Assembly: GCA_019244185.1 (NCBI GenBank) | Contig: JAFATB010000010.1 | Coordinates: forward strand, 1-64,000 | Length of the DNA stretch: 64,000 nucleotides | Direction of reading: 5' to 3' | Source of the DNA: Acidobacteriota bacterium | GTDB lineage: Bacteria > Acidobacteriota > Thermoanaerobaculia > Gp7-AA8 | In this document: one piece after another, positions 1 to 64,000 of the stretch | Numbering within the stretch: position 1 is the stretch's first letter | Layout of the letters: each line of letters opens with the position of its first letter | Made by a program: the position numbers and the translations under genes | The notes under the pieces: model-generated | Told to the model about the DNA's origin: nothing | What the model saw: the letters and a program-made list of their open reading frames with translations, nothing else | The model's database searches: none

Positions 1-137
1 GCGGAGATCGGTCCGCGAACCGGCGCCACCGGCTCCCCGATGTCGCCGCGGAGGAACGAGTAGAATCCGGCCCCGAAGATGGCGGTCGCGAAAAGCGCGG
101 TTGAGAGCGGTAGGTACCAGAGGAAAAAGCGGCGCAT
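1..137 (-). CDS. Partial gene (5' end only), N-terminal membrane anchor/signal sequence, unknown function
   Basis: Reverse strand reads MRRFFLWYLPLSTALFATAIFGAGFYSFLRGD... from the ATG at 137, open to the window edge. Confidence 0.55.
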   Translation of the reverse strand, partial: MRRFFLWYLPLSTALFATAIFGAGFYSFLRGDIGEPVAPVRGPIS

Positions 138-149
138 CACCACCAGTTT

Positions 150-878
150 ATGAGCGAACCGACCCTCCTCGCGCGCGATCTCCGAAAAGTCATCGGACCG
201 AAGACGATCGTCGACGGCGTTTCGCTCGACATTCCGGCCGGCGAGGTCTTCGGCTTCCTCGGCCCGAACGGCGCCGGCAAGACGACCACGATCCGCATCA
301 TCTCCGGCCTCTCGCTGCCGACCGAGGGACGTGTGCTCGTCGACGGCATCGACGTCGTGGCCGAGCCGGTGCGCGCGAAAGCGTCGATGGGTTACGTGCC
401 CGACCGCCCGTATCTCTACGAGAAACTGACCGGCCGCGAGCTGCTGCATTTCGTCGCCGATCTCTACCGCAAGGAATGGTACGCGTGCGAGCCGCGCGCG
501 GTGGAGCTGCTGCGCTGGTTCGGCCTCGGCGACTGGATCGATGCGCGGATCGAGAACCTCTCGCACGGCATGAAGCAGAAGCTCGTGCTCGTCTCCGCGC
601 TCGTGCACGATCCGGCGGTGCTCGTCATCGACGAGCCGATGGTCGGCCTCGACGCGCTCGCGCAGCGGCAGGTGCGCCAGCTTTTCCGCCGCCTCGCGGA
701 GGAAGGGAAGACCGTGCTGCTGACGACGCACACGCTCTCGGTGGCGGAGGCGGTGTGCGATCGCATCGCGATCATCAACCGCGGGAAGATCGTCGCCAGC
801 GGGAGCACCGCGGAGCTGAAGCGCGAGCATGCGCTCGAAGACGTCTTCCTCGAGCTGACGTATGAAGAGGAACAGTGA
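150..878 (+). CDS. ABC transporter ATP-binding protein (ABC-2/CcmA-like)
   Basis: Walker A GPNGAGKTT, signature LSHGMKQK, Walker B LVIDEP, H-loop. Confidence 0.93.
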   Translation: MSEPTLLARDLRKVIGPKTIVDGVSLDIPAGEVFGFLGPNGAGKTTTIRIISGLSLPTEGRVLVDGIDVVAEPVRAKASMGYVPDRPYLYEKLTGRELLHFVADLYRKEWYACEPRAVELLRWFGLGDWIDARIENLSHGMKQKLVLVSALVHDPAVLVIDEPMVGLDALAQRQVRQLFRRLAEEGKTVLLTTHTLSVAEAVCDRIAIINRGKIVASGSTAELKREHALEDVFLELTYEEEQ

Positions 879-1704
879 GCGGCTCGACGACCTGCGCGCG
901 CGGCTGCGCGAGGACGCGCTGGAGCGCGGGATCTCGCCGCGCGACGTCGACCTGCTGCTCAGCGATCTGCTCGAGAAGCCGATCGCGTTTCTGATCGCAT
1001 TCGGCGAGACGCGCGTCGATGCCGCGCCGGTCGAAGCGCTGCTCGCGCGCCGCTACGCGGGCGAGCCGCTGCAGTACATCCGCGGACGCACCGAGTTCTA
1101 CTCGCGCACCTTTCTCGTCGACACGCGCGTGCTCATTCCGCGTCCGGAGACGGAGCTGCTCGTCGAAGCCGCGCTCGAACGAGCGCCGCGCGGCGCACGC
1201 GTCGTCGACGTCGGCACCGGCAGCGGCTGCATCGCCATCACGATCGAGCGCGAGCGTCCCGACCTGCGCGTCTTTAGCGTCGACCGTTCCGTTGACGCGC
1301 TCGCGCTCGCGGCGGCGAATCGCGCGCGGCTCGAGTCGCGCGTCGCGCTCGCGACCTCCGATCTGCTCTCAGCGATCGACGGCACGTTCGCGCTGATCGT
1401 CTCGAATCCGCCGTATGTGCCGCTCGCCGAGTACGAGCAGCTCGACGATGAAGTGCGCATCCACGAGCCGCGCATGGCGCTGACGCCGGGACCACGCGGC
1501 ACGGAGCTCATCGAGCGTCTGCTCGACGAGGCGCGCTCGCGGCTCGCGCCGAATGGGCAAGTGATTCTCGAGGTCGGCTACGGCCAGGAGGCCGCGATCC
1601 GCGAGATTGCTGCTATGAAGCAGTACGCGGTCGATGCGTTCCTGCCCGACCTCGCCGGCATTCCGCGCGTCGTCGTATTATCGGCCGATGCCGAGCAACG
1701 CTGA
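862..1704 (+). CDS. prmC: Release factor glutamine methyltransferase HemK/PrmC
   Basis: GEPLQYI, VLIPRPETE, DVGTGSG, SNPPY motifs. Confidence 0.95.
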   Translation: MKRNSERLDDLRARLREDALERGISPRDVDLLLSDLLEKPIAFLIAFGETRVDAAPVEALLARRYAGEPLQYIRGRTEFYSRTFLVDTRVLIPRPETELLVEAALERAPRGARVVDVGTGSGCIAITIERERPDLRVFSVDRSVDALALAAANRARLESRVALATSDLLSAIDGTFALIVSNPPYVPLAEYEQLDDEVRIHEPRMALTPGPRGTELIERLLDEARSRLAPNGQVILEVGYGQEAAIREIAAMKQYAVDAFLPDLAGIPRVVVLSADAEQR

Positions 1705-2044
1705 TCTCTGCCTCTTCTGCCGCATCGCCAGCGGCGCGATTCCCGCGAAGAAAGTGCACGAAGACGCCGACGTCGTCGCGTTCCACGACATCAACCCGCA
1801 GGCGCCGACGCACGTGCTCGTCATCCCCCGCAAGCACATCTCCGCGCTCGACGAGCTGACCGACGCCGACGCCGCGACGATCGGCACGACCATCGTCCGC
1901 GCCACGGAGATCGCGCGCGAGCTGCACCTCGAGCAGGAAGGTTACCGCGTCGTGATCAACAACGGCGAAGGCGCGGGACAGACGGTCTTTCACATCCACG
2001 TGCACGTCCTCGGCGGACGCGCATTCACGTGGCCTCCCGGCTGA
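1688..2044 (+). CDS. HIT family nucleotide-binding protein (HinT-like)
   Basis: CLFCRI start, AFHDINPQAPTH, HIHVHVLGG triad, WPPG end; start placed at ATG 1688. Confidence 0.92.
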   Translation: MPSNADLCLFCRIASGAIPAKKVHEDADVVAFHDINPQAPTHVLVIPRKHISALDELTDADAATIGTTIVRATEIARELHLEQEGYRVVINNGEGAGQTVFHIHVHVLGGRAFTWPPG

Positions 2045-2060
2045 TGCGCCTGGCTTGATG

Positions 2061-3923
2061 TCAGGCCGGCGGCGGGACGCGGAAGCGCGTGCCGGAGAAC
2101 GTCACGCGCGCCGCTTTCTTGCGCGCGCCTTTGCGCTGCTGGAGGAAGTCTTCCTTCGTTTCCTTGAGCGTCGTCGGCACGTACGTCGCGCCGGCCGCGA
2201 GCGCCTTCGCGCGGTCGCGCGAGAACGCGGAGCCGCCCGCGACGATCGCGAGCTCGGGGAAGTTCATCGAGAGCAGTTGCAGCAGCGCGTAGCCCTGCTC
2301 CAGGTGATCGGGGTTCGTGCACGAGACGAACACCGCCTCCGGGCGCACTTCGTTGATGAAGGAGACGAGCTCCTGCTCGGGCAGATCGGTGAAGAAATCG
2401 GCCGAGTAGCCTTCGGAGCGGAGGAGCTGCGTGAGCATCAGCGTGCCGAGGGAAAGGCGCTCGCCCGCGGCGGACACGGCGACGATGTGACGCTCGGGAT
2501 CGGGCGTGCCGGCGTTGCGGTCGCCGAAGCGGATGATCAGCTCGCGCACGACGTCCTTGATGAAGTGATCGTTCGCCTGCGTGATGCGCTTGCGGTCGAG
2601 CTCTTCCTGCGCGAACGTCAGCGTCGGGATGAAGAGGTCGGTGAACATCTCTTCCATCGTCGAGGACTCCGCGTAGCGATCGGCGATTGCGATCGCGCCG
2701 GTGCGGTCGCGCAGCAGCAGGCGGTTGTAGAAGCTGAGGTAACCCTCGAGCGGATCCTCGCTGCCGAACATGATCGAGAAGATGCGCAGCGCGGGGATGA
2801 ACTCGCCGCCGACGGTGAGGCAGACCGTGATCGGCGTCGCCAGCAGCAGGCCGACGGGTCCCCACAACCAGCCCCAGAAAATCGCGGCGAGCAACAGCGC
2901 GACCGGCGAGACGCCGACGCGATGGCCGACCACGATCGGCTCGATGAAGCCGCCGATGAGTTGGTCGCTGACGAGGAACAACAGCAGCACGCCGAGCGCG
3001 GTGATCCAGTTCGGAAAGACGGCGAACGCGAGGAACGTCGGTGCGGCGGCGCTGAGCGCGGCGCCGATGTACGGCACGAAGCGCAGCAGTCCGGCGACGA
3101 CGCCCCACAACGCGGCGTGCGGCACGCGCAGCGCCCACAATCCAAGTCCGATCAGCAGGCCGAAGCCGATGTTGAGCAGCGCGATCGTCAGCAGATAGCG
3201 GCTGATGCGCTGCGAGGTCTCGCCGATCGCTTGCGTCGTGACGGTGAGATGCGCGCGGCCGGCCAGTCGCAAGAGCTTGTCGCGCAACTGCTCGCGGTCG
3301 CGCATGATGAAGAACACGACCACGATGATGAGGAACGCGGCGGCGACCGTCTCGACCGTCGGCGCGACCTCCTTGTAGCGCTGATTGATCGTCTTGCGCT
3401 CCGGGATCACGCGCACCTTGAGATCGGGGCGTTCCGGTTTGTCGCGGGCGTCGGCGACGCGCTGCAGCGTGCGCTCGACGAGATCGATCGTGCTGCCGCC
3501 GCGGCGGCGGAGAAAGCGCAGCTTCTCGTCGACGTTGCGGCTCGTCGCCGCCTTCGAGAACTCCAGCGCCACGGCGCTGAACTGCTGATAGATCCACCAG
3601 CCGCCGATGCCGAGCATCGAGGTGGTGATGCCGAGGGAGAGGACGATCGCGCCGGTGCGCTTGAGAAACGTGCGCTCGAGGCGCATCACGATCGGCGTGA
3701 GTAGGAACGCGAAGAGCACCGCCAGCGCGACCGGCACGGCCACCGGTTTCGCGAGGTGCAGCACAGCGATGGTGATGATCGAGCCGAAGAGAATGCGGAC
3801 GTTCGACTGGCGGCGGTCGGTGATGCGCTGGTCGAGCGCGTCGGGCCGCGAACGCGCCGCCGGACGCCGCATCGACAGCGTCTTGTCGAACCGGTCGGTA
3901 TCCTCTTCGTCGTAATAGGACAA
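2061..3923 (-). CDS. AI-2E (PerM) family transporter with C-terminal cobalamin-binding-like domain
   Basis: LLRFVPYIG, IEPIVVG, WGWLWGPVGLLLATP motifs; C-terminal helical cap plus Rossmann-like domain. Confidence 0.85.
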   Translation of the reverse strand: MSYYDEEDTDRFDKTLSMRRPAARSRPDALDQRITDRRQSNVRILFGSIITIAVLHLAKPVAVPVALAVLFAFLLTPIVMRLERTFLKRTGAIVLSLGITTSMLGIGGWWIYQQFSAVALEFSKAATSRNVDEKLRFLRRRGGSTIDLVERTLQRVADARDKPERPDLKVRVIPERKTINQRYKEVAPTVETVAAAFLIIVVVFFIMRDREQLRDKLLRLAGRAHLTVTTQAIGETSQRISRYLLTIALLNIGFGLLIGLGLWALRVPHAALWGVVAGLLRFVPYIGAALSAAAPTFLAFAVFPNWITALGVLLLFLVSDQLIGGFIEPIVVGHRVGVSPVALLLAAIFWGWLWGPVGLLLATPITVCLTVGGEFIPALRIFSIMFGSEDPLEGYLSFYNRLLLRDRTGAIAIADRYAESSTMEEMFTDLFIPTLTFAQEELDRKRITQANDHFIKDVVRELIIRFGDRNAGTPDPERHIVAVSAAGERLSLGTLMLTQLLRSEGYSADFFTDLPEQELVSFINEVRPEAVFVSCTNPDHLEQGYALLQLLSMNFPELAIVAGGSAFSRDRAKALAAGATYVPTTLKETKEDFLQQRKGARKKAARVTFSGTRFRVPPPA

Positions 3924-3970
3924 GGCGAAACGAGTCTACTGCAACGCCAGCGCCCGCCGCGCGTGCGCGC

Positions 3971-5485
3971 TTACCGCTTCCAGCGCAGAATCGGCTGACG
4001 CGCCGCGCGCGCCTCGTCGAGGCGGCGCACCGGCGTCGTATGCGGCGCGCTGCGCACGAGCTCCGGACGCTCTTCCGACTCGCGCGCGATGGCGATCATC
4101 GCCTCGCAGAACGCGTCGAGCTCTTCCCTCGGCTCCGATTCCGTCGGCTCGATCATCAACGCGCCGCTCACGATCAGCGGGAAGTAGATCGTCGGCGGAT
4201 GGAAGCCGTAATCCATCAGGCGCTTCGCGATGTCGAGCGTATGGACGTCGTGCGCGGTCTGCAGCTTGTCGGAGAAGACGACCTCGTGAAGCGTCGGCGC
4301 GTCGTACGGCAGGTGATAGTGATTGCGCAGCCGCGCGCGGATGTAGTTCGCGTTGAGTACGGCCAGCTGCGCGATGCGCCGCATGCCGGTCGGTCCCATC
4401 GAGCGCATGTACGTCAGCGCGCGCACGAGCACGTTGAAGTTGCCGTGGAACGCGCGCATGCGGCCGATCGAGTCGGGATGGTTGAAGTCGAGATAGAACG
4501 TCCCGTCCTCGCGGCGCTCGACCGTCGGCGTCGGAACGAAGTCGACGAGCTTCGCGCTCACGCCGACCGGACCCGCGCCCGGACCGCCGCCGCCGTGCGG
4601 CGTGGAGAACGTCTTGTGCAGGTTCGAGTGAATGACGTCGATGCCCATGTCGCCGGGCCGCGCGATGCCGACGAACGAGTTGAGATTCGCGCCGTCGCAG
4701 TAGAGATACGCGCCCTTCGCGTGAAGGATGTCCGCCATCGCGCGGATCTCGGACTCGAACACGCCGAGCGTGTTCGGTACCGTGACCATCAGCGCCGCGA
4801 CGTCCTCGTTGACGGCTGCTTCGAGTGTCGACAGCTCGACCGTGCCGCGGCTGTTCGACTTCAGCTCGCGGATTTCGTAGCCGGCGAACGCCGCCGACGC
4901 CGGGTTCGTGCCGTGCGCGGAGTCGGGGATGAGGATGTACTTGCGCGCGTTGCCGCTCTTCGCGAGCGCCTTGTGCACCATGAGGATGCCGGTCAGCTCG
5001 CCGTGCGCGCCGGCGACCGGCTGCAGCGTGACGCGCGGCATGCCGAAGATTTCCTTCAGCGTCTGCTCGATCGTCCAGAGCAGCTCGAGGTTGCCCTGCA
5101 CCTGATGCTCCGGCTGCAGCGGATGCGACAGCGCGAAGCCGGGCGTGCGCGCGATCTCTTCGTTGATGCGCGGGTTGTGCTTCATCGTGCACGAGCCGAG
5201 CGGATAGAGCCCCGCGTCGATCGAGACGTTCAGCTTCGAGAGGCGCGTGAAGTGGCGGATGACGTCGACTTCCGAGACTTCCACCTCGTCCGCGATCTCG
5301 TCGCGGCGCAGCGACGCGGGGAGCAGTTCGTCGAGCGACTGCTCCGGCACGTCGAGCGGCGGCAGTTGATACCCGCGGCGGCCGCGCTTCGAGCGTTCGA
5401 AGATCAGCGGTTCGGTGGAAGACTTTTGTGCGACGTCGCGCTGCGTCGTGGCCTCGTCGCTGTTCGTGATCGACGGCGTAGTCAT
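3971..5485 (-). CDS. gcvPB: Glycine dehydrogenase subunit 2
   Basis: YPLGSCTMKHNP, SAHGTNPASA, NLHKTFSTPHGGGGPG (PLP Lys); start at ATG 5485 overlapping the gcvPA stop. Confidence 0.96.
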   Translation of the reverse strand: MTTPSITNSDEATTQRDVAQKSSTEPLIFERSKRGRRGYQLPPLDVPEQSLDELLPASLRRDEIADEVEVSEVDVIRHFTRLSKLNVSIDAGLYPLGSCTMKHNPRINEEIARTPGFALSHPLQPEHQVQGNLELLWTIEQTLKEIFGMPRVTLQPVAGAHGELTGILMVHKALAKSGNARKYILIPDSAHGTNPASAAFAGYEIRELKSNSRGTVELSTLEAAVNEDVAALMVTVPNTLGVFESEIRAMADILHAKGAYLYCDGANLNSFVGIARPGDMGIDVIHSNLHKTFSTPHGGGGPGAGPVGVSAKLVDFVPTPTVERREDGTFYLDFNHPDSIGRMRAFHGNFNVLVRALTYMRSMGPTGMRRIAQLAVLNANYIRARLRNHYHLPYDAPTLHEVVFSDKLQTAHDVHTLDIAKRLMDYGFHPPTIYFPLIVSGALMIEPTESEPREELDAFCEAMIAIARESEERPELVRSAPHTTPVRRLDEARAARQPILRWKR

Positions 5486-6879
5486 CAGCGGCGCTCCCGG
5501 GAGATGGCCGCGCTCAGCGCGGCGGCGAAGTGTTCGATTTGTTCGCGCGTGTGCAGCTCGGTCACGGCGACGAGGAAGTCGCGCTCGTGGCCGTCGTAGA
5601 ACGTTCCGAGCGGAATGCCGCCGAGGATCTTCTCGTGCTCCAGATCGGCGAGGATCTCCTGCGCCGGGAACGGCGTCCGCACGACGAATTCGTTGTAGAC
5701 CGGGCCCGCGAACGGCAGCTCGATCGACTTGATCTTGTGCAGGATATTGCGCAGGCGTGCAGTCTTCTGCATGCACTGCAGCGCCACCTCGCGCAAGCCT
5801 TCCTTGCCGAGGAGCGAGAGGTACATGTTTGCAGCCAAAGCGATTAGCGCTTCGTTCGTGCAGATGTTCGATGTTGCCTTGGCCCTGCGGATATGTTGCT
5901 CACGCGTCGCCAGCGTCAGGACGTACGCACGCCGGCCGTCGACGTCGACGGTCTCGCCGACGAGGCGTCCCGGCATGTGGCGCTTGAGCGCGTCGCGCAC
6001 GACCATGAAGCCGACGTACGGACCGCCGAACTGCGTCGGGATCCCCCACGCCTGTCCTTCGCCGACGCAGATGTCGAAGCCGTGCGGTCCCGGCGGCGCG
6101 AGCACGCCCAGCGACGTCGCCTCGGCGATCACGGCGATGCGCGTGATGCCTTCGGTCGCCGCCGCTATCGCGTCGTAGTCTTCGACCACGCCGAGGAAGT
6201 TCGGCGACTGGATCGCCACCGCGAACGCGCCGTCGCACGCCGCGCGCAGCGCGTCGAGATCGACGCGGCCGTCTTCGCCCCAGCCGACTTCCACGAGCTC
6301 GATGCCGAGGTTCTGGATGTACGTCCGGACGGTTTGCGTGTACTGCGGATGGACGGATTTCGCGATGACCGCTTTGGTCTTGCCCTTCGTCAGCCGCTGC
6401 GCCATCAGCACCGCTTCACAAAGCGCGGTCGAGCCGTCGTAGAGCGACGCGTTGGCGACGTCGAGTCCCGTCAGCAGGCACTGGTGCGTCTGATATTCGA
6501 AGATCGACTGCAGCGTTCCCTGCGAGACCTCGGGCTGATACGGCGTGTACGCGGTGAGGAACTCCGCGCGCAGCAGCAGCTGATCGACGACCGCCGGCTG
6601 ATAGTGGGCATACGCGCCGCCGCCGAGGAACGAGACGTGATCCGCCGCGGTCTTGTTGCGGGCCGCGAGTCCGCGGAACCAGCGGCGCGACTCGACTTCC
6701 GACCACGGTCCCGGCAGATCGAGCAGCCGGTCGAGCTTCACGTCGTCCGGGATCGTGTCGAAGAGCCGGTCGATCGAGTCGATCCCGACGACTTCCAGCA
6801 TCTCGCGGATGTCTTCACCCGCGTTCGGGATGTAGCGGTGGGAGGAGTGGGGATCGGTAGGGTCGGGGAGGTTGCTCAT
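5485..6879 (-). CDS. gcvPA: Glycine dehydrogenase subunit 1
   Basis: EFLTAYTPYQPEVSQG, NASLYDG, REQHIRRAKATSNICTN. Confidence 0.96.
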   Translation of the reverse strand: MSNLPDPTDPHSSHRYIPNAGEDIREMLEVVGIDSIDRLFDTIPDDVKLDRLLDLPGPWSEVESRRWFRGLAARNKTAADHVSFLGGGAYAHYQPAVVDQLLLRAEFLTAYTPYQPEVSQGTLQSIFEYQTHQCLLTGLDVANASLYDGSTALCEAVLMAQRLTKGKTKAVIAKSVHPQYTQTVRTYIQNLGIELVEVGWGEDGRVDLDALRAACDGAFAVAIQSPNFLGVVEDYDAIAAATEGITRIAVIAEATSLGVLAPPGPHGFDICVGEGQAWGIPTQFGGPYVGFMVVRDALKRHMPGRLVGETVDVDGRRAYVLTLATREQHIRRAKATSNICTNEALIALAANMYLSLLGKEGLREVALQCMQKTARLRNILHKIKSIELPFAGPVYNEFVVRTPFPAQEILADLEHEKILGGIPLGTFYDGHERDFLVAVTELHTREQIEHFAAALSAAISRERR

Positions 6880-6894
6880 TGAGAGCCGGCCACG

Positions 6895-7290
6895 TCAGTG
6901 GCCCTCTTCCTTTTCGATGTACTCCTCGTACTCTTCCGCGTTCATCAGCTCGTCGAGCTCGGTCGGGTCGCTCATGCGGATGCGGATCATCCAGCCGTCG
7001 CCGTACGGGTCGGTGTTGACGAGGGCGGGGTTGTCGTTGAGCGCTTCGTTGATCTCGACGACTTCACCGCTGACGGGCGCGAAGAGCTCGGAGACGGCCT
7101 TCACGGATTCGATGCTGCCCAGTTCTTCGTTCGCGTCGAGCTGCGTGCCGACCTGCGGGAGCTCGACGAAGACGACGTCGCCGAGCTGCGCCTGCGCGTA
7201 GTCGGTGATGCCGATCGTCGCGACGTCGCTTTCGGCGTGCGCATACTCGTGGCTTTTCGCGTACTTGTTGTCTTCAGGGATCGACGACAT
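6895..7290 (-). CDS. gcvH: Glycine cleavage system H protein
   Basis: GITDYAQAQLGDVVFVELP, ESVKAVSE lipoyl-Lys, DPYGDGW. Confidence 0.97.
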   Translation of the reverse strand: MSSIPEDNKYAKSHEYAHAESDVATIGITDYAQAQLGDVVFVELPQVGTQLDANEELGSIESVKAVSELFAPVSGEVVEINEALNDNPALVNTDPYGDGWMIRIRMSDPTELDELMNAEEYEEYIEKEEGH

Positions 7291-7300
7291 GAAGGTCCCC

Positions 7301-8392
7301 CTACTTTGCGCGTTTGTAGAACGGCGTTGGAATGACTCGGGCCCGCGTTTCTTTGCCGCGGATCAGGACGGTGAATTCGGTGCCCTGGGCCGACTGGTCG
7401 AGCGGAAGATATGCGAGACCGATCGCTTTTTTCAACGTCGGCGAATGCGTGCCGCTGGTGACGACGCCGACTTCCTCGGAGCCGTTCACGATCGGGTAGC
7501 CGTGGCGCGCGATGCCGCGGTCGACCATCTCGAATCCGACGAGCTTCCGCCGCGGTCCTTCCGCCTTCTCGCGTTCGAGGACGTCGCGTCCGGCGAAGTC
7601 GCCTTTCTCGATCTTCACGATCCAGCCGAGGTCGGCCTCGATCGGCGTCGTGGTGTGATCGATGTCGTTGCCGTAGAGCGCCATCTTCGCCTCGAGGCGC
7701 AGCGTGTCGCGCGCGCCGAGGCCGCACGGTTTGACGCCGGCGTCGACGAGCTTCTGCAGGAGTCGCGGCGCGTGCTCCGGCGCGAGGTAGACCTCGAAAC
7801 CGTCTTCGCCGGTGTAGCCGGTGCGCGAGACGATGGCCGGCGCGCCGTCGACGTTGCCCTGCGCGAAGCGGTAGTACTTGATCGACGCGAGCGGAACGTC
7901 CGTCAGCGACTGCAGCACGCGCTCGGCGTCGGGACCCTGCACGGCGAGCTGCGCGTACTGCGTGCTGACGTTGTTGACCTCGACGTCGAACGACTTCGCC
8001 TGCTCGGCGAGCCACTCGTAGTCCTTGTCCGTGTTCGACGCATTGACGACGACGAAGTAGTCGTCGTTGGCGATGCGATAGATGAGGATGTCGTCGACGA
8101 AGCCGCCGGTCGGATAGAGCAGGCCGTTGTAATGCGCGCGGCCGTCTTCGAGCTTCGCGACGTCGTTGCACGTCGAGCGTTGCAGGAGCTCCAGCGCCTG
8201 CGGGCCGCGCACGGTGAGCTCGCCCATGTGCGAGACGTCGAAGACGCCGCCGCGCGTGCGCACGGCTTCGTGCTCGTCGAGGATCCCGCTGTACTGCACG
8301 GGCAACTCCCAGCCGCCGAAGTCGACCATCTTCCCGCCGAGGGACTTGTGCAGCTCGTTGAGCGGAGTTTTCTTCAGCGTCTCGTCGGCCAT
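7301..8392 (-). CDS. gcvT: Glycine cleavage system aminomethyltransferase T
   Basis: FDVSHMG, SRTGYTGEDGFE, GLGARDTLRLEA. Confidence 0.97.
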   Translation of the reverse strand: MADETLKKTPLNELHKSLGGKMVDFGGWELPVQYSGILDEHEAVRTRGGVFDVSHMGELTVRGPQALELLQRSTCNDVAKLEDGRAHYNGLLYPTGGFVDDILIYRIANDDYFVVVNASNTDKDYEWLAEQAKSFDVEVNNVSTQYAQLAVQGPDAERVLQSLTDVPLASIKYYRFAQGNVDGAPAIVSRTGYTGEDGFEVYLAPEHAPRLLQKLVDAGVKPCGLGARDTLRLEAKMALYGNDIDHTTTPIEADLGWIVKIEKGDFAGRDVLEREKAEGPRRKLVGFEMVDRGIARHGYPIVNGSEEVGVVTSGTHSPTLKKAIGLAYLPLDQSAQGTEFTVLIRGKETRARVIPTPFYKRAK

Positions 8393-8427
8393 GGCGGCGC
8401 AACGCTAACACATTAGAATCGTTCGCG

Positions 8428-9330
8428 GTGACCAACGAGATCGGCTCTTTCCTCGACTACCTGACGTACGAGCGGAACGTCTCGCCGAACACGATTTCCG
8501 CGTATCGCGACGATCTCGAATCGTTCGTCTCCTTCCTCTGCAACGACTACTTCACGATGGGCCGCGATCAGCTCGACTTAGGCCGCGTCGATCACCTGAC
8601 CGTCCGCTCGTATCTCGCGCATCTCGCGCGCCGCAAGCTCGCGCGGACGTCGATCGCGCGCCACCTCTCCGCGCTGCGCTCGTTCTTCAAGTTCCTCGTG
8701 CGCGACGGCAGCGTCGCCGCGAATCCCGCGCGCGCCGTCGCGACGCCGAAGAAGGAGAAGCATCTGCCCGTGGTCATGCAGCCGTCCGACGTCGCGCTGC
8801 TGCTCGAACAGCCGGACGCGTCGATGCCCCTCGGCGCGCGCGACGCGGCATACCTCGAGCTGCTCTACGCGTCCGGTCTGCGCATCAGCGAGCTGACCGG
8901 CATCGACATCGACGATCTCGAACTGCGCGCGCGTCTGGTGAAGGTGCACGGCAAAGGCTCGAAAGAGCGCATCGTTCCGTTCGGCACGAAGGCGGAAGCG
9001 GCGCTGCGCGCGTGGCTCGCCGTGCGCGGCGATCTCGTGCACGATCCGGAAGAGCAGGCCGTGTTCGTCAACTATCGCGGCCAGCGCATCACCACGCGCA
9101 GCGTGCGTCGGCTCTTCGACGGCTACGTCCGCGCGGCCGCATTGCAGAGCGGCGTCTCGCCGCACACGCTGCGGCATTCGTTCGCGACGCATCTCCTGAA
9201 CGCCGGCGCCGACCTGCGCGGAATTCAGGAACTGCTCGGGCACTCGTCGCTGTCGACGACCCAGAAGTACACGCATCTCAACGACTGGCAGTTGATGGCT
9301 GTTTACAAGAAGGCACATCCGCGCGCCTGA
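8428..9330 (+). CDS. xerC: Tyrosine recombinase XerC
   Basis: LYASGLRISEL, GKGSKER, HTLRHSFATHLL, LLGH..LSTTQKY catalytic residues; 300 aa, no mobile-element context. Confidence 0.88.
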   Translation: MTNEIGSFLDYLTYERNVSPNTISAYRDDLESFVSFLCNDYFTMGRDQLDLGRVDHLTVRSYLAHLARRKLARTSIARHLSALRSFFKFLVRDGSVAANPARAVATPKKEKHLPVVMQPSDVALLLEQPDASMPLGARDAAYLELLYASGLRISELTGIDIDDLELRARLVKVHGKGSKERIVPFGTKAEAALRAWLAVRGDLVHDPEEQAVFVNYRGQRITTRSVRRLFDGYVRAAALQSGVSPHTLRHSFATHLLNAGADLRGIQELLGHSSLSTTQKYTHLNDWQLMAVYKKAHPRA

Positions 9331-9353
9331 CTCGCGGCCATAGAATCGAGCGC

Positions 9354-11192
9354 GTGATCCGCGCGATCGTCCACCACGGCTTCCTCGGCGAAGCGATCGA
9401 ATACTTCGCCGTCGTCGTCGGTCCGGACGTCGACCGCCGCTTCTTCTTCGAGCAGATCAAGTCCGCGCGCGGCGACGTCGTGCGCTACTTCGGCGGCAAC
9501 TCGGAGATCGTCCTCAATCCCGAGGGCGTGCGCTTTCGCGGGAACGGCGGCATGTTCGGCGAGTACATGTTCGGCGGGCATCTCCCCGTCGGCGATCTGC
9601 TCAACGAGGAAGTCGTCAACCGCCTCGTTCTCTTCGGCACGACCATCGATCCGCGCTCGCACGAGCTGCGCTTCACGCCGAACACGGAAGGCTTCGAGCG
9701 GTGGGAGAACCTCTTCCTGCAGGGCAACGCCGTCGCGAATCATTTCTTCTTCGTCGACGACCGCAAGCGTCTGCCCGACGTCGGCGACCGTCAGGAGAAG
9801 ACGCTCAAGAGCACGGGCAAGCTGCTCAAGCGCTCGCGCAAAGTCGGCGCGGGGCAGTTCCTCGCGCTCGCGCACGAGATGCTCGACGCGCTCGGCGAGC
9901 CGGAGACGACGCTGGTCATCGTGCGCGTCGTGCATCGCGCCAATCAGCGGCTCGCGGAGCTGTGCCGCAATGCATACGCGGCGTCGCAGTCGCTCGACGA
10001 CGTTGCGAGCGCGCTCGCCGACGAGGCCATCGAGCCGTATCAGCGCGAGCGCATCCAGATCGACGTCATCTATCACCATCGCGACAACCAGGAGCTCATC
10101 GACGAGTACAAACGCATCCTCGCGTCGTGCGCCGGCTCGACCATCGACTCGTCGGCGCGGGCGCGGCTCATGCGCCTGCGCACGCTCTCGCTGCGCAACG
10201 AAGTGCCGCTCTCGATCTTCGACACGCTCGAAGAGATCGTGTTGCAGGAGCCGCGCGCGGTCGTTCGGAAAGAAGACGAGGCCGATTACATCCAGTCCAC
10301 GCGCGAGATCCTCGGCGGCTTCCTCCTCGGTCGCAACATCACCCGCAAGCTCTCCTCGCTCGATCTCGTGCAGCTGATGGAGAACAAGCAGCGCGCCGCC
10401 GCGATGCGCGACCAGACGTTCGAGGAGGTGCTGCTCGAGACCGGCCGCCTCATCGACGAGATCGGCCGCGAGGAAGAGGATTACGAACGCCTCGAATCGT
10501 TCGGCGAGCTGGTGACGCTCTTCGACCGCATCGATCACACCACGACGCTGGTCAACAAGCTCGCCTTCATGGACGACGTCGAGCTGTCGCCCGAACAGGT
10601 GCGGTCGCTGCTCGGCAACATGCAGGTCTTCGAGAAGCTGCGTCGCGGCCTCTTTCAGCAGCTCTTCATCGATCCGGTCGTGAACAACGAGTACGCGCTC
10701 GCCTACGGCAAGAAGAAGCTCTACGCGCTGACGCTCGGCCTGATCTCGATCGAGAACAACGAGGAGTCGATCGCCGGCGTGGTCGACGCGATCGTCTCGA
10801 TCAACCGCCACGAGCGCGCGTACTTTGCCGCGTACAACCTCGCGCGCCGGCGCATGGCGAACTTCTATCTCGAGCTCAACACCGCCGAAGGACGCGAGAC
10901 GTTCCGCCGCGAGATCCGCGCCGAGATCACGCACGATCCCGCGCTGCGCGACCTGCACGACTTCATCAACGAGTCGCTGCTCGAGGAAGTGATCACGAAG
11001 ATCCGCCTCGAGGCCTTCTACATCAACCAGCTGCTGCCGCGCATCGTCGAAGAGCACGATCCGAAGCTGCGCAACGACTTCCTGTCGAACTCCGGTCTCG
11101 ATCGCTTCCAGGTCGAAGAGCTCGAGCGCGAGTACTTCGAGATGCGCGCGTTCCCGCCGCAGCTGCTCGATGTGATCCAGCGGCCCGCGTAG
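9354..11192 (+). CDS. Conserved hypothetical protein resembling the TIGR04442 family
   Basis: GTG start after a TAGAAT box; N-terminal GVRFRGNGGMFGEYMFG...NRLVLFG recalled as TIGR04442-like; mostly helical, ~612 aa. Confidence 0.6.
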   Translation: MIRAIVHHGFLGEAIEYFAVVVGPDVDRRFFFEQIKSARGDVVRYFGGNSEIVLNPEGVRFRGNGGMFGEYMFGGHLPVGDLLNEEVVNRLVLFGTTIDPRSHELRFTPNTEGFERWENLFLQGNAVANHFFFVDDRKRLPDVGDRQEKTLKSTGKLLKRSRKVGAGQFLALAHEMLDALGEPETTLVIVRVVHRANQRLAELCRNAYAASQSLDDVASALADEAIEPYQRERIQIDVIYHHRDNQELIDEYKRILASCAGSTIDSSARARLMRLRTLSLRNEVPLSIFDTLEEIVLQEPRAVVRKEDEADYIQSTREILGGFLLGRNITRKLSSLDLVQLMENKQRAAAMRDQTFEEVLLETGRLIDEIGREEEDYERLESFGELVTLFDRIDHTTTLVNKLAFMDDVELSPEQVRSLLGNMQVFEKLRRGLFQQLFIDPVVNNEYALAYGKKKLYALTLGLISIENNEESIAGVVDAIVSINRHERAYFAAYNLARRRMANFYLELNTAEGRETFRREIRAEITHDPALRDLHDFINESLLEEVITKIRLEAFYINQLLPRIVEEHDPKLRNDFLSNSGLDRFQVEELEREYFEMRAFPPQLLDVIQRPA

Positions 11193-11293
11193 AGCGCGCC
11201 GCTCCGCTGCATCCAGCGACCCGTTCGCTGCACGCGCCGCCTGTTGACTGCAAAAGGCAACGCCGCACGCGCGGAGCGCCGCATCGTCTGCGC

Positions 11294-12211
11294 ATGCGAA
11301 ACGCCCTCCTCGCCTTCGTTCTGCTGCTCGTCGCCGGCGTCGCCGCGGCCGCCACGCCGCGCGACGCGCTGCTCGTCGACACCGCCTGGCTCAAACAACA
11401 TCTGCACGATCGCAACCTCGTGCTACTGCAGGTCGGCGACCAGGCGAGCTTCGACGCCGGCCACATCGCCGGCGCGCGCGGCATCACGCTGAAAGACGTC
11501 TCGGCCGGCGACGGCAACGGAAACGCGCTCTCGCTGGAGATGCCGAATGCCGCGGAGCTGCGCGAGAAGCTCGAGGCGCTCGGCATCTCCGACGACTCGC
11601 GCGTCATCGTGCTGTTCGGCACCGACTGGGTCACGCCGTCGACGCGCGTGCTCTTCACGCTGCAGTACGCCGGCCTCGGCGCGCGCGCGTCGCTGCTCGA
11701 CGGCGGCCTTCCCGCGTGGGTGCGCGCCGGCGGTGCGGTGACGAAGGCGCCGACGCCCGCGAAACGCGGCAAGCTCGCGCCGCTCGCGCTGCAGCCGATC
11801 GTCGTCGACGCCGCGACCGTGCGCGCGCGCCTCGGCACGCCCGGCTACGCGATCGTCGACGGCCGCGCGGCCGCGTTCTATGACGGCGTCGATCACGGCA
11901 TGAACCGCGACGGCAGCATGCATCGGCCCGGACACGTCCACGGCGCGCACAGCATTCCGTTCACCAGCATCGCCAACGACGACCTCATGGTGAAGTCGAC
12001 CGCCGAGCTGCGCGCGCTCTTCGACCGCGCCGGCGTCAAACCGCACGACACCGTGATCGGCTACTGCCACGTCGGCATGCAGACCACGGCCATGCTGCTC
12101 GCCGCGCGCATCCTCGATCATCCCGTGCTGCTCTACGACGGCTCGTTTCAGGACTGGTCGGGCCACGCGGATTACCCCGTCGACAACCCGAGCGAAGGCA
12201 GCGCGAAATGA
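11294..12211 (+). CDS. Exported tandem-domain rhodanese/sulfurtransferase
   Basis: Signal peptide MRNALLAFVLLLVAGVAAAA; GHIAGA, LLDGGLPAW, active-site YCHVGMQT, LYDGSFQDW. Confidence 0.9.
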   Translation: MRNALLAFVLLLVAGVAAAATPRDALLVDTAWLKQHLHDRNLVLLQVGDQASFDAGHIAGARGITLKDVSAGDGNGNALSLEMPNAAELREKLEALGISDDSRVIVLFGTDWVTPSTRVLFTLQYAGLGARASLLDGGLPAWVRAGGAVTKAPTPAKRGKLAPLALQPIVVDAATVRARLGTPGYAIVDGRAAAFYDGVDHGMNRDGSMHRPGHVHGAHSIPFTSIANDDLMVKSTAELRALFDRAGVKPHDTVIGYCHVGMQTTAMLLAARILDHPVLLYDGSFQDWSGHADYPVDNPSEGSAK

Positions 12212-12783
12212 GCGGCGCGCCGCTCGCGGCCGACGACGTGCGTGAGGTGGATCGCGCTGCGTCGTCGCACGTGCAAGTGACGCGCGCGTACGCCGATCCA
12301 TACGTCGCCGGCGTCGCGCTCGGACTCGTGCTCCTCGCCGCCTTCGTCGTGATGGGCCGTGGCCTCGGCGCGTCCGGCGCCTTCGCATCGAGCGCCGCGG
12401 GAGTCGTTTCCGCGATCGCGCCGCGACGCGCCGCGACGAACGAGTACTTTGCGCGCTATCTCGCCGGCGACGGTCCGTGGCGCGACTGGCTGCTGTTCGA
12501 GTTGATCGGCGTGATCCTCGGCGGCTTTTTCCCGAGCATCCTTGCCGGCCGCTTCCGCTTCGAGATCGCGCGCGGCCCGCGCCTCGCGCGCACACCGCGA
12601 CTCGCGCTCGCCCTCGCCGGCGGCGCGCTGATGGGCACCGGCGCCGTCCTCGCGCGCGGCTGCACGAGCGGCCTCGCCCTCACCGGCGGCGCGCTGCTCT
12701 CGGTCGGCAGCTGGCTCTTCATCGCCGTCGCGTTCGCGAGCGCGTTCGCCGTCGCGCCGCTCGTGCGGAAGGCGTGGCGATGA
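12208..12783 (+). CDS. YeeE/YedE family sulfur-compound transporter subunit
   Basis: Hydrophobic; PYVAGVALG, GRGLGASG, ARGCTSG conserved Cys motif. Confidence 0.85.
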   Translation: MSGAPLAADDVREVDRAASSHVQVTRAYADPYVAGVALGLVLLAAFVVMGRGLGASGAFASSAAGVVSAIAPRRAATNEYFARYLAGDGPWRDWLLFELIGVILGGFFPSILAGRFRFEIARGPRLARTPRLALALAGGALMGTGAVLARGCTSGLALTGGALLSVGSWLFIAVAFASAFAVAPLVRKAWR

Positions 12784-13361
12784 CCGCGCCGCTCGTCGAC
12801 TTCGCCGCCTTTAGCGCCGCGTCGCAACTCGCCATCGCCGTCTTCATCGGCCTCGCCTTTGGCTTCGCGCTCGAACGCGCCGGCCTCGGCGACGCGCGCA
12901 AGCTCGCGGGCCAGTTCTATGTCACCGACTTCACCGTCCTGAAAGTGATGTTCAGCGCGATCGTGACGGCGATGCTCGGCGCGTACTGGCTGGCGCGTCT
13001 CGGCGTCCTCGACCTCGCGCGCGTGTTCGTGCCGGAGACGTACGTCCTGCCGCAGCTCGCCGGCGGCGCGCTCTTCGGCATCGGCTTCGTGCTGGCCGGA
13101 CTCTGTCCCGGCACCTCGTGTGTCGCCGCCGCGACCGGCCGCGGCGACGGCGCGCTGACCGTCGTCGGCATGTTCGCGGGCGTCCTCGCCACCGGCCTCG
13201 CGTTCGCACCGCTGCGCGCGTTCTACGCGAGCACCGCGCGCGGCAGCCTCACGTTGCCGCAACTGCTCGACCTGCCGTACGGCGTCGTCGTCTGCGCGAT
13301 CGTCGCGATCGCGCTCGCCGTCTTCCGCATCGTCGAACGCTGGGAGCGACGCGCGGCATGA
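12780..13361 (+). CDS. YeeE/YedE family sulfur-compound transporter subunit 2
   Basis: GFALERAG, DFTVLKVMFSAI, GLCPGT Cys motif; ATGA overlap. Confidence 0.85.
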   Translation: MTAPLVDFAAFSAASQLAIAVFIGLAFGFALERAGLGDARKLAGQFYVTDFTVLKVMFSAIVTAMLGAYWLARLGVLDLARVFVPETYVLPQLAGGALFGIGFVLAGLCPGTSCVAAATGRGDGALTVVGMFAGVLATGLAFAPLRAFYASTARGSLTLPQLLDLPYGVVVCAIVAIALAVFRIVERWERRAA

Positions 13362-13903
13362 ATCGGACGCTCGCGATCGCGGCTCTCGTCCTCGGTGCGC
13401 TCGCCGCGATCGGCGGCAGTCCGTATCGCGCCCAGCACGCGAACGTCGACGCCGCGCGCCTCGCGCGCGCGATCGCGCACGAGGACGATCACGTGACCGC
13501 ACTCGAACTCGCGGAGTGGATCCGCGATCGCAAGCCGCGCCTGCGCATCATCGATCTCCGCTCCGAACGCGAGTTCGCGACGTATCACCTGCCGCGCGCC
13601 GAGCGCGTGCCGATCGAAGCAATTCCGTCGACGCCGTTCGCGCGCGACGAAACGCTCGTCCTGATCTCCGACGGCGGCGCGCATGCGGCGCAGGCGTGGG
13701 TGCTCCTGCAGTCGCTCGGCTACCGCGACGTCTACTTCCTCCGCGGCGGCCTCGGCGAATGGCTGGACGACGTGATGTCGCCGGCGAAGCCGAGCGATCT
13801 CACGCGCTACTTCGGCGGCGTTCCGCGCGCGACCGGCGACGAAGCGGCCTACGGTGGCGGCACGAGCGCCGCCGTGAAGGCGATGCGGAGACGCGGATGT
13901 TGA
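13358..13903 (+). CDS. Membrane-anchored rhodanese-like protein lacking the catalytic Cys, ending in Gly-Cys
   Basis: N-terminal hydrophobic segment; IIDLR..EF..YHLPRA, YFLRGGLGEW; active-site loop ISDGG; C-terminus RRRGC*. Confidence 0.8.
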   Translation: MNRTLAIAALVLGALAAIGGSPYRAQHANVDAARLARAIAHEDDHVTALELAEWIRDRKPRLRIIDLRSEREFATYHLPRAERVPIEAIPSTPFARDETLVLISDGGAHAAQAWVLLQSLGYRDVYFLRGGLGEWLDDVMSPAKPSDLTRYFGGVPRATGDEAAYGGGTSAAVKAMRRRGC

Positions 13904-15219
13904 CGCTCGCGGTCGACACGCGTTCGCGCGATGCCGCGTTCTTCGCCGGCCTGCGCGCCCGCGAGTTCGCGCGGCTCGACGCGCAGCGGCTCGCGTATCT
14001 CGACTACACCGGCAGCGCGCTGTACGCGGAGTCGCAGCTCTACGCGCATCACGCACTGCTGCGGAGAGGCATCTTCGGCAACCCGCACTCCGACTCCGCG
14101 CCGTCGCGCGCGAGCACGGACGTCATCGATGCGGCGCGGCGCCGCGTGCTGCGGCACTTCGACGTCGACGAGCGCACGCACGCCGTCATCTTCACCGCGA
14201 ACACCAGCGCGGCCGTGAAGCTCGTCGCCGAGAGCTATCCGTTCGATGCGTCGACGTCGCTCGTGCTGTCGTCCGACAACCACAACTCCGTCCTCGGCAT
14301 CCGCGAGTACGCCGCGCGCGCCGGCGCCGCCGTGCACGCCATCGCGCTCGACGAAGAGCTGCGCCTGCGCGACGCACGCGCGACGCTCGCGGCTGCGAAG
14401 CGCGGCCTCTTCGCGTTCCCCGCGCAGTCGAATTTCTCCGGCGTGCGTCATCCGCTGGCACTCGTGAGCGACGCGCATCGTCTCGGCTTCGACGTGCTGC
14501 TCGACGCCGCCGCGTACGTGCCGAGCCACGCGCTCAGCCTTCGCGACGTGCCGGCGGATTTCACGGCGCTGTCGTTCTACAAACTCTTCGGCTATCCGAC
14601 CGGCCTCGGCGCGCTCATCGCGCGGCGCGACGCGCTCGCGAAACTGCGCCGCCCGTGGTTCGCCGGCGGCACGGTGCTCTTCGCGTCCGTCGCCGCGAAC
14701 ACGCATCGGCTGCGTCCCGGTCACGAGGCGTTCGAAGACGGCACGCCCGACTTTCTCAACATCGCCGCGCTCGATGCCGGCTTCGATCTGCTCGACGGCG
14801 CCGGGATGCCGCGCATCGCCGTGCACGTCGCGCATCTCACCGAACTGCTGCTCGATGGTCTGCTCGCGTTGCACAACGTTCGCGTGTATGGCCCGCGCGA
14901 TCTCACTGCGCGCGGCGGCACCATCGCGTTCAACATCCGCGGCGTGCCGTACTGGGACGTCGAAGCGTACGCGCGCGAGCGCGGCGTGGCCCTGCGCGGC
15001 GGCTGCTTCTGCAATCCCGGCGCATCCGAGGCGGCGTTTGGAATCGAAACGTCGCGCTTGCGCGGTTGCCTCGAAACGCTCGGCGCCGACTTCACTCCGC
15101 AGCGACTGGCCGCGTGCGCCGGCACCGTCGTCGGCGCCGTTCGTGCGTCGCTCGGACTGGCGAACAACGAAGCCGACGTCGCGCGCGCGCTCGACGTCAT
15201 CGCCTCGCTGTCGCGCTGA
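13897..15219 (+). CDS. Class V PLP enzyme, molybdenum-cofactor-sulfurase-like cysteine desulfurase
   Basis: YLDYTG, GNPHS, DNHNSV, LLDAA, SFYKLFGYPTGLG (PLP Lys), FEDGT, RGGCFCNPG. Confidence 0.87.
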   Translation: MLTLAVDTRSRDAAFFAGLRAREFARLDAQRLAYLDYTGSALYAESQLYAHHALLRRGIFGNPHSDSAPSRASTDVIDAARRRVLRHFDVDERTHAVIFTANTSAAVKLVAESYPFDASTSLVLSSDNHNSVLGIREYAARAGAAVHAIALDEELRLRDARATLAAAKRGLFAFPAQSNFSGVRHPLALVSDAHRLGFDVLLDAAAYVPSHALSLRDVPADFTALSFYKLFGYPTGLGALIARRDALAKLRRPWFAGGTVLFASVAANTHRLRPGHEAFEDGTPDFLNIAALDAGFDLLDGAGMPRIAVHVAHLTELLLDGLLALHNVRVYGPRDLTARGGTIAFNIRGVPYWDVEAYARERGVALRGGCFCNPGASEAAFGIETSRLRGCLETLGADFTPQRLAACAGTVVGAVRASLGLANNEADVARALDVIASLSR

Positions 15220-15289
15220 CGACGCTTCCGGCACGCGGCCGCTACGCGCGTACAAGACGGCGGGTCGCATCGCGGCTACGCTGGTCGCC

Positions 15290-15919
15290 ATGAAACGACT
15301 GCTCGGCTCCGTTGTGTTTCTGCTGCTGCTTCCGCTGATCGCCACCGCCGCGCCGGCGCCGCAGGATGCGATCGGCACGATCGCATCGCTGTTCACGAAG
15401 TACGACGTCGTCGGCATCCCCGAAGTGCATCGCATGGCCGAGACCCACGTCTTCCTGCGGCAGCTCGTCAGCGATCCGCGCATCACCCGCGTGATCGACG
15501 ACGTCGTGGTGGAGTCGGGCAACGCGCGTTATCAGGAGGTCATGGACCGCTACATCATGGGTGCGGACGTGCCGCTGGCGGAGGTCGAGCCGGCGTGGCG
15601 CGACACCACGATGTTCCTCGTGTGGGACTCGCCGTTGTACCGGCAATTGTTCGAGACCATCCGCAACGTCAACACCACGTTGCCGCGCGCGCATCGCATC
15701 CGCGTGCTCCTCGGCGACCCGCCCATTCCGTGGGAGCAGGTGAAGACCCGCGCGGATTACGAACGCTTCGCCGATCGCGACTTCTCGTATGCCGAGGTGG
15801 TGGATCGCGAGGTGTTCGCCAAACATCACAAGGCGCTGCTCATCGCGGGCGCGATGCACGTGTACGGCATGAGCTTCATCGGCGACCTGGACGACGCGCT
15901 CCGCTGCACGTCGCACTGA
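15290..15919 (+). CDS. Secreted hypothetical protein, EreA/ChaN-like fold, possibly truncated
   Basis: Signal peptide; VVGIPEVH, VVVESG, LLIAGAMH motifs; stops shortly after the last motif. Confidence 0.55.
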   Translation: MKRLLGSVVFLLLLPLIATAAPAPQDAIGTIASLFTKYDVVGIPEVHRMAETHVFLRQLVSDPRITRVIDDVVVESGNARYQEVMDRYIMGADVPLAEVEPAWRDTTMFLVWDSPLYRQLFETIRNVNTTLPRAHRIRVLLGDPPIPWEQVKTRADYERFADRDFSYAEVVDREVFAKHHKALLIAGAMHVYGMSFIGDLDDALRCTSH

Positions 15920-15936
15920 CGCTATGCTGTCGTCCG

Positions 15937-16697
15937 ATGAACGCCATCACCGCGGGCGAGGTGAGCCGGCAGATGACGGCGGGCGATTTTCGCGTCCACA
16001 TCACGCATCATCGCGCCGGCACCGGTCTCCGCCGCCACGATCATGAAGCGGCGTCGCTGCAACTCGTGCTCGGCGGAGGGTTCGAGGAGACGATCGGCTC
16101 CCGCACGTACGACTGCGAAGCCTCCTCGCTCATCTTCAAGCCTGCCGGCGCGCATCATGCCGACCGCTACACGGTGGCCGTCGATGCGGTTCTGATCGAA
16201 CTGCCGCACGCGCCGCACGCGGCGCTGGGTGAGATCGTCGTCCGCCGCGATCGCCGCTGCGTCGACGTCGCGCGTCGCATCGTCGCGAGCTCGATGGCTT
16301 CGCCGCTGGAGCTCGAATCGGAGATCGTCCGCGCGCTTTCGCTCGTCGAACCCGTCCCGTGTGCGCGCGAGCGCAGGCCGGCGTGGCTCGACGACGCGGT
16401 CGACCTCGCCCGCGGAGGCGCCTCGCTCTCGCAGATCGCCGCCGGCGTCGGCCGCCACCGCACGCACGTGGCACGCGCGTTCCGCGAGGCGTTCGGCGTC
16501 TCGGCCGGCGCGTTCGTGCGCGACGAACGGCTGCAGAGCGCGGCGCATCACTTGCGCTTCACCAAACGCGCGCTCCGCGACGTCGCCGCCGAGCACGGCT
16601 TCTTCGACCAGAGCCATTTCACGCGTGCATTCCGCGCGCGCTTCGGCGTCAGTCCCGCGGAGTACCGCGCGGGCATGAACTCTGCGCGGCGATTCGC

Positions 16698-16701
<4 letters not shown>
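15937..16701 (+). CDS. AraC family transcriptional regulator
   Basis: Cupin HDH N-terminus; C-terminal HTH with [29 protein letters not shown]. Confidence 0.88.
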
Positions 16702-18698
<1,997 letters not shown>

Positions 18699-18705
18699 CG
18701 CGAAC

Positions 18706-20928
18706 TCACCTCGTCACCATCTTCCGAAACTCCGTCCCCCGCGTGATCCGCTCCACCAGTTTCTCGCGCCGCTCGCCGGGGCCGGGGGCACGGTCGAGCA
18801 GCGCGTGGAAGACCTCGTTCACGAACGTCGCGTCGTCGATGCATTCGCTGCCGTAGTCGAGCGTGTGCACGAGGTCGTCGAGGTGCACGTCGCCGCGCGC
18901 GATGCGGGGCCAGACGGTCACCGGGTCGTAGCCGAGGCGGGCGATGAGAGCCATGACCGCATCGCGGCGCAGGCGGGCGGGCGCGAAGCGGGTGGACGAG
19001 TCGCGCCAGAGCGCGCGCTCGTCGAGGAGCGGCGTCGTGGTCATGCGAACGGCCGGGAGGTGGGCGGGGTGGGTGGCGGGAGGGGCGCCGCGGTCATCGA
19101 TGGATATCCAAGCAAAGGACGCGGCGAGCGGGCGTCGGTCGGAGGCGTGCGGATCGATGGCCGCCGGCGCGGTCGCGCGAGCGAAGTCGAAGGTCAACAC
19201 GTTGACTCCGTCGCGCCAAACGCGTGCGGGAGCGTTGACGGCGTAGTCGCGCCAGGCGTTGGACATCGGCGTTGTATCCGCGAGCGGCGTGCCGTTGACG
19301 GACACGCGCAGCGTCTGCGGCGGCAGCGACGGATGCGACATCGGCAGCGCGCTGAAGCGGATGACGCGATCTCGCGCGAACCAGCGCGGCACGCCGATCG
19401 TAGCGCGCGTGGCGATGGCCCAGCGGAACGCGCCGTCGCCTGCGCCTTCAGCCGCGGCCCAGCCGTCGCGGAAGAGCGGGTCTTCGGTCGTGGCGAGGCG
19501 GATGCTCCGCGCGCCGATGCCGAGGGCGAAGGCGCGGCGTTCGGCGTCGGTGGCGCGCTCGGCGAGGTAGTCTTCGCGGGCGTAGTGCAGCCGGAAGTTC
19601 TCGAGCGGCGAGGCGAGGAGCAGAGGATAGCTGCACATCCAGTTGCGCGTGGTCGTGTCGTCCGAGAAGCCCGCCGTGACGAGGAACGTGGCGGGATAGT
19701 GGTCGACGAGCCCGCGCGCGATGTCGAGGATCGACATCTGCCGCAGATCGGCCTTCCGTGGCAGGCGTTCGAGGTAGAAGCGCAGCGACACTTCCGACCA
19801 CGGCTCCGCGGTGAGCACGAGATCGCCGGGATGCGCGCGCTGATGGATCGCGGCGGCGATGCCGCGCCAGTCGAGCTTCTGAAACGCCTCGGTTCGCGCG
19901 GCGTGCCACGTCTGCGTGAGGAAGGCGGCGACGATCGCGGCAGCGAGGAGCGGCGCGAAGCGGCGTGCGACGAGACGCGCGAACGCGGCGACGCCGATGC
20001 CGGCGAGCACGAGGTAGCCGGTCAGCGCCGGCGTCACGTAACGCGTCGCGTAGAAGTGTTCGAACGCGCGGAGCGATGCGAGCGCGAGCGCGAGCGGCAG
20101 CAGCGTCATGCCGATCGTGACAGCGGCCAGCGTCCGGTCGCGCTGCAGGAGCGCAATCGCTCCCGCGGCGGCGAAGCAGAGCAGCGCGACCGCCGTGCGT
20201 CCGCTGCCGGTGCCGAGCGCGGAGACGGAGAAGTTGTGCAGCAGCGCCGTGAAGAACGCCGCGTCGAGGTGCGGAAAGCCCGGCCAGCCCGCGTCTTCGA
20301 CGGGCGTTGCCGCGTAGAGCAGCGGCAGGAGCGCGATCGCGAGGAACGAGGCGATCGCGGCGATCGTGAAGAAGCGGCGACGCGCCTTGTCGAGCAGCGC
20401 CGCAACACTCGCCACGACGAACGCCGAAACGAGCACCGGCGCCGCCGTCGCGGACGTGTACAACGTCAACAACACGACGGCGACAACCAGCCACGGCGAG
20501 CGGCCGCGCAGCAGCACCGCCAGCAACGCCGCGGTCGCAAACATTAGGAGCGCGTACGCGCGCGCCTCGCGGCTGTAATAGACGTGCAGCGGCGAGGCGG
20601 CGAGCAGCAAGGCGGCAGTGGCGGCGGCGAGCTCGTCGAACGAGCGCGCGGCGAGCCACACCAGCGCGATGGCGGCGATGCCGAACAGCGCCGGCGCGAG
20701 GCGTCCCGCGGTCTCGTCGCGCGCGACCAGTCGGGCGGCGAGCTGCGTCGCGTAGTACAGCGGCCCGTGCTCGGGCGAGAAGCCGGTCAGCCAGCGCCAC
20801 CACGGCTGCTGCAGCGCGGCGGTGGTGAGGTCGTGGTGCAGGATCTCGTCGAGCCAGTAACTCGGCTCGCCGAGGTGATCGAGGCGGAGGAACGCGCCGA
20901 GGAGCAGCGCCGCGGCAAGCAGCAGCAT
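18706..20928 (-). CDS. GT-C membrane glycosyltransferase (ArnT/PMT-like, GT39/83) with periplasmic C-terminal domain
   Basis: SYWLDE, HGPLYY, SPLHVYYSREARAY; multiple TM segments. Confidence 0.8.
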   Translation of the reverse strand: MLLLAAALLLGAFLRLDHLGEPSYWLDEILHHDLTTAALQQPWWRWLTGFSPEHGPLYYATQLAARLVARDETAGRLAPALFGIAAIALVWLAARSFDELAAATAALLLAASPLHVYYSREARAYALLMFATAALLAVLLRGRSPWLVVAVVLLTLYTSATAAPVLVSAFVVASVAALLDKARRRFFTIAAIASFLAIALLPLLYAATPVEDAGWPGFPHLDAAFFTALLHNFSVSALGTGSGRTAVALLCFAAAGAIALLQRDRTLAAVTIGMTLLPLALALASLRAFEHFYATRYVTPALTGYLVLAGIGVAAFARLVARRFAPLLAAAIVAAFLTQTWHAARTEAFQKLDWRGIAAAIHQRAHPGDLVLTAEPWSEVSLRFYLERLPRKADLRQMSILDIARGLVDHYPATFLVTAGFSDDTTTRNWMCSYPLLLASPLENFRLHYAREDYLAERATDAERRAFALGIGARSIRLATTEDPLFRDGWAAAEGAGDGAFRWAIATRATIGVPRWFARDRVIRFSALPMSHPSLPPQTLRVSVNGTPLADTTPMSNAWRDYAVNAPARVWRDGVNVLTFDFARATAPAAIDPHASDRRPLAASFAWISIDDRGAPPATHPAHLPAVRMTTTPLLDERALWRDSSTRFAPARLRRDAVMALIARLGYDPVTVWPRIARGDVHLDDLVHTLDYGSECIDDATFVNEVFHALLDRAPGPGERREKLVERITRGTEFRKMVTR

Positions 20929-22103
20929 CAGGGGGTCTTCGGCACGACGACCCAGTTCGTCCAAACGCGCGCGCTCTCGTTGCCGTTCTTGTCGATCGCG
21001 GTCACGGCGTACTTGTACGCGATGCCGAGATCGGCGCGCGAATCGACCCAGCTGTTCGTCGTCACCGGCGGTCCGAGCGGGATGGTTCCCGCCTCCTTGA
21101 TGTTGACATGGCCGACGCCCTCGGTGCGGTAGAGGCGATAGCCGGCGAGGTCGGGCGCCTGCACTGGATCCCAGATCAACCGCACCGCGCCCGTCTCGAC
21201 GAGCGCCTCGAGTCCCGTCGGCGCGGGCGGCGCCACGAGATCCTTGAACGTCACCCGCGCGGGCGCGGAGGCATCGCTCTGCACGAGCGGCGGTCCGGAC
21301 GCGGCGACGGCGGTCACGCGGTATTCGTGCTCGCCGTACGGCGGCGCGTCGGTGAAGGTCGTCGTGGTGACGAGCGATGGATTGATCGGCGCGGCAAGCT
21401 CGCCCGGCGCTTGTCCCGGCGCGCTGCGGTAGATGTTGTAGCCGATGACGATCGGACCGCCGGTGCCGGTGGTCGTCTGCGTCGGCGCGGACCAGTTGAG
21501 CGTCACGCCTTCCGTCTTCGCGGTCGCTGCCAGTGACGCGGGCGGTACGGAGACGGGGAGCGGCACGAGGATGGCGAGATTCGAGTAGTCGCTGTGCGCG
21601 GTGCCGCCTTCCGTGACGACGGCGTAGTTGACGCGCACGGGGCGACCGTCGGCGGAGCGCGTCGGCGGCGTGTCGGTGTAGATGAGCTTCGCGCCGCTGG
21701 TGGCGGTCGAGAAGTTGGCCTTTTCTATGCTGTAAATCCTGTGGCTGAGCTTCGCGAACTGCACCTGCGAAATCGTCGGAATGCGTGCGAACTGTGCCTG
21801 CGGCTGCGGTTGCGTCGGATCGACGTTGCCCGGCTGCAGCGCGTTCGGATCGCGTCCGCCGGCGGGCACCGGAAGCTCTTCGTCGTAACGGTAAATCGAA
21901 ATCCGGCGTACGTTGGTGAGGCTGCGTCCGGCCGTCGTGAGCGCGGGATAGCTCCAGGACAGAATCACATTGTCGGCGCGCTGTGTTACTACTAGGTCGC
22001 TGGTCGCCTGCGGGATGATCGGCACGGGCGGCTTCGGGTCGCCGCGTTTGCCACAAGCCACGAGGACGAACACGGGGACGACGAGCGCCAGGAGTTTCTT
22101 CAC
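20928..22103 (-). CDS. Lipoprotein with fibronectin type III-like domains
   Basis: Lipobox VLVA-CGKRGDPKPP; GYNIYR, YRVTAV, YAVTAIDKNGNES. Confidence 0.82.
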   Translation of the reverse strand: MKKLLALVVPVFVLVACGKRGDPKPPVPIIPQATSDLVVTQRADNVILSWSYPALTTAGRSLTNVRRISIYRYDEELPVPAGGRDPNALQPGNVDPTQPQPQAQFARIPTISQVQFAKLSHRIYSIEKANFSTATSGAKLIYTDTPPTRSADGRPVRVNYAVVTEGGTAHSDYSNLAILVPLPVSVPPASLAATAKTEGVTLNWSAPTQTTTGTGGPIVIGYNIYRSAPGQAPGELAAPINPSLVTTTTFTDAPPYGEHEYRVTAVAASGPPLVQSDASAPARVTFKDLVAPPAPTGLEALVETGAVRLIWDPVQAPDLAGYRLYRTEGVGHVNIKEAGTIPLGPPVTTNSWVDSRADLGIAYKYAVTAIDKNGNESARVWTNWVVVPKTP

Positions 22104-22130
22104 CGGCGCGAATTCTAAAGGACTTCGAAC

Positions 22131-23966
<1,836 letters not shown>

Positions 23967-24020
23967 CCGGCGCGGCCGGACTTACGGAACGACTGCGGCT
24001 ACAATCGCCGTCACTCCACC

Positions 24021-25487
24021 ATGCTCCTCATCCCCATCGGACGCGACGAGTCCGAGATCCGCCGCCACGCGTGGGTGTCGTACGTTCTCATCGCGCTGAA
24101 CATCCTCGTCTTCGTCGCGGTCGAGACGTCGATGCGCTCGTCGAAGATGGCCGGTCTGCAGCTCGCGTGGCAGGACGCGATCTCCTACCTCGGCCAGCAT
24201 CCGTATCTCACGCCGCCGCCGGAGATGGAGCGGATCCTCGGCCCGGGGCTGCCACAACAACTCGCCGCCGCGCGCCGCCTCGTGGCGAACCCGCCGCCTC
24301 CGGCGCTCATGGCGACGCAGCAGGCGGTGCTCGACCGGCTCGCGTCGACGGCGGTCGCGGGGTATCGACGTTTACCTCTGATCCACTACGGCTACGTCCC
24401 CGCCGAAGGCGGCGCGTGGCGGATGCTGACGTCGATGTTCATCCACACCGGCTTCCTGCATCTCATCGGCAATCTGCTGTTCTTCTTCCTGTCCGGACCG
24501 TTCGTGGAGGACGTGTTCGGGCGGCCGCTGTTCGCGTTCCTCTACATCAGCGGCGGCATCGCGGCGGCGCTGACGTACGTGCTCCGCCATCCCGACGGCA
24601 CGATCGCTCTCGTCGGCGCGTCTGGCGCGATCGCGGCGGTGATGGGGGCGTACTTCATCCGCTTCTTCCGCTCGAAGGTCGAGTTCCTGTTCGTGCCGCT
24701 GCTGTACCGTCCGACCTTCAACTTCCGCTTCTTCCTGCCGGCATTCGTGGTGCTGCCGCTCTGGTTCGTGCAGCAGTTCTTCGAGATGGCGGCCGAAGGC
24801 GCGGGCGGCGGCGTGGCGTTCTCCGCGCACGTGGGCGGGTTTCTCTACGGCGTCGCGTTCGCGTTCGTCGTGCGCGCGCTCAAGGTCGAAGAAAAGTACG
24901 TCGATCCCGCCGTGGCGAAGGAAACGACGTGGACGATGGATCCGCGCGTGACGCGCGCGCTCGCGGCGCGCTCCGTCGGCGACGTGGCCAGCGCGAAGCG
25001 CGAGCTGCAGTCGCTGCTGCGCGAGCAGCCGAAGCACGTCGAAGCGCTCCGTGTCGCCGTCGACGTCGCACTGCAGAACGACGAGCCGTCGATGCTCGAC
25101 TCGTGCGCGACGCGGCTCCTGTCCGTCTATCTCGAACAGAAGCAGAACGAGCTCGCGCTCGACCTCATCCACGAACTGCAACGCGAGCGTCTCCCGAAGT
25201 TCCTCGGCCGCGCCGCGGCGTTTCTCGAGCGCACGGACCGCGACGGCGCCCTGGCGCTGTACGAGGAGCTCGTGACCATCGATCCAAATGGACCGAATGC
25301 GGTGCCGTCGCTGGTGAAGCTCGGAACGCTGCTGCGGCTGACCGGCGACGTGACGCGGGCGCGCGCGGCCTTCGATCGCGCCCGTGCCCATCCGGCGTGC
25401 ACCGCCGAATGGGCACCGACGATCGACGCGAAGCTCGCGCAGCTCGGAGCGGCGGCTACGCCGTCCGTCCCGCCGTCGCGGGCGTGA
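24021..25487 (+). CDS. Rhomboid intramembrane protease with C-terminal TPR-like region
   Basis: HLIGN, VGASGAIA (Ser), AHVGGF (His); helical C-terminus. Confidence 0.88.
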   Translation: MLLIPIGRDESEIRRHAWVSYVLIALNILVFVAVETSMRSSKMAGLQLAWQDAISYLGQHPYLTPPPEMERILGPGLPQQLAAARRLVANPPPPALMATQQAVLDRLASTAVAGYRRLPLIHYGYVPAEGGAWRMLTSMFIHTGFLHLIGNLLFFFLSGPFVEDVFGRPLFAFLYISGGIAAALTYVLRHPDGTIALVGASGAIAAVMGAYFIRFFRSKVEFLFVPLLYRPTFNFRFFLPAFVVLPLWFVQQFFEMAAEGAGGGVAFSAHVGGFLYGVAFAFVVRALKVEEKYVDPAVAKETTWTMDPRVTRALAARSVGDVASAKRELQSLLREQPKHVEALRVAVDVALQNDEPSMLDSCATRLLSVYLEQKQNELALDLIHELQRERLPKFLGRAAAFLERTDRDGALALYEELVTIDPNGPNAVPSLVKLGTLLRLTGDVTRARAAFDRARAHPACTAEWAPTIDAKLAQLGAAATPSVPPSRA

Positions 25488-25851
25488 TCACCGCGCGCGT
25501 CATGAACGCGCCGACGAGGAAGATCGCGCCGAGCGCGATGTGGATCAGGTGATCGACGGTCCCGAACATCAGCTGTCCCGGCAAAACCGTGAACATGCGG
25601 TCCGAGCCGGTGCCGAGCGCGAAGCCGACGATGCCGAGGAGCAGGTAGACCGCGCCGAAGACGAGACAGAACGTCTTCGCCGCGCTCGGCGAGCCCTTCA
25701 GGCCGATCCAGAGCGAGATGGCGCCGCTGACGAGGTGGACGATGTTGTGCGCGAGGGTGAGGTGTGCGCCGAGGAGAGCGGGCATTACGAAGCCGAGGAT
25801 ACCGACGAGCAGGAAGCCGATACCGAGAATGGTTGCGACTCGATTCGCCAT
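25456..25851 (-). CDS. DUF4383-like small membrane protein
   Basis: HNIVHLVSG, four TM segments, DHLIH; RBS AGGAGG. Confidence 0.7.
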   Translation of the reverse strand: MANRVATILGIGFLLVGILGFVMPALLGAHLTLAHNIVHLVSGAISLWIGLKGSPSAAKTFCLVFGAVYLLLGIVGFALGTGSDRMFTVLPGQLMFGTVDHLIHIALGAIFLVGAFMTRAVITPATAGRTA

Positions 25852-25883
25852 GGGGCCCCTCCTTTTTTATTGAGGGACTTATG

Positions 25884-26960
25884 TTAACGCGTAATCCAGC
25901 CGCCGCCGAGACAAAGATCAGCCTGGTAGAAAACGACCGCCTGTCCCGGCGCGACGCCCCTCAGTTTCTGCGCGAACGACACGCGCGCGCGATCGCCGTC
26001 CAGCGGCGTCACCATGGCCGCGACGTCCGCCATGCGCGAACGCACGCGCGCCTGCACCTCGATCGGTCCTGACGGCGGCGCGCCCGCGATCCAATGCACG
26101 CGCTGCGCGACGAGCTCGTCGCGCTCGAGCGCGGATGCAGATCCGACGACCACGCGCTTCGTGAACGGGTTCACATCGACGACGTACGTGCGCTCCGCGC
26201 TGCCGCCCAGATCGAGGCCGCGGCGCTGGCCGATCGTGAAGTGGTAGTAGCCGTCGTGCGTGCCGACGACGTTGCCGTCGACGTCGACGATCTCGCCCGC
26301 GTGCTCGCCCGGCGCAATCCCCGCCTCGCGCTCGACGATCGCTGGATATCCATCTTTCTGCGGCACGAAGCAGATCTCGTACGACTCTTTCTTGCGCGCG
26401 ACGCTGAGGCCCGCCTCTTCCGCGATGCCGCGCACTTCCGGCTTCGTGAGCTCGCCGAGCGGAAAGAGCGCCTCCGCCAACTGCGCCTGCGAGAGCTCGA
26501 ACAAAAAGTACGACTGGTCTTTCGCGAGGTCGCGCGCCTTTCGCAACGCGAAGCTACCGTCTTCACGCGTGATCCGCGCGTAGTGCCCGGTCGCGATTTT
26601 CTCGGCGCCGATCGCAATCGCTTTCTGGTGAAACAGATCGAACTTGACGTGCGTGTTGCACAAAACGCACGGACTCGGCGTCGTGCCCGCCAGATATCCC
26701 TGCACGAACGGCGTCACGACTTTGTCGTGAAAATTCGCCTCGAGGTTCAGCGTGAAATGCGGGATCTCCAATCGCCACGCGACGCGCCGCGCATCCGCCA
26801 GGTCGTCGATCGTGCAGCAGCCGCCGTACGTGGTGTCGGCATTGCCGAGGTTGTCGTACATCTGCATCGAGAGACCGACGACGTCGTGCCCCTGCGATTT
26901 CAGCAGATACGCGGCCGTCGACGAATCGACTCCGCCCGACATCGCGACCGCGATTTTCAT
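25884..26960 (-). CDS. mnmA: tRNA 2-thiouridylase MnmA
   Basis: AMSGGVDSS, TPSPCVLCN, ATGHYA, KDQSYFL, TIGQRRG, PGQAVVFY. Confidence 0.96.
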   Translation of the reverse strand: MKIAVAMSGGVDSSTAAYLLKSQGHDVVGLSMQMYDNLGNADTTYGGCCTIDDLADARRVAWRLEIPHFTLNLEANFHDKVVTPFVQGYLAGTTPSPCVLCNTHVKFDLFHQKAIAIGAEKIATGHYARITREDGSFALRKARDLAKDQSYFLFELSQAQLAEALFPLGELTKPEVRGIAEEAGLSVARKKESYEICFVPQKDGYPAIVEREAGIAPGEHAGEIVDVDGNVVGTHDGYYHFTIGQRRGLDLGGSAERTYVVDVNPFTKRVVVGSASALERDELVAQRVHWIAGAPPSGPIEVQARVRSRMADVAAMVTPLDGDRARVSFAQKLRGVAPGQAVVFYQADLCLGGGWITR

Positions 26961-27003
26961 CCAACGCTCGCTAACGGAGGACATCAGGCATAATTCCACC
27001 GCC

Positions 27004-27393
27004 GTGGACGTAGCAGTGCAGCCGATTTCGGTGTTGGTCGTGGACGACGATCCGAGTATTCGCGGACTCGTCATGGCCGCGCTGCGACGCGATGCCCGCA
27101 GCTATCGCTTCCTCGAAGCACCCAACGGCCGCGAGGCGCTCGACCTGATGCGCAGCGAACATCCCGACGTGGTCGTGCTCGATCTGATGATGCCTGTCCT
27201 CAGCGGCTGGGACGTGCTCCGCGAACGCGCGAACGACGAGGCGCTGCAGAAGATCCCGGTGATCGTCGTGAGCGCGAACCGCGATCCCGAAGTCGCCACC
27301 GCCGTCACCAGCGGCATCTGCGCGTTCCTCCCCAAGCCCTTCGACATCGGCGCCCTGACGGCACTCGTGCGCAGCTGCGTCGCACCGGGGTGA
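27004..27393 (+). CDS. Single-domain response regulator (CheY-like)
   Basis: VLVVDDD, DLMMP (phospho-Asp), KPF; start uncertain (GTG 27004 or 27016). Confidence 0.88.
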   Translation: MDVAVQPISVLVVDDDPSIRGLVMAALRRDARSYRFLEAPNGREALDLMRSEHPDVVVLDLMMPVLSGWDVLRERANDEALQKIPVIVVSANRDPEVATAVTSGICAFLPKPFDIGALTALVRSCVAPG

Positions 27394-27396
27394 CGA

Positions 27397-27572
27397 CGGA
27401 AGACGACGAGAGCGCCTCCGGCGGGCCGGCACGGCCGGCAGCGCTAAGGGCCTAGCCTAGACGCACGCGAGGTCGCACTGATCGCGCAAACAGCAGCCGC
27501 ACGTGCGTACTGGCTAAGCCCTTAGCGCTGCCGGCCGCGCCGGCCCGCCGGAGGCGCTCCCGTCGTCTTCCG
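27397..27572. repeat. 61-bp inverted repeat formed by two copies of a dispersed palindromic element
   Basis: 27397-27457 matches the reverse complement of 27512-27572 with 3 mismatches; lies between convergent genes. Confidence 0.9.
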
Positions 27573-30500
27573 GCTCGTACGCCAGATTGGGCGCGAGCCA
27601 GCGCTCGGTTTCGGCGACCGTCATGCCTTTGCGTTTGGCGTAGTCGGCAACCTGGTCGGGACCGATTTTGCCGACGGCGAAGTAGCGGGATTGGGGGTGG
27701 GCGAAGTAGAGACCGCTGACGGAGGCGGCGGGCGTCATGGCGAAGGACTCGGTGAGGTGGATGCCGAGATGGTCGGCGCCGAGGAGTGTGAAGAGCGTTT
27801 GCTTTTCGGTGTGATCGGGGGAGGCGGGGTAGCCGGGGGCGGGGCGGATGCCGCTGTACTTCTCGTCGATGAGGTCTTCGTTGGAGAGCGTCTCGTCGGG
27901 CGCGTACCAGGAGCGGCGCAGGTCGCGGTGGAGTTTCTCGGCGAGCGCTTCGGCGAGGCGATCGGCGAGGGCTTTGGTCATGATCGAGTTGTAGTCGTCG
28001 TGATCGCGCTGGAAGCGCGCGACGATCTCCTCGACGCCGATGCCCGCGGTCACGGCGAAGCCGCCGACGTAATCGTTCGCCGGCGCGATGAAGTCAGCGA
28101 GGGCGAGGTTCGTGCCGCTGTTTGTCTCCTGTTGCTGGCGGAGCGTGTGGAAGCGTGCGCCGTCGACGAGGATGTCGTCGCCGTCGCGTTGCGCGGGCCA
28201 GATGCCGTAGACGGCGCGCGCGGTGAGGAGGCGTTTCTCGATGATCTCGGCGAGCAGCTTGCGCGCGTCGTCGTAGAGCTCGCGTGCGCGCGGCTCGTCG
28301 AGGATTTGCGGATAGCGCCCGCGGAGCTCCCACGTCTGGAAGAACGGCGTCCAGTCGATGAACGGCTCGAGCGAATCGAGCGGCACGTCGTCGAGCGTGC
28401 GTACGCCGGTGAACGGCGGCGGGACGGGCGCGAAGTCGAGCTTCGGCGCGCGGCGGCGTGCTTCGGCGAGCGGCAGGATGACGCGGTCGCCGGCGTGGGC
28501 TTCCTGTTGTGCGCGGAGGCGCGCGAATTCTTCCGCGGTCGTGCGCGCGAACTCATCGCGTTTGTCGGTGAGCAGTGCGTTCACGACGCCGACGGCGCGC
28601 GAAGCGTCGAGCACGTGGATCGTCGGCGCGTGATAGCGCGGCGCGATTTTCACGGCGGTGTGCAGCTTCGAGGTGGTGGCGCCGCCGATGAGGAGCGGGA
28701 TGCGGAAGTTGCGGCGTTCCATCTCGCGCGCGACGTGGACCATCTCGTCGAGCGACGGCGTGATGAGGCCGGAGAGGCCGATGAGATCGACGTTCTCGGC
28801 GATCGCCGTGTCGAGAATTTTCTCGGAGGACACCATCACGCCGAGGTCGAGGACCTGGTAGTTGTTGCAGCCGAGAACGACGCCGACGATGTTCTTCCCG
28901 ATGTCGTGCACGTCGCCTTTCACGGTGGCCATGAGGATTTTTCCGCGGACGGACGTATCGCCGGCCTGCGCTTTTTCCGCTTCCATGTAGGGAAGCAGAT
29001 ACGCCACCGCTTTCTTCATGACGCGCGCGCTTTTCACGACCTGGGGGAGGAACATCTTGCCGGCGCCGAAGAGATTGCCGACGACGTTCATGCCGTCCAT
29101 CAGCGGACCTTCGATGATCGAGAGGCCGGTCGGGTACGTCTGGCGCGCTTCCTCGACGTCCTGCTCGACGTGGTCGACGATGCCTTTCACGAGCGCGTGC
29201 GAGAGCCGCTCTTCCACGCTCCCGTTGCGCCATTCCTCCGCTTCTTTTTCGGCGGCCTTGCCTTTGCCTTTGACCGTTTCCGCGAACGCGATCAGGCGTT
29301 CGGTGGCGTCGGGGCGGCGGTTGAGGAGGACGTCTTCGACGAGCTCGAGGAGGTCTTTCGGAATCTCCTCGTAGATGCCGAGCTGGCCGGCGTTGACGAT
29401 GCCCATCGTGAGGCCGGCGCGGATCGCGTGATAGAGAAACGCCGCGTGCATCGCCTCGCGCACGACGTTGTTGCCGCGGAACGAGAACGACACGTTGCTG
29501 ATGCCGCCGGACGTGCTGGCGAGCGGGAAGCGTTCGTGGAGCTGGCGCACGGCTTCGATGAAGTTGATGCCGTACGCGTTGTGCTCGTCCATGCCGGTGG
29601 CGACGGTGAGCACGTTGACGTCGAAGATGACGTCGCACGGATCGAAGCCAACGTCGCTCACGAGAATGTCGTACGCGCGCGAGCAGATCGCGACCTTGCG
29701 CTCGACGGTGTCGGCCTGGCCTTGCTCGTCGAACGCCATCACGATCACGGCGGCGCCGTAGCGTCTGCAGAGGCGCGCGTGTTCCTTGAAGACTTCTTCG
29801 CCTTCCTTGAGCGAGATCGAGTTGACGACCGACTTGCCCTGCAGGCATTTGAGGCCCGCCTCGAGCACCGACCACTTCGAGCTGTCGACCATGATCGGCA
29901 CTTTGGCGATGTCGGGCTCGGAGCCGATGAGGTTGAGGAACGTGGTCATGACCTTCTCGGAGTCGAGGAGGCCTTCGTCCATGTTGACGTCGAGGATGTT
30001 CGCGCCGCCGTCGATCTGCTGCCGCGCGACGCGCAGCGCGCCTTCGAGATCGTTCGCCTTAATGAGCTGCGCGAACTTCGGCGAGCCGGTGACGTTGGTG
30101 CGCTCGCCGACCATGATGAAGTTCGAGTCGGGGCGCACGGTGAGCGGCTCGAGTCCGGAGAGGCGCAGGTAGCGCGGCGGATCCGCCGGGACGCGCGGCG
30201 CGAACGCGCGCACCGTTTCAGCGATGAGACGGATGTGATCGGGGCCGGTGCCGCAGCAGCCGCCGACGAGGTTGAGCCAGCCGTTCGACGCGTAGTCGCG
30301 CAGCGTGTCGGCCATCATGCGCGGCGTCTCGTCGTAGCCGCCGAGCGCGTTCGGGAGGCCTGCGTTCGGATAGCAGGACATGAAGACGTGCGCGAGCGAC
30401 GAGAGCTCCTCGACGTGCGGGCGCATGTCTTCCGCGCCGAGGGCGCAGTTGATGCCGACGGCGAGAAGGGGAGCGTGGCGGATCGAGTTCCAGCACGCTT

Positions 30501-31185
30501 CGACGGTTTGCCCGGAGAGCGTGCGGCCGGAGGCGTCGGTGATCGTGAGCGACGCGATGACGGGGAGCGTCGTGCCGGTGTCGGCGAAGTACTTCTCGAT
30601 GGCGAACAGCGCGGCCTTGAGGTTCAGCGTATCGAACGTCGTCTCCGGCATCAGGATGTCGACGCCGCCGTCGACGAGGCCGCGCGTCTGCTCGTAGTAC
30701 GCGTCGACGAGCTCGTCGAAGGTGACGGTGCGGATGGCGGGATTGTTGACGTCGGGCGAGAGCGACGCCGTGCGGTTCGTGGGACCCATCGAGCCGGCGA
30801 CGAAGCGCGGCTTGTCGGGCGTCGAGTACGCGTCGCACGCGCGCCGCGCGAGCTGCGCGGCGGCGACATTGATGTCGTAGAGGAACGGCTCGAGCGCGTA
30901 GTCGGCCGCGGAGATCGCCTGTGCGTTGAAGGTGTTCGTCTCGATGATGTCGCTGCCGGCGTCGAGGTACTCGCGGTGGATTTCCTCGATGATGTCGGGA
31001 CGCGTGAGACAGAGCACGTCCGCCGCCCCTTTGAGATCGCGCGGATGATCGGCGAAGCGCGTTCCTCGGTAGTCGCTCTCCTGCAGCCGGTAGCGCTGGA
31101 TCATCGTGCCCATCGCGCCGTCGAGCACGAGGATGCGTTCGGAGAGGAGGCGGCGAAGTTCGTCGGTGCGATCTGGCTGCGGCAT
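27514..31185 (-). CDS. metH: Cobalamin-dependent methionine synthase
   Basis: [33 protein letters not shown] (B12 His), RPAPGYP. Confidence 0.98.
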
Positions 31186-31199
31186 CAGAGGTCTCCCGG

Positions 31200-31229
31200 A
31201 AAACAAAAAGCCCCGCAGATTTGCGGGGC
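31200..31229 (-). terminator. Intrinsic terminator in the metH leader
   Basis: Minus strand GCCCCGCA-AAUC-UGCGGGGC followed by UUUUUGUUUU, 14 nt before the metH ATG. Confidence 0.85.
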
Positions 31230-31261
31230 CGCTAAAGTCGCTAAAGAGAAGCAGACTCGTG

Positions 31262-31318
31262 CCGGCTCTTTAGCTTTTTTTAACCTGGTTGCAAGCGACC
31301 CGCAAATCAGTCCAGGGA
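31262..31318 (-). ncRNA. SAM-II (SAM_alpha-like) riboswitch aptamer
   Basis: Minus strand CCUGG-acUGAUUUG-cgggucg-CUUGCaa-CCAGG-UUAAAaaaa-GCUAAAGAG matches the SAM-II consensus; upstream of metH. Confidence 0.8.
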
Positions 31319-31324
31319 ACGCGC

Positions 31325-31333
31325 ACTATATCA
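31325..31333 (-). promoter_or_regulatory. Extended -10 promoter for the metH leader
   Basis: TGaTATAGT on the minus strand ~6 nt before the riboswitch 5' end. Confidence 0.6.
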
Positions 31334-31340
31334 TGCGCCC

Positions 31341-32483
31341 ATGACCGTCACCGACGCGCGCGCGCCGATCGCACATACCGACCCCGTCAATGCGCAGATC
31401 CTCGCCGTGTCGGAAGATCGCATTCAAGGGTTCGTGCGCGATCCGTTCGGCGAGATCGCGGCGAAGTCGGGCGTCGACGTCGACGCGGTGCTCGAGCGTA
31501 TCGCGGCGATGCTGCAGGCGGGCACGATCCGCCGCGTGCGGCAGACGCTGATGGCCACGAACCTCGCTGAAGGCGCGCTCGTCGCGTGGCAGCTGCCGCC
31601 GGAGAAGCTCGACTCCGCGTTCGATTTTCTCTTCCGCGAGGATCCGTTCTCCGGACACGTCGTCATCCGCTCGACGGACGCGGCGACGCCCGGCTCGAAC
31701 TACCGCCTCTGGACGACGATCAAAGTGCCGCAGGGCTATTCGCTGGAGAAGCATTGCGCGTTTCTGGCGAAGCTCATCGGCGCGGAGCATTTTCGCGTGA
31801 TGCCGGCGCATCGCATCTTCGCGTTGGGCGTCGGCCACGTGCGGCGCAAGGGGATGGAGCCGGGCTCGAAGTCCGACGACCTCGCGGATGTAAAAGATAC
31901 GGCGAAGGTCGAGCTGTCGGATCTCGAATGGCAAGTGCTGACGGCCTTGAAACGCGAGCTGACGCCGGACGAGATCCGGCGCGACGTCTGGACCGCGCGT
32001 GCGATCGAGGCGAACGTGCCGCTGGAGACGTTCTTCGAGGTCGCGGAACATCTCAATCGCCGCGGCGTGGTCGGACGCTTCTCGACGTTTCTCGAACACG
32101 TCAAGCCGCTGCAGACGGGCGAGCGCGTCACGCGCTTCAATGCGCTCTTCCACTGGGCGGTACCGCCGGGACGCGAGCTCGAGGCGGGACGCGAGGTCGG
32201 CCGCTTCGACATCCTGACGCACTGCTACTGGCGCGAAGGCGGCCCGGAGTTCCGCAACGTGAACATCATGGCCGTCGCGCACGGCACGGACAAAGAGCTC
32301 GTGCTCGCGCACAAGCGCGCCATCGACGAGCATCTCGCGAGCATCGGCATTCCGGTGAGCTACACGAACGTGTTCTGGGGAGGCCGCAGCGAGATCAAGC
32401 CGAGCGAGATCTCGCCGTTCGCGTATCGCGACTGGTGCTGGGCGCGCGGCGTCGATCCCGAATCGATGCGCGAGACGGCGTAG
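31341..32483 (+). CDS. Fused siroheme decarboxylase-like protein (AhbA/AhbB, Lrp/AsnC-like)
   Basis: Two Lrp-like repeats (DPFGEIA..G.IRR, ALVAW, GH...R; ALFHW, THCYWR). Confidence 0.7.
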   Translation: MTVTDARAPIAHTDPVNAQILAVSEDRIQGFVRDPFGEIAAKSGVDVDAVLERIAAMLQAGTIRRVRQTLMATNLAEGALVAWQLPPEKLDSAFDFLFREDPFSGHVVIRSTDAATPGSNYRLWTTIKVPQGYSLEKHCAFLAKLIGAEHFRVMPAHRIFALGVGHVRRKGMEPGSKSDDLADVKDTAKVELSDLEWQVLTALKRELTPDEIRRDVWTARAIEANVPLETFFEVAEHLNRRGVVGRFSTFLEHVKPLQTGERVTRFNALFHWAVPPGRELEAGREVGRFDILTHCYWREGGPEFRNVNIMAVAHGTDKELVLAHKRAIDEHLASIGIPVSYTNVFWGGRSEIKPSEISPFAYRDWCWARGVDPESMRETA

Positions 32484-32485
32484 CG

Positions 32486-33253
32486 TCACCGCAGTTGCCG
32501 CAGCAGCGCCGCCGCGAAGCGATCCGTGCGCTCGCGATCGCCGCGCAGAAAGAGCGACGGCTCGATGAGCTCGAGCTCCATCAGCGTGATGCCCGCGGCG
32601 CGCTCGACGAGATCGACGCGCGCGTACACCGGCATCGACGGCGCGCGTTCGAGCACGAAGCGCGCGTAGTCGAGCATCGCGGACGACGGCTCGGCCGGCG
32701 TCGCGGAGCCGCCGAGTTCTTCCTGCACGCGAAAGTCGCCGCTGCGCGGCCGCTTGACGACGGCGTGGCTGAACGCGCCGTCGAAGAAGAGCAGCGACCA
32801 TTCGCCGGCCGTCGCGATCTCGGAGACGAACTCCTGCACGAGCAGGTCGTCGGCGAAGTAGCGCGTCTCGTATGCGGACGCCGAGACCGCCGGCTTGATG
32901 ACGACGTTGCGCACGAGCTGCGACGCCGGAATGCGCACGCCCTCCGACGCGAGCCCGAGGAGATACGACTTGTGCAGGTTCCAGCGCAGCAGCGAGGGCG
33001 GATTCACGAGCGTCGTCAGGCGCGCAACGCGTTCGATCCATGCGTCGAATTCAGCGACGCGCAGGTGATAGTCCCAGCACGAGCGGACGACGACGAGCGC
33101 GTAGCGCGACCAGTCGATCGACGCGTCGCTCCAGATCACCGGCTCCGCGTCGAAGCCGCCGTCGCGCAACGCGGGAATCAGCGCCGCATCATCCGGCGAG
33201 AGCTCGGGCCAGGAAGCGGACGTGGCGAGTGCGATCGTACGGCGGGCGCTCAC
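32486..33253 (-). CDS. ATP-grasp protein (RimK/glutathione-synthetase-like)
   Basis: VRSCWDY, WNLHKSYL, VIKP, GDFRVQEELGG, YARVD, MELELIEPSLF. Confidence 0.82.
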   Translation of the reverse strand: MSARRTIALATSASWPELSPDDAALIPALRDGGFDAEPVIWSDASIDWSRYALVVVRSCWDYHLRVAEFDAWIERVARLTTLVNPPSLLRWNLHKSYLLGLASEGVRIPASQLVRNVVIKPAVSASAYETRYFADDLLVQEFVSEIATAGEWSLLFFDGAFSHAVVKRPRSGDFRVQEELGGSATPAEPSSAMLDYARFVLERAPSMPVYARVDLVERAAGITLMELELIEPSLFLRGDRERTDRFAAALLRQLR

Positions 33254-33265
33254 GAGTCGCGGAGT

Positions 33266-34882
<1,617 letters not shown>

Positions 34883-34905
34883 GATCGGCGCTGTCAACAG
34901 CAGGC

Positions 34906-35006
34906 TTGCAGAAAGACTTCCGAGAGATTAATCTTAGTCATACAAGCGCAGAAATAAAACAGAACGCGCGAGAAGTTACGCAAAACATGAGCAGTAATGA
35001 CTAAGA
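34906..35006 (+). promoter_or_regulatory. hsp20 promoter with inverted operator-like half sites
   Basis: TTGCAG-17-TAATCT; TCTTAGTCAT (34932-41) and ATGACTAAGA (34997-35006) are exact reverse complements. Confidence 0.55.
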
Positions 35007-35021
35007 ACAGGAGATTGAACA

Positions 35022-35483
35022 ATGACTTTTCTGACTCGTTCCAATCCCTTTGAGGATCTTCGCCGTGTGGAGGCTCGTCTCTTCGAACCGTTCTTCCGCT
35101 TTCCCTTCTTTGCGGAAGAGGCGCGCGGCACCGCCTGGAACCCGCCGGTCGACGTGGTCGAGGAGCAGGAGAAGCTCATCCTCAAGATGGAGATCCCGGG
35201 CATCGATGAGAAGGACCTGCGGATCACGTTCGAGGACGGCCTGCTGAGCGTCAGCGGCGAGCGGCAGTTCGAGCGGAAGGAAGACCGCAACTACCACCGC
35301 ATCGAGCGCGCGTACGGCAGCTTCACGCGTTCGTTCTCGCTCCCGCGCACCGTCGACGGCGCGCAGATCGTGGCGAACTATCGCAACGGCGTGCTCGAGA
35401 TCGAGGTGCCGAAGCGCGAAGAGGCGAAGCCGAAGCAGATCGCGATCAACGTGAACGCCGGCGGCAAGCAGATCAACGAGTAA
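35022..35483 (+). CDS. Hsp20/alpha-crystallin small heat shock protein
   Basis: PPVDV, EIPG, ERAYGSFTRSFSLP, YRNGVLEIEVPK; RBS CAGGAG. Confidence 0.95.
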   Translation: MTFLTRSNPFEDLRRVEARLFEPFFRFPFFAEEARGTAWNPPVDVVEEQEKLILKMEIPGIDEKDLRITFEDGLLSVSGERQFERKEDRNYHRIERAYGSFTRSFSLPRTVDGAQIVANYRNGVLEIEVPKREEAKPKQIAINVNAGGKQINE

Positions 35484-35511
35484 GACGTTCGCGTCGCAGA
35501 CGCGATGTTGG

Positions 35512-35543
35512 AGCGCTGCCGCGACCCGGCAGCGCTTTTTGTT
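35512..35543 (+). terminator. Intrinsic terminator after hsp20
   Basis: AGCGCTGCCG-cgacc-CGGCAGCGCT followed by TTTTGTT. Confidence 0.8.
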
Positions 35544-35567
35544 GCGCATTCGCGGCGAACACGTTCA

Positions 35568-35680
35568 GTGCAGCCGCACGTGCGGATAGGCTCGGCCCTT
35601 AGCGCAGCCGGCCGGGCCGGCCGTACGTGCGGATAGGCTTGGCCTTTAGCGCCGCCGGCCGCGCCGGCCGGCCGGGCCGG
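35568..35680. repeat. Two tandem partial copies of the dispersed palindromic element
   Basis: gtgcagccgcacgtgcggataggctcggcccttagcgcagccggcc... then acgtgcggataggcttggcctttagcgccgccggccgcgccggcc. Confidence 0.8.
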
Positions 35681-35696
35681 ATAGAATCACGCGCGC

Positions 35697-36965
35697 ATGC
35701 GACTGAATGTCACCAGTGAGATCGGCAAGCTGAAGAGCGTGCTGGTCCACCTTCCGGGGCGGGAGATCGATCAGATGATCCCGCCGATGATGGCGCAGCT
35801 CCTCTTCGACGACATCCTCTACGGACAAGTCGCGCGCGAGGAGCATCGCCGTTTCCAGCAACTGATCCGCTTCGTCGCCGACGACGTCATCGACCTGCAG
35901 GACCTGCTCGAAGAGACGCTCGACGATCCCGACGTGAAGCGGCGCATCGTGCGCGATCTCGCGAAGCGCAACGGCCTCGGGCGCAAGCTCACCGGCTCGC
36001 TCCTCGAGCTCACGCCCGCCGCGCTCGCGGAGGTGCTCATCGGCGGCATCGCGCGCGAGACCGGTAGCGGCGAGCTGCCGCAGTTCGAGCTCTTCCCGAT
36101 CCCGAACCTCTTCTTCATGCGCGACCCGCAAGTCGTCCTCGGCGACCGCGTCGTCATCTCATCGATGGCCACGCAGGCGCGCCGCCGCGAGTCGCTGCTG
36201 TCGAAGTACGTCTTCCAGTATCACCCGCGCTTCGGCACGCGCGATCCGTTCTGGGTCGACTTCATGACGTCCGAGCCCGAGCGGCCGATGCCGCGCTCCA
36301 CGCCGACGCTCGAAGGCGGCGACGTACTCGTGCCGCGGCGCGACCTCCTGCTCGTCGGCGTCACCGAGCGCACGAACCGCGCGGGCGTGATGGCGCTCAT
36401 GCGGTCGCTGAAAGAAGCGAACGCCGGCGTCGAGACCGTGATCATCGTCGACATCCCGCGGCAGCGCTCGTTCATGCATCTCGACACCATCTTCACCTTC
36501 ATCAATCGCCACGAATGCCTCATCTATCCGCCGGTGATTCTGCCGAGCGGCAGCCAGGCGGCGAAGGTGACGATGGTCGACCTCACGAAGAAGCGCACGC
36601 TCGCGTACTCGGAGCAGAAGTCGCTCCTCGGCGCGCTGAAGAAAAAAGGCTTCGATCTCGAGCCGGTGTATTGCGGCGGCAAGCGCGCTGTCGATCAGCA
36701 GCGCGAGCAGTGGACGGATGGCGCGAATGCGTTCGCGCTCGCGCCGGGGATCATCCTCCTCTACGAGCGCAACGTGCGCACGGCCGAGGAGCTGGCGACG
36801 CATGGATATCACATCATCTACGAGGACGATCTGCTCCTCGGGCGCACGGAGCTCGAGACGTGGACGGACAAGAAATACGCGCTGCAGATCGCGGGGAACG
36901 AGCTCTCGCGGGCGCGCGGCGGTCCGCGCTGCATGACCATGCCGCTCGAGCGCGAGGAGCTTTGA
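35697..36965 (+). CDS. arcA: Arginine deiminase
   Basis: VTSEIGKLKSVLVHLPG, LLFDDI, PNLFFMRDP, LEGGD, MHLDT, GGPRCMTMPL. Confidence 0.93.
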   Translation: MRLNVTSEIGKLKSVLVHLPGREIDQMIPPMMAQLLFDDILYGQVAREEHRRFQQLIRFVADDVIDLQDLLEETLDDPDVKRRIVRDLAKRNGLGRKLTGSLLELTPAALAEVLIGGIARETGSGELPQFELFPIPNLFFMRDPQVVLGDRVVISSMATQARRRESLLSKYVFQYHPRFGTRDPFWVDFMTSEPERPMPRSTPTLEGGDVLVPRRDLLLVGVTERTNRAGVMALMRSLKEANAGVETVIIVDIPRQRSFMHLDTIFTFINRHECLIYPPVILPSGSQAAKVTMVDLTKKRTLAYSEQKSLLGALKKKGFDLEPVYCGGKRAVDQQREQWTDGANAFALAPGIILLYERNVRTAEELATHGYHIIYEDDLLLGRTELETWTDKKYALQIAGNELSRARGGPRCMTMPLEREEL

Positions 36966-37919
36966 TTGGGCAAACGTGAGCAACCGCTGGCCGTCGTCGC
37001 ATTCGGCGGCAACGCGCTGCTGCGCCCCGAGGATCGCGGCACGCAGGAAGAACAGATCGCGCGCGCGAAGCAGGCCGCGCGCTGGCTCGCGGAGATCGTG
37101 CGCCATCACTACAAACTGATCGTCGTGCACGGCAACGGGCCGCAGGTCGGCAACATCCTCGTGCAGGCGGAAGAAGCGTCGACCAAGATCCCGCCGCAGA
37201 CGCTCGACGTCTGCGTCGCGCAGACCGAAGGCTCGATCGGTTTCATGCTGCAGCAGGCCATCCGCAATCGCCTCGAGGCGATCGGCGAGCGCGGCGAAGT
37301 GGCGACGATCCTCACCGAAGTCGAAGTCGATCCGAACGACATCGCGTTCAAGCGTCCGACGAAACCGATCGGACCGTTCTTCACGCGCTATCGCGCCGAA
37401 GCGCTCGAGCGCGACCTCGGCTGGACGATGCGCGAAGACTCAGGGCGCGGCTGGCGTCACGTCGTGCCGTCGCCAAGGCCGCTGCACATCCTCAACATCA
37501 AAACGGTGGATCGGATGCTCGACACCGCGTCGGTCGTGATCGCGGCGGGCGGTGGCGGCGTGCCGGTGGTGAAGGGCCGCGACGGCCAATGGCGCGGCAT
37601 CGAGGCGGTGATCGACAAAGACTTCGCGTCGGCGCTGCTCGCGTCGGAGCTCGAGGCGGACCTCTTCATCATCCTCACCGGCGTGCCGAAAGTGGCGATC
37701 GACTTCGGCAAACCGACGCAGCGTTTTCTCGAGCGGATGACGGTCGCGGAAGTCGAGCAGCATCTCGCCGACGGCCAGTTTCCGCCGGGGTCGATGGGCC
37801 CGAAGGTGCAGTCCGCGATTCAGTTCGTACGCGCGACCGGCAAAGAAGTGCTGATCACGGACGTCGAGGTGTTGCGCGAAGCGCTCGATGGCCGCGACGG
37901 GACGGTCATTGCTCCCTAA
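36966..37919 (+). CDS. arcC: Carbamate kinase
   Basis: AFGGNAL, HGNGPQVG, PTKPIG, EAVIDKD, GSMGPKV; TTG start. Confidence 0.94.
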   Translation: MGKREQPLAVVAFGGNALLRPEDRGTQEEQIARAKQAARWLAEIVRHHYKLIVVHGNGPQVGNILVQAEEASTKIPPQTLDVCVAQTEGSIGFMLQQAIRNRLEAIGERGEVATILTEVEVDPNDIAFKRPTKPIGPFFTRYRAEALERDLGWTMREDSGRGWRHVVPSPRPLHILNIKTVDRMLDTASVVIAAGGGGVPVVKGRDGQWRGIEAVIDKDFASALLASELEADLFIILTGVPKVAIDFGKPTQRFLERMTVAEVEQHLADGQFPPGSMGPKVQSAIQFVRATGKEVLITDVEVLREALDGRDGTVIAP

Positions 37920-37934
37920 CGTGGGGCCGGGCGT

Positions 37935-38447
37935 TTACCGCCAGTCGTGTGGCAGCTCGCGTTTGTCGCGACTCCATTTTCCCGCGCGCCCTTCGCAGAT
38001 GAGCATGCGCAGCGCGTCGTTGACGGCGGCTTCGTCGCGATAGAACTCCGCGATCACCGGCTCGATCGTGACCGTGATCGGCCCGCGCGCCTCGAATAGC
38101 GCGCCGCGGCGGGCTTTGCTCCAGTCGAGATGCGCGGTGGGATCCTCTTCCAGCGGTGCGTCGTGAATGCGATCTCCTTTCATGTATCGTCTCCTTTCTC
38201 GCGCGGCCGGAATGCGCGCGCTGATGATCCACGCGTTGCCGTCGCGGACGGTGTAGATGACGGCGACGAGGCGGCGTCGCACGGACTCGCCCATCGCGAA
38301 GTAGCGGTCTTCATCGTTCGAATGCTCGCCGTCGTCGACGTGCACGAGCAGCGGGTCGAGGAAGATCGTCTGCGCCTCGTCGAACGTGACGTAGTGCTTC
38401 CGCTCGTTTTCCTGGGCTTTGTCGACGTCCCAGCTGACGCTCTTCAC
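37935..38447 (-). CDS. BrnT toxin fused in frame to a BrnA-like antitoxin
   Basis: WD..K...N..KH.VTFDEA..IF.DP, E.R...G, WIISAR, RERRRY, then without a stop DWSKARRG, VTIEP..AEFY, AVNDALR. Confidence 0.8.
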   Translation of the reverse strand: MKSVSWDVDKAQENERKHYVTFDEAQTIFLDPLLVHVDDGEHSNDEDRYFAMGESVRRRLVAVIYTVRDGNAWIISARIPAARERRRYMKGDRIHDAPLEEDPTAHLDWSKARRGALFEARGPITVTIEPVIAEFYRDEAAVNDALRMLICEGRAGKWSRDKRELPHDWR

Positions 38448-38470
38448 GCACCGAGGCTACCTCGGTGTTT

Positions 38471-38779
38471 CTAAGGCGCGCAATCGGGACAGAGGGCGCG
38501 GAGGCGTTCGAACGTCCAGATCCCATAGGAATGACCGTCCGCCCAGTTGAGCTGGAGGGCGTAATTGCCCACCGGTTCCACCGACTGTAGAGAGAACGAG
38601 TCGGTCGTATAAACCTGCGGGAGGCGTCCGGAGACGCGGCCGAAGAAATCGGACTCGCCGGAGCAGACCGCGCACGGGCACGCGCGGCGGAGCTCGTCGA
38701 GCGGGTAGTATGATTCGTGCCCGTCGTCCCAGACGACGACGAAGAGATTTCCGAGCACCTGATACGAACGTGGGCGCAT
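38471..38779 (-). CDS. DUF971 (gamma-butyrobetaine hydroxylase N-terminal-like) protein
   Basis: WDDGHES, LRRACPCAVC, VGNYAL..W.DGH..GIW. Confidence 0.85.
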   Translation of the reverse strand: MRPRSYQVLGNLFVVVWDDGHESYYPLDELRRACPCAVCSGESDFFGRVSGRLPQVYTTDSFSLQSVEPVGNYALQLNWADGHSYGIWTFERLRALCPDCAP

Positions 38780-39569
38780 GCCGACTTACAGACTGACCAT
38801 CGAGTACGAAGGCACTCGCTACTCCGGTTGGCAGGCGCAGGGTAACACGCAGAAAACCGTTCAGGGCCATCTGCTGCGCGCCGCCCACGACATCCTCGGC
38901 GAGGTCGACCTCGGCGGCGCGGGACGCACGGACGCGGGCGTGCACGCGGTGGCGCAGGTCGCGCATCTCCGCACGCACAAGTCGGTCGAGCCGCTGCAGC
39001 TGATGCGCAAGCTCAACGACCTTCTGCCGCACGACATCAACGTGCTCGAGCTCTCGCGCACGCGCGACAACTTTCATGCGCGCCACGACGCCACCTCGCG
39101 CGTCTATCTATATCAGATCGCCACGCGCCGCACGGCGTTCGCGAAATCGTTCGTCTGGTGGATCAAGGACCGGCTCGACGTCGAAGCGATGGCGCGCGCG
39201 GCCGGCGCGGTCGCGGGACGCCACGACTTCAGCGCGTTCACCGACAAGCGCCTGAAGGAAGAAGACTCGCGCATCGTCGTCGTCGAGCGTTGCGAGCTCG
39301 CGCGCGACGGTGAGCTGATTCTCTTCCGCATCGCCGCGTCGCATTTCCTCTGGAAGATGGTGCGCAAGCTCGTGTCGATCCTCGTCGAGATCGGACGCGG
39401 CAACGAGACCGACATCGCGTCGCGGCTGCACGCGCGCGCCGAGCCGTACGCGCCGACCGCGCCGCCGTCGGGACTGTTTCTCGAAGCGATCGTGTACGAA
39501 GGCGAGACGTTCGAGCGGCCGCTCGCGCCGCTCATTCCGGTCGAGCGCTTCGTGAGGCCGCGGCGATGA
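38778..39569 (+). CDS. truA: tRNA pseudouridine(38-40) synthase
   Basis: YEGTRYSGWQ, GRTDAGVHA, FHAR, FLWKMVR, APPSGLFL. Confidence 0.92.
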   Translation: MPTYRLTIEYEGTRYSGWQAQGNTQKTVQGHLLRAAHDILGEVDLGGAGRTDAGVHAVAQVAHLRTHKSVEPLQLMRKLNDLLPHDINVLELSRTRDNFHARHDATSRVYLYQIATRRTAFAKSFVWWIKDRLDVEAMARAAGAVAGRHDFSAFTDKRLKEEDSRIVVVERCELARDGELILFRIAASHFLWKMVRKLVSILVEIGRGNETDIASRLHARAEPYAPTAPPSGLFLEAIVYEGETFERPLAPLIPVERFVRPRR

Positions 39570-40498
39570 ACGAGGCGCAACTCGTCGCGCGCGTGCGCGA
39601 GCTCTTCTCGCCGCGCATCGGCGACGACGCGGCGGTCGTGGATGATCAGGTCTTCACGACCGACATGCTCGTCGAGGACGTCGACTTCACGCGCGCGATT
39701 CCGCTCGCGACGATCGCGCGCAAGAGCCTGGCGGTGAACCTCTCCGATCTCGCGGCGATGGGCGCGGCGCCCGCGTACGCGCTGGTCGCGCTGGCGCTGC
39801 CGGAGTGGGCGCGGGAGCGCGCGGACGAGCTGCTCGTGTCGCTTGCAAACGCGGCGAAGGAACACGGCATCGAGATCATCGGCGGCGATCTCTCGCGTGG
39901 CGAGAAGCTCACCATCGCGATCACCGCGGTCGGCCGCATCGTCACGCGACCGCTCCTGCGCAGCGGCGCGAAGCCGGGAGACCGGCTGTACGTTTCGCGC
40001 CCGCTCGGCGCGTCCGCGGCGGGGCTCTCGCTGCTTTCGAAGAACGACGCGCTCAGTTATGCCGAGCGCGAGTTCGCGGAGTCGTGCATCCGCCGCCATC
40101 TCGATCCAGAGCCGGAGCTCGCGTTGGGACTCGCGCTCGCGAAGATCCCGCAGGTCACCGCGTGCATCGATGTCTCCGACGGCCTCTCGACCGACGTGCA
40201 TCATCTCTGCGAGGCCTCGCAGTGCGGCGCGGAGATCGAGCGCGAGCGCATCCCGGTCTTTCCCGATCTCGCCGCGTACGGACCGAAGCTCGGCATCGCG
40301 GTGCGCGAGGCGGTGCTCGACGGCGGCGAGGAGTACGCGCTGCTGTTCACGTCCTCGCTGCGCGAGTCGGAGCTGTCGCGACTGACGGGACGTCCGGTGT
40401 ATCGCATCGGACGCATGACGCGCGAGCGCGGCGTGGTGCTCGTCGACGGCGGTGCCGCGCGGCCGCTAGAGCCGCGCGGGTTCGATCACTTCGCGTGA
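39566..40498 (+). CDS. thiL: Thiamine-monophosphate kinase
   Basis: IGDDAA, TDMLVE..DF, NLSDLAAMG, GGD, IDVSDGL, GGEEYALLFT. Confidence 0.93.
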   Translation: MNEAQLVARVRELFSPRIGDDAAVVDDQVFTTDMLVEDVDFTRAIPLATIARKSLAVNLSDLAAMGAAPAYALVALALPEWARERADELLVSLANAAKEHGIEIIGGDLSRGEKLTIAITAVGRIVTRPLLRSGAKPGDRLYVSRPLGASAAGLSLLSKNDALSYAEREFAESCIRRHLDPEPELALGLALAKIPQVTACIDVSDGLSTDVHHLCEASQCGAEIERERIPVFPDLAAYGPKLGIAVREAVLDGGEEYALLFTSSLRESELSRLTGRPVYRIGRMTRERGVVLVDGGAARPLEPRGFDHFA

Positions 40499-40965
40499 CG
40501 GTGGAGGTTCGACGCGGCGACGGCGCAGACGAAGGCGCCGATGCCGAGAGTCGTGCGGACGGCGTGGGCGCGGCTCCAGTTCTTGACGAGCGTCGTGCGT
40601 TCGGACGGATAGTCGGCGGCCGGCTGTTCGTCGAGCTGCTTGTTGATCGGCACGGTGACCATCACCGTCGCGGCGAGCACGCCGGCGAGGCCGAGGGCGG
40701 AGGCGGAATCGAGCACGCGGCGCGAGGCGGGCACGCCGACGCCACGCGGCGCGGCGACGGCCAGCGTGATCGCGGTGCCGAGCGCCACCGGTCCGATGGC
40801 GTTGAAGTAGCCGGCGATCGTCGGATTCATCCGGCTGTCGACGCGCGGCAGCTCTTCTTTCCAGCCGGGGACGAGCGCGGCTTCGCCGAAACCGAGCGAG
40901 CCTGCGAGCAGGCCCGCGGTAGTGAGGTTCACGAAGCGCAGGAGCGATTCGATCGTCCGGTTCAA
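40486..40965 (-). CDS. DUF1772/anthrone oxygenase-like membrane protein
   Basis: GLLAG, VPINKQL, W.RAHAVRT; TTG start behind AGGAGG. Confidence 0.7.
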   Translation of the reverse strand: MNRTIESLLRFVNLTTAGLLAGSLGFGEAALVPGWKEELPRVDSRMNPTIAGYFNAIGPVALGTAITLAVAAPRGVGVPASRRVLDSASALGLAGVLAATVMVTVPINKQLDEQPAADYPSERTTLVKNWSRAHAVRTTLGIGAFVCAVAASNLHRHAK

Positions 40966-41096
40966 ACAGTCCCCTCCTGACTATGCAAAGGTGAGGCGCG
41001 AACGCCAGGAGGAAGAGTACACCGAAGGAAACTGCGGCAAAAGAGCGGCGCGCGCGGAAACGCGGGATCGCGCGTGGCGATCCCGCGTGCATCGCG

Positions 41097-41717
41097 TCAG
41101 CGCTGCAGTTTCTTCTCGAGCTCTTTCATGCGCGACTCGAGCTCGCGGAGGCGGTCCTGCAGCTCGCTGCAGTTCGGCAGCGAGTCGATGCGCGCCTTCC
41201 ATTCGGGAGAGTTGAACGTCTCGCCGACTTCGCGCGACAGATCGGCGAAGTGGCCGAGGAGCATGCGCGGCGCCTCGCGCTCGACGAGTGTGGCCACGGC
41301 GGTCTGCCGCGCGCGTCCGCGAATGAACTCGATGCGCACGGTGTCGCCGTCCTTCTTGTCCTTGATCGCGCGGCGCAGGGCGCCGCTCCACGCGATGTTG
41401 TTGCCGTCGACGCTGACGATCACGTCGCCGGGACGGAGGCCTGCTTTGTCGGCGGGGCTGCCGTCTTCGACGGAGTCGACGAGCGCGCCGCTCTCCTTCG
41501 TCGAGCCGAAGTGCTCGCGCAGGTCGCCGGAGATGTCGATGAGGCTGACGCCGAGGAATGCGCGCTTGCCGGGAGCGACGAGATCGACGGAGGCGTCGCC
41601 GGTGTCGGAGATCACTTTGCCGTCGCGCACGACGACGGTGCGCGTGTGCTGTTCCGCGAAGAGCGCGGATGCGGCGAAGAGGAGAAGAGCGAGGATGAGG
41701 ATTCGTTTCATGGTCAT
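41097..41717 (-). CDS. Exported PDZ-domain protein with C-terminal coiled coil
   Basis: Signal peptide; AFLGVSL, GSPADKAGLRPGDVIVSVDG. Confidence 0.85.
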   Translation of the reverse strand: MTMKRILILALLLFAASALFAEQHTRTVVVRDGKVISDTGDASVDLVAPGKRAFLGVSLIDISGDLREHFGSTKESGALVDSVEDGSPADKAGLRPGDVIVSVDGNNIAWSGALRRAIKDKKDGDTVRIEFIRGRARQTAVATLVEREAPRMLLGHFADLSREVGETFNSPEWKARIDSLPNCSELQDRLRELESRMKELEKKLQR

Positions 41718-41726
41718 GGCTGATCC

Positions 41727-42140
41727 TTAGTCAAAGGTGCGGTAGGCGACGGGTTGGATGTCCGGATTGTTCGGGAGCGTGCGCGCGGCGGAGTCGGCGT
41801 CGACGATGACGCGCGAGCCGCCGTCGTTTTCGAAGACGACCACCGGCTCGGGCGCGTTGGCGTCCTGCTTCACCGACTCGAGCTCGGCGCGCAGTTTCTG
41901 TTGTTCGGCGCGCAACGCGGCCACGCGCTGCTGACGGGCGCGCTGCGCGATGCCGGCGTTGACGGCGACGAGCAGGACGAGCGCCATCGCGCAGGCCGCG
42001 AGCGTGCGCCACGTGAACCGCGGTTGCCCCTGCGGTTCACGCGACGCGCGCAGCTTGCGCCGCAGCTCAGAGTCGAACGCCGGCGACGCGTTCGTGCGCG
42101 GAAGGCCCCGCAGCAAATCGCCGAGTTGAGTGTCGTTCAT
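41727..42140 (-). CDS. Putative anti-sigma factor (single TM)
   Basis: LRGLPR..ASPAF N-terminus, one TM segment, directly downstream of an ECF sigma. Confidence 0.6.
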   Translation of the reverse strand: MNDTQLGDLLRGLPRTNASPAFDSELRRKLRASREPQGQPRFTWRTLAACAMALVLLVAVNAGIAQRARQQRVAALRAEQQKLRAELESVKQDANAPEPVVVFENDGGSRVIVDADSAARTLPNNPDIQPVAYRTFD

Positions 42141-42705
42141 TGGAAAGTTCTCCGATCCACCAGGGTGCGAGATGCCGCCGGAGCAGCTCTCTCGCGCGTG
42201 AGATGCGCGACTTCACGGTGCCGATGCGCAGGTCGAGCGCGCGCGCGATCGCCTCGTACGACCATTCCTCGATCTCGAACAGCACGAGCGGCGCACGGTA
42301 CTTGAGCGGAAGCTGCTCGAGCGCCGCGGTCACCTGCCGCTGGATCTCGGACGTGACGAGCGAAGCGTCGGGCGCGGGACTCTGTTGCGCCGTGCTCGCG
42401 TGCAGCCGCGGCAGGAGCAGGCTCCACCGCCGCTCGCGCCGCACCTCGGTGACGACGAGGTTCGTGGCGATGCGGAAGAGGTACGGCCCGAGCCGTTCCT
42501 GCTCGCGATAGTTGGCCGCGTTCCGATACAGCCGCACGAACGCGTCCTGCGCGATCTCCTCGGCGCGCTCCCGGGAGCGGACGAGGTGCGTCAGGTAGTT
42601 GACGAGCGAATGTTTGTAACGGGCGACGATCTCCGTGAAGGCGTCGTCGTCACCTTCCCGGACCCGCTGCATCAAGGCGTCGTCAGTCGCGGCGTGCATT
42701 CGCAT
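42067..42705 (-). CDS. ECF RNA polymerase sigma factor
   Basis: AEEIAQDAF, YLFRIATN, SYEAIA..L...GTVKSRISRAR. Confidence 0.92.
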   Translation of the reverse strand: MRMHAATDDALMQRVREGDDDAFTEIVARYKHSLVNYLTHLVRSRERAEEIAQDAFVRLYRNAANYREQERLGPYLFRIATNLVVTEVRRERRWSLLLPRLHASTAQQSPAPDASLVTSEIQRQVTAALEQLPLKYRAPLVLFEIEEWSYEAIARALDLRIGTVKSRISRARELLRRHLAPWWIGELSNERHSTRRFAAGPSAHERVAGVRL

Positions 42706-42738
42706 AGAGGAACGCGCGGACGCCGAAAAGGTTCCGGG

Positions 42739-45700
42739 CTACTTGCGCGAGTCCTCGAGCTGTTTGATGCGGGAGACGATGTCGCGGTAGTTGGAGTTCA
42801 TCCCGTAGACCTCGAGGAACGCCTTCTGCGCGTTGTCGGTGTCGCCGACTTCCTGGTACGCGGCGCCGAGGTCGTAGAGCAGGCCGATGTGCTCCTCCTC
42901 GGTGATCTCCGCCATCTCCAGACCCTTGCGATACCACTTGATCGCGAGCTGCGGCATGCCCTTCTCGAGGAAGCAGAGGCCGAGCATCGACGCGCACTCG
43001 ACGGCGCGTTTCGGATCCTTCGACGCCAGCTGGAACTCGCCGATGGCCTCGTCGATGAGGCCCATCTCCTTGTAGGCGATGCCGAGGTTGTAGTGCGTGT
43101 CGTAGTCCTCGGAATCGAGCTGCTGTTCGACGCCCTTCTTGAACTCCTTGAAGATCTCTTCGAGCGACTGCTCTTCCTCGGAGAGCGAGATCTGCTCGTC
43201 GTCTTCGGCGAGCTCCGACTCGAGCTCCGCGGCGAGATCGAAGAAGTTGTCCTCGTCGGCGAAGAGGTTCTCCTCCTGCACGAGCGCCGCGGAGAAATCG
43301 GGCGCGGGTGCCACGGCAGGCGCGGGCTCAGCGATCGCGGCCGGCGTGAACGCGTCCTCTTCCTCGTCGTCCGGAATCGCGGAGAGGAGCTCGCTCTCGA
43401 TCTCGTCGCGCGAGAGCGCGGCGGGACGCGACGTGCTTTCGGGCGCGGGCGCTGGCGGCGCGGCAACGGCGGTGGCCGCGGCGGCGCTGTCGATGCGTGC
43501 GCGGCGCGACTCGAGGTCCGGATGATTCGGGAACTGCGCGGAGAGCGTTTCGAGCTTGCGCCGCGCCTCGTCGAACAGCTCCTGCTCGATGTAGAAGTCG
43601 ATCTCGCCGATGTCTTCGATGGCCGGCTGATCGAGATCCTGCGTCAGCGACTCGACGCCGAAGAACGGCTCGTCCGCCGTGAGCGGCTCGCCGAGCGGAA
43701 TCTCCTCGTCGAAGCCGGGCAGCGGCTCGTCGGCCATCGCGACCGGCTCGGGCTCGGGCTCCGGTTCGGCGATCGGTTCCGGCGCTAGCTCCGGCTCCGG
43801 CGCGAATTCGGGCTCTGCCTCAAATGAGGGTTCCGGTTCGAATGCGGGTTCGGGCTCCGCGCCGGGACGCGAGAGCAGCGTCTCGAACTCGACGTCTGCC
43901 GGAACGTCCGCGGGAGCGTCGACAGGTGCGTCAAAGGAAAGCGGCGCGTCCGTGAACTCGATCGTCTCCTCGACGTCCGGCAGTTCCGTCGGCGCGTCGG
44001 CGACGGCGGGACCTTCGAGGTCGAGCTCGATTTCCGGCGGCGCATCGAGGTCGAACGTCAGCTCGTCGTTCGTCTGCGCGAAGTCGTCGAGCGAGAACTC
44101 CGAAGGTGCCGGTGCGGGCGGCGGCGCGGGTGCCGGCGCCGCGGGAGGCGCGGCGGGCAGCGGACGCTCCATCGTCGGCGTGCGCGGCGCGGGCGCGGCG
44201 GCGCGGCGCGGCTCGAACGTCTGGCCGCGCATGAGGAACTCGTTGCGCACGGCCTCGATCGTGTCGCGCGCGTTCGTCTCCTCGAGCAGGTTCACGTACG
44301 CCTGCGCGGCGGTGCGCGCGCCCTCGGCGTCGCCTTCCTCGAGCAGGATGCGGAACAGCCGCTCGTGCGCGGTCATGTTGCGCGGCGAGCGTTCGAGCAC
44401 CGCGCGCAGATGCTCGGCCGCTTTCTCGGCGAGGCCGTACTTCGCGAAGACTTCCGCCTCGGTGAGATGCTCGGTGATGAAGTCGAGATCTTCGTTGTCG
44501 GAGAGATCGGCCGCCGCGAGATCGACCGCGGACATCAGCCGCTGCGGCGGTGGCGGCGGCGCGACTTGCGCCAGTTCCGGCGACAGATCGAGCTCGAGCG
44601 GCGCGGAGGCGTCGAGGTCGAGCGAGATCGAGTCGTCGACTTCTTCCGCGATGTCGAACGACGGCGCGGGCTCGTCGATCTCCATCGGCGGCAGCGAGAC
44701 TTCCGGTGCGCGCGGCGAGCGCGGAATCGTTTCGTTGCCGCCCATCTGCGAGCGGACGAACTGGAGCTTCGTGCGGTGCTGCGCGTTCTGCGGCTCGCGC
44801 TGGATCAGCTTCTCGAGCACCTTCGACGCGTCGTCGTACCGCCCGCGCGCGATGTGCGCCTCGGCGAGGCTGTTCATCGACGCGAGGATGTTCGTCTCTT
44901 CGTTGAGCCGCACGTACAGCGCGACGAGGCGTTCGAGCGTGGCCGTGTTGCCGGAGTCGACGCGCAGGATGCGGTTCAGCATCTCGATCGCCGCGCCGCG
45001 TTCGCCGCGCGCGAGCGCCTTTTCCGCGAGCGGCGCGATCATCTCCAGCGCGCGGTCGGCGTCGTTCTGCTTGAGATACAGCTCGCCGAGGGCTTCGCGC
45101 ACCGCCGGATCGTTCGCGTCGGCGGAGAGCGCGCGTTCGAGCGTCGCGCGCGCGGCGCTGCTGTCGCCTTTGCCGAGCTGGATGCGGCCGAGGGTCGCGA
45201 GGAGGCGCGGGTGGTTGGCGTTCGCTTCGAGCGCGGCCTCGACGATCTGCCGCGCGTTGTCGTAATCCTTCGCCTCGAGCAGCGCCGTGACGAGCGAGTC
45301 GACGAGATCGGTGTTCTTCGCGTCGATCTTCAGCGCCTTGCGGAAGACCTGCACCGCCTCGTCGAGCATGCCGCGCTTGAGCAGCATCCGGCCGACGCGG
45401 TCGTACTCCTTGAGCGCCTCGGCGGTCTGATTGTTTTGCGAGTAGAGGTCGGCGAGCTTGACGTGAACGTTGATCGAGTTCGGGTCGAGCTCCGAGATCT
45501 TGCGGTAGATCGCCAGCGCGTTCGACGGGTCGCCGTGCTTGAGGTAGTAGTCGGCGAGAACCTGGTACTGGCTCTTCGCCTCCATCGCCAGTCCCTGCTT
45601 CGCGTACAGGTCGGCGAGTCGCGCGTAGATGTCGAGCTTCGAGGGATCGAGCTTGTTGATCTTCTTGTAGATCGCGATCGCTTTGAGGAAGAAGCCGTCC

Positions 45701-45912
45701 TTCGAGTAATGCTCCGCGATCTTCGAGAAGACCTTGACCGCCTCGTCGTTGCGGTTGATGCGCACCCAGAGATCGCCGATGCGATTCAGGGTATTGACGT
45801 CATTGGGATTGTCTTCGAGGAGGCGCTCGTACTCCTTGATCGCGGGCTCGATCTTTCCCTTCGCGACGAGCTTCTCCGCACTCGCGATGACTTTGTCGCG
45901 CTGGACCGCCAT
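42739..45912 (-). CDS. Large TPR protein with long acidic Pro-rich linker
   Basis: N-terminal TPRs, EAEVFAKYGL and EIDFYIEQEL modules, C-terminal THYNLGIAYKEMGL TPRs. Confidence 0.85.
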   Translation of the reverse strand: MAVQRDKVIASAEKLVAKGKIEPAIKEYERLLEDNPNDVNTLNRIGDLWVRINRNDEAVKVFSKIAEHYSKDGFFLKAIAIYKKINKLDPSKLDIYARLADLYAKQGLAMEAKSQYQVLADYYLKHGDPSNALAIYRKISELDPNSINVHVKLADLYSQNNQTAEALKEYDRVGRMLLKRGMLDEAVQVFRKALKIDAKNTDLVDSLVTALLEAKDYDNARQIVEAALEANANHPRLLATLGRIQLGKGDSSAARATLERALSADANDPAVREALGELYLKQNDADRALEMIAPLAEKALARGERGAAIEMLNRILRVDSGNTATLERLVALYVRLNEETNILASMNSLAEAHIARGRYDDASKVLEKLIQREPQNAQHRTKLQFVRSQMGGNETIPRSPRAPEVSLPPMEIDEPAPSFDIAEEVDDSISLDLDASAPLELDLSPELAQVAPPPPPQRLMSAVDLAAADLSDNEDLDFITEHLTEAEVFAKYGLAEKAAEHLRAVLERSPRNMTAHERLFRILLEEGDAEGARTAAQAYVNLLEETNARDTIEAVRNEFLMRGQTFEPRRAAAPAPRTPTMERPLPAAPPAAPAPAPPPAPAPSEFSLDDFAQTNDELTFDLDAPPEIELDLEGPAVADAPTELPDVEETIEFTDAPLSFDAPVDAPADVPADVEFETLLSRPGAEPEPAFEPEPSFEAEPEFAPEPELAPEPIAEPEPEPEPVAMADEPLPGFDEEIPLGEPLTADEPFFGVESLTQDLDQPAIEDIGEIDFYIEQELFDEARRKLETLSAQFPNHPDLESRRARIDSAAAATAVAAPPAPAPESTSRPAALSRDEIESELLSAIPDDEEEDAFTPAAIAEPAPAVAPAPDFSAALVQEENLFADEDNFFDLAAELESELAEDDEQISLSEEEQSLEEIFKEFKKGVEQQLDSEDYDTHYNLGIAYKEMGLIDEAIGEFQLASKDPKRAVECASMLGLCFLEKGMPQLAIKWYRKGLEMAEITEEEHIGLLYDLGAAYQEVGDTDNAQKAFLEVYGMNSNYRDIVSRIKQLEDSRK
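43745..43862 (-). repeat. Coding ~18-bp tandem repeat (EPEPAF/EPEPSF/EAEPEF/APEPEL)
   Basis: Degenerate hexapeptide repeat in the TPR protein linker. Confidence 0.65.
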
Positions 45913-46008
45913 CTTCCCTGGTTTCGGCTCCTAAACCCGATCCCACCCGTCCAAGGGGGTGGCCGCCCATGATACGACTCCATCAGGGAAACGCGATAGA
46001 GGAGGTCG

Positions 46009-47970
46009 TCAGCGCACGTCGGCGGTCGAGCCCTCCACCTTCGTCCACGGTTCGGCGCGTCCGCCCGCGTAGCGCGCGAGGAACTCTTCGACGCGTCCGT
46101 ACATGTCCATCTGGTTCTCCGGCCGCGCGAAGCCGTGGCCTTCGTCGGGATAGAGGACGTACGTCACCTCGTGCTTCGCGCCGCGCAGCGCTTGGACAAA
46201 GCGCTCGACGTGCTCGGCGCGCGCGCGGACGTCGTGGCCTCCCGCGGCGACGAACAGCGGCCGCTCGATCTCGCTCACGTGGTACAGCGGCGAGATGGCG
46301 CGGTTGAGCGCGTCGTCGTGCACGAAGTCGCCGATGCGCCGCAGCCAGCGGCTGCGCGCCGCGACCCAATACGGCGGGAACGCCTCGAACGCGGTCCTGA
46401 TGTCGGTCACCGGCACGATGCCGACGCCGCACGCGAAGAACTGCGGCTCGCGCGCCATGGCCGTGAGGATCGCGTTGGCGCCCATCGAGCCGCCGTACGC
46501 GACGAGCCGCTTCGGATCGGCGATGCCCTGCGCCACCGCCCAGCGCGTGCCGTCGAGCACGTCGTCGACCATCCCGCGGCCGAGCTGGCCGTTGCCGGCG
46601 TTGTACGACTCGATGCCGAACCCGGTCGAGCCGCGGAAGTTCACGCGCAGCACGGCGTACCCGCGATTGGCGAGGAACGCCGATTCGAGGTCGAGCGGGA
46701 AGTCGCGGATCCACGGGCCGCCGTGCACGAGCACGATGAACGGATACGGACCGCTCGACGTGCCGCCCGGAGTGGTCAAGTAGCTGACCAGTTCGCGCCC
46801 GTCGCGCGCGCGGATCAGCACCGGCTTCACCACCGGCAGCGTGTAGCCCTTCAGCGCCTCCCCTTCATCGAAGAGCATCGTCAGGCGCTTCGCGGCGCGG
46901 TGGTACGTGTAATAGACGTTCGGCGCGTTCGCGGTTTCGGCCGCGACGATCCACCGTCCGTCGTCGGCGCTGCGGCTGATGATGTTCGCCCAGCGCCCGG
47001 TCTTCTGTTCGATGGACGTGATGTCGTTTTTGAAGCGCGTGTCGAGGAAGCGCCACTCCGGGACCATGTAGACGAAGCGCACGCCCTGCAGCGCGCCGGT
47101 GCGGGGATCGACCGAGACGTTCGGCGTCGTGTCGCCGGCGTCGGCCTTCGGATGTTCGGCCATGACCTCGAGCGTCGCGCCGGTCTTTGCATCGATGCGC
47201 TCGATGCGCGCGGTGTCGGAGTGCAGCGCCGACGCGACGTAGAGGCTCTTGCCGTCCGGCGCGAAGCCGCCGATCACCGAGCCGTTCGCGATCTGGCCCA
47301 TGAACGTCGAGCGCTCGAACGGCATCACCACGAGGTCGCGCCACGGCGCGCTCGCGCTGTCGCGTACGCGCACGATCGTGCGGCCGTTCGCGTCGAATGC
47401 CGTCGCGCCGCGCACGACGAAGTTCGTGTCGATGGCCCACGAGTTCACGTCGCCGGGATTCGTCGCCTCGAGCGTGATCGCGCCGGTGCGGAGGTCGACG
47501 CGGTGCACGTCGAAGACGCGGCGGTCGCGCAGGTTGAGCTCGACGAGCAGATCGTTGGGATGGCGCGGGTCGACGAAGTAGTGCTGCGCGCGAATCCCTC
47601 GGAACGGCGTGAGGTCGCGCACGATGCCCGACTCGAGATCGGCCGAGAAGATGTGGGCGTTCTCGTCGCCGTCGTCGCCATCGAAGAGCAGGTGCGTGTT
47701 GTCGCCCGCCCATTGATAGTCGAAGATCGGCCGCGACTCGTGCGTGACGACCTTCGCCTCGCCGCCTTCGGCCGGCTGCACCCAGATGTTGCCGACGCCG
47801 TGCTCGTCCGGCGCGACGTACGCGAGGCGCTTGCCGTCGGGCGAAAGCTGCGGCCAGGCCTTCACCGGCGGCGCGAAGAGCGCCTTGCGCGGAATCAGCG
47901 GCGGCAGTTCGGCGCGGAGCGGGAGAACGGCGGCGACGAAGAGGAGCGAGAGCAGCACGCGGCGTCTCAT
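46009..47970 (-). CDS. S9 family (prolyl oligopeptidase/acylaminoacyl) peptidase, exported
   Basis: Signal peptide, beta-propeller, VHGGP, GGSMG nucleophile, D-VR, DEGHGF. Confidence 0.9.
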   Translation of the reverse strand: MRRRVLLSLLFVAAVLPLRAELPPLIPRKALFAPPVKAWPQLSPDGKRLAYVAPDEHGVGNIWVQPAEGGEAKVVTHESRPIFDYQWAGDNTHLLFDGDDGDENAHIFSADLESGIVRDLTPFRGIRAQHYFVDPRHPNDLLVELNLRDRRVFDVHRVDLRTGAITLEATNPGDVNSWAIDTNFVVRGATAFDANGRTIVRVRDSASAPWRDLVVMPFERSTFMGQIANGSVIGGFAPDGKSLYVASALHSDTARIERIDAKTGATLEVMAEHPKADAGDTTPNVSVDPRTGALQGVRFVYMVPEWRFLDTRFKNDITSIEQKTGRWANIISRSADDGRWIVAAETANAPNVYYTYHRAAKRLTMLFDEGEALKGYTLPVVKPVLIRARDGRELVSYLTTPGGTSSGPYPFIVLVHGGPWIRDFPLDLESAFLANRGYAVLRVNFRGSTGFGIESYNAGNGQLGRGMVDDVLDGTRWAVAQGIADPKRLVAYGGSMGANAILTAMAREPQFFACGVGIVPVTDIRTAFEAFPPYWVAARSRWLRRIGDFVHDDALNRAISPLYHVSEIERPLFVAAGGHDVRARAEHVERFVQALRGAKHEVTYVLYPDEGHGFARPENQMDMYGRVEEFLARYAGGRAEPWTKVEGSTADVR

Positions 47971-48040
47971 GACGGCAGAATAGCGGCGACGGAGATATAC
48001 CTCCAATTCATTAAACCTATACTGATCATTCACGGGATCA

Positions 48041-48952
48041 ATGAAGCTCGAAGCGATCGATCTGAACCTGCTGATGGTGTTCGAGGCCATGGTGGCCGAG
48101 GAGCACGTCACGCGCGCGGCGGCGCGGATCGGGCTCACGCAGCCGGCGATGAGCAGCGCATTGGCGCGGCTGCGGCGGATCGTCGGCGATCCGCTGTTCG
48201 AGCGCGTGAACGGTCGCATGCAGCCGACGCGTCGCGCGCGCGAGCTGGCGGGACCGATCGGCGATGCGCTGGCGCGGCTGCGCGTCGCGCTCGAAGCGCA
48301 GCCGTTCCGCCCCGAGGAGTCGGCGCGCGAGTTCCGCATCGTGGGGACGGACTACGTCGAGCTGGTGCTGCTGCCGCGATTGCTCGGGGAGCTCGCGCGC
48401 ATCGCGCCGCGCGTCACGGTGCGCTCGATCGCCGCGGACGCGCTCTTCGAACCGCCGACCGCGCTGCTGCGCTCCGGCGCCGCCGATCTGGCGATCGGTT
48501 TCTATGGTCCGGTGAGTCCGCGCGATCTCGTGATGCACAAACTGTTCGACGAGCGCTGGGTCTGCGTCGCGCGGAAGGCGCAGCGGATGCCGCGCGGCAG
48601 GCTCGATCTGCGGACGTTCCTCGCGACGCCGCACGTGCGCATGTTCTACGCGGCGACGTCGGAAGGCGCGGGGATGACGGACAAGGTGCTGCACGCGCGC
48701 GGCCTGCAGCGCCGCACCGGCGCGACGGTCGCGCACATGGCCGCCGTGCCGCGCGCGGTGGCGGCGACGGGATTTCTCAGCGTCATCGCCGAACGTTTCG
48801 CGCGCGCGGAAGCCGCGCGGCACCGGCTGGCGATCTACACGCCGCCGATCGTGTTGCCGAACACGCCGTGCATGCTGCTGTGGCACGAGCGCGCGCAGTT
48901 CGACGCGCCGCTGCTGTGGCTGCGCGACACGATCGTGCGGGTTTGCGGGTGA
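48041..48952 (+). CDS. LysR family regulator (NodD/SyrM-like)
   Basis: IDLNLL, VTRAAARIGLTQPAMSSAL, DPLF; divergent from the peptidase. Confidence 0.93.
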   Translation: MKLEAIDLNLLMVFEAMVAEEHVTRAAARIGLTQPAMSSALARLRRIVGDPLFERVNGRMQPTRRARELAGPIGDALARLRVALEAQPFRPEESAREFRIVGTDYVELVLLPRLLGELARIAPRVTVRSIAADALFEPPTALLRSGAADLAIGFYGPVSPRDLVMHKLFDERWVCVARKAQRMPRGRLDLRTFLATPHVRMFYAATSEGAGMTDKVLHARGLQRRTGATVAHMAAVPRAVAATGFLSVIAERFARAEAARHRLAIYTPPIVLPNTPCMLLWHERAQFDAPLLWLRDTIVRVCG

Positions 48953-48956
48953 CGCG

Positions 48957-49676
48957 TCAGAACAGCTTGCGCGGCTCGTCCACACCGACGAACGAATGCC
49001 GGTGGATCGGGCTCGGGCCGTACACGCGCAGCGCCGCCTGATGCTCTTCCGTCGCGTAGCCGCGGTGGTGGCCGAAGCCGTAGACGGGGTAGCACTCGTG
49101 GTACGCGTCCATCAGCGAGTCGCGGTAGACCTTCGCCACGATCGACGCGGCGGCGATGGAGATGCAGCGGCGGTCGCCGGCGATGAGCGGGATCTGCGGC
49201 ATCTCCAGCGTCTCGAGCGTGACGGCGTCGAGGAGGAGCACGTCGGGACGGATCGAGAGATCGTCGACGCACTGCAGCATCGCGTGCTTGCTGGCGCGGA
49301 GGATGTTGATGCGGTCGATGGTCGAGGCCTCGACGATGCCGATGGAGACGGCGCGCGCGCGGCGGAGGATCAGCCGGCAGACCGAGAGCCGGTCGTCGTG
49401 ATCGACGAGCTTCGAGTCGTTGACGCCGAAGAGCGTCGGATCGTCCTCGAGGATGACGCACGCGGCCACGACCGGACCGGCCAGGCAGCCGCGTCCGACT
49501 TCGTCGGTTCCGGCGATGCAGCGAAAACCAAAATCGCGGAGCCGGCGCTCGACCGCTGAGAGTTCAGCGACGCGCGCGAGCTCCGCGAACAGGGATTCGT
49601 GAAGTCGCTCGGCGGGCGGGCGCTTACGACTTCGCGCGCCGCTCTTCGATGCGCGCGGCTTTGCCGCGGAGGTCAC
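48957..49676 (-). CDS. rnhB: Ribonuclease HII
   Basis: [42 protein letters not shown]; start uncertain (nearest GTG lies inside rplS). Confidence 0.9.
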
Positions 49677-49980
49677 GGAGGTAGTAGAGCTTCGCACGAC
49701 GGACCCGGCCATGGCGTTCCACCTCGATGCGATCGATCGTCGGCGAATACAGCGGGAACATGCGCTCGACTCCGATGCCGCCGGAGATCTTCCGCACCGT
49801 GAACATCTGGCGCGTGCCGCCGCCCTTGCGGGAGATGACGACACCCTGGAAGATCTGAATGCGCTCTTTGTCGCCTTCTTTGACTTTGACGTGGACCTTG
49901 ATCGTGTCGCCCGGGTCGAACGCCGGAATGTCCGTGCGCTTGATCTCCGCCGACTCGACGAGTTTCATGATCTCTGGCAT
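49624..49980 (-). CDS. rplS: 50S ribosomal protein L19
   Basis: [32 protein letters not shown]. Confidence 0.97.
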
Positions 49981-50055
49981 GACTAAAGACTCCAGTAAGT
50001 TTGAAAAAGCGCGCAAGTATACCGTTGCGCCGCGCGTTCTTCCAGTTGGCGGCGG

Positions 50056-50820
50056 CTAGAACTTGCCGAGGCGGCGGAGAATTTCCCGCGCCTCGTCATC
50101 GAGTTCCGCGGCGTCGACCAGATCGGGCCGCTTCTCGAGCGTGGCCCGCAACGCCTGCTCCCGCCGCCACTTGCGGATCTTCTCGTGATGGCCGGAGAGG
50201 AGGATGTCCGGAATGCGCATCCCGCGCACCTCTTCCGGCCGCGTGTAATGCGGATAGTCGAGGAGGCCGCGAAAGAACGAATCCTCTTCGACCGAGCCGG
50301 CGTTGCCGACGACGCCTTCGACGAGCCGCCCCATCGCATCGGCCATGAGCATCGCCGGCAGCTCGCCGCCGGAGACGACGAAGTCGCCGACGGAGATCTC
50401 GTCCGGCTGCAGCGCCTCGTGCACGCGATGATCGAAGCCTTCGTAGCGGCCGCAGAGGAAGACGACGTGCTCGCGGTCGCGCAGCTCGCGCGCGACGCTC
50501 TGATCGAAGCGGCGTCCCTGCGGTGAGGTCATGACGACATGTGGCGTCGTTTGACCGGCGTCGCCATGCGCCGCCGCAGGAGCAATCGCCTCGACGCAGC
50601 GCAGCACCGGCTCGGCGAGCATGACCATGCCCGGGCCGCCGCCGTACGCTTCGTCGTCCGTCGAGCGGTGGCGATCGGTCGTGTAGTCGCGCAGATCGTG
50701 GACGCGAATGTCGAGCAGGCCCTGCTTCATGCCGCGCGCGATGACGCCTTCGCCGAGGAGCGGATCGAACATCCGCGGGAAGATGGTGACGAAGTCAATC
50801 CGCAACGGCATCGAGGTCAT
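50056..50820 (-). CDS. trmD: tRNA (guanine-N1)-methyltransferase
   Basis: YGGGPGMV, SPQG, CGRYEG, GDFVVSGGE, YPHYTRP. Confidence 0.97.
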   Translation of the reverse strand: MTSMPLRIDFVTIFPRMFDPLLGEGVIARGMKQGLLDIRVHDLRDYTTDRHRSTDDEAYGGGPGMVMLAEPVLRCVEAIAPAAAHGDAGQTTPHVVMTSPQGRRFDQSVARELRDREHVVFLCGRYEGFDHRVHEALQPDEISVGDFVVSGGELPAMLMADAMGRLVEGVVGNAGSVEEDSFFRGLLDYPHYTRPEEVRGMRIPDILLSGHHEKIRKWRREQALRATLEKRPDLVDAAELDDEAREILRRLGKF

Positions 50821-51328
50821 CCAGCCCTTCCGGCAACTGCACGACCATCTTCTTCGCCGCGAGATCGATCTCGGTGCAGAGCTCGGCGGCGAAGGGCAGC
50901 TCGAAGGTCTTGCCGTCGGCGCGCTCGACGTTCAGCAGCAGTCCGCCGCCGCCTTCGTAGAGATCGACGACGACGCCGCGCGTCTTGCCCGCGGCGTCGA
51001 CGAGCGTGAGGCCGACGAGGTCGTGGAGAAAGTACTCGTCCGCGTCGAGCGTGCGCGCGTCCGCTTCCGGAATCTCGAGCGTCCAGTTGTGCAGGAGCTG
51101 CACGGCTTCCGGCGAGTCGATGCCGGCGAACTTGACGAGCGCGCGCTCGCCATGCGCGCGGACGCTCTCGATCGCGACCTCGCGCGTCTCGCGTTCATCG
51201 GGCGAGACGAGCGTGACGGAGACGAGCTCGTCGAAGCGGTCGGGCGCGTCGGTCCACGGCTCGATGCTCGCTTCGCCGCGCACGCCGTGCGCTTTGCGGA
51301 TCACGCCGATGGCGATGCGGTCGGACAT
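50795..51328 (-). CDS. rimM: 16S rRNA processing protein RimM
   Basis: GVIRKAHGVRGE, EYFLHDLVG; conserved operon position. Confidence 0.93.
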   Translation of the reverse strand: MSDRIAIGVIRKAHGVRGEASIEPWTDAPDRFDELVSVTLVSPDERETREVAIESVRAHGERALVKFAGIDSPEAVQLLHNWTLEIPEADARTLDADEYFLHDLVGLTLVDAAGKTRGVVVDLYEGGGGLLLNVERADGKTFELPFAAELCTEIDLAAKKMVVQLPEGLDDLDAVAD

Positions 51329-51341
51329 GGAGGCGGTCAAA

Positions 51342-51442
51342 AGCTGAATGAAGAATGCAGAACGCAGAATGAAGAATTCAGAAAGAGAACGGTGCGCCTT
51401 TTCTCAATTCTTCATTCTGCGTTCTGCGTTCTTCATTCAGCT
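51342..51442. repeat. 37-bp inverted repeat built from 7-mer (GAAYGMA) tandem units
   Basis: agctg(aatgaag aatgcag aacgcag aatgaag)aatt at 51342-78 pairs with 51406-42 with one mismatch. Confidence 0.9.
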
Positions 51443-51444
51443 CT

Positions 51445-51675
51445 TCAGTCCAGAATATCCAGGGTGTAGCGCCGCCGCGACTTCTGTCCGGCGGCGGCGA
51501 GCAGCGTGCGAATCGCGCGCGCGGTGCGGCCCTGGCGGCCGATCACTTTGCCGAGATCGTCGGGCGCGACCTCGAGCTCGAGGACGGTCTGCTGATCGCG
51601 CTCGCGCGTGCGCACGTGCACCTCGTCGGGATGATCGACGAGGGACTTGGCAACGAACTCGACCAGCTCGTCCAT
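51445..51675 (-). CDS. khpA: KH-domain RNA-binding protein KhpA
   Basis: DDLGKVIGRQGRTARAIRTLL; between rpsP and rimM. Confidence 0.92.
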   Translation of the reverse strand: MDELVEFVAKSLVDHPDEVHVRTRERDQQTVLELEVAPDDLGKVIGRQGRTARAIRTLLAAAGQKSRRRYTLDILD

Positions 51676-51691
51676 GATTGGGTTGGGCCGC

Positions 51692-51925
51692 TTACTTCAG
51701 CTTCTTGAGCAGCGACTTGACGGTCGGCGAGAGCTGCGCGCCCTTCGAGACCCAGTAGTCGACGCGCGCGCGGTCGATCTTCACGTCCGCGGGGTTCGTC
51801 TTCGGGTCGTAGTGGCCGATCTGCTCGAGCGTGGCGGCAGCCGGGGTCTTGAGCGAGTCGGACACCACCACGCGGTAGAACGGCGCGTGGGTGGCGCCGC
51901 CGCGGCGCAAACGAATCTTCAGCAT
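51692..51925 (-). CDS. rpsP: 30S ribosomal protein S16
   Basis: MLKIRLRR, PFYRVVV, GHYDP, W...GAQLSPTV. Confidence 0.96.
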   Translation of the reverse strand: MLKIRLRRGGATHAPFYRVVVSDSLKTPAAATLEQIGHYDPKTNPADVKIDRARVDYWVSKGAQLSPTVKSLLKKLK

Positions 51926-51999
51926 CTTTCAGTAACTCCTGGTAGTTGGTTGCTGCGGAGGGGCCGAACAGCAGGCCCGTGACAGGAATTCCGCGGCGG

Positions 52000-53340
52000 C
52001 TACTGCATGAACTCCGGCGGCAGCCCCTTCATCATCTTACCGAACTTCCGCGCGCCGAAGCCCTTGGAGAACGTGCGCATCATCTTCTTCATCTGCAGGT
52101 ATTGCTTCAGAAGCCGGTTGATCTCCTGCACGCTCGTGCCCGAGCCCTTGGCGATGCGCTTCTTGCGCGAGCCGTTGATGAGCTGCGGGAACTCGCGCTC
52201 CTTGCGCGTCATCGAGTCGAGGATGGCCTGCATGCGGTGAATGGCCTTCTCGTCGATGTCTTCCTCGTTGATCTTGCCGGCGCCGGGGATCATCGAGACG
52301 AGCTGCGAGAGCGGTCCCATTTTCTTGACCTGCTGCAACTGCGAGCGCAGGTCTTCGAGCGTGAACTTGTCTTTCGCGACGCGCTCGGCGAGCCGCGCCG
52401 CTTCCTTCTTGTCGACTTCCGCTTCGACCTTCTCGATGAGCGAGAGCACGTCGCCCATGCCCAGGATGCGCTGGGCCATGCGGTCGGGATAGAAGACGTC
52501 GAGGTCCGCGTATTTCTCGCCGACGCCGACGAACTTGATCGGGCGGTTGACGACCGACTTGATCGAGAGCGCCGCGCCGCCGCGCGCGTCGCCGTCGAGC
52601 TTCGTGAGCACGATGCCGGTGACGCCGAGGCGGTCGTCGAATTCTTTCGCGGACTTCACGGCGTCCTGGCCGGTCATCGCGTCGGCGACGAAGAGGATCT
52701 CGGACGGCCGCGCGTCGTCGCGGATGGTCTTGAGCTCCTGCATCAGCTCGTCGTCGATGTGCAGGCGGCCGGCGGTGTCGAGGATGACGGTGTCGTAGAG
52801 CAGCGTCTTCGCCTCGGCCAGCGCCTTGCGGGCGATGTCGATCGGATCGCGGTTGTCGCCGATCTCGAAGAACGGCACCTTCACGTTGTTGGCGACGATG
52901 CGCAGCTGATCGATGGCGGCGGGACGGTAGACGTCGCACGGGACGAGCAGCGGACGGCGGCCGCGGCTCTTGAGCTGCAGCGCGAGCTTGCCGGAGGTCG
53001 TCGTCTTGCCCGAGCCCTGCAGGCCGACCATCATCACGACGGCGGGACTGCCGACGAGCGCGAGGCCGACTTCGTTGCCGCCGAGGAGCTGCTGGAGCTC
53101 GTCGCGGACGATCTTGGTCACCTGCTGCGCGGGCGAGAAGGCGGTGAGGACGTCCTCGCCGTTCGCTTTCTCGCGGACGCGGTTGGTGAACTCCTTGACG
53201 GTCTTGAAGTGGACGTCGGCTTCGAGCAGCGCGACGCGGATTTCCTTCAGCGCGTTGTCGATGTGCCACTCGTTGAGCGTCGCCTCGCCGCGCAGGGTCT
53301 TGAAGACCCGGTCCATCTTGTCCTGCAGGTTGTCGAACAT
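52000..53340 (-). CDS. ffh: Signal recognition particle protein
   Basis: MFDNL, GLQGSGKTT, DTAGR, TKLDGDARGG, Met-rich M domain. Confidence 0.97.
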   Translation of the reverse strand: MFDNLQDKMDRVFKTLRGEATLNEWHIDNALKEIRVALLEADVHFKTVKEFTNRVREKANGEDVLTAFSPAQQVTKIVRDELQQLLGGNEVGLALVGSPAVVMMVGLQGSGKTTTSGKLALQLKSRGRRPLLVPCDVYRPAAIDQLRIVANNVKVPFFEIGDNRDPIDIARKALAEAKTLLYDTVILDTAGRLHIDDELMQELKTIRDDARPSEILFVADAMTGQDAVKSAKEFDDRLGVTGIVLTKLDGDARGGAALSIKSVVNRPIKFVGVGEKYADLDVFYPDRMAQRILGMGDVLSLIEKVEAEVDKKEAARLAERVAKDKFTLEDLRSQLQQVKKMGPLSQLVSMIPGAGKINEEDIDEKAIHRMQAILDSMTRKEREFPQLINGSRKKRIAKGSGTSVQEINRLLKQYLQMKKMMRTFSKGFGARKFGKMMKGLPPEFMQ

Positions 53341-53383
53341 AAGCGCCTTTCCAAACGCGCGAGGCCGGAAAATAATCCGCTGC

Positions 53384-54157
53384 ATGGATCTCGGGCTCGC
53401 AGGGAGAGTCGCTCTCGTCACCGGCGCGAGCCGCGGCATCGGCAAGGCCATCGCGGAAGTGCTCAGCAGCGAGGGGATGCGCGTCGTCGTGGTGGCGCGC
53501 TCGGCGGACGCGCTCGCGCGCGTCGCGCAGTCGCTCGCGACGGAAGCGCACGCGATCGCGGCCGACCTGCGCGCGCCGCAGGCGCCGGACGACGTCGTCG
53601 AGCGCGCGGTCGAGCGCTTCGGCGCGCTCGATCTGCTCGTCAACAACGCCGGCGCGACGCAGCGCGGCGATTTTCTCGAGCTCACGGACGAGCTGTGGCA
53701 GGACGGCTTCGCGCTGAAGTTCTACGGCGCGATGCGCGCGTGCCGCGCGGCGTGGCCGCATCTGCGCGCCAGCGGCGGCGCGATCGTGAACATCGCCGGG
53801 ATGGGCGGGCGGACGGGCAGCGCGGAGTTCGCCATCGGCGGCGCGGTGAACGCGGCGCTGATGAATCTGACGAAGGTGCTCGCCGACCGCGGCGTGAAGG
53901 AAGGCGTGCGTGTGAATGCCGTCAACCCCGGCTCGACCGCGACCGAGCGCCTGCAGACGCGCATCCGCAAGCTGGCCGCCGAGCAGCAGCTCGACGAAGA
54001 AGAGGCCGCGCGCCGCATGGCGCAGGCCCTCGGCGTGGCGCGCTTCGGAAAGCCGGAGGAGATTGCGCGCGTGGTCGCGTTCCTGGCGTCGCCGCGCGCG
54101 GCGTATTGCCAGGGGGCGGTGGTGGATGTGGATGGTGGGCAGACACGTACGCTTTGA
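53384..54157 (+). CDS. Short-chain dehydrogenase/reductase
   Basis: TGASRGIG, LVNNAG, VNAVNPG, VDGG. Confidence 0.9.
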   Translation: MDLGLAGRVALVTGASRGIGKAIAEVLSSEGMRVVVVARSADALARVAQSLATEAHAIAADLRAPQAPDDVVERAVERFGALDLLVNNAGATQRGDFLELTDELWQDGFALKFYGAMRACRAAWPHLRASGGAIVNIAGMGGRTGSAEFAIGGAVNAALMNLTKVLADRGVKEGVRVNAVNPGSTATERLQTRIRKLAAEQQLDEEEAARRMAQALGVARFGKPEEIARVVAFLASPRAAYCQGAVVDVDGGQTRTL

Positions 54158-54188
54158 GCCGCCGCCGCGCCGCTAGAATCCCTCGTTC

Positions 54189-55345
54189 GTGCCCGTCCGC
54201 TCCTTCTCCTTCCTCCGCTCCCTTCCCGACGCCCCCGATCCCTTCGCGCTGCGCGTGACGCAGCTGCGCGACGGCAATCCGAACGGACGCTACGTGCTCT
54301 ATCACGCGCGGGCGGCGCGGCGGCTGCGGAGCAATCTCGCGCTGGAGTTCGCGCAGTCGTTCGGACTGCCGGTCGTCGTCGCGGAGTGGCTCGACGAGCC
54401 GCATCTCTCGCCGCGCATCGAGGCGTATCTCCGCAACATGCGGCGCGCGGAAGCGCTGACGTCGACTATCGCTTCGAGCCCGAACGCGAGCCGCTCGTCC
54501 GCAACGCGCGCTATGTCGTCACCGACGAGTTCCCGACGCTCCCCGCGCCGCCGCACGCGACGCATCTCGTCGACGGCAACGGCATCCTGCCGATGCGCGC
54601 GCTGGAAAAGGAGCAGTACTCGGCGAAGTTCTTTCGCGATCGCGCGTTCCGCCTCTTCGAGCGCTTCTGGCGGCGCGCCGAGCCGGCGGACCTATCGCTC
54701 GACTTCCTCGACGGCTACGCGGAGCTCCGCAACAAGTCGCCGCGCCACGTGAGCAACCTCTCGCCCGCGCTGCACTTCGGCCATCGCGGCATCCACGAGA
54801 TCGTCGCCGCGATCCTCGCCAGCGATGCACGCGACGAGGACGTCGACGCGTTTCTCGAGGAAGCGATCATCCGCCGCGAGCTCTCGTTCAATCTCTGCTT
54901 CTTCAATCCGCGCTACGCCTCGCTCGACGCGCTCCCCGCATGGGCGAAGCAGACGCTCGACAAGCACCGCCGCGATCGCCGCAAGCCGTGCTACTCGTAC
55001 GACGAGCTCGCGCGCGCCGCGACGCACGACGAGGTGTGGAACCTCGCCCAACGCCAGCTCCTCGACACCGGCACGATCCACGGTTACCTGCGCATGCTGT
55101 GGGGCAAGAAGATCATCGAGTGGAGCGAGACGCCCGAAGACGCCCACGCGACGATGCTCCGCTTCCACGATCTGCACGCGCTCGACGGCCGCGATCCGAA
55201 CACGCACGCCGGCATCCTCTGGTGCTTCGGCAAGCACGATCGCCCGTGGGCGCCGGAGCGGCCGATCTTCGGCACGATCCGTTGGATGTCGTCGGAGCAG
55301 ACGGCGAAGAAGGTGCGGCTGCATGAGTTTGCCGGCGCGACGTAA
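54189..55345 (+). pseudogene. Class II CPD photolyase, compact, with an apparent frameshift near 54450
   Basis: N-terminal YVLY..R..NLALEFA in the 54189 frame; SNLSP.LHFG, FLEEAIIRREL, HGYLRMLWGKKI, LDGRDPN, HDRPW.PERPIFG in the 54386 frame. Confidence 0.8.
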
Positions 55346-55396
55346 AGGCAAAACCGACTGTTCGGCGCCGCTGGTCTCGCGCATCATCGCGCGACC

Positions 55397-55762
55397 ATGG
55401 AACAGACACTCCAGCAACTCGAAGCGATCGGCCTCATGTCGGAAACGGAGCTCGACGCGCTGCCGTTCGGCGCCATCCGCCTCGACGCCACCGGCACCGT
55501 TCTCAGCTACAACGCCGCGGAATCGAAGCTCACCGGACGCGATCCGAAGCGCGTCATCGGCCGCAATTTCTTTACCGAGGTCGCGCCATGCACCAACGTG
55601 CAGTCGTTCGCCGGCCGCTTCCGCGAAGGCGTGAGCAAAGGCGAGCTGCACGCGATCTTTCCCTATCGCTTCGACTTCAAGATGGCGCCGCGCGATGTGA
55701 CCGTGACGCTGTTCTGGTCGAGGCAGACGTCGACGGCGTGGGTGTTCGTGCGGGAGACGTAA
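55397..55762 (+). CDS. pyp: Photoactive yellow protein homologue
   Basis: LDALPFGAIRLD, YNAAE (Y42/E46), TGRDP (T50/R52), NFFTEVAPCT (C69), FDFKM (F96/M100), WVFV. Confidence 0.88.
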   Translation: MEQTLQQLEAIGLMSETELDALPFGAIRLDATGTVLSYNAAESKLTGRDPKRVIGRNFFTEVAPCTNVQSFAGRFREGVSKGELHAIFPYRFDFKMAPRDVTVTLFWSRQTSTAWVFVRET

Positions 55763-55763
55763 C

Positions 55764-55835
55764 CGGGAGCGCCTCCGGCGGGCCGGCGCGGCCGCCTGCG
55801 CTGAGGGCCTAGCCGATCCGCACGTGCGGCTGCAC
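55764..55835. repeat. Full copy of the dispersed palindromic element
   Basis: cgggagcgcctccggcgggccggcgcggccgcctgcgctgagggcctagccgatccgcacgtgcggctgcac matches the 27.4-27.6 kb and 35.6 kb copies. Confidence 0.85.
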
Positions 55836-55870
55836 GGAACGAACGGCGCGCGTACATCGTTCATGCTGGT

Positions 55871-56740
55871 ATGGCGACGCCGGCGCTCCGTCTCGACAGC
55901 AACGTTCCGGGCGACTTCTACGTCGACTCGAGCTGCATCGACTGCGACGCGTGCCGCCTCATCGCGCCGGCCGTCTTTCACGACGCGGGCGGACAGTCGG
56001 CCGTCTTTCACCAGCCTGACACGCGCGACGAAGAGCTCGCGGCGCAGAAGGCGCTGCTCTCGTGTCCCACCGCGTCCATCGGCTCGCTCGCGAAACATGA
56101 CATGACCGCGGCGCTCGCGGCGTATCCCGAGCGCATCGAAGACGACGTGCACGTTTGCGGCTTCACGAGCGAGAGCTCGTTCGGCGCGATCAGCTACTTC
56201 CTCCGCCGCGACGGCGGCAACGTCCTCGTCGACTCGCCGCGCTTCTCCGGACCGCTCGTGAAGAACATCGCCGCGATGGGCGGCGTCGCGCGCATGCTCC
56301 TCACGCACCAGGACGACGTCGCCGATCATGACAAGTTCCACGAGCGCTTCGGCTGCGCGCGCGTGCTGCATCGCGACGACGTGCGCGCCCGCACCGCCGC
56401 CGTCGAACTGCAGCCGCGCGGCAACGATCCCGTCGACCTCGACGACGACCTCGTCATGATTCCGACGCCGGGGCATACGCGCGGCCACGCGGTCTACCTC
56501 TATCGCAACAAGTTCCTCTTCACCGGCGATCACCTCGCCTGGAGCGAGAGCCGCGGACATCTCTACGCCTTCCGCAGCGCGTGCTGGTACTCGTGGTCCG
56601 AACAGATCCGCTCCATGGAACGGCTGCTCGACTACTCCTTCGAATGGGTCCTCCCCGGACACGGACATCCGATTCATCTCGGCGCCGATGCGATGCACGC
56701 GTCGCTCGAGCGCTGCGTCGCGTGGATGAAAACGCGGTAG
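55871..56740 (+). CDS. Ferredoxin-MBL-fold metallohydrolase fusion
   Basis: CIDCDAC...CP Fe-S motif; THQDDVADH, PGHTRGH, FTGDH, LPGHG. Confidence 0.88.
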   Translation: MATPALRLDSNVPGDFYVDSSCIDCDACRLIAPAVFHDAGGQSAVFHQPDTRDEELAAQKALLSCPTASIGSLAKHDMTAALAAYPERIEDDVHVCGFTSESSFGAISYFLRRDGGNVLVDSPRFSGPLVKNIAAMGGVARMLLTHQDDVADHDKFHERFGCARVLHRDDVRARTAAVELQPRGNDPVDLDDDLVMIPTPGHTRGHAVYLYRNKFLFTGDHLAWSESRGHLYAFRSACWYSWSEQIRSMERLLDYSFEWVLPGHGHPIHLGADAMHASLERCVAWMKTR

Positions 56741-56786
56741 CGGCGCCAGTGGCTCACCACTTGCTCCCGTGACGCGCGGGGGCAGC

Positions 56787-57902
56787 ATGAAAAAGTACAT
56801 CGACGTCTTCAAACAGACGTTCACGGAGTTCAGCCAGGACAAGGCTCCCCGGCTCGGCGCGGCGCTCGCGTACTACACGATTTTTTCCATCGGTCCGCTT
56901 CTGCTCATTGCCGTCGCGATGGCAGGACTCTTCCTCGGACAGGAAGCGGCGCACGGCCAGATCTCGGGCGAGCTCGGCCGCTTCTTCGGGCCGCAGATGG
57001 CGAAGTCGCTCGAGGACATGATCCAGGCGGCCTCGAAGCCGAAGTCCGGCACGCTCGCCACCATCGTCGGCTTCGTGACGCTCATCCTCGGCGCCTCCGG
57101 CGTCTTCGGCCAGCTCAAAGACGCGCTCAACACGATCTGGAACGTCGAGCCGAAGAAAGCCGGCGGCATCATGGGCTTCATCAAGGAGCGCTTCCTCTCG
57201 ATGGCCATGGTGCTCGGCATCGGCTTCCTGCTCCTCGTCACGCTGCTCCTCGACACGATCATCGCGGCGATGGGGAAGTTCATGGAAGGACGCCTGCCCG
57301 GCGGCGAGGCCGTGCTGCAGGCGATTCAGCTCGTGCTGTCGTTCGGCATCGCGGTCGTGCTCTTCGCCGCGATCTTCCGCGTGCTGCCCGACCTGCGCAT
57401 CGCGTGGCACGACGTCTGGTTCGGCGCCGTCTTCACCGCGATCCTCTTCGTCCTCGGCAAGTTCGGGCTCGGCCTCTATCTCGGCAAAGCGGCGGTCGGC
57501 TCCGCGTACGGCGCGGCCGGCTCGCTGGTCATCCTGCTCGTGTGGGTGTACTGGTCGGCGCAGATCCTCTTCTTCGGCGCGGAGTTCACGCAGGTGTACG
57601 CGCGCACGTTCGGCAGCCTCAAAGGCGACGACTCGAAACGCAAGGCGCGCGCGCAGGCGGACAAGCCCGAAGACCGCAAGAAAGCGGAGACGACGCCGGA
57701 AGGCAAGCCGCTGCCGCTCGGCGCGCCGCGGCCCGCGTACGCAAAGTCCCCGACGAACGCGAAGAAATCCGGCGGCGGCGGCGCGTTGAAGATGGTGCTC
57801 GGTGGCGTCGCGGGCTTGCTCTTCGGCGCGATCGTCGGCGGCGTCAGCGCGGTCGTGTTCGTGCTCAAGTCGCTGCGGAAGGTGTTCATCCCGTTCAAGT
57901 AG
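56787..57902 (+). CDS. YihY/BrkB family membrane protein
   Basis: GAALAYYTIFS, ALNTIW, YGAAGSLVILLVWVYWSAQI.FFGAEF. Confidence 0.92.
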   Translation: MKKYIDVFKQTFTEFSQDKAPRLGAALAYYTIFSIGPLLLIAVAMAGLFLGQEAAHGQISGELGRFFGPQMAKSLEDMIQAASKPKSGTLATIVGFVTLILGASGVFGQLKDALNTIWNVEPKKAGGIMGFIKERFLSMAMVLGIGFLLLVTLLLDTIIAAMGKFMEGRLPGGEAVLQAIQLVLSFGIAVVLFAAIFRVLPDLRIAWHDVWFGAVFTAILFVLGKFGLGLYLGKAAVGSAYGAAGSLVILLVWVYWSAQILFFGAEFTQVYARTFGSLKGDDSKRKARAQADKPEDRKKAETTPEGKPLPLGAPRPAYAKSPTNAKKSGGGGALKMVLGGVAGLLFGAIVGGVSAVVFVLKSLRKVFIPFK

Positions 57903-57915
57903 AATCGCGGCCGAG

Positions 57916-58617
57916 GTGAGCGACGCCCGGAAGCGGTTCCCGGTCGTGAAGGCCGTGCTCGGCGTCGTCGCCATCGCGGCGCTGCTCGTCGCGCTGCGCC
58001 TGCTGCCGATTGGGCCGTGGCTGGTGCGGTTTCAGGCGTGGGTGCGGAGCATCGGACCGGCGGGCTACGTCGTGTACACGCTCGCGTACGTCGTCGCGTG
58101 CGTCTGCTTTCTGCCGGCGTCGCCGCTCACGTTCGGCGCGGGCGCGATCTTCGGCTTCGTCAAAGGCTCGATCGTCGTGATCGTCGGCGCGACGATCGGC
58201 GCGACGGTCTCGTTCCTCCTCGGCCGTACGCTGATGCGCAAAAAGATCGAGGCACTGACGGCGAACAACGCGAAGTTCCGCGCGCTCGACCGCGCCATCA
58301 CGCGCGAAGGCGCGCGCATCGTGTTCCTCATCCGCCTCGCGCCGGTGTTCCCGTATGCCTATATCAACTTCGCGTTCGGACTGACCGGCGTGCGGCTGCT
58401 GTCGTATGTCGTGGCGACGTTCTTCGGGATCATTCCGGTGACGCTCGCCTTCGTCTGGATCAGCGACACCGCCGCGCGGGCCGCGACCGCGGAGCTGACG
58501 ACGACGCGGCTCGCGATTCAGATTGCAGGCGGCATCCTCGCCGTCATCGCCACGGTATTTGTCACACGAATCGCGCTCACTGCCGTACGCAAAGCGGGCG
58601 TCGACGAGCCAACCTGA
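57916..58617 (+). CDS. TVP38/TMEM64 (DedA superfamily) membrane protein
   Basis: LPASPLT.GAG.IFG, RLAPVFPY..IN..FGLT. Confidence 0.88.
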   Translation: MSDARKRFPVVKAVLGVVAIAALLVALRLLPIGPWLVRFQAWVRSIGPAGYVVYTLAYVVACVCFLPASPLTFGAGAIFGFVKGSIVVIVGATIGATVSFLLGRTLMRKKIEALTANNAKFRALDRAITREGARIVFLIRLAPVFPYAYINFAFGLTGVRLLSYVVATFFGIIPVTLAFVWISDTAARAATAELTTTRLAIQIAGGILAVIATVFVTRIALTAVRKAGVDEPT

Positions 58618-58700
58618 AGAAGCCTTGGGCAACCAGCGCACCCGGCCGGGCCGGGTGGGTAGGACTCGAATATGCTTTCGCCTTGAAGCGGAGGCATCAG

Positions 58701-61481
58701 ATGACCAACCCCCTTGCGGAGCTCCCCAAGCTCGGACAGAGCGTCTGGTACGACCAGATGGAGCGCAAGCTCGTCTCGAGCGGCGAGCTGCAGCGGATGA
58801 TCGACGAAGACGACTTGCGCGGTCTCACGTCGAATCCCACCATTTTCGAGAAAGCGATCAGCGGCAGCGAAGACTACGACGGCCAGTTGCGCATGCTCGC
58901 CTCGCAGGGCATGTCGCGCGACGACATCTACGACGAGATCGTGATCGAAGACATTGGCAACGCCGCCGACGTCTTTCTCCCCGTCTACCGCAAGACCAAC
59001 GGCGACGACGGCTACGTGAGTCTCGAAGTCTCGCCGCTGTTCGCGCGCGATACGGCGAAGACGGTCGCCGAGGCGAAGCGGCTGTTCGTGAAACTCGGGC
59101 GCGACAACGCCATGATCAAGATTCCGGCGACGCCGGAAGGCATCCCCGCGATCGAGCAGGCCATCGCCACCGGGATCAACGTCAACGTTACGCTGATCTT
59201 CTCCATCGACGTCTACGCGCAGGTGATCGAAGCGTATCTGCGCGGTCTCGAACGGCGCGCCTCGCAGAGCCTGCCGATCGGCAACATCGCGTCCGTCGCG
59301 AGCTTCTTCGTCAGCCGCATCGACGCGCAGGCGGACAAGCAACTCGACGCGAAGATGAAAGACGATCCGTCGCTCGCGGAGCTGAAAGGGAAGGTCGCCA
59401 TCGCGAACGCGAAGGTCGCGTATCAGCTGTTCAAAGAGCAATTCAGCAGCTCGCGCTTCGAGAAGCTCCGCGCGCTCGGCGCGCGTGTGCAGCGGCCGCT
59501 GTGGGCGTCGACCGGCACGAAGGATCCGAAGTACAGCGACGTGCTCTACATCGAGTCGCTGATCGGCGCCGACACCGTGAACACGATTCCGCCGGCGACG
59601 TTCAACGCATTCCGCGATCACGGCCGCGTGCAGCCGACGCTCGAAGCGGATCTCGACGACGCGAAGCGCGTGCTGGCCACGTTCGAGGCGAAAGGCTTCA
59701 GCCTCAAAGCGATCACCGACAAGCTCACCGACGACGGCGTGAAAGCGTTCGACGAATCATTCGCGCAGCTGACGGACACCATCGAGGCGCGGCGCGACGC
59801 CGTCGTGCGCGGACTGCCCGAGCGGCTCACGTTGCACAACGTGCCGTCGCTCGACGAGTTCATCGCGCGCGCGGAGAAAGACAAAGTCGTCTCGCGCATC
59901 TGGGCCAAAGACGCGACGCTGTGGAAGTCCGACGACGAGCACAAGAAGATCATCGAGAACGCGCTCGGCTGGCTCGTCGTGATGAACCAGATGAAGCGCA
60001 ACGCGAAAGGACTCGTCGAGCTCACCGACGAATACCGCCGCGGCATGGAGTACGTCGTCGTCCTCGGCATGGGCGGCTCGAGTCTCGTGTCCGAGGTGAC
60101 GCGGCGCGTCTTCCCGAAACGCGAGGGATATCCGGAGCTGCTCGTGCTCGACTCGACGGCGCCCGACGCCATCGCGCAGCTCGAGGCGCACATCGATCTC
60201 GCGAAGACGCTGTTCATCGTCGCGTCGAAGTCGGGCTCCACGACCGAGCCGCGCATGTTCCACCGCTACTTCTACGAGCGGATGAAGAGCGTGGCCGGCG
60301 AGCGCGCGGGCATGCACTTCATCGCCATCACCGATCCCGGCTCGCAGCTCATCGAAGAGGCGAAGCGCGATCGCTTCCGCTCGACGTTCCTCAACCTGCC
60401 CGACATCGGCGGCCGCTACTCCGCGCTGTCGTTCTTCGGCCTCGTGCCGATGGCGCTGGCCGGCGTCGACGTCGACACGCTGCTCGACCGCGCGCAACAC
60501 GCCGCGCACGTGTCGTCGCTGCCGCAGATCCGCAAGAATCCCGCGGCGCTCCTCGGCGTGGTCCTCGGCGCGATGGCGCAGCAGGGGCGCAACAAGCTGA
60601 CGCTGATCACGCCGCGCCCGCTCGACACGCTCGGCCTCTGGGTCGAGCAGCTGATCGCGGAGAGCACCGGGAAGGAAGGCAAAGGCATCGTGCCGATCGC
60701 CGGCGAGCCGGATCTCCCCGCGAACGCGTACGGCAACGATCGCCTGTTCGTCTGCGTGCGCATGCGCGGCAGCGACGAGACCGCGCGTCTGCGCGAGCTC
60801 GCCGCCGCGGGACATCCGGTCGTCGATCTCGTGCTCGAAGACGCGCTCGACCTCGGCGAGACGTTTTTCGTCTGGGAGTTCGCGACCGCGGTTGCCGGCA
60901 CGATCCTCGGCGTCGACACGTTCGATCAGCCGAACGTGCAGGAGTCGAAAGACAACACGAAACGCATCCTCGGCGAGATCGCCGGCGGCGCTCAGAGCTC
61001 GCAGCCGGTCGAAGTGCGCCGCGCCGGCGACGATGACGCACTCGCGGCGTTGCTCGCGCAGGTGAAGCCCGGCGACTACTTCGCCATCACCGAATACTTC
61101 GCGGAAACGCCGGAACGCGACGCCGCCATCGCGCGCATCCGCGAGGCCATCGCGCGCGAGCTGCACGTCGCGACGACGACGGGCTACGGCCCGCGCTTCC
61201 TCCATTCGACCGGACAGCTGCACAAGGGCGGGCCGGAGACCGGCGTGTTTCTGCAACTCGTCGCGAGTGCGCGCGACATCGACATTCCCGGTGAGAACCT
61301 CACATTCAGCCAGCTCGTCGGCGCGCAGGCCCTCGGCGACGCGCAGTCGCTCGCCACGCGTCACCGCCGCCTGCTGCGTCTCGACCTCGGCAACGACATC
61401 GACGCGAATCTCGCGTGGCTCGAGAAGTCGGTGACGCAGGCGCTGGCGCGCAACGCGAACGGCGCACGGGTGAAGGCATGA
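58701..61481 (+). CDS. Bifunctional transaldolase/glucose-6-phosphate isomerase
   Basis: GQSVWYD, TSNPTIF, MIKIPAT, LWASTG; LGMGGSS, GGRYS, EQLIAESTGK, FDQPNV, HSTGQLHKGG. Confidence 0.93.
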   Translation: MTNPLAELPKLGQSVWYDQMERKLVSSGELQRMIDEDDLRGLTSNPTIFEKAISGSEDYDGQLRMLASQGMSRDDIYDEIVIEDIGNAADVFLPVYRKTNGDDGYVSLEVSPLFARDTAKTVAEAKRLFVKLGRDNAMIKIPATPEGIPAIEQAIATGINVNVTLIFSIDVYAQVIEAYLRGLERRASQSLPIGNIASVASFFVSRIDAQADKQLDAKMKDDPSLAELKGKVAIANAKVAYQLFKEQFSSSRFEKLRALGARVQRPLWASTGTKDPKYSDVLYIESLIGADTVNTIPPATFNAFRDHGRVQPTLEADLDDAKRVLATFEAKGFSLKAITDKLTDDGVKAFDESFAQLTDTIEARRDAVVRGLPERLTLHNVPSLDEFIARAEKDKVVSRIWAKDATLWKSDDEHKKIIENALGWLVVMNQMKRNAKGLVELTDEYRRGMEYVVVLGMGGSSLVSEVTRRVFPKREGYPELLVLDSTAPDAIAQLEAHIDLAKTLFIVASKSGSTTEPRMFHRYFYERMKSVAGERAGMHFIAITDPGSQLIEEAKRDRFRSTFLNLPDIGGRYSALSFFGLVPMALAGVDVDTLLDRAQHAAHVSSLPQIRKNPAALLGVVLGAMAQQGRNKLTLITPRPLDTLGLWVEQLIAESTGKEGKGIVPIAGEPDLPANAYGNDRLFVCVRMRGSDETARLRELAAAGHPVVDLVLEDALDLGETFFVWEFATAVAGTILGVDTFDQPNVQESKDNTKRILGEIAGGAQSSQPVEVRRAGDDDALAALLAQVKPGDYFAITEYFAETPERDAAIARIREAIARELHVATTTGYGPRFLHSTGQLHKGGPETGVFLQLVASARDIDIPGENLTFSQLVGAQALGDAQSLATRHRRLLRLDLGNDIDANLAWLEKSVTQALARNANGARVKA

Positions 61482-62887
61482 CGGCGCAGTTCGGAATGAT
61501 CGGCCTCGCGGTGATGGGGTCGAACCTCGCGCTGAACATCGAGGAGCACGGCTTCTCGGTCGCCGTCTGGAACCGCGAGCCGGATCGCACCGACAAGTTC
61601 ATCCGCGACAACGCGGGGAAGAAGTTCACCGGCACGAAGACGCTCGAGGAGTTCGTCGCCGCGCTCGCACGTCCGCGCCGGATCATGATGATGATCAAGG
61701 CGGGCGCGCCGGTCGACGAGATGCTCGACAAGCTGATGCCGCTGCTCGAGCCGGGCGACGTCGTCATCGACGGCGGCAACTCGTGGTTCAAGGACACGCA
61801 GGCGCGCTCGCAGCGGCTGCTCGAACACGACCTCCACTTCGTCGGCTCCGGCGTCTCCGGCGGCGAAGACGGCGCGCGCTTCGGTCCGTCGCTCATGCCC
61901 GGCGGCACGCGCGAGTCGTGGGAGTCGATCCGCGAGGTGTTCGAAGCCATCGCCGCGCGCAGCGACTCCGGGCCGTGCGTCACGTACTGCGGCACCGACG
62001 GCGCGGGTCACTTCGTGAAGATGGTGCACAACGGCATCGAGTACGGCGACATGCAGCTCATCGCCGAGGCGTACGACCTGCTGCGGCGTGGGTTGGGGTG
62101 CGATGCGGAGGAGCTCGCGCGCATTTTCGACGAATGGAACCGCGGTCCGCTGCAGTCGTTCCTCATCGAGATCACGGCGAAGATCTTCCGCGTGCGCGAT
62201 CCGGAGACGGGCGCGCCGCTGGTCGAGAAGGTGCTCGACAAGGCGGGACAGAAAGGCACCGGCAAGTGGACGGCGCAGGTCGCGCTCGATCTCGCGGTGC
62301 CGATTCCGACGATCGCCGCTGCCATCGACGCGCGCGTGCTGTCGTCGATGAAAGACGAGCGCGTCGCCGCCTCGAAGCTCTTCGACGCGCCGTCGCCGCG
62401 CGCGGTCGAGAGCCGCGAGCAGTTCATCCGCGACGTGCACGACGCGTTGTACGCCGCGAAGATCTGTTCGTACGCCCAGGGCATGGCGCTCATTCAGGCC
62501 GGCAGCCGCGAATGGAAGTGGACCATCGACATGCGCGAGATCGCGCGCATCTGGAAGGCCGGCTGCATCATCCGCGCGAAGTTCCTCGACTCGATCATGC
62601 AGGCGTACGAGCGCGACCCGCGGCTCGCGAACCTGCTGCTCGACGAGCAGTTCCGCGCCGACATCGCGCGTTCGCAGGACGCATGGCGCCGCGCGTCCGC
62701 CTTCGCGCAGACGCACGGCATCCCGGTGCCCGCGTTCAGCGCCTCGCTCGCGTACTTTGACAGCTACCGCACCGCGGAGCTGCCGCAGAACCTGACGCAG
62801 GCGCAGCGCGACCTCTTCGGCGCGCACACGTACCAGCGGAATGACAAAGGGGCGGACGCGCCGTTCGTGCACACGGATTGGGAGTAG
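61478..62887 (+). CDS. gndA: 6-phosphogluconate dehydrogenase, decarboxylating
   Basis: GLAVMG, IDGGN, GVSGGE, VKMVHNGIEY, QAQRDLFGAH. Confidence 0.96.
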   Translation: MTAQFGMIGLAVMGSNLALNIEEHGFSVAVWNREPDRTDKFIRDNAGKKFTGTKTLEEFVAALARPRRIMMMIKAGAPVDEMLDKLMPLLEPGDVVIDGGNSWFKDTQARSQRLLEHDLHFVGSGVSGGEDGARFGPSLMPGGTRESWESIREVFEAIAARSDSGPCVTYCGTDGAGHFVKMVHNGIEYGDMQLIAEAYDLLRRGLGCDAEELARIFDEWNRGPLQSFLIEITAKIFRVRDPETGAPLVEKVLDKAGQKGTGKWTAQVALDLAVPIPTIAAAIDARVLSSMKDERVAASKLFDAPSPRAVESREQFIRDVHDALYAAKICSYAQGMALIQAGSREWKWTIDMREIARIWKAGCIIRAKFLDSIMQAYERDPRLANLLLDEQFRADIARSQDAWRRASAFAQTHGIPVPAFSASLAYFDSYRTAELPQNLTQAQRDLFGAHTYQRNDKGADAPFVHTDWE

Positions 62888-62890
62888 CGC

Positions 62891-64000
62891 TCAGCGCTGC
62901 TCCCGCCACGCCTTGTCCCAGCCGAGCTTCACGGCCGTGCCGAGGTTCACCGTGCCGTCGCTGTTGTACGTACCGTTGTCGATGAGCCGCTTCTTCTGTT
63001 CTTCGTTGAGGTACGCGGGCAGCTTCGCGGTCGGGCTGTCGGGGATGAACTCGACGCCGTCGCGGATCGGCTGAAAGTCTTTGTAGCCGCGGCGCACGCC
63101 GTACACGACATAGGAGAACTCGACGTCCTTCGAGGCTTCGGCTTCGATGTGATCGAGCGACTGCTGCGTCACCGCGACCATCGCCAGCCCGCCGATCGGC
63201 GTGAGGTGCACGGTCATCCCCTCTTCTTCGGTGGTCATGCGGAACGCCTCCGGCACGTCGATGACCGCGCGACCGTGTACGAAGCGTCCGCGTCCACGAA
63301 AATACGTGCCGGCCTCGGGACCCTCGAGCGCTGCAAAGCGAATGACTTTCGTCGCATCCGACGGATGCGGATCGACGAAGAACTTGGTGCCCGACGCCGC
63401 GAGGTCGCCCGCCGCGTAGACCGCGTACGTGTTGTTCGCGAGGTAGCCGCTGCGGAGGATGTTGCCGTTTGCATCGTTGTACGTGCCGCCCACGCCGGCG
63501 GCATTGTTTGTGTTGCCGAGGACTCCGAAGCCGAGCTGGGATTCGCCGCGAACACCTGCCAGATTGCCGATCGCCGTGCCGGAGCGCGCGCCGGAAATCC
63601 CGAGGACGCCGCCGCCGAACCCGGTGGTGCCGGAGTTGAATCCCTTGACTCCCCACGTCGCGCCCGCCGTCGTGTAGCCCATCACGCCGGAACCGTCGGT
63701 GAGATTCAGCGTGGTCAGCGTGCCGAGCACGCCGGTCGTGTAGATGCCGCTCACGCTCGAGCCGTTGATGCCGTAGATCACGCCGCTGTCGTCCATGCTG
63801 CCGGTCATGCGGAAGCTCTTGCCCGCCGGCAGCGTGCCCGCGCCGCCGATGAAGTAGCCGTTGAGATCGATGATGATGTCCGTCGCGCCGCCGGCGAAGA
63901 CGGAGATCTGTCCGCTCGCACCGGTCGCGACGATGGAGGCGTTGGCGACCGGGACGCCGGTGCCGAAGTTCACGGACGACACGTTCGGCCGCGTCGTTCC
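62891..64000 (-). CDS. Partial Gly-rich surface/fibre-like protein (3' part)
   Basis: Open to the window edge; repeated GVxG units; C-terminal HP.D..ALEGPE..YFRG domain. Confidence 0.7.
   Translation of the reverse strand, partial: GTTRPNVSSVNFGTGVPVANASIVATGASGQISVFAGGATDIIIDLNGYFIGGAGTLPAGKSFRMTGSMDDSGVIYGINGSSVSGIYTTGVLGTLTTLNLTDGSGVMGYTTAGATWGVKGFNSGTTGFGGGVLGISGARSGTAIGNLAGVRGESQLGFGVLGNTNNAAGVGGTYNDANGNILRSGYLANNTYAVYAAGDLAASGTKFFVDPHPSDATKVIRFAALEGPEAGTYFRGRGRFVHGRAVIDVPEAFRMTTEEEGMTVHLTPIGGLAMVAVTQQSLDHIEAEASKDVEFSYVVYGVRRGYKDFQPIRDGVEFIPDSPTAKLPAYLNEEQKKRLIDNGTYNSDGTVNLGTAVKLGWDKAWREQR

Follow-up and report, generated by a model that had tools for sequence, protein, structure and literature searches.

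In a window of 64,000 nucleotides (the whole stretch of DNA that was analysed), ORF reading revealed five plus-strand genes packed start-on-stop between positions 11294 and 15219. In order, g1 to g5 encode a predicted exported tandem rhodanese, the C-terminal half and then the N-terminal half (with a central helix) of a YeeE/YedE channel, a membrane-anchored protein of rhodanese fold and a class-V PLP enzyme of the MOCOS/ABA3 NifS-like type. We found the start/stop overlaps reported in the first-pass annotation at all four junctions, as a four-base ATGA at g1/g2, g2/g3 and g3/g4 and as a seven-base overlap, GGATGTTGA, at g4/g5. The five genes are one operon, all translationally coupled. The motifs quoted there were also recovered: CHVGMQ in g1, GCTSG in g2, GLCPGT in g3, and both SFYK and GCFCNPG in g5. 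The Pfam matches of all five proteins exceeded the curated cut-offs. Our literature searches found no paper describing this five-gene operon, and the flanks of the cluster showed no conservation and no periplasmic acceptor gene nearby.

The five components and their cysteines

The product of g1 (11294..12211, plus strand, 305 aa) matched Pfam Rhodanese over two stretches with 76 bits, and the tandem rhodaneses 1uar, 1urh and 1rhd from the PDB matched it with E-values from 1e-21 to 1e-17. The alignment with 1uar covers residues 25-296, while residues 1-24 form a hydrophobic, signal-peptide-like segment that ends in AAA/TP. The only cysteine, C258, is located in the CHVGMQ loop of the second domain and was kept in 27 of 27 homologs; g1 has both marks of a rhodanese, the tandem fold and the catalytic cysteine in the C-terminal domain. 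It is predicted to be a soluble exported rhodanese, catalytically competent through Cys258.

The next two genes, g2 (12208..12783, plus strand, 191 aa) and g3 (12780..13361, plus strand, 193 aa), matched complementary stretches of the Sulf_transp profile PF04143, positions 169-309 with 80.8 bits for g2 and positions 12-152 with 57.6 bits for g3, against a cut-off of 27. In terms of full-length YeeE, g2 corresponds to H8-H13, with four predicted TM helices and both termini cytoplasmic, a topology based on the charge distribution in the sequence and on the YeeE structure paper (PMC7449682; this paper and the two cited below were available to us in part). The g3 product corresponds to H1-H7; hydropathy predicts five TM helices, the fifth hydrophobic segment being at residues 157-188, and a cytoplasmic C-terminus. 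The buried-loop cysteines typical of the family are present in both halves. The single cysteine of g2, C152, is in the motif RGCTSG on a loop entering from the periplasmic side and was kept in 44 of 44 sequences, while C109 of g3, in the motif CPGTSC on a loop entering from the cytoplasmic side, was kept in 33 of 34. These positions are equivalent to C293 and C91 of StYeeE, which are on buried loops and are both described as essential in the available part of PMC7449682. A second cytoplasm-side cysteine of g3, C114, was observed in all 85 g5-linked copies compared to none of the copies in 10 two-gene clusters; it is confined to the clade which also gained g1 and g5. The TusA/YeeD profile PF01206 had no match in the cluster or elsewhere in the source genome (98.9% complete), while the same profile matched 10 of 14 control genomes.

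For g4 (13358..13903, plus strand, 181 aa), we found a Pfam Rhodanese match of 54 bits and a single N-terminal hydrophobic segment, expected to make one TM helix. The anchor and the rhodanese fold proposed earlier are therefore both present, but a catalytic rhodanese was rejected, as the residue aligned with the catalytic cysteine of PDB 3foj is Ser104 and the sole cysteine of the protein is its last residue, Cys181, at the end of a flexible tail (...MRRRGC). Inspection of 38 aligned g4 relatives showed no cysteine at the catalytic position, and in some of them the loop was deleted. The protein also has a conserved RYFGG motif; among 28 sequences, the only invariant columns were D66 and C181. 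The terminus was GC in 36 of 38 relatives, and all 79 complete copies of g4 ended in cysteine, usually as Arg-Arg-Arg-Gly-Cys. In natural g3::g4 fusions, g4 is joined to the C-terminus of a g3-type half with a TM helix between them, which, given the sidedness of YeeE (from the available part of PMC7449682), implies that the g4 domain is periplasmic and physically associated with the channel. We read g4 as a candidate swinging-arm sulfur carrier of a previously unnamed kind, not an enzyme. Both rhodanese-type proteins, g1 and g4, are thus predicted to be periplasmic.

The last gene, g5 (13897..15219, plus strand, 440 aa), had Aminotran_5 (169 bits) as its sole Pfam match, with no MOSC or MOSC_N domain, the C-terminal parts of Moco sulfurases in which Moco is bound; its alignment with eukaryotic MOCOS proteins carrying PF03473/PF03476 stops at the start of the MOCOS linker. 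The identity between g5 and these proteins is 35-41% across 95% of g5 (E-values from 1e-63 to 1e-76), compared to a lower 27-31% with SufS. From the alignment we assigned K229 (SFYK) as the PLP lysine, R367 as the substrate arginine and C372 (GGCFCNPG), which aligns with the catalytic cysteine of CpNifS/SufS, as the persulfide cysteine. The motifs SFYK and R(T/G)GCFCNPGA are invariant in the alignment, and the residues invariant between g5 and five MOCOS sequences include F227, Y228, K229 and C370 through N373; the PLP lysine motif and the GCFCNPG loop are those of a Moco sulfurase NifS domain. C370 and C372 were kept in 29 of 29 sequences; C391 and C407, both absent in MOCOS, are also conserved. 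The scores with SufS-type models were far lower than their cut-offs (156 bits against 475 for TIGR01979 and 120 against 661 for NF006791), no SufE, SufU or CsdE acceptor gene was found among the cluster neighbours, and a separate SufS-like gene is present on contig C14 of the source genome. Since its PLP lysine, cysteine loop and substrate arginine are all retained, g5 should still carry out PLP chemistry on an amino acid; such retention would be surprising in an enzyme that had become an acceptor and nothing more. Judged by its sequence, g5 is a predicted cytoplasmic cysteine desulfurase of the MOCOS type. Taken together, the first-pass description of an exported rhodanese, two half-transporters lacking a TusA-like YeeD partner and a PLP enzyme resembling MoCo sulfurases, with no MOSC domain, holds for g1, g2, g3 and g5.

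Conservation of the gene order and forms of the module

The same seven genomes, out of 24 others in the genus, had orthologs of g3, g4 and g5. Among 26 genomes of relatives with a close PLP type, 21 of the fetched loci had the complete set g1-g5 in order, four were cut by a contig end and one was degenerate. We also collected 80 loci via g4; g5 directly followed g4 in 64 of the 75 evaluable ones and all five genes were in order in 56, numbers that apply to the subfamily of g4 proteins closest to the present one, since the sample was drawn with one g4 sequence pattern. The sources of these loci were Acidobacteriota, Gemmatimonadota and three Pseudomonadota, one of the three being the cultured Asticcacaulis solisilvae BE327. 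The gene order is kept in soil bacteria of three phyla. Co-conservation of the PLP gene with the YeeE pair, on which the first-pass annotation had staked its proposal, was thus observed in the genus genomes, in the complete loci and in the g4-based sample alike. In a tree from a quick search, with standalone paralogues drawn from one class only, the linked PLP enzymes formed one clade (SH-aLRT 95), separate from the 22 standalone paralogues.

Each component of the full module has one invariant cysteine: C258 in g1, C152 in g2, C109 in g3 (33/34), the terminal cysteine in g4 and C372 in g5. On the other hand, the module also exists in older forms of two, three or four genes that lack the PLP gene. 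The channel and g4, with or without g1, occurred without g5 in 11 of the 75 evaluable loci and also among the relatives (loci L045, L047 and L049-L064). As forms without g5 are common, the core made of the channel and g4 functions with no desulfurase dedicated to it. A PsrABC-like molybdopterin oxidoreductase directly precedes the YeeE pair, here with a fused g4, in two related genomes.

Direction of sulfur transfer

The five proteins likely work together as a single sulfur-trafficking unit, and the operon probably moves sulfur through the cell membrane by way of successive cysteines. As for direction, we favour over import a membrane-spanning persulfide relay with outward delivery of cysteine-derived sulfane sulfur, to which we assign a probability of about 45%. 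The topology is our inference from the fusions and the YeeE structure together with charge and hydropathy, and each transfer, its direction and the acceptor are inferred as well.

In the outward relay, g5 would use free L-cysteine in the cytoplasm to build up a persulfide on its Cys372. Together, g3 and g2 would make a split channel, with the CPGTSC loop facing the cytoplasm and the RGCTSG loop facing the periplasm. The g4 protein would be tethered next to this channel, its working part being the free C-terminal cysteine on a basic flexible tail, similar to a swinging arm of SoxY or DsrC type; next to a persulfide, the terminal carboxylate could stand in for thiosulfate inside the YeeE funnel, which is positively charged. 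Sulfur would then move from g5 to g3, g2, g4 and g1, and g1 may hand it on in the periplasm, for example to cyanide, sulfite, thiols or proteins. Outward flow appears most likely because the desulfurase step alone is effectively irreversible. Transfer from a desulfurase of this type to a rhodanese has an experimental parallel, as ABA3 was shown in vitro and in planta to hand its persulfide to the rhodanese STR18 (PMC8931425, in the part available). We also count for a relay fed by g5 the missing inner-face partner of TusA/YeeD type, and for the relay the rise of C114 with the clade that has g1 and g5.

Several observations count against outward flow: the modules without g5, the lack of a nearby acceptor gene, and the absence from the source genome of sulfite and APS/PAPS reductases alongside two CysK genes. 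Outward flow through a YeeE fold is also without precedent; in the available parts of PMC11582611 and PMC7449682, the YeeE-family members studied to date all import, TsuA thiosulfate and SoxT1A sulfane sulfur.

Import is the closest competitor, a tenable but less probable reading. Here the exported g1 would strip sulfane sulfur from thiosulfate or polysulfide, leaving sulfite outside, and charge the C-terminal cysteine of g4 with this sulfur, which would pass to the YeeE cysteines and on to the cytoplasm, with g5 as the inner-face partner. The role of g5 could then be that of a co-regulated parallel source for the same persulfide pool, or of a persulfide-using PLP enzyme that builds cysteine. 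SepCysS is a persulfide-using PLP enzyme of this kind, which makes cysteine from activated serine; no SepCysS structure was detectable by sequence among the 55 PDB matches of g5. A desulfurase is a sulfur donor, and the reverse reaction from alanine would be chemically unfavourable, while a g5 that served as a passive acceptor would leave the full conservation of the PLP site unexplained. On the side of import, besides the characterised relatives and the common g5-less forms, are C391 and C407 of g5, and a carrier with a C-terminal cysteine feeding a YeeE-like channel has been proposed for SoxY and SoxT1A (PMC11582611, in the part available). The source genome had no NIR_SIR or PAPS_reduct domain (sulfite and APS/PAPS reductases) and has two CysK, so that only reduced sulfur would be usable, and importing it would be physiologically sensible for this organism. 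Inability to reduce sulfate and presence of the cluster do not go together, however: NIR_SIR was missing from 22 of 24 genus genomes, whether or not they carried the cluster, and was present in four of five carriers from other lineages.

We regard a selenium function as unlikely. The channel would be YedE-like, g5 a selenocysteine lyase and the rhodaneses carriers of perselenide, for selenite/tellurite detoxification or for selenium supply. The NCBIfam matches pointing in this direction are weak and far below the cut-off (g3 to the selenium transporter YedE, 37 bits against 200; g2 to YedE/FdhT; g1 to ExtH, the rhodanese of a selenite/tellurite operon, 58 against 200). Selenocysteine is also cleaved by SufS-type enzymes, according to the molecule names of the PDB matches, and the source genome does use selenium, with a SelD that has an in-frame TGA. 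Yet SelD was found in 40 of 41 relatives, with or without the cluster, compared to 8 of 25 genus genomes for the cluster, thus with no signal of co-occurrence; neither the cluster nor its immediate surroundings contain a selD, yedF or selenoprotein gene, and there is no in-frame TGA in any of the five genes.

Very improbable is a role of g5 in sulfurating the molybdenum cofactor for xanthine-oxidase-family enzymes while merely sharing a transcript with an unrelated thiosulfate importer, as its identity with MOCOS NifS domains, the three separate MOSC-domain genes elsewhere in the source genome and the molybdopterin oxidoreductase adjoining the YeeE pair in two related genomes could suggest, given that the linked enzymes are a clade of their own adjoining g4 across three phyla, that the standalone paralogues are the natural housekeeping candidates and that the cluster has no MOSC, XdhC or molybdoenzyme gene.

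Comparison with known systems

The thiosulfate uptake system TsuA/YeeE-TsuB/YeeD of E. coli and Spirochaeta thermophila belongs to the same PF04143 fold family, and its two essential cysteines (PMC7449682, in the part available) are kept here. The positively charged funnel and an arginine beside the outer cysteine are also common to g2/g3. While TsuA is a single polypeptide with nine TM helices, the channel here is split into two genes, C-half first; the equivalent of C22 is missing, with the clade-specific C114 in its place, and the cluster adds periplasmic partners and a PLP enzyme and has no YeeD. The best scores with TsuA equivalog models (42.2 bits against 400 and 23.6 against 645) were far from their cut-offs.

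The split resembles that of PmpAB from Serratia and relatives, two half-size YeeE-like genes where A is the C-terminal half and B the N-terminal half, with one conserved cysteine each. By this description, g2/g3 are alike in being adjacent and half-size, with the C-half first and a conserved cysteine in each. PmpA and PmpB, however, have ~130 aa and four helices with no central helix, compared to 191 aa for g2 and 193 aa for g3 with its fifth, central helix, and the partners differ (PMC11582611, in the part available).

For import of Sox-bound sulfane sulfur by SoxYZ-SoxT1A of Hyphomicrobium denitrificans, the proposal is that a periplasmic carrier, through a cysteine on its flexible C-terminal arm, feeds the cysteines of a YeeE-like channel (PMC11582611, in the part available). 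There are no sox genes here; the carrier g4 is a membrane-anchored rhodanese fold with its cysteine as the very last residue, and the cytoplasmic partner is a predicted desulfurase, not Rhd442, DsrE3C or sHdr. The SoxY motif is GGCGG.

With Sud and the polysulfide reductase Psr of Wolinella, and with the rhodanese ExtH of the Geobacter ext cluster, sulfane sulfur (or selenium) is likewise handled by rhodanese-type proteins of the periplasm, on the membrane's outer face, but the window has no molybdoenzyme or cytochrome, and the ExtH match is far below its cut-off. The YedE/YedF selenium system differs in that TIGR04112 gave 36.8 bits against 200 and selD is on another contig.

With SufS-SufE and CsdA-CsdE, g5 shares the fold and the catalytic layout, at the lower identity and the sub-cut-off scores given above and with no SufE, CsdE or SufU in the cluster. 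A closer resemblance of g5 is to the NifS-like domain of MOCOS/ABA3, with which it shares SFYK and R(T/G)GCFCNPGA, but it has no MOSC domain and has two extra conserved cysteines. Unlike in the ABA3-STR18 pair, the rhodanese-type partners are predicted to lie across the membrane from g5, and therefore transfer between them would have to be mediated by the channel.

Architecture of the five-gene operon

At 11294–15219 we observed five plus-strand genes arranged head to tail, with every start overlapping the previous stop; three junctions are ATGA overlaps and the last one, between g4 and g5, is GGATGTTGA. The GC content of the window was about 0.64–0.72 per 2-kb bin, and the names of near-identical proteins assign it to Thermoanaerobaculia (Acidobacteriota). 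The five overlapping genes proposed in the first-pass annotation are borne out by gene calls and by Pfam, and all the motifs that it had given were found in the protein sequences. Matches above the curated Pfam cut-offs identified g1 (11294–12211) as a tandem rhodanese, g2 (12208–12783) as the C-terminal half of the YeeE/YedE "Sulf_transp" profile, g4 (13358–13903) as a protein with one rhodanese domain and g5 (13897–15219) as a class-V aminotransferase-fold enzyme; g3 (12780–13361) is the N-terminal YeeE/YedE half. None of g1–g5 reached the NCBIfam equivalog level. One invariant cysteine is kept in each of the five components. No RNA runs with this stretch were listed, and six DNA runs contain it, of which three may be its source.

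The g1 protein has a signal-peptide-like N-terminus and aligned over its full length with solved two-domain rhodaneses; its sole cysteine is C258, in the second domain. We found four hydrophobic segments in g2 and five in g3. In the YeeE crystal structure, as described in the accessible part of PMC7449682, C22 and C91 are on the cytoplasmic side and C293 is on the periplasmic side, while helix H7 inverts the topology between the two halves. Judged by this structure and by the distribution of charges, g3 would be the H1–H7 part, whose CPGTSC loop enters on the cytoplasmic side and whose C-terminus is inside, and g2 would be the H8–H13 part, whose RGCTSG loop enters on the periplasmic side. Of the two g3 cysteines in CPGTSC on the cytoplasmic side, the second (C114) was present in 85 of 85 g5-linked copies and also in the four-gene forms with g1, compared to 0 of 10 two-gene forms, all counted over partly redundant loci. 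This YeeE pair is the only one in the source genome.

Residues K229 and C372 of g5 align with the PLP lysine and the catalytic cysteine of plastid NifS/SufS. Against MOSC-bearing eukaryotic Moco sulfurases (MOCOS) the identity was 35–41% over about 95% of the g5 length (E 1e-63 to 1e-76), compared to 27–31% against SufS-like genes. In an alignment with five MOCOS proteins, F227-Y228-K229, R367, G369 and C370 to N373 were invariant, and g5 ended at the point where the MOCOS linker starts. Its description as MoCo-sulfurase-like with no MOSC domain was therefore right. We also observed bacterial MOCOS-like PLP domains (P0121–P0174) fused to an LmbE deacetylase with a cNMP-binding domain, a thioredoxin, a pyridine-nucleotide disulfide oxidoreductase, a methyltransferase and parts of ABC transporters; this range of partners hints at wide, little-explored roles for this type of desulfurase.

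Distribution and neighbourhood of the module

Orthologues of g3, g4 and g5 were found in the same seven of 24 other genomes of the genus (the unpublished G002, G024 and G030 enter solely as cluster-less genomes in the genus counts). It is an accessory cluster, whose genes are acquired or lost together. Among 301 genomes of the class, 22 further ones had the close PLP type (≥64% identity), one more had a fragment, and 29 others had a more distant, standalone type (47–51%); surroundings of the three standalone loci that we annotated were unrelated. The close-type loci came from 26 genomes, with g1–g5 complete and ordered in 21; four more end at a contig edge but fit (G004, G009, G214, G235), and the one in G148 is degenerate, with g4 and g5 left.

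A broad scan, taking one genome per species and an alignment of close g4 sequences, gave 80 loci; as the scan used a single g4 sequence pattern, these sample the g4 subfamily nearest to that of the window. The g5 gene lay directly 3' of g4 in 64 of them (all five genes ordered in 56, cut upstream in eight), was absent from 11 where the contig continues, and could not be judged in five. By record title, the 64 linked loci belong to Thermoanaerobaculia (17), other Acidobacteriota (9, including Vicinamibacterales and Bryobacteraceae), Gemmatimonadota (28, including Longimicrobium) and Pseudomonadota (3), with seven unlabelled. Of the Pseudomonadota carriers, two are MAGs (Steroidobacteraceae and Telluria) and one is a cultured strain, Asticcacaulis solisilvae BE327. 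In BE327 the cluster is on NZ_JAGGMI010000008.1 (locus L125), from g1 at 5126 to g5 at 8958. Some of these loci come from the same genomes as the loci of the class search, so that the two sets of counts are not additive. Taken together, the genus, class and scan surveys of synteny uphold the co-conservation of the PLP gene with the YeeE pair that the proposed relay implied.

A maximum-likelihood tree of 62 proteins, built by a quick search and with MOCOS as outgroup, joined 35 linked enzymes from three phyla in one clade (SH-aLRT 95) and placed 22 standalone enzymes as its sister (91). The Pseudomonadota sequences were nested inside the linked clade, which suggests transfer of the cassette.

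A g3 homologue was present in 63 of the 301 class genomes, and YeeE pairs do exist without g5. The fetched examples of this kind made a nested series of module forms: g2-g3 alone (L055–L060, L063, L064), g2-g3-g4 (L050–L054, L061, L062 (two copies)) and g1–g4 without g5 (L045, L047, L049). The g3-g4 pair without g5 in locus L048, from the unpublished G191, is included in the locus, g4-ending, g4-alignment and C114 counts. No common replacement partner was found in the loci without g5. Decayed copies were observed as well: at L029 (G148:C210, 8592–10686) only g4 and g5 remain behind a piece of a rhodanese gene, and at L044 (G043:C21, 8942–9442) all that is left is the final 166 codons of a g5 of the close type.

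We found no flanking genes common to most loci, nor within the genus. In 20 fetched loci from several phyla, though not in the window, a LytS-like histidine kinase (PF06580) and a LytTR response regulator adjoin g1 (L033, at 4995–7152; L014, L015, L040, L042, L046, L065, L108, L111, L116, L125, L127, L131, L138, L143 and others, including Asticcacaulis and Telluria). Where it occurs, the pair likely serves the operon as its own regulator.

In the window, an ORF of about 620 aa just 5' of the operon (9330–11189, plus strand) had no Pfam family match on translation and is not conserved beside the cluster in relatives. On the 3' side (15287–18695, plus strand) follow a small exported protein, whose ChaN/Tiki-like match is weak and below the cut-off, a regulator of the AraC family and a DUF255 thioredoxin-domain protein; elsewhere these genes are not kept beside the cluster, except that two loci show weak AraC-type matches.

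A different setting was observed at L022 (G038:C34, 2100–12474) and L023 (G034:C201, 4266–11084), where YeeE-type genes lie directly 3' of a PsrABC-like molybdopterin oxidoreductase with multihaem cytochrome(s). After this enzyme come, in order, a YeeE C-half, a fusion of an N-half with a g4-type domain (GGGC at its end), a tandem rhodanese and an outer-membrane protein or porin of FadL-like type; further 3' in L022 come ArsR, an ArsM-like methyltransferase, a low-molecular-weight phosphatase and a TauE-like exporter. It has the look of an envelope module for the respiration or handling of polysulfide, thiosulfate, or an arsenic- or selenium-sulfur species.

A rhodanese-like protein ending in cysteine

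BLASTP of g4 against g1 showed no significant similarity; we instead set the catalytic position of g4 from an alignment to a solved single-domain rhodanese. Ser104 occupies the place of the catalytic cysteine, and the sole cysteine is the last residue of the protein (...KAMRRRGC). Among 38 g4 relatives from the fetched loci, none had a cysteine at the loop position and several had lost the loop, while 36 ended in Gly-Cys and the remaining two in GCAI and SCG. Only D66 and the terminal cysteine were invariant columns in an alignment of 28 sequences. All 79 complete g4 copies in the 80 genome-scan loci ended in cysteine (GC in 71; Ser-, Ala- or Thr-Cys in eight).

The g4 profile, searched against 1.84 billion representative proteins, retrieved 443 clusters at E ≤ 1e-30, so the family has at least 443 clusters at 50% identity. 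Among the best 150 matches, 122 were no longer than 300 aa, and 103 of these ended in cysteine (84 in GC). A cysteine ending was also seen in seven of the eight fusions of 300–450 aa to a YeeE half in the same set, compared to none of the 20 longer multi-rhodanese proteins. In the protein atlas, the look-alikes of g4 are annotated only as "hypothetical" or "rhodanese family" and come from Gemmatimonadota, Pseudomonadota and Acidobacteriota; YeeE-rhodanese fusions are listed among them as well.

We considered whether the terminal Gly-Cys could arise simply from g4 overlapping the start codon of g5, and rejected this because the same ending occurs with no g5 downstream (L050–L053, L062, L022, L023).

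Two related genomes encode a g3-type half joined to a g4-type domain through a hydrophobic helix, the fusion ending in GGGC. Since the C-terminus of g3 is placed in the cytoplasm, the helix would bring the rhodanese-like domain and its tail into the periplasm. Such a natural fusion argues that g3-type and g4-type proteins work in contact. We read g4 as a putative tethered carrier with a swinging C-terminal cysteine, an arrangement that brings SoxY and DsrC to mind. The family would then be a large, unnamed group of periplasmic carriers, whose invariant C-terminal cysteine suggests a way to present sulfur to the YeeE funnel.

Direction of sulfur flow and known systems

The passage of sulfane sulfur across the cytoplasmic membrane is an open question, with the YeeE family as the leading candidate route. 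The parts of the operon could stand in line along such a route: the PLP enzyme g5 with its persulfide-forming cysteine would be in the cytoplasm, the cysteine pair of g3 at the inner mouth of the channel and the single cysteine of g2 at the outer mouth. The free C-terminal cysteine of g4 could reach into the positively charged funnel, where YeeE binds thiosulfate; we infer that the carboxylate beside a g4 persulfide would resemble thiosulfate. The outermost part would be g1, a catalytic rhodanese in soluble form.

Thiols exchange persulfides with little net change in energy, so the source and the sink should set the direction of flow, which the first-pass annotation had left as either way. All residues needed for PLP chemistry are kept in g5 across three phyla, and enzymes of this type act as sulfur donors, also to a rhodanese, as ABA3 does to STR18 (PMC8931425, accessible part). 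These observations favor outward flow, from cysteine to the periplasm, to which we give slightly less than even odds. The boldest form of this reading, with a probability of about 0.4, is a YeeE-type channel working in reverse: a docked MOCOS-type desulfurase would send cysteine-derived sulfane sulfur out, cysteine by cysteine, to the g4-type carrier and then to the exported rhodanese. As a part of this reading, and just as tentatively, the carrier would represent a new class, tethered and periplasmic, with the free C-terminal cysteine as the working group. A complex prediction of g5 with g2 and g3 (29-row alignments) scored 0.00 in runs with no controls and speaks neither for nor against binding.

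Import through the channel is the main rival, a real possibility that we rate well short of an even chance. As far as the accessible parts of PMC11582611 and PMC7449682 go, every YeeE relative studied imports, and import suits an organism with no sulfite reduction. In the source genome (G000, 98.9% complete; contigs C6 and C14) we found no NIR_SIR or PAPS-reductase (PAPS_reduct) domains, and two CysK-type cysteine synthases scored above the cut-off; the organism apparently lacks sulfate and sulfite reduction and relies on reduced or organic sulfur. The absence of a TusA-like YeeD partner, stated for the operon in the first-pass annotation, holds for the whole genome, with no TusA-family gene in it. 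Under import, g5 would have to be a source working in parallel, or else an enzyme that consumes persulfide to form cysteine, and the latter has no sequence support.

The missing reduction was rejected as an explanation of the cluster, since it is found across the genus regardless of carriage: 22 of 24 genomes had no NIR_SIR, with 7 of 8 carriers compared to 15 of 17 non-carriers, and four of five carriers belonging to other lineages do have NIR_SIR genes. This lineage seems to have no capacity for sulfate assimilation.

Selenium handling is improbable. The SelD gene of the source genome (G000:C6:611614–612546, minus strand) has one in-frame TGA, as in most relatives searched, which makes SelD itself a selenoprotein; however, SelD is present in 40 of 41 relatives and its co-occurrence does not discriminate by the cluster. 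A search for NosZ gave no match, but none in the control genomes either, so that it carries no information. Least of all do we expect an unrelated Moco-sulfuration role for this MOSC-less enzyme encoded next to g4.

A reversed channel, if true, would be the first route of protein-bound persulfide export across a bacterial membrane and a new way to provision the periplasm with reactive sulfur. Several soil phyla could then supply it for detoxification of cyanide or sulfite, formation of metal sulfides, and sulfuration of proteins or cofactors. Inward flow would be a route using only the reduced half of thiosulfate, fit for organisms with no sulfite reduction.

Our full-text literature search, with most subscription journals and all supplements outside its reach, found no description of the operon, nor does one appear in the accessible part of a review on YeeE/YedE and rhodaneses. 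The operon provides a first context for bacterial MOCOS-like desulfurases with no MOSC domain. Abundant soil bacteria of at least three phyla carry it, as does one isolate that is tractable and in culture. To our knowledge, partners of the YeeE family are known for two systems only, YeeD and, as a proposal, SoxYZ; the operon is a compact version in five genes that is complete in itself and encodes the two ends of the path. For the split channel itself PmpAB is the precedent, its A protein resembling the C-half and its B protein the N-half, but the PmpAB proteins are about 130 aa long and the central helix is absent from them (PMC11582611, accessible part).

Follow-up and report, generated by a model that had tools for sequence, protein, structure and literature searches.

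The chromophore pocket of photoactive yellow protein (PYP) includes Y42, E46, T50, R52, F96 and M100, which act as the hydrogen-bonding and pocket residues. The excited state undergoes ultrafast isomerisation, and the fluorescence is very low. Xing et al. (2022, PMC9664959) define a functional PYP by Cys69, which forms the thioester bond. According to the main text of that survey, a tyrosine ammonia-lyase gene (tal) lies near only ~10% of pyp genes and a p-coumaroyl-CoA ligase gene (pcl) near ~30%, and many functional PYPs occur with neither gene nearby. The association of PYP with GGDEF/EAL genes and a role in biofilms are already established ideas (PMC12826048, PMC9664959): 22 PYP operons with EAL and 29 with GGDEF are counted in PMC12826048. 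In the class II photolyases, the Asn proximal to N5 of FAD is conserved, and FAD binding depends on it (PMC9649867 citing Kiontke 2011; PMC9356274). No description of a link between PYP and photolyases was found in the literature, and the main texts of PMC9664959 and PMC12826048, whose supplementary tables may list such neighbours, never use the word "photolyase".

The window, i.e., the whole stretch of 64,000 nucleotides analysed here (contig JAFATB010000010.1 of an Acidobacteriota bacterium), carries a pyp gene directly downstream of a photolyase-like gene (Table 1). The original prediction regarded this PYP as a blue-light sensor, or as an antenna or partner for DNA photorepair. We examined the two genes, their surroundings and the corresponding loci of relatives.

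Results

The PYP gene and its surroundings

The predicted 121-aa PYP homologue with seven key residues was verified. The protein narrowly passes the TIGR02373 photo_yellow equivalog profile (144.9 bits against a cut-off of 143.05; 144.0 bits in the whole-genome scan), and solved Halorhodospira halophila PYP chains match it at E 3e-34 in a gap-free alignment, in which residue n of the window PYP corresponds to residue n+4 of the H. halophila protein. Thus, Y38, E42, T46, R48, C65, F92 and M96 correspond to Y42, E46, T50, R52, C69, F96 and M100, respectively. Cys69 is conserved in every sequence of two PYP alignments (13 of 13 and 30 of 30). The window PYP is 76–82% identical to the first PYP (PYP1) of the 11 best-matching relatives, and the identity to metagenome homologues reaches 85%. 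These matches indicate that the window PYP is genuine.

Table 1 Features in and around the photolyase-like and PYP genes
Feature	Position	Strand	Basis
Short-chain dehydrogenase (SDR) gene	53390..54157	+	adh_short 7.5e-48, adh_short_C2 3.2e-50
Photolyase-like gene, N-terminal part, 83 codons	54189..54437	+	Frame of 54189
Frameshift site, net 7-nt loss relative to orthologues	54438..54454	.	DNA alignment with 9 relatives
Photolyase-like gene, C-terminal part, 296 codons and stop	54455..55345	+	Frame of the 319-aa ORF 54386-55345
Spacer, 51 nt, photolyase-like stop to PYP start	55346..55396	.	Sequence read directly
PYP, stand-alone, 121 aa	55397..55762	+	TIGR02373, PDB match, 746 homologues at E<=1e-5
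Copy of a ~70-nt high-copy intergenic repeat	55763..55833	.	124 blastn hits in the genome
Ferredoxin and metallo-beta-lactamase-fold protein (FerMBL), 289 aa	55871..56740	+	Fer4_13 8.3e-18, Lactamase_B 2.7e-4
BrkB/YihY-family membrane protein	56769..57902	+	Virul_fac_BrkB 1.1e-52; synteny, conserved backbone

The gap of 51 nt to a co-oriented upstream gene also stood, with the TAA stop at 55343-55345 and the PYP ATG at 55397. This spacer is weakly conserved across relatives, and a consensus scan, from which this organism's signals may differ, revealed no terminator-like site on its + strand. The spacing and the lack of such a site suggest that the photolyase-like gene and pyp may be co-transcribed; no RNA runs are listed as containing the stretch. 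The SDR gene is the first + strand gene beyond the divergent ffh, and the sole sigma-70-like site, at 53348-53376, lies upstream of it (a consensus match, from which this organism's promoters may differ). On the other side of pyp, the repeat copy marks the 3′ edge of the module and lies outside it: the read depth is 5,900–19,500 in the bin 55747-55807 against 35–105 in the flanking bins. The fold of the repeat was indistinguishable from those of shuffled sequences (z = 0.2). FerMBL is a conserved downstream neighbour, which directly follows the photolyase-like gene in relatives lacking PYP.

The broken photolyase-like gene

The photolyase-like span, 54189-55345, has 1157 nt, a number not divisible by 3, and is divided between two reading frames. 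Past the frameshift, the upstream frame is nonsense up to a stop at 54752, whereas the two parts share one frame in all 7 relatives compared. The same sequence was found, with 0 mismatches and 0 gaps over 54100-55695 or beyond, in independent Logan contigs of three sequencing runs, X1 (35x), X2 (105x) and X3 (79x), of which X1 and X2 are possibly the source sample and X3 is not flagged as such. The frameshift is real DNA, and an assembly slip is excluded.

The N-terminal part is 65–74% identical to the corresponding part of intact orthologues in six relatives (L011, L012, L013, L015, L020 and L021). Its identity to the long form of G030 (L018) is 46% in an alignment of 50 residues, and it falls in the same columns as the 36 family members. 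The C-terminal part comprises the complete FAD-binding domain, preceded by the last section of the alpha/beta domain, and matches the Methanosarcina mazei class II photolyase (MmCPDII) at E 4.6e-58. TIGR00591 (phr2) aligns to this half only, at model positions 240-450 and with a score of 262 bits (cut-off 550), and PF03441 does not recognise the protein in a Pfam scan. An intact frame of ~450–480 aa with a whole-model score above the TIGR00591 cut-off, as expected of a class II photolyase, is thus not present in the window. The prediction of a co-oriented class II photolyase was accordingly right in the family and the orientation, but the gene is frameshifted and is a short variant with His at a key flavin site.

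The frameshifted gene keeps all 64 invariant columns of the family, differs at 6 of the 181 columns that are ≥90% conserved (0–17 in 32 intact members), and has a tree branch of 0.22 against a median of 0.18. By these values, the gene is undecayed apart from the frameshift. The 7-nt deletion is probably recent, and this fresh frameshift could be polar on pyp. The broken gene is also the sole CPF gene found in this genome, so that the strain may lack photoreactivation altogether.

A short His-variant subfamily

The window gene belongs to a short (~375–400 aa) Thermoanaerobaculia subfamily, which is ~80 residues shorter than class II photolyase because pieces of both the alpha/beta domain and the interdomain linker are deleted. 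Its antenna-type N-terminal domain is trimmed, and a small alpha/beta domain is still present. At the position of the FAD-N5 Asn (N403 of MmCPDII), His occurs in the window gene and in 33 of the 36 aligned sequences; Asn is found there only in L064, L066 and L073. The Trp residues aligned with the electron-transfer Trp residues of MmCPDII are retained, as are M379 and W421. For the closest intact homologue (P0002), not the broken gene itself, an AF2 model with a pLDDT of 87.6 gave a TMq of 0.83 to 2xrz, which indicates that the bilobal photolyase fold is kept in this homologue. No description of the His variant or of a short class II form was found in the literature.

Two candidate features of this subfamily were dropped. 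An Arg at the position of W305 of MmCPDII was considered as a loss of lesion binding, but the solved rice class II photolyase also aligns an Arg there. Relaxed selection on the N-terminal domain was likewise set aside, since the N and C parts of close relatives show about equal identities (64–74% and 68–71%, respectively). As for erosion of this domain, the indel pattern is the one sign seen.

Gene neighbourhoods in relatives

The census of PYP loci covers the best 80 of the confirmed stretches, which number at least 570. In 10 of these 80 loci, all from Acidobacteriota, PYP adjoins a class II photolyase gene, and three arrangements occur. One is the co-oriented PHR->PYP order, PHR being the photolyase-like gene, beside ffh (L046, L047, L050, L051, L052, L054 and L056). 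Another is the divergent PHR|PYP order (L064 and L066), and the last is PYP->PHR with a 34-nt gap on a Terriglobales contig (L073). No photolyase adjoins PYP outside Acidobacteriota among the 222 nearest ORFs of 65 loci.

Within the genus, the linkage is patchy. Of the 61 genomes compared, 18 carry the photolyase-like gene but no PYP, and 6 show the reverse. In six loci, the backbone ffh|PHR-FerMBL-BrkB-VTT has no PYP, and FerMBL lies right after PHR. On the PHR tree, the states of PYP (none, one, three, a remnant or broken) are interspersed; the genus loci and the tree together point to repeated losses of PYP with retention of PHR. Single PYP genes without EAL are intact in G011, G018, G030, G032, G033 and G036, whereas decayed ones are seen in G029 (a remnant of residues 86-117 only) and G007 (PYP in two frames). 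The comparison indicates that PYP is a patchy insert in the conserved ffh|PHR-FerMBL-BrkB backbone of this genus. The proposed check of phr-pyp synteny therefore gave a divided answer: the adjacency recurs within Acidobacteriota, but it is not steadily kept within the genus.

As a separate observation, a MerR and B12-binding gene (CarH/LitR) adjoins PYP in G039, as does a B12-binding ORF in G036. The CarH/LitR-type protein of G039, used as a query, has no match in the window's genome.

EAL linkage of related PYPs

The order PHR-PYP1-EAL-PYP2-PYP3-FerMBL was found in G020, G021, G024 and G027, either complete, cut by a contig end, or without PHR, and the PYP1-EAL-PYP2-PYP3 core occurs in 9 of the 80 public PYP loci (the best 80 of at least 570). 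Stops and starts overlap by 4 nt in the PYP-EAL cluster of G021. The sister EAL protein is an EAL-only protein of ~238 aa surrounded by three PYP paralogues. The motif positions of EAL domains are EAL, N, E, DD, K, E and Q, and the sister proteins keep them.

Fusions point in the same direction. G041 and G049 encode EAL-PYP fusions, and a set of 26 longer proteins that contain a related PYP domain includes 15 such fusions, the best four matches among them; the others include 7 REC-PYP, 1 MCP-PYP, 1 HK-PYP and 1 phytochrome-kinase form, and none of the 26 carries a photolyase domain. The EAL fusions are 53–59% identical, and the non-EAL fusions 38–48% except for one MCP form (57%). This occurrence of PYP beside or fused to EAL in sister genomes implies a putative blue-light control of c-di-GMP.

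At the window's locus, the EAL gene is absent, as are the two further PYP paralogues of the sister genomes. This genome contains 16 EAL matches in all and no close orthologue of the PYP-linked EAL, the best match being 38% identical and located in a 564-codon open frame.

Chromophore supply

As predicted, the window encodes no tyrosine ammonia-lyase, p-coumaroyl-CoA ligase or output domain: a Pfam scan of 58 window proteins found no aromatic lyase, AMP-dependent ligase, GGDEF, EAL or histidine kinase. The suggested search of the genome was performed, and no dedicated tal or pcl was found in the 98.9%-complete assembly. The best TIGR02372 score is 55 bits against a cut-off of 335, and the best tblastn match to pCL is 25% identical along 336 residues (E 1e-7). 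The sole PF00221 gene, which is the genome's only aromatic lyase, is of the HAL type (NF006871, 545 bits, above 524), has Ser-His where PYP-linked TALs carry His-Leu, and is accompanied in the genome by hutU. This lyase is present in 60 of the 61 relatives, with or without PYP. Given that no dedicated tal or pcl was found in either the window or the genome, the use of scavenged hydroxycinnamates is a reasonable inference.

Discussion

Our preferred reading, to which we assign a probability of roughly 0.5, is that the window PYP is an orphan blue-light sensor. Its ancestral output would be an EAL c-di-GMP phosphodiesterase, its chromophore scavenged p-coumarate, and the locus that it has in common with the photolyase gene a light-related one. 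PYP would occupy a variable slot between the class II photolyase-like gene and the FerMBL gene. In the window, this slot would have been reduced, with the photolyase-like gene split by the 7-nt deletion and EAL and two PYP paralogues gone. p-Coumarate would be scavenged and activated by a non-dedicated ligase, and, once thioester-bound, isomerised by blue light. The conformational change would then reach an EAL-domain c-di-GMP phosphodiesterase, encoded elsewhere in this genome, by protein contact and influence surface or biofilm behaviour. Since EAL is found in fusions and inside sister PYP clusters and no photolyase fusion is found, the proposed output is c-di-GMP turnover and not photorepair. 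The adjacency to PHR most likely represents a shared light-related transcription unit rather than a physical partnership.

Such a partnership, in which PYP would serve the photolyase-family protein as physical partner, regulator or antenna within a two-chromophore photorepair or photosensing module, agrees with the immediate adjacency in 10 of 80 loci in three arrangements and three genomic contexts, with the short spacers between PYP and PHR, and with the trimmed antenna-type domain of the short PHR family. We nevertheless consider it improbable: the photolyase-like gene is broken here, each gene occurs without the other (in 18 and 6 of 61 genomes), PYP is repeatedly lost where PHR stays, photolyase domains are missing from the 26 longer PYP-domain proteins, no photolyase was seen beside PYP outside Acidobacteriota among the 222 nearest ORFs of 65 loci, and a PYP would be a poor energy donor in view of its excited-state behaviour. 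With EAL also present in sister loci, the predicted role in DNA photorepair was not borne out. A complex prediction for the PHR of G021 with PYP1 gave a score of 0.00, which is evidence neither way. The recurrence of the adjacency in three unrelated contexts is nonetheless a stronger sign than mere synteny and could reflect more than co-regulation. A more far-reaching proposal is that the ffh-linked His-variant proteins of this genus, whose N-terminus is often trimmed, are cryptochrome-like flavin photoreceptors or redox proteins, with His as the N5 proton donor, and not plain repair enzymes. Class II photolyase-family genes of Acidobacteriota would then have gained a neighbouring PYP gene on three separate occasions since both act in one blue/UV-A circuit with EAL and FerMBL; we regard this as a long shot.

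Alternatively, the PYP may be a relic, non-functional in this strain despite its intact ORF. The decay of the cassette in G029 and G007, its patchiness on the PHR tree, the absence of tal, pcl and an adjacent EAL partner, and the possibly polar fresh frameshift upstream are all in line with this. However, the protein is full length with every pocket residue present, its identity to relatives and metagenome homologues is high (76–82% and up to 85%), intact single-PYP loci without EAL are common, and functional PYPs often have no tal or pcl nearby (main text of PMC9664959); a relic is thus unlikely. Signalling to FerMBL, to the BrkB-like protein or to some receiver, kinase or other non-EAL protein encoded elsewhere seems very improbable: FerMBL follows the PYP cassette in most genus loci and REC-, MCP-, HK-PYP and phytochrome-kinase forms exist, but FerMBL and BrkB are backbone genes irrespective of PYP, and the non-EAL fusions, the one MCP form excepted, are more distant than the EAL fusions.

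Under the preferred reading of an orphan sensor with an ancestral EAL output, the lineage bears on a long-standing gap, the targets of stand-alone PYPs, for which it supplies compact, testable pairs: the ~238-aa EAL protein with its three PYP neighbours, paralogues that differ in their tuning residues, and the two-domain EAL-PYP fusions. Neither PYP survey mentions in its main text the recurrent PYP-photolyase adjacency or the widespread class II-like subfamily with His at the N5 site; the flavin N5 site is a position that distinguishes photolyases from cryptochromes.

Comparison with known systems

The window PYP resembles H. halophila PYP (1kou, 2pyp) in its length class, gap-free alignment and pocket residues, but its N-terminus is four residues shorter and it comes from a soil acidobacterium that is not phototrophic. 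In the loci examined from gammaproteobacteria and spirochaetes, the pattern is pyp-pcl(-tal), which the window's genome does not share. Pairing or fusion of PYP with EAL in the sister genomes is akin to the GGDEF/EAL-adjacent PYPs (Idiomarina loihiensis; clade C of Xing et al. 2022, PMC9664959) and to Ppd (PYP-phytochrome-GGDEF/EAL). In the text of a 2025 survey (section 6), EAL appears only in PYP-PHY-GGDEF/EAL proteins with an N-terminal PYP, whereas the sister partner is either the EAL-only protein amid three PYPs or an EAL-PYP protein with a C-terminal PYP.

As for the photolyase-like protein, the subfamily is predicted, from the model of P0002, to have the same fold as M. mazei MmCPDII (2xry) and the rice enzyme (3umv), and the C-terminal domain is strongly similar. 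The window gene departs from class II CPD photolyases in being ~80 residues shorter, in having His for Asn403, in scoring far below the TIGR00591 cut-off and in its frameshift. A reduced antenna-type domain is shared with SPL (Xu et al. 2021, PMC8476157) and with other photolyases that have reduced or rearranged N-terminal domains (PMC7736829). SPL and NewPHL are, however, presented as separate CPF clades in PMC8476157 and PMC7736829, whereas the window subfamily is a derived class II branch with a small alpha/beta domain.

The PYP gene and its broken neighbor

By the names of the closest database proteins, the window (G+C content, ~67%) belongs to the Thermoanaerobaculia, phylum Acidobacteriota. 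The assembly (5.3 Mb, 98.9% complete) has a single PYP gene, which lies in this window. Its product scored 144.9 bits against the NCBIfam equivalog TIGR02373 (cut-off 143.05) and was aligned with solved H. halophila PYP chains (E 3e-34), and Y42, E46, T50, R52, C69, F96, and M100 were all kept, with an offset of four residues. At E ≤ 1e-5, 746 proteins are similar to it, and the close homologues are already called "photoactive yellow protein" in public pipelines. Thus, the original prediction of a PYP retaining the chromophore-pocket residues is borne out, and the protein can be regarded as an ordinary member of a known family.

Positions of the features discussed (G, genomes; L, loci or contig stretches)
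Feature	Sequence	Position	Strand	Description
PHR, N-terminal part	window	from 54189	+	~83 codons, own frame
PHR, C-terminal part	window	within 54386-55345	+	296 codons of a 319-aa ORF, second frame
CCGA...TCGG palindrome	window	55353-55366		PHR-PYP spacer
PYP	window	55397-55762	+	121-aa ORF, TIGR02373 match, gap-free alignment to solved PYP
~70-nt repeat	window	55763-55833; also 27410-27562, 35562-35675		G+C-rich
FerMBL	window	55871-56740		ferredoxin + metallo-beta-lactamase-fold protein
B12-binding protein	window	2064-3923	-	620 aa, AI-2E family transporter domain + C-terminal B12-binding domain
HAL-type lyase and neighbors	G000 contig C7; L030	433197-436292; 9210-12292		lyase with several insertions and a long extension of the C-terminus, 571 aa
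MerR + B12-binding regulator	L061 (G039)	4966-5814		CarH/LitR-like, divergent from PYP
B12-binding ORF	L032 (G036)	10619-11152		adjoins PYP

The upstream gene had been predicted to be a class II photolyase (PHR) ending close to PYP. The spacing was confirmed, the PHR stop lying 51 nt 5′ of the PYP start; the intact photolyase was not, because the gene is split over two frames. In seven relatives, the two parts share one frame, and against nine relatives the window is 7 nt short, on balance, between 54437 and 54455. Independent Logan contigs of three runs from three studies (35x, 105x, and 79x), two of which may be the source sample, reproduce the site with 0 differing letters and 0 gaps, so the break is in the DNA. 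It looks recent, since all 64 columns invariant among 36 family members are still kept across both frames, only 6 of 181 columns with at least 90% conservation deviate (range in 32 intact members, 0–17), and the branch on the family tree (0.22; median, 0.18) is not long. A genome search revealed no second cryptochrome/photolyase gene: PF03441 had 0 matches, and TIGR00591 matched only at the PHR locus.

Two features of the flanks may be recorded. A direct repeat (GTAAYC, about 6 bases, GTAAYC) just 5′ of PYP is common to L011, L015, L020, L021, and L047, its first copy in the relatives overlapping the PHR stop codon; the window spacer has a small palindrome instead. The ~70-nt repeat gave 124 blastn matches in the genome, often in nearby inverted pairs, with a Logan contig depth of 5,900–19,500 versus 35–105 in the flanks, and its predicted fold was no better than those of shuffles.

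Nature of the photolyase-like family

The intact PHR orthologues are ~375–400 aa long. All 119 database matches listed besides the window's ORF are of this short kind, and the named ones are all labelled Thermoanaerobaculia; at the same position, G030 has a 467-aa long form. Compared with this form and with the class II enzymes of M. mazei and rice, parts of the N-terminal alpha/beta domain are missing from the short proteins, as is most of the interdomain linker. The closest intact homologue has a confident AlphaFold model (pLDDT 87.6, pTM 0.86), both lobes of which superpose on the M. mazei enzyme, MmCPDII (TMq 0.83). The C-terminal domain is strongly conserved except at one site, that of MmCPDII Asn403, where His occurs in 33 of 36 sequences (the window, all 32 short forms aligned, and the G030 long form). 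The literature describes Asn403 as highly conserved in class II enzymes, with FAD lost in N403A and N403L (PMC9649867, citing Kiontke 2011). At the equivalent site, every class of photolyase has Asn, whereas plant cryptochromes have Asp and those of insects Cys (PMC9356274). Since the window PHR reached 262 bits against TIGR00591 (cut-off 550), we call it class II photolyase-like and keep it out of the family.

Linkage between PYP and the photolyase-like gene

Among the 61 genomes compared, 11 have both PYP and a PHR-like gene, 18 have PHR-like only, 26 have neither, and 6 have PYP only (G002, G024, G036, G039, G041, and G049; this count rests partly on the unpublished G002 and G024). The single-gene genomes indicate that neither gene needs the other. 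Among the best 80 PYP loci, drawn from many phyla, 10 have a gene of the class II photolyase family no more than 6 kb from PYP, and all 10 are from Acidobacteriota. Three of these are outside the ffh context and have canonical Asn-type enzymes: the two genes are divergent in L064 and L066, and in L073, a Terriglobales contig, PYP lies 34 nt ahead of a photolyase gene whose product matches PF00875. No other photolyase domains occurred among the 222 nearest ORFs of 65 loci (L059–L123). The association is thus real and recurrent in Acidobacteriota, but not obligatory. In the main texts of two recent PYP surveys (PMC9664959, PMC12826048), the word photolyase has 0 occurrences.

The conserved backbone of the genus is ffh (divergent), then PHR, FerMBL, BrkB (a BrkB/YihY-family membrane protein), VTT, and transaldolase-PGI. 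In six PYP-less genomes (G003, G006, G013, G014, G022, and G031), FerMBL directly follows PHR with gaps of roughly 5–175 nt; PYP, either single or as PYP1-EAL-PYP2-PYP3, is an insert in this junction. On the PHR protein tree, the states with none, one, or three PYPs, a remnant, or a broken gene are interspersed; support is starred for the pairs G028/G029, G005/G032, and G030/G008, and the window PHR pairs with the PYP-less G031 (89/78). Only a remnant of PYP is left in G029, and PYP is split over two frames in G007. PHR and FerMBL are tightly packed in the PYP-less L134, L138, L140, L141, L142, and L143, and may be a functional pair.

The B12-binding neighbors of PYP in G039 and G036 hint that light controls the transcription of pyp loci; the regulator of G039 had 0 matches in the window's genome.

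Chromophore supply

The search for tal and pcl, the genes of the PYP chromophore enzymes, gave neither in the genome. The best score against the PYP-type p-coumaroyl-CoA ligase model was 55 bits (cut-off 335), and five ligases from pyp operons of other phyla found only generic adenylate-forming enzymes (≤25% identity over 336 residues, E 1e-7). The sole aromatic ammonia-lyase is HAL-type (NF006871, 545 bits; cut-off 524), coexists with a urocanase gene, and carries Ser-His at the specificity-determining positions, which are mostly His-Leu in seven PYP-linked TALs. Such a lyase is present in 60 of the 61 genomes, with or without PYP. On contig C7, its gene overlaps one for a histidyl-tRNA-synthetase-like protein, and an EgtD-like histidine-specific methyltransferase lies ~2 kb away. 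With no dedicated enzymes found, scavenging of hydroxycinnamates such as p-coumarate is reasonable. It is not unusual among pyp genes, of which, according to Xing et al. (PMC9664959), only ~10% have tal and ~30% have pcl nearby.

Possible output of the PYP

In G020, G021, G024 (unpublished), and G027, an EAL-only gene (~238 aa) and two further copies of PYP come after PYP1, the starts and stops overlapping by 4 nt in G021; this core recurs in 9 of the best 80 public PYP loci. The EAL proteins keep the positions that we take to be the catalytic motifs. Fusions of the EAL-PYP type are encoded in G041 and G049, which belong to another family of the class; their EAL part and the stand-alone EAL share 42% identity. 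A PYP domain related to that of the window occurs in 26 proteins longer than 212 aa. Of these, 15 are EAL-PYP fusions, among them the four best matches (53–59% identity); the others include 1 MCP-PYP, 7 REC-PYP, and 2 kinase-linked proteins, and none has a photolyase domain. The tandem paralogues of L037, L034, and L036 all retain Cys69 and E46. In PYP2, Y42 is replaced by Phe and T50 by Ser, and in PYP3, T50 is replaced by Ala; these differences in tuning residues suggest three sensors of different color or kinetics around one EAL.

The window PYP is accordingly bona fide but orphaned: it lies behind a freshly broken PHR without dedicated chromophore enzymes, and the EAL-PYP2-PYP3 part was either lost or never present. 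We consider it about 50% probable that this PYP, loaded with scavenged p-coumarate, would still sense blue light and act on a c-di-GMP phosphodiesterase of the EAL type whose gene lies elsewhere, and would belong to a light-related transcription unit with PHR without binding its product. The genome has no close orthologue of the cassette EAL (best match, 38% identity; 16 EAL-domain matches in all). That the gene is a relic without function is a lesser but real possibility; PYP decay is seen in relatives, while the window copy keeps its pocket residues. The originally predicted role, a partner or antenna of photolyase, agrees with the recurrent adjacency but is unlikely, given the broken PHR, the separate occurrence of the genes, and the composition of the fusions. 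The boldest reading, a cryptochrome-like role of the His-variant class II proteins in one circuit with PYP, seems about as unlikely, and action on another partner, such as the adjoining FerMBL or a receiver protein like that of the REC-PYP fusions, is improbable.

That PYP is linked to c-di-GMP enzymes has been described before (PMC12826048, PMC9664959). Two arrangements, three PYPs around a minimal EAL and fusions in the order EAL-PYP, are variations on this known link; neither was found in the section 6 text of the 2025 survey.
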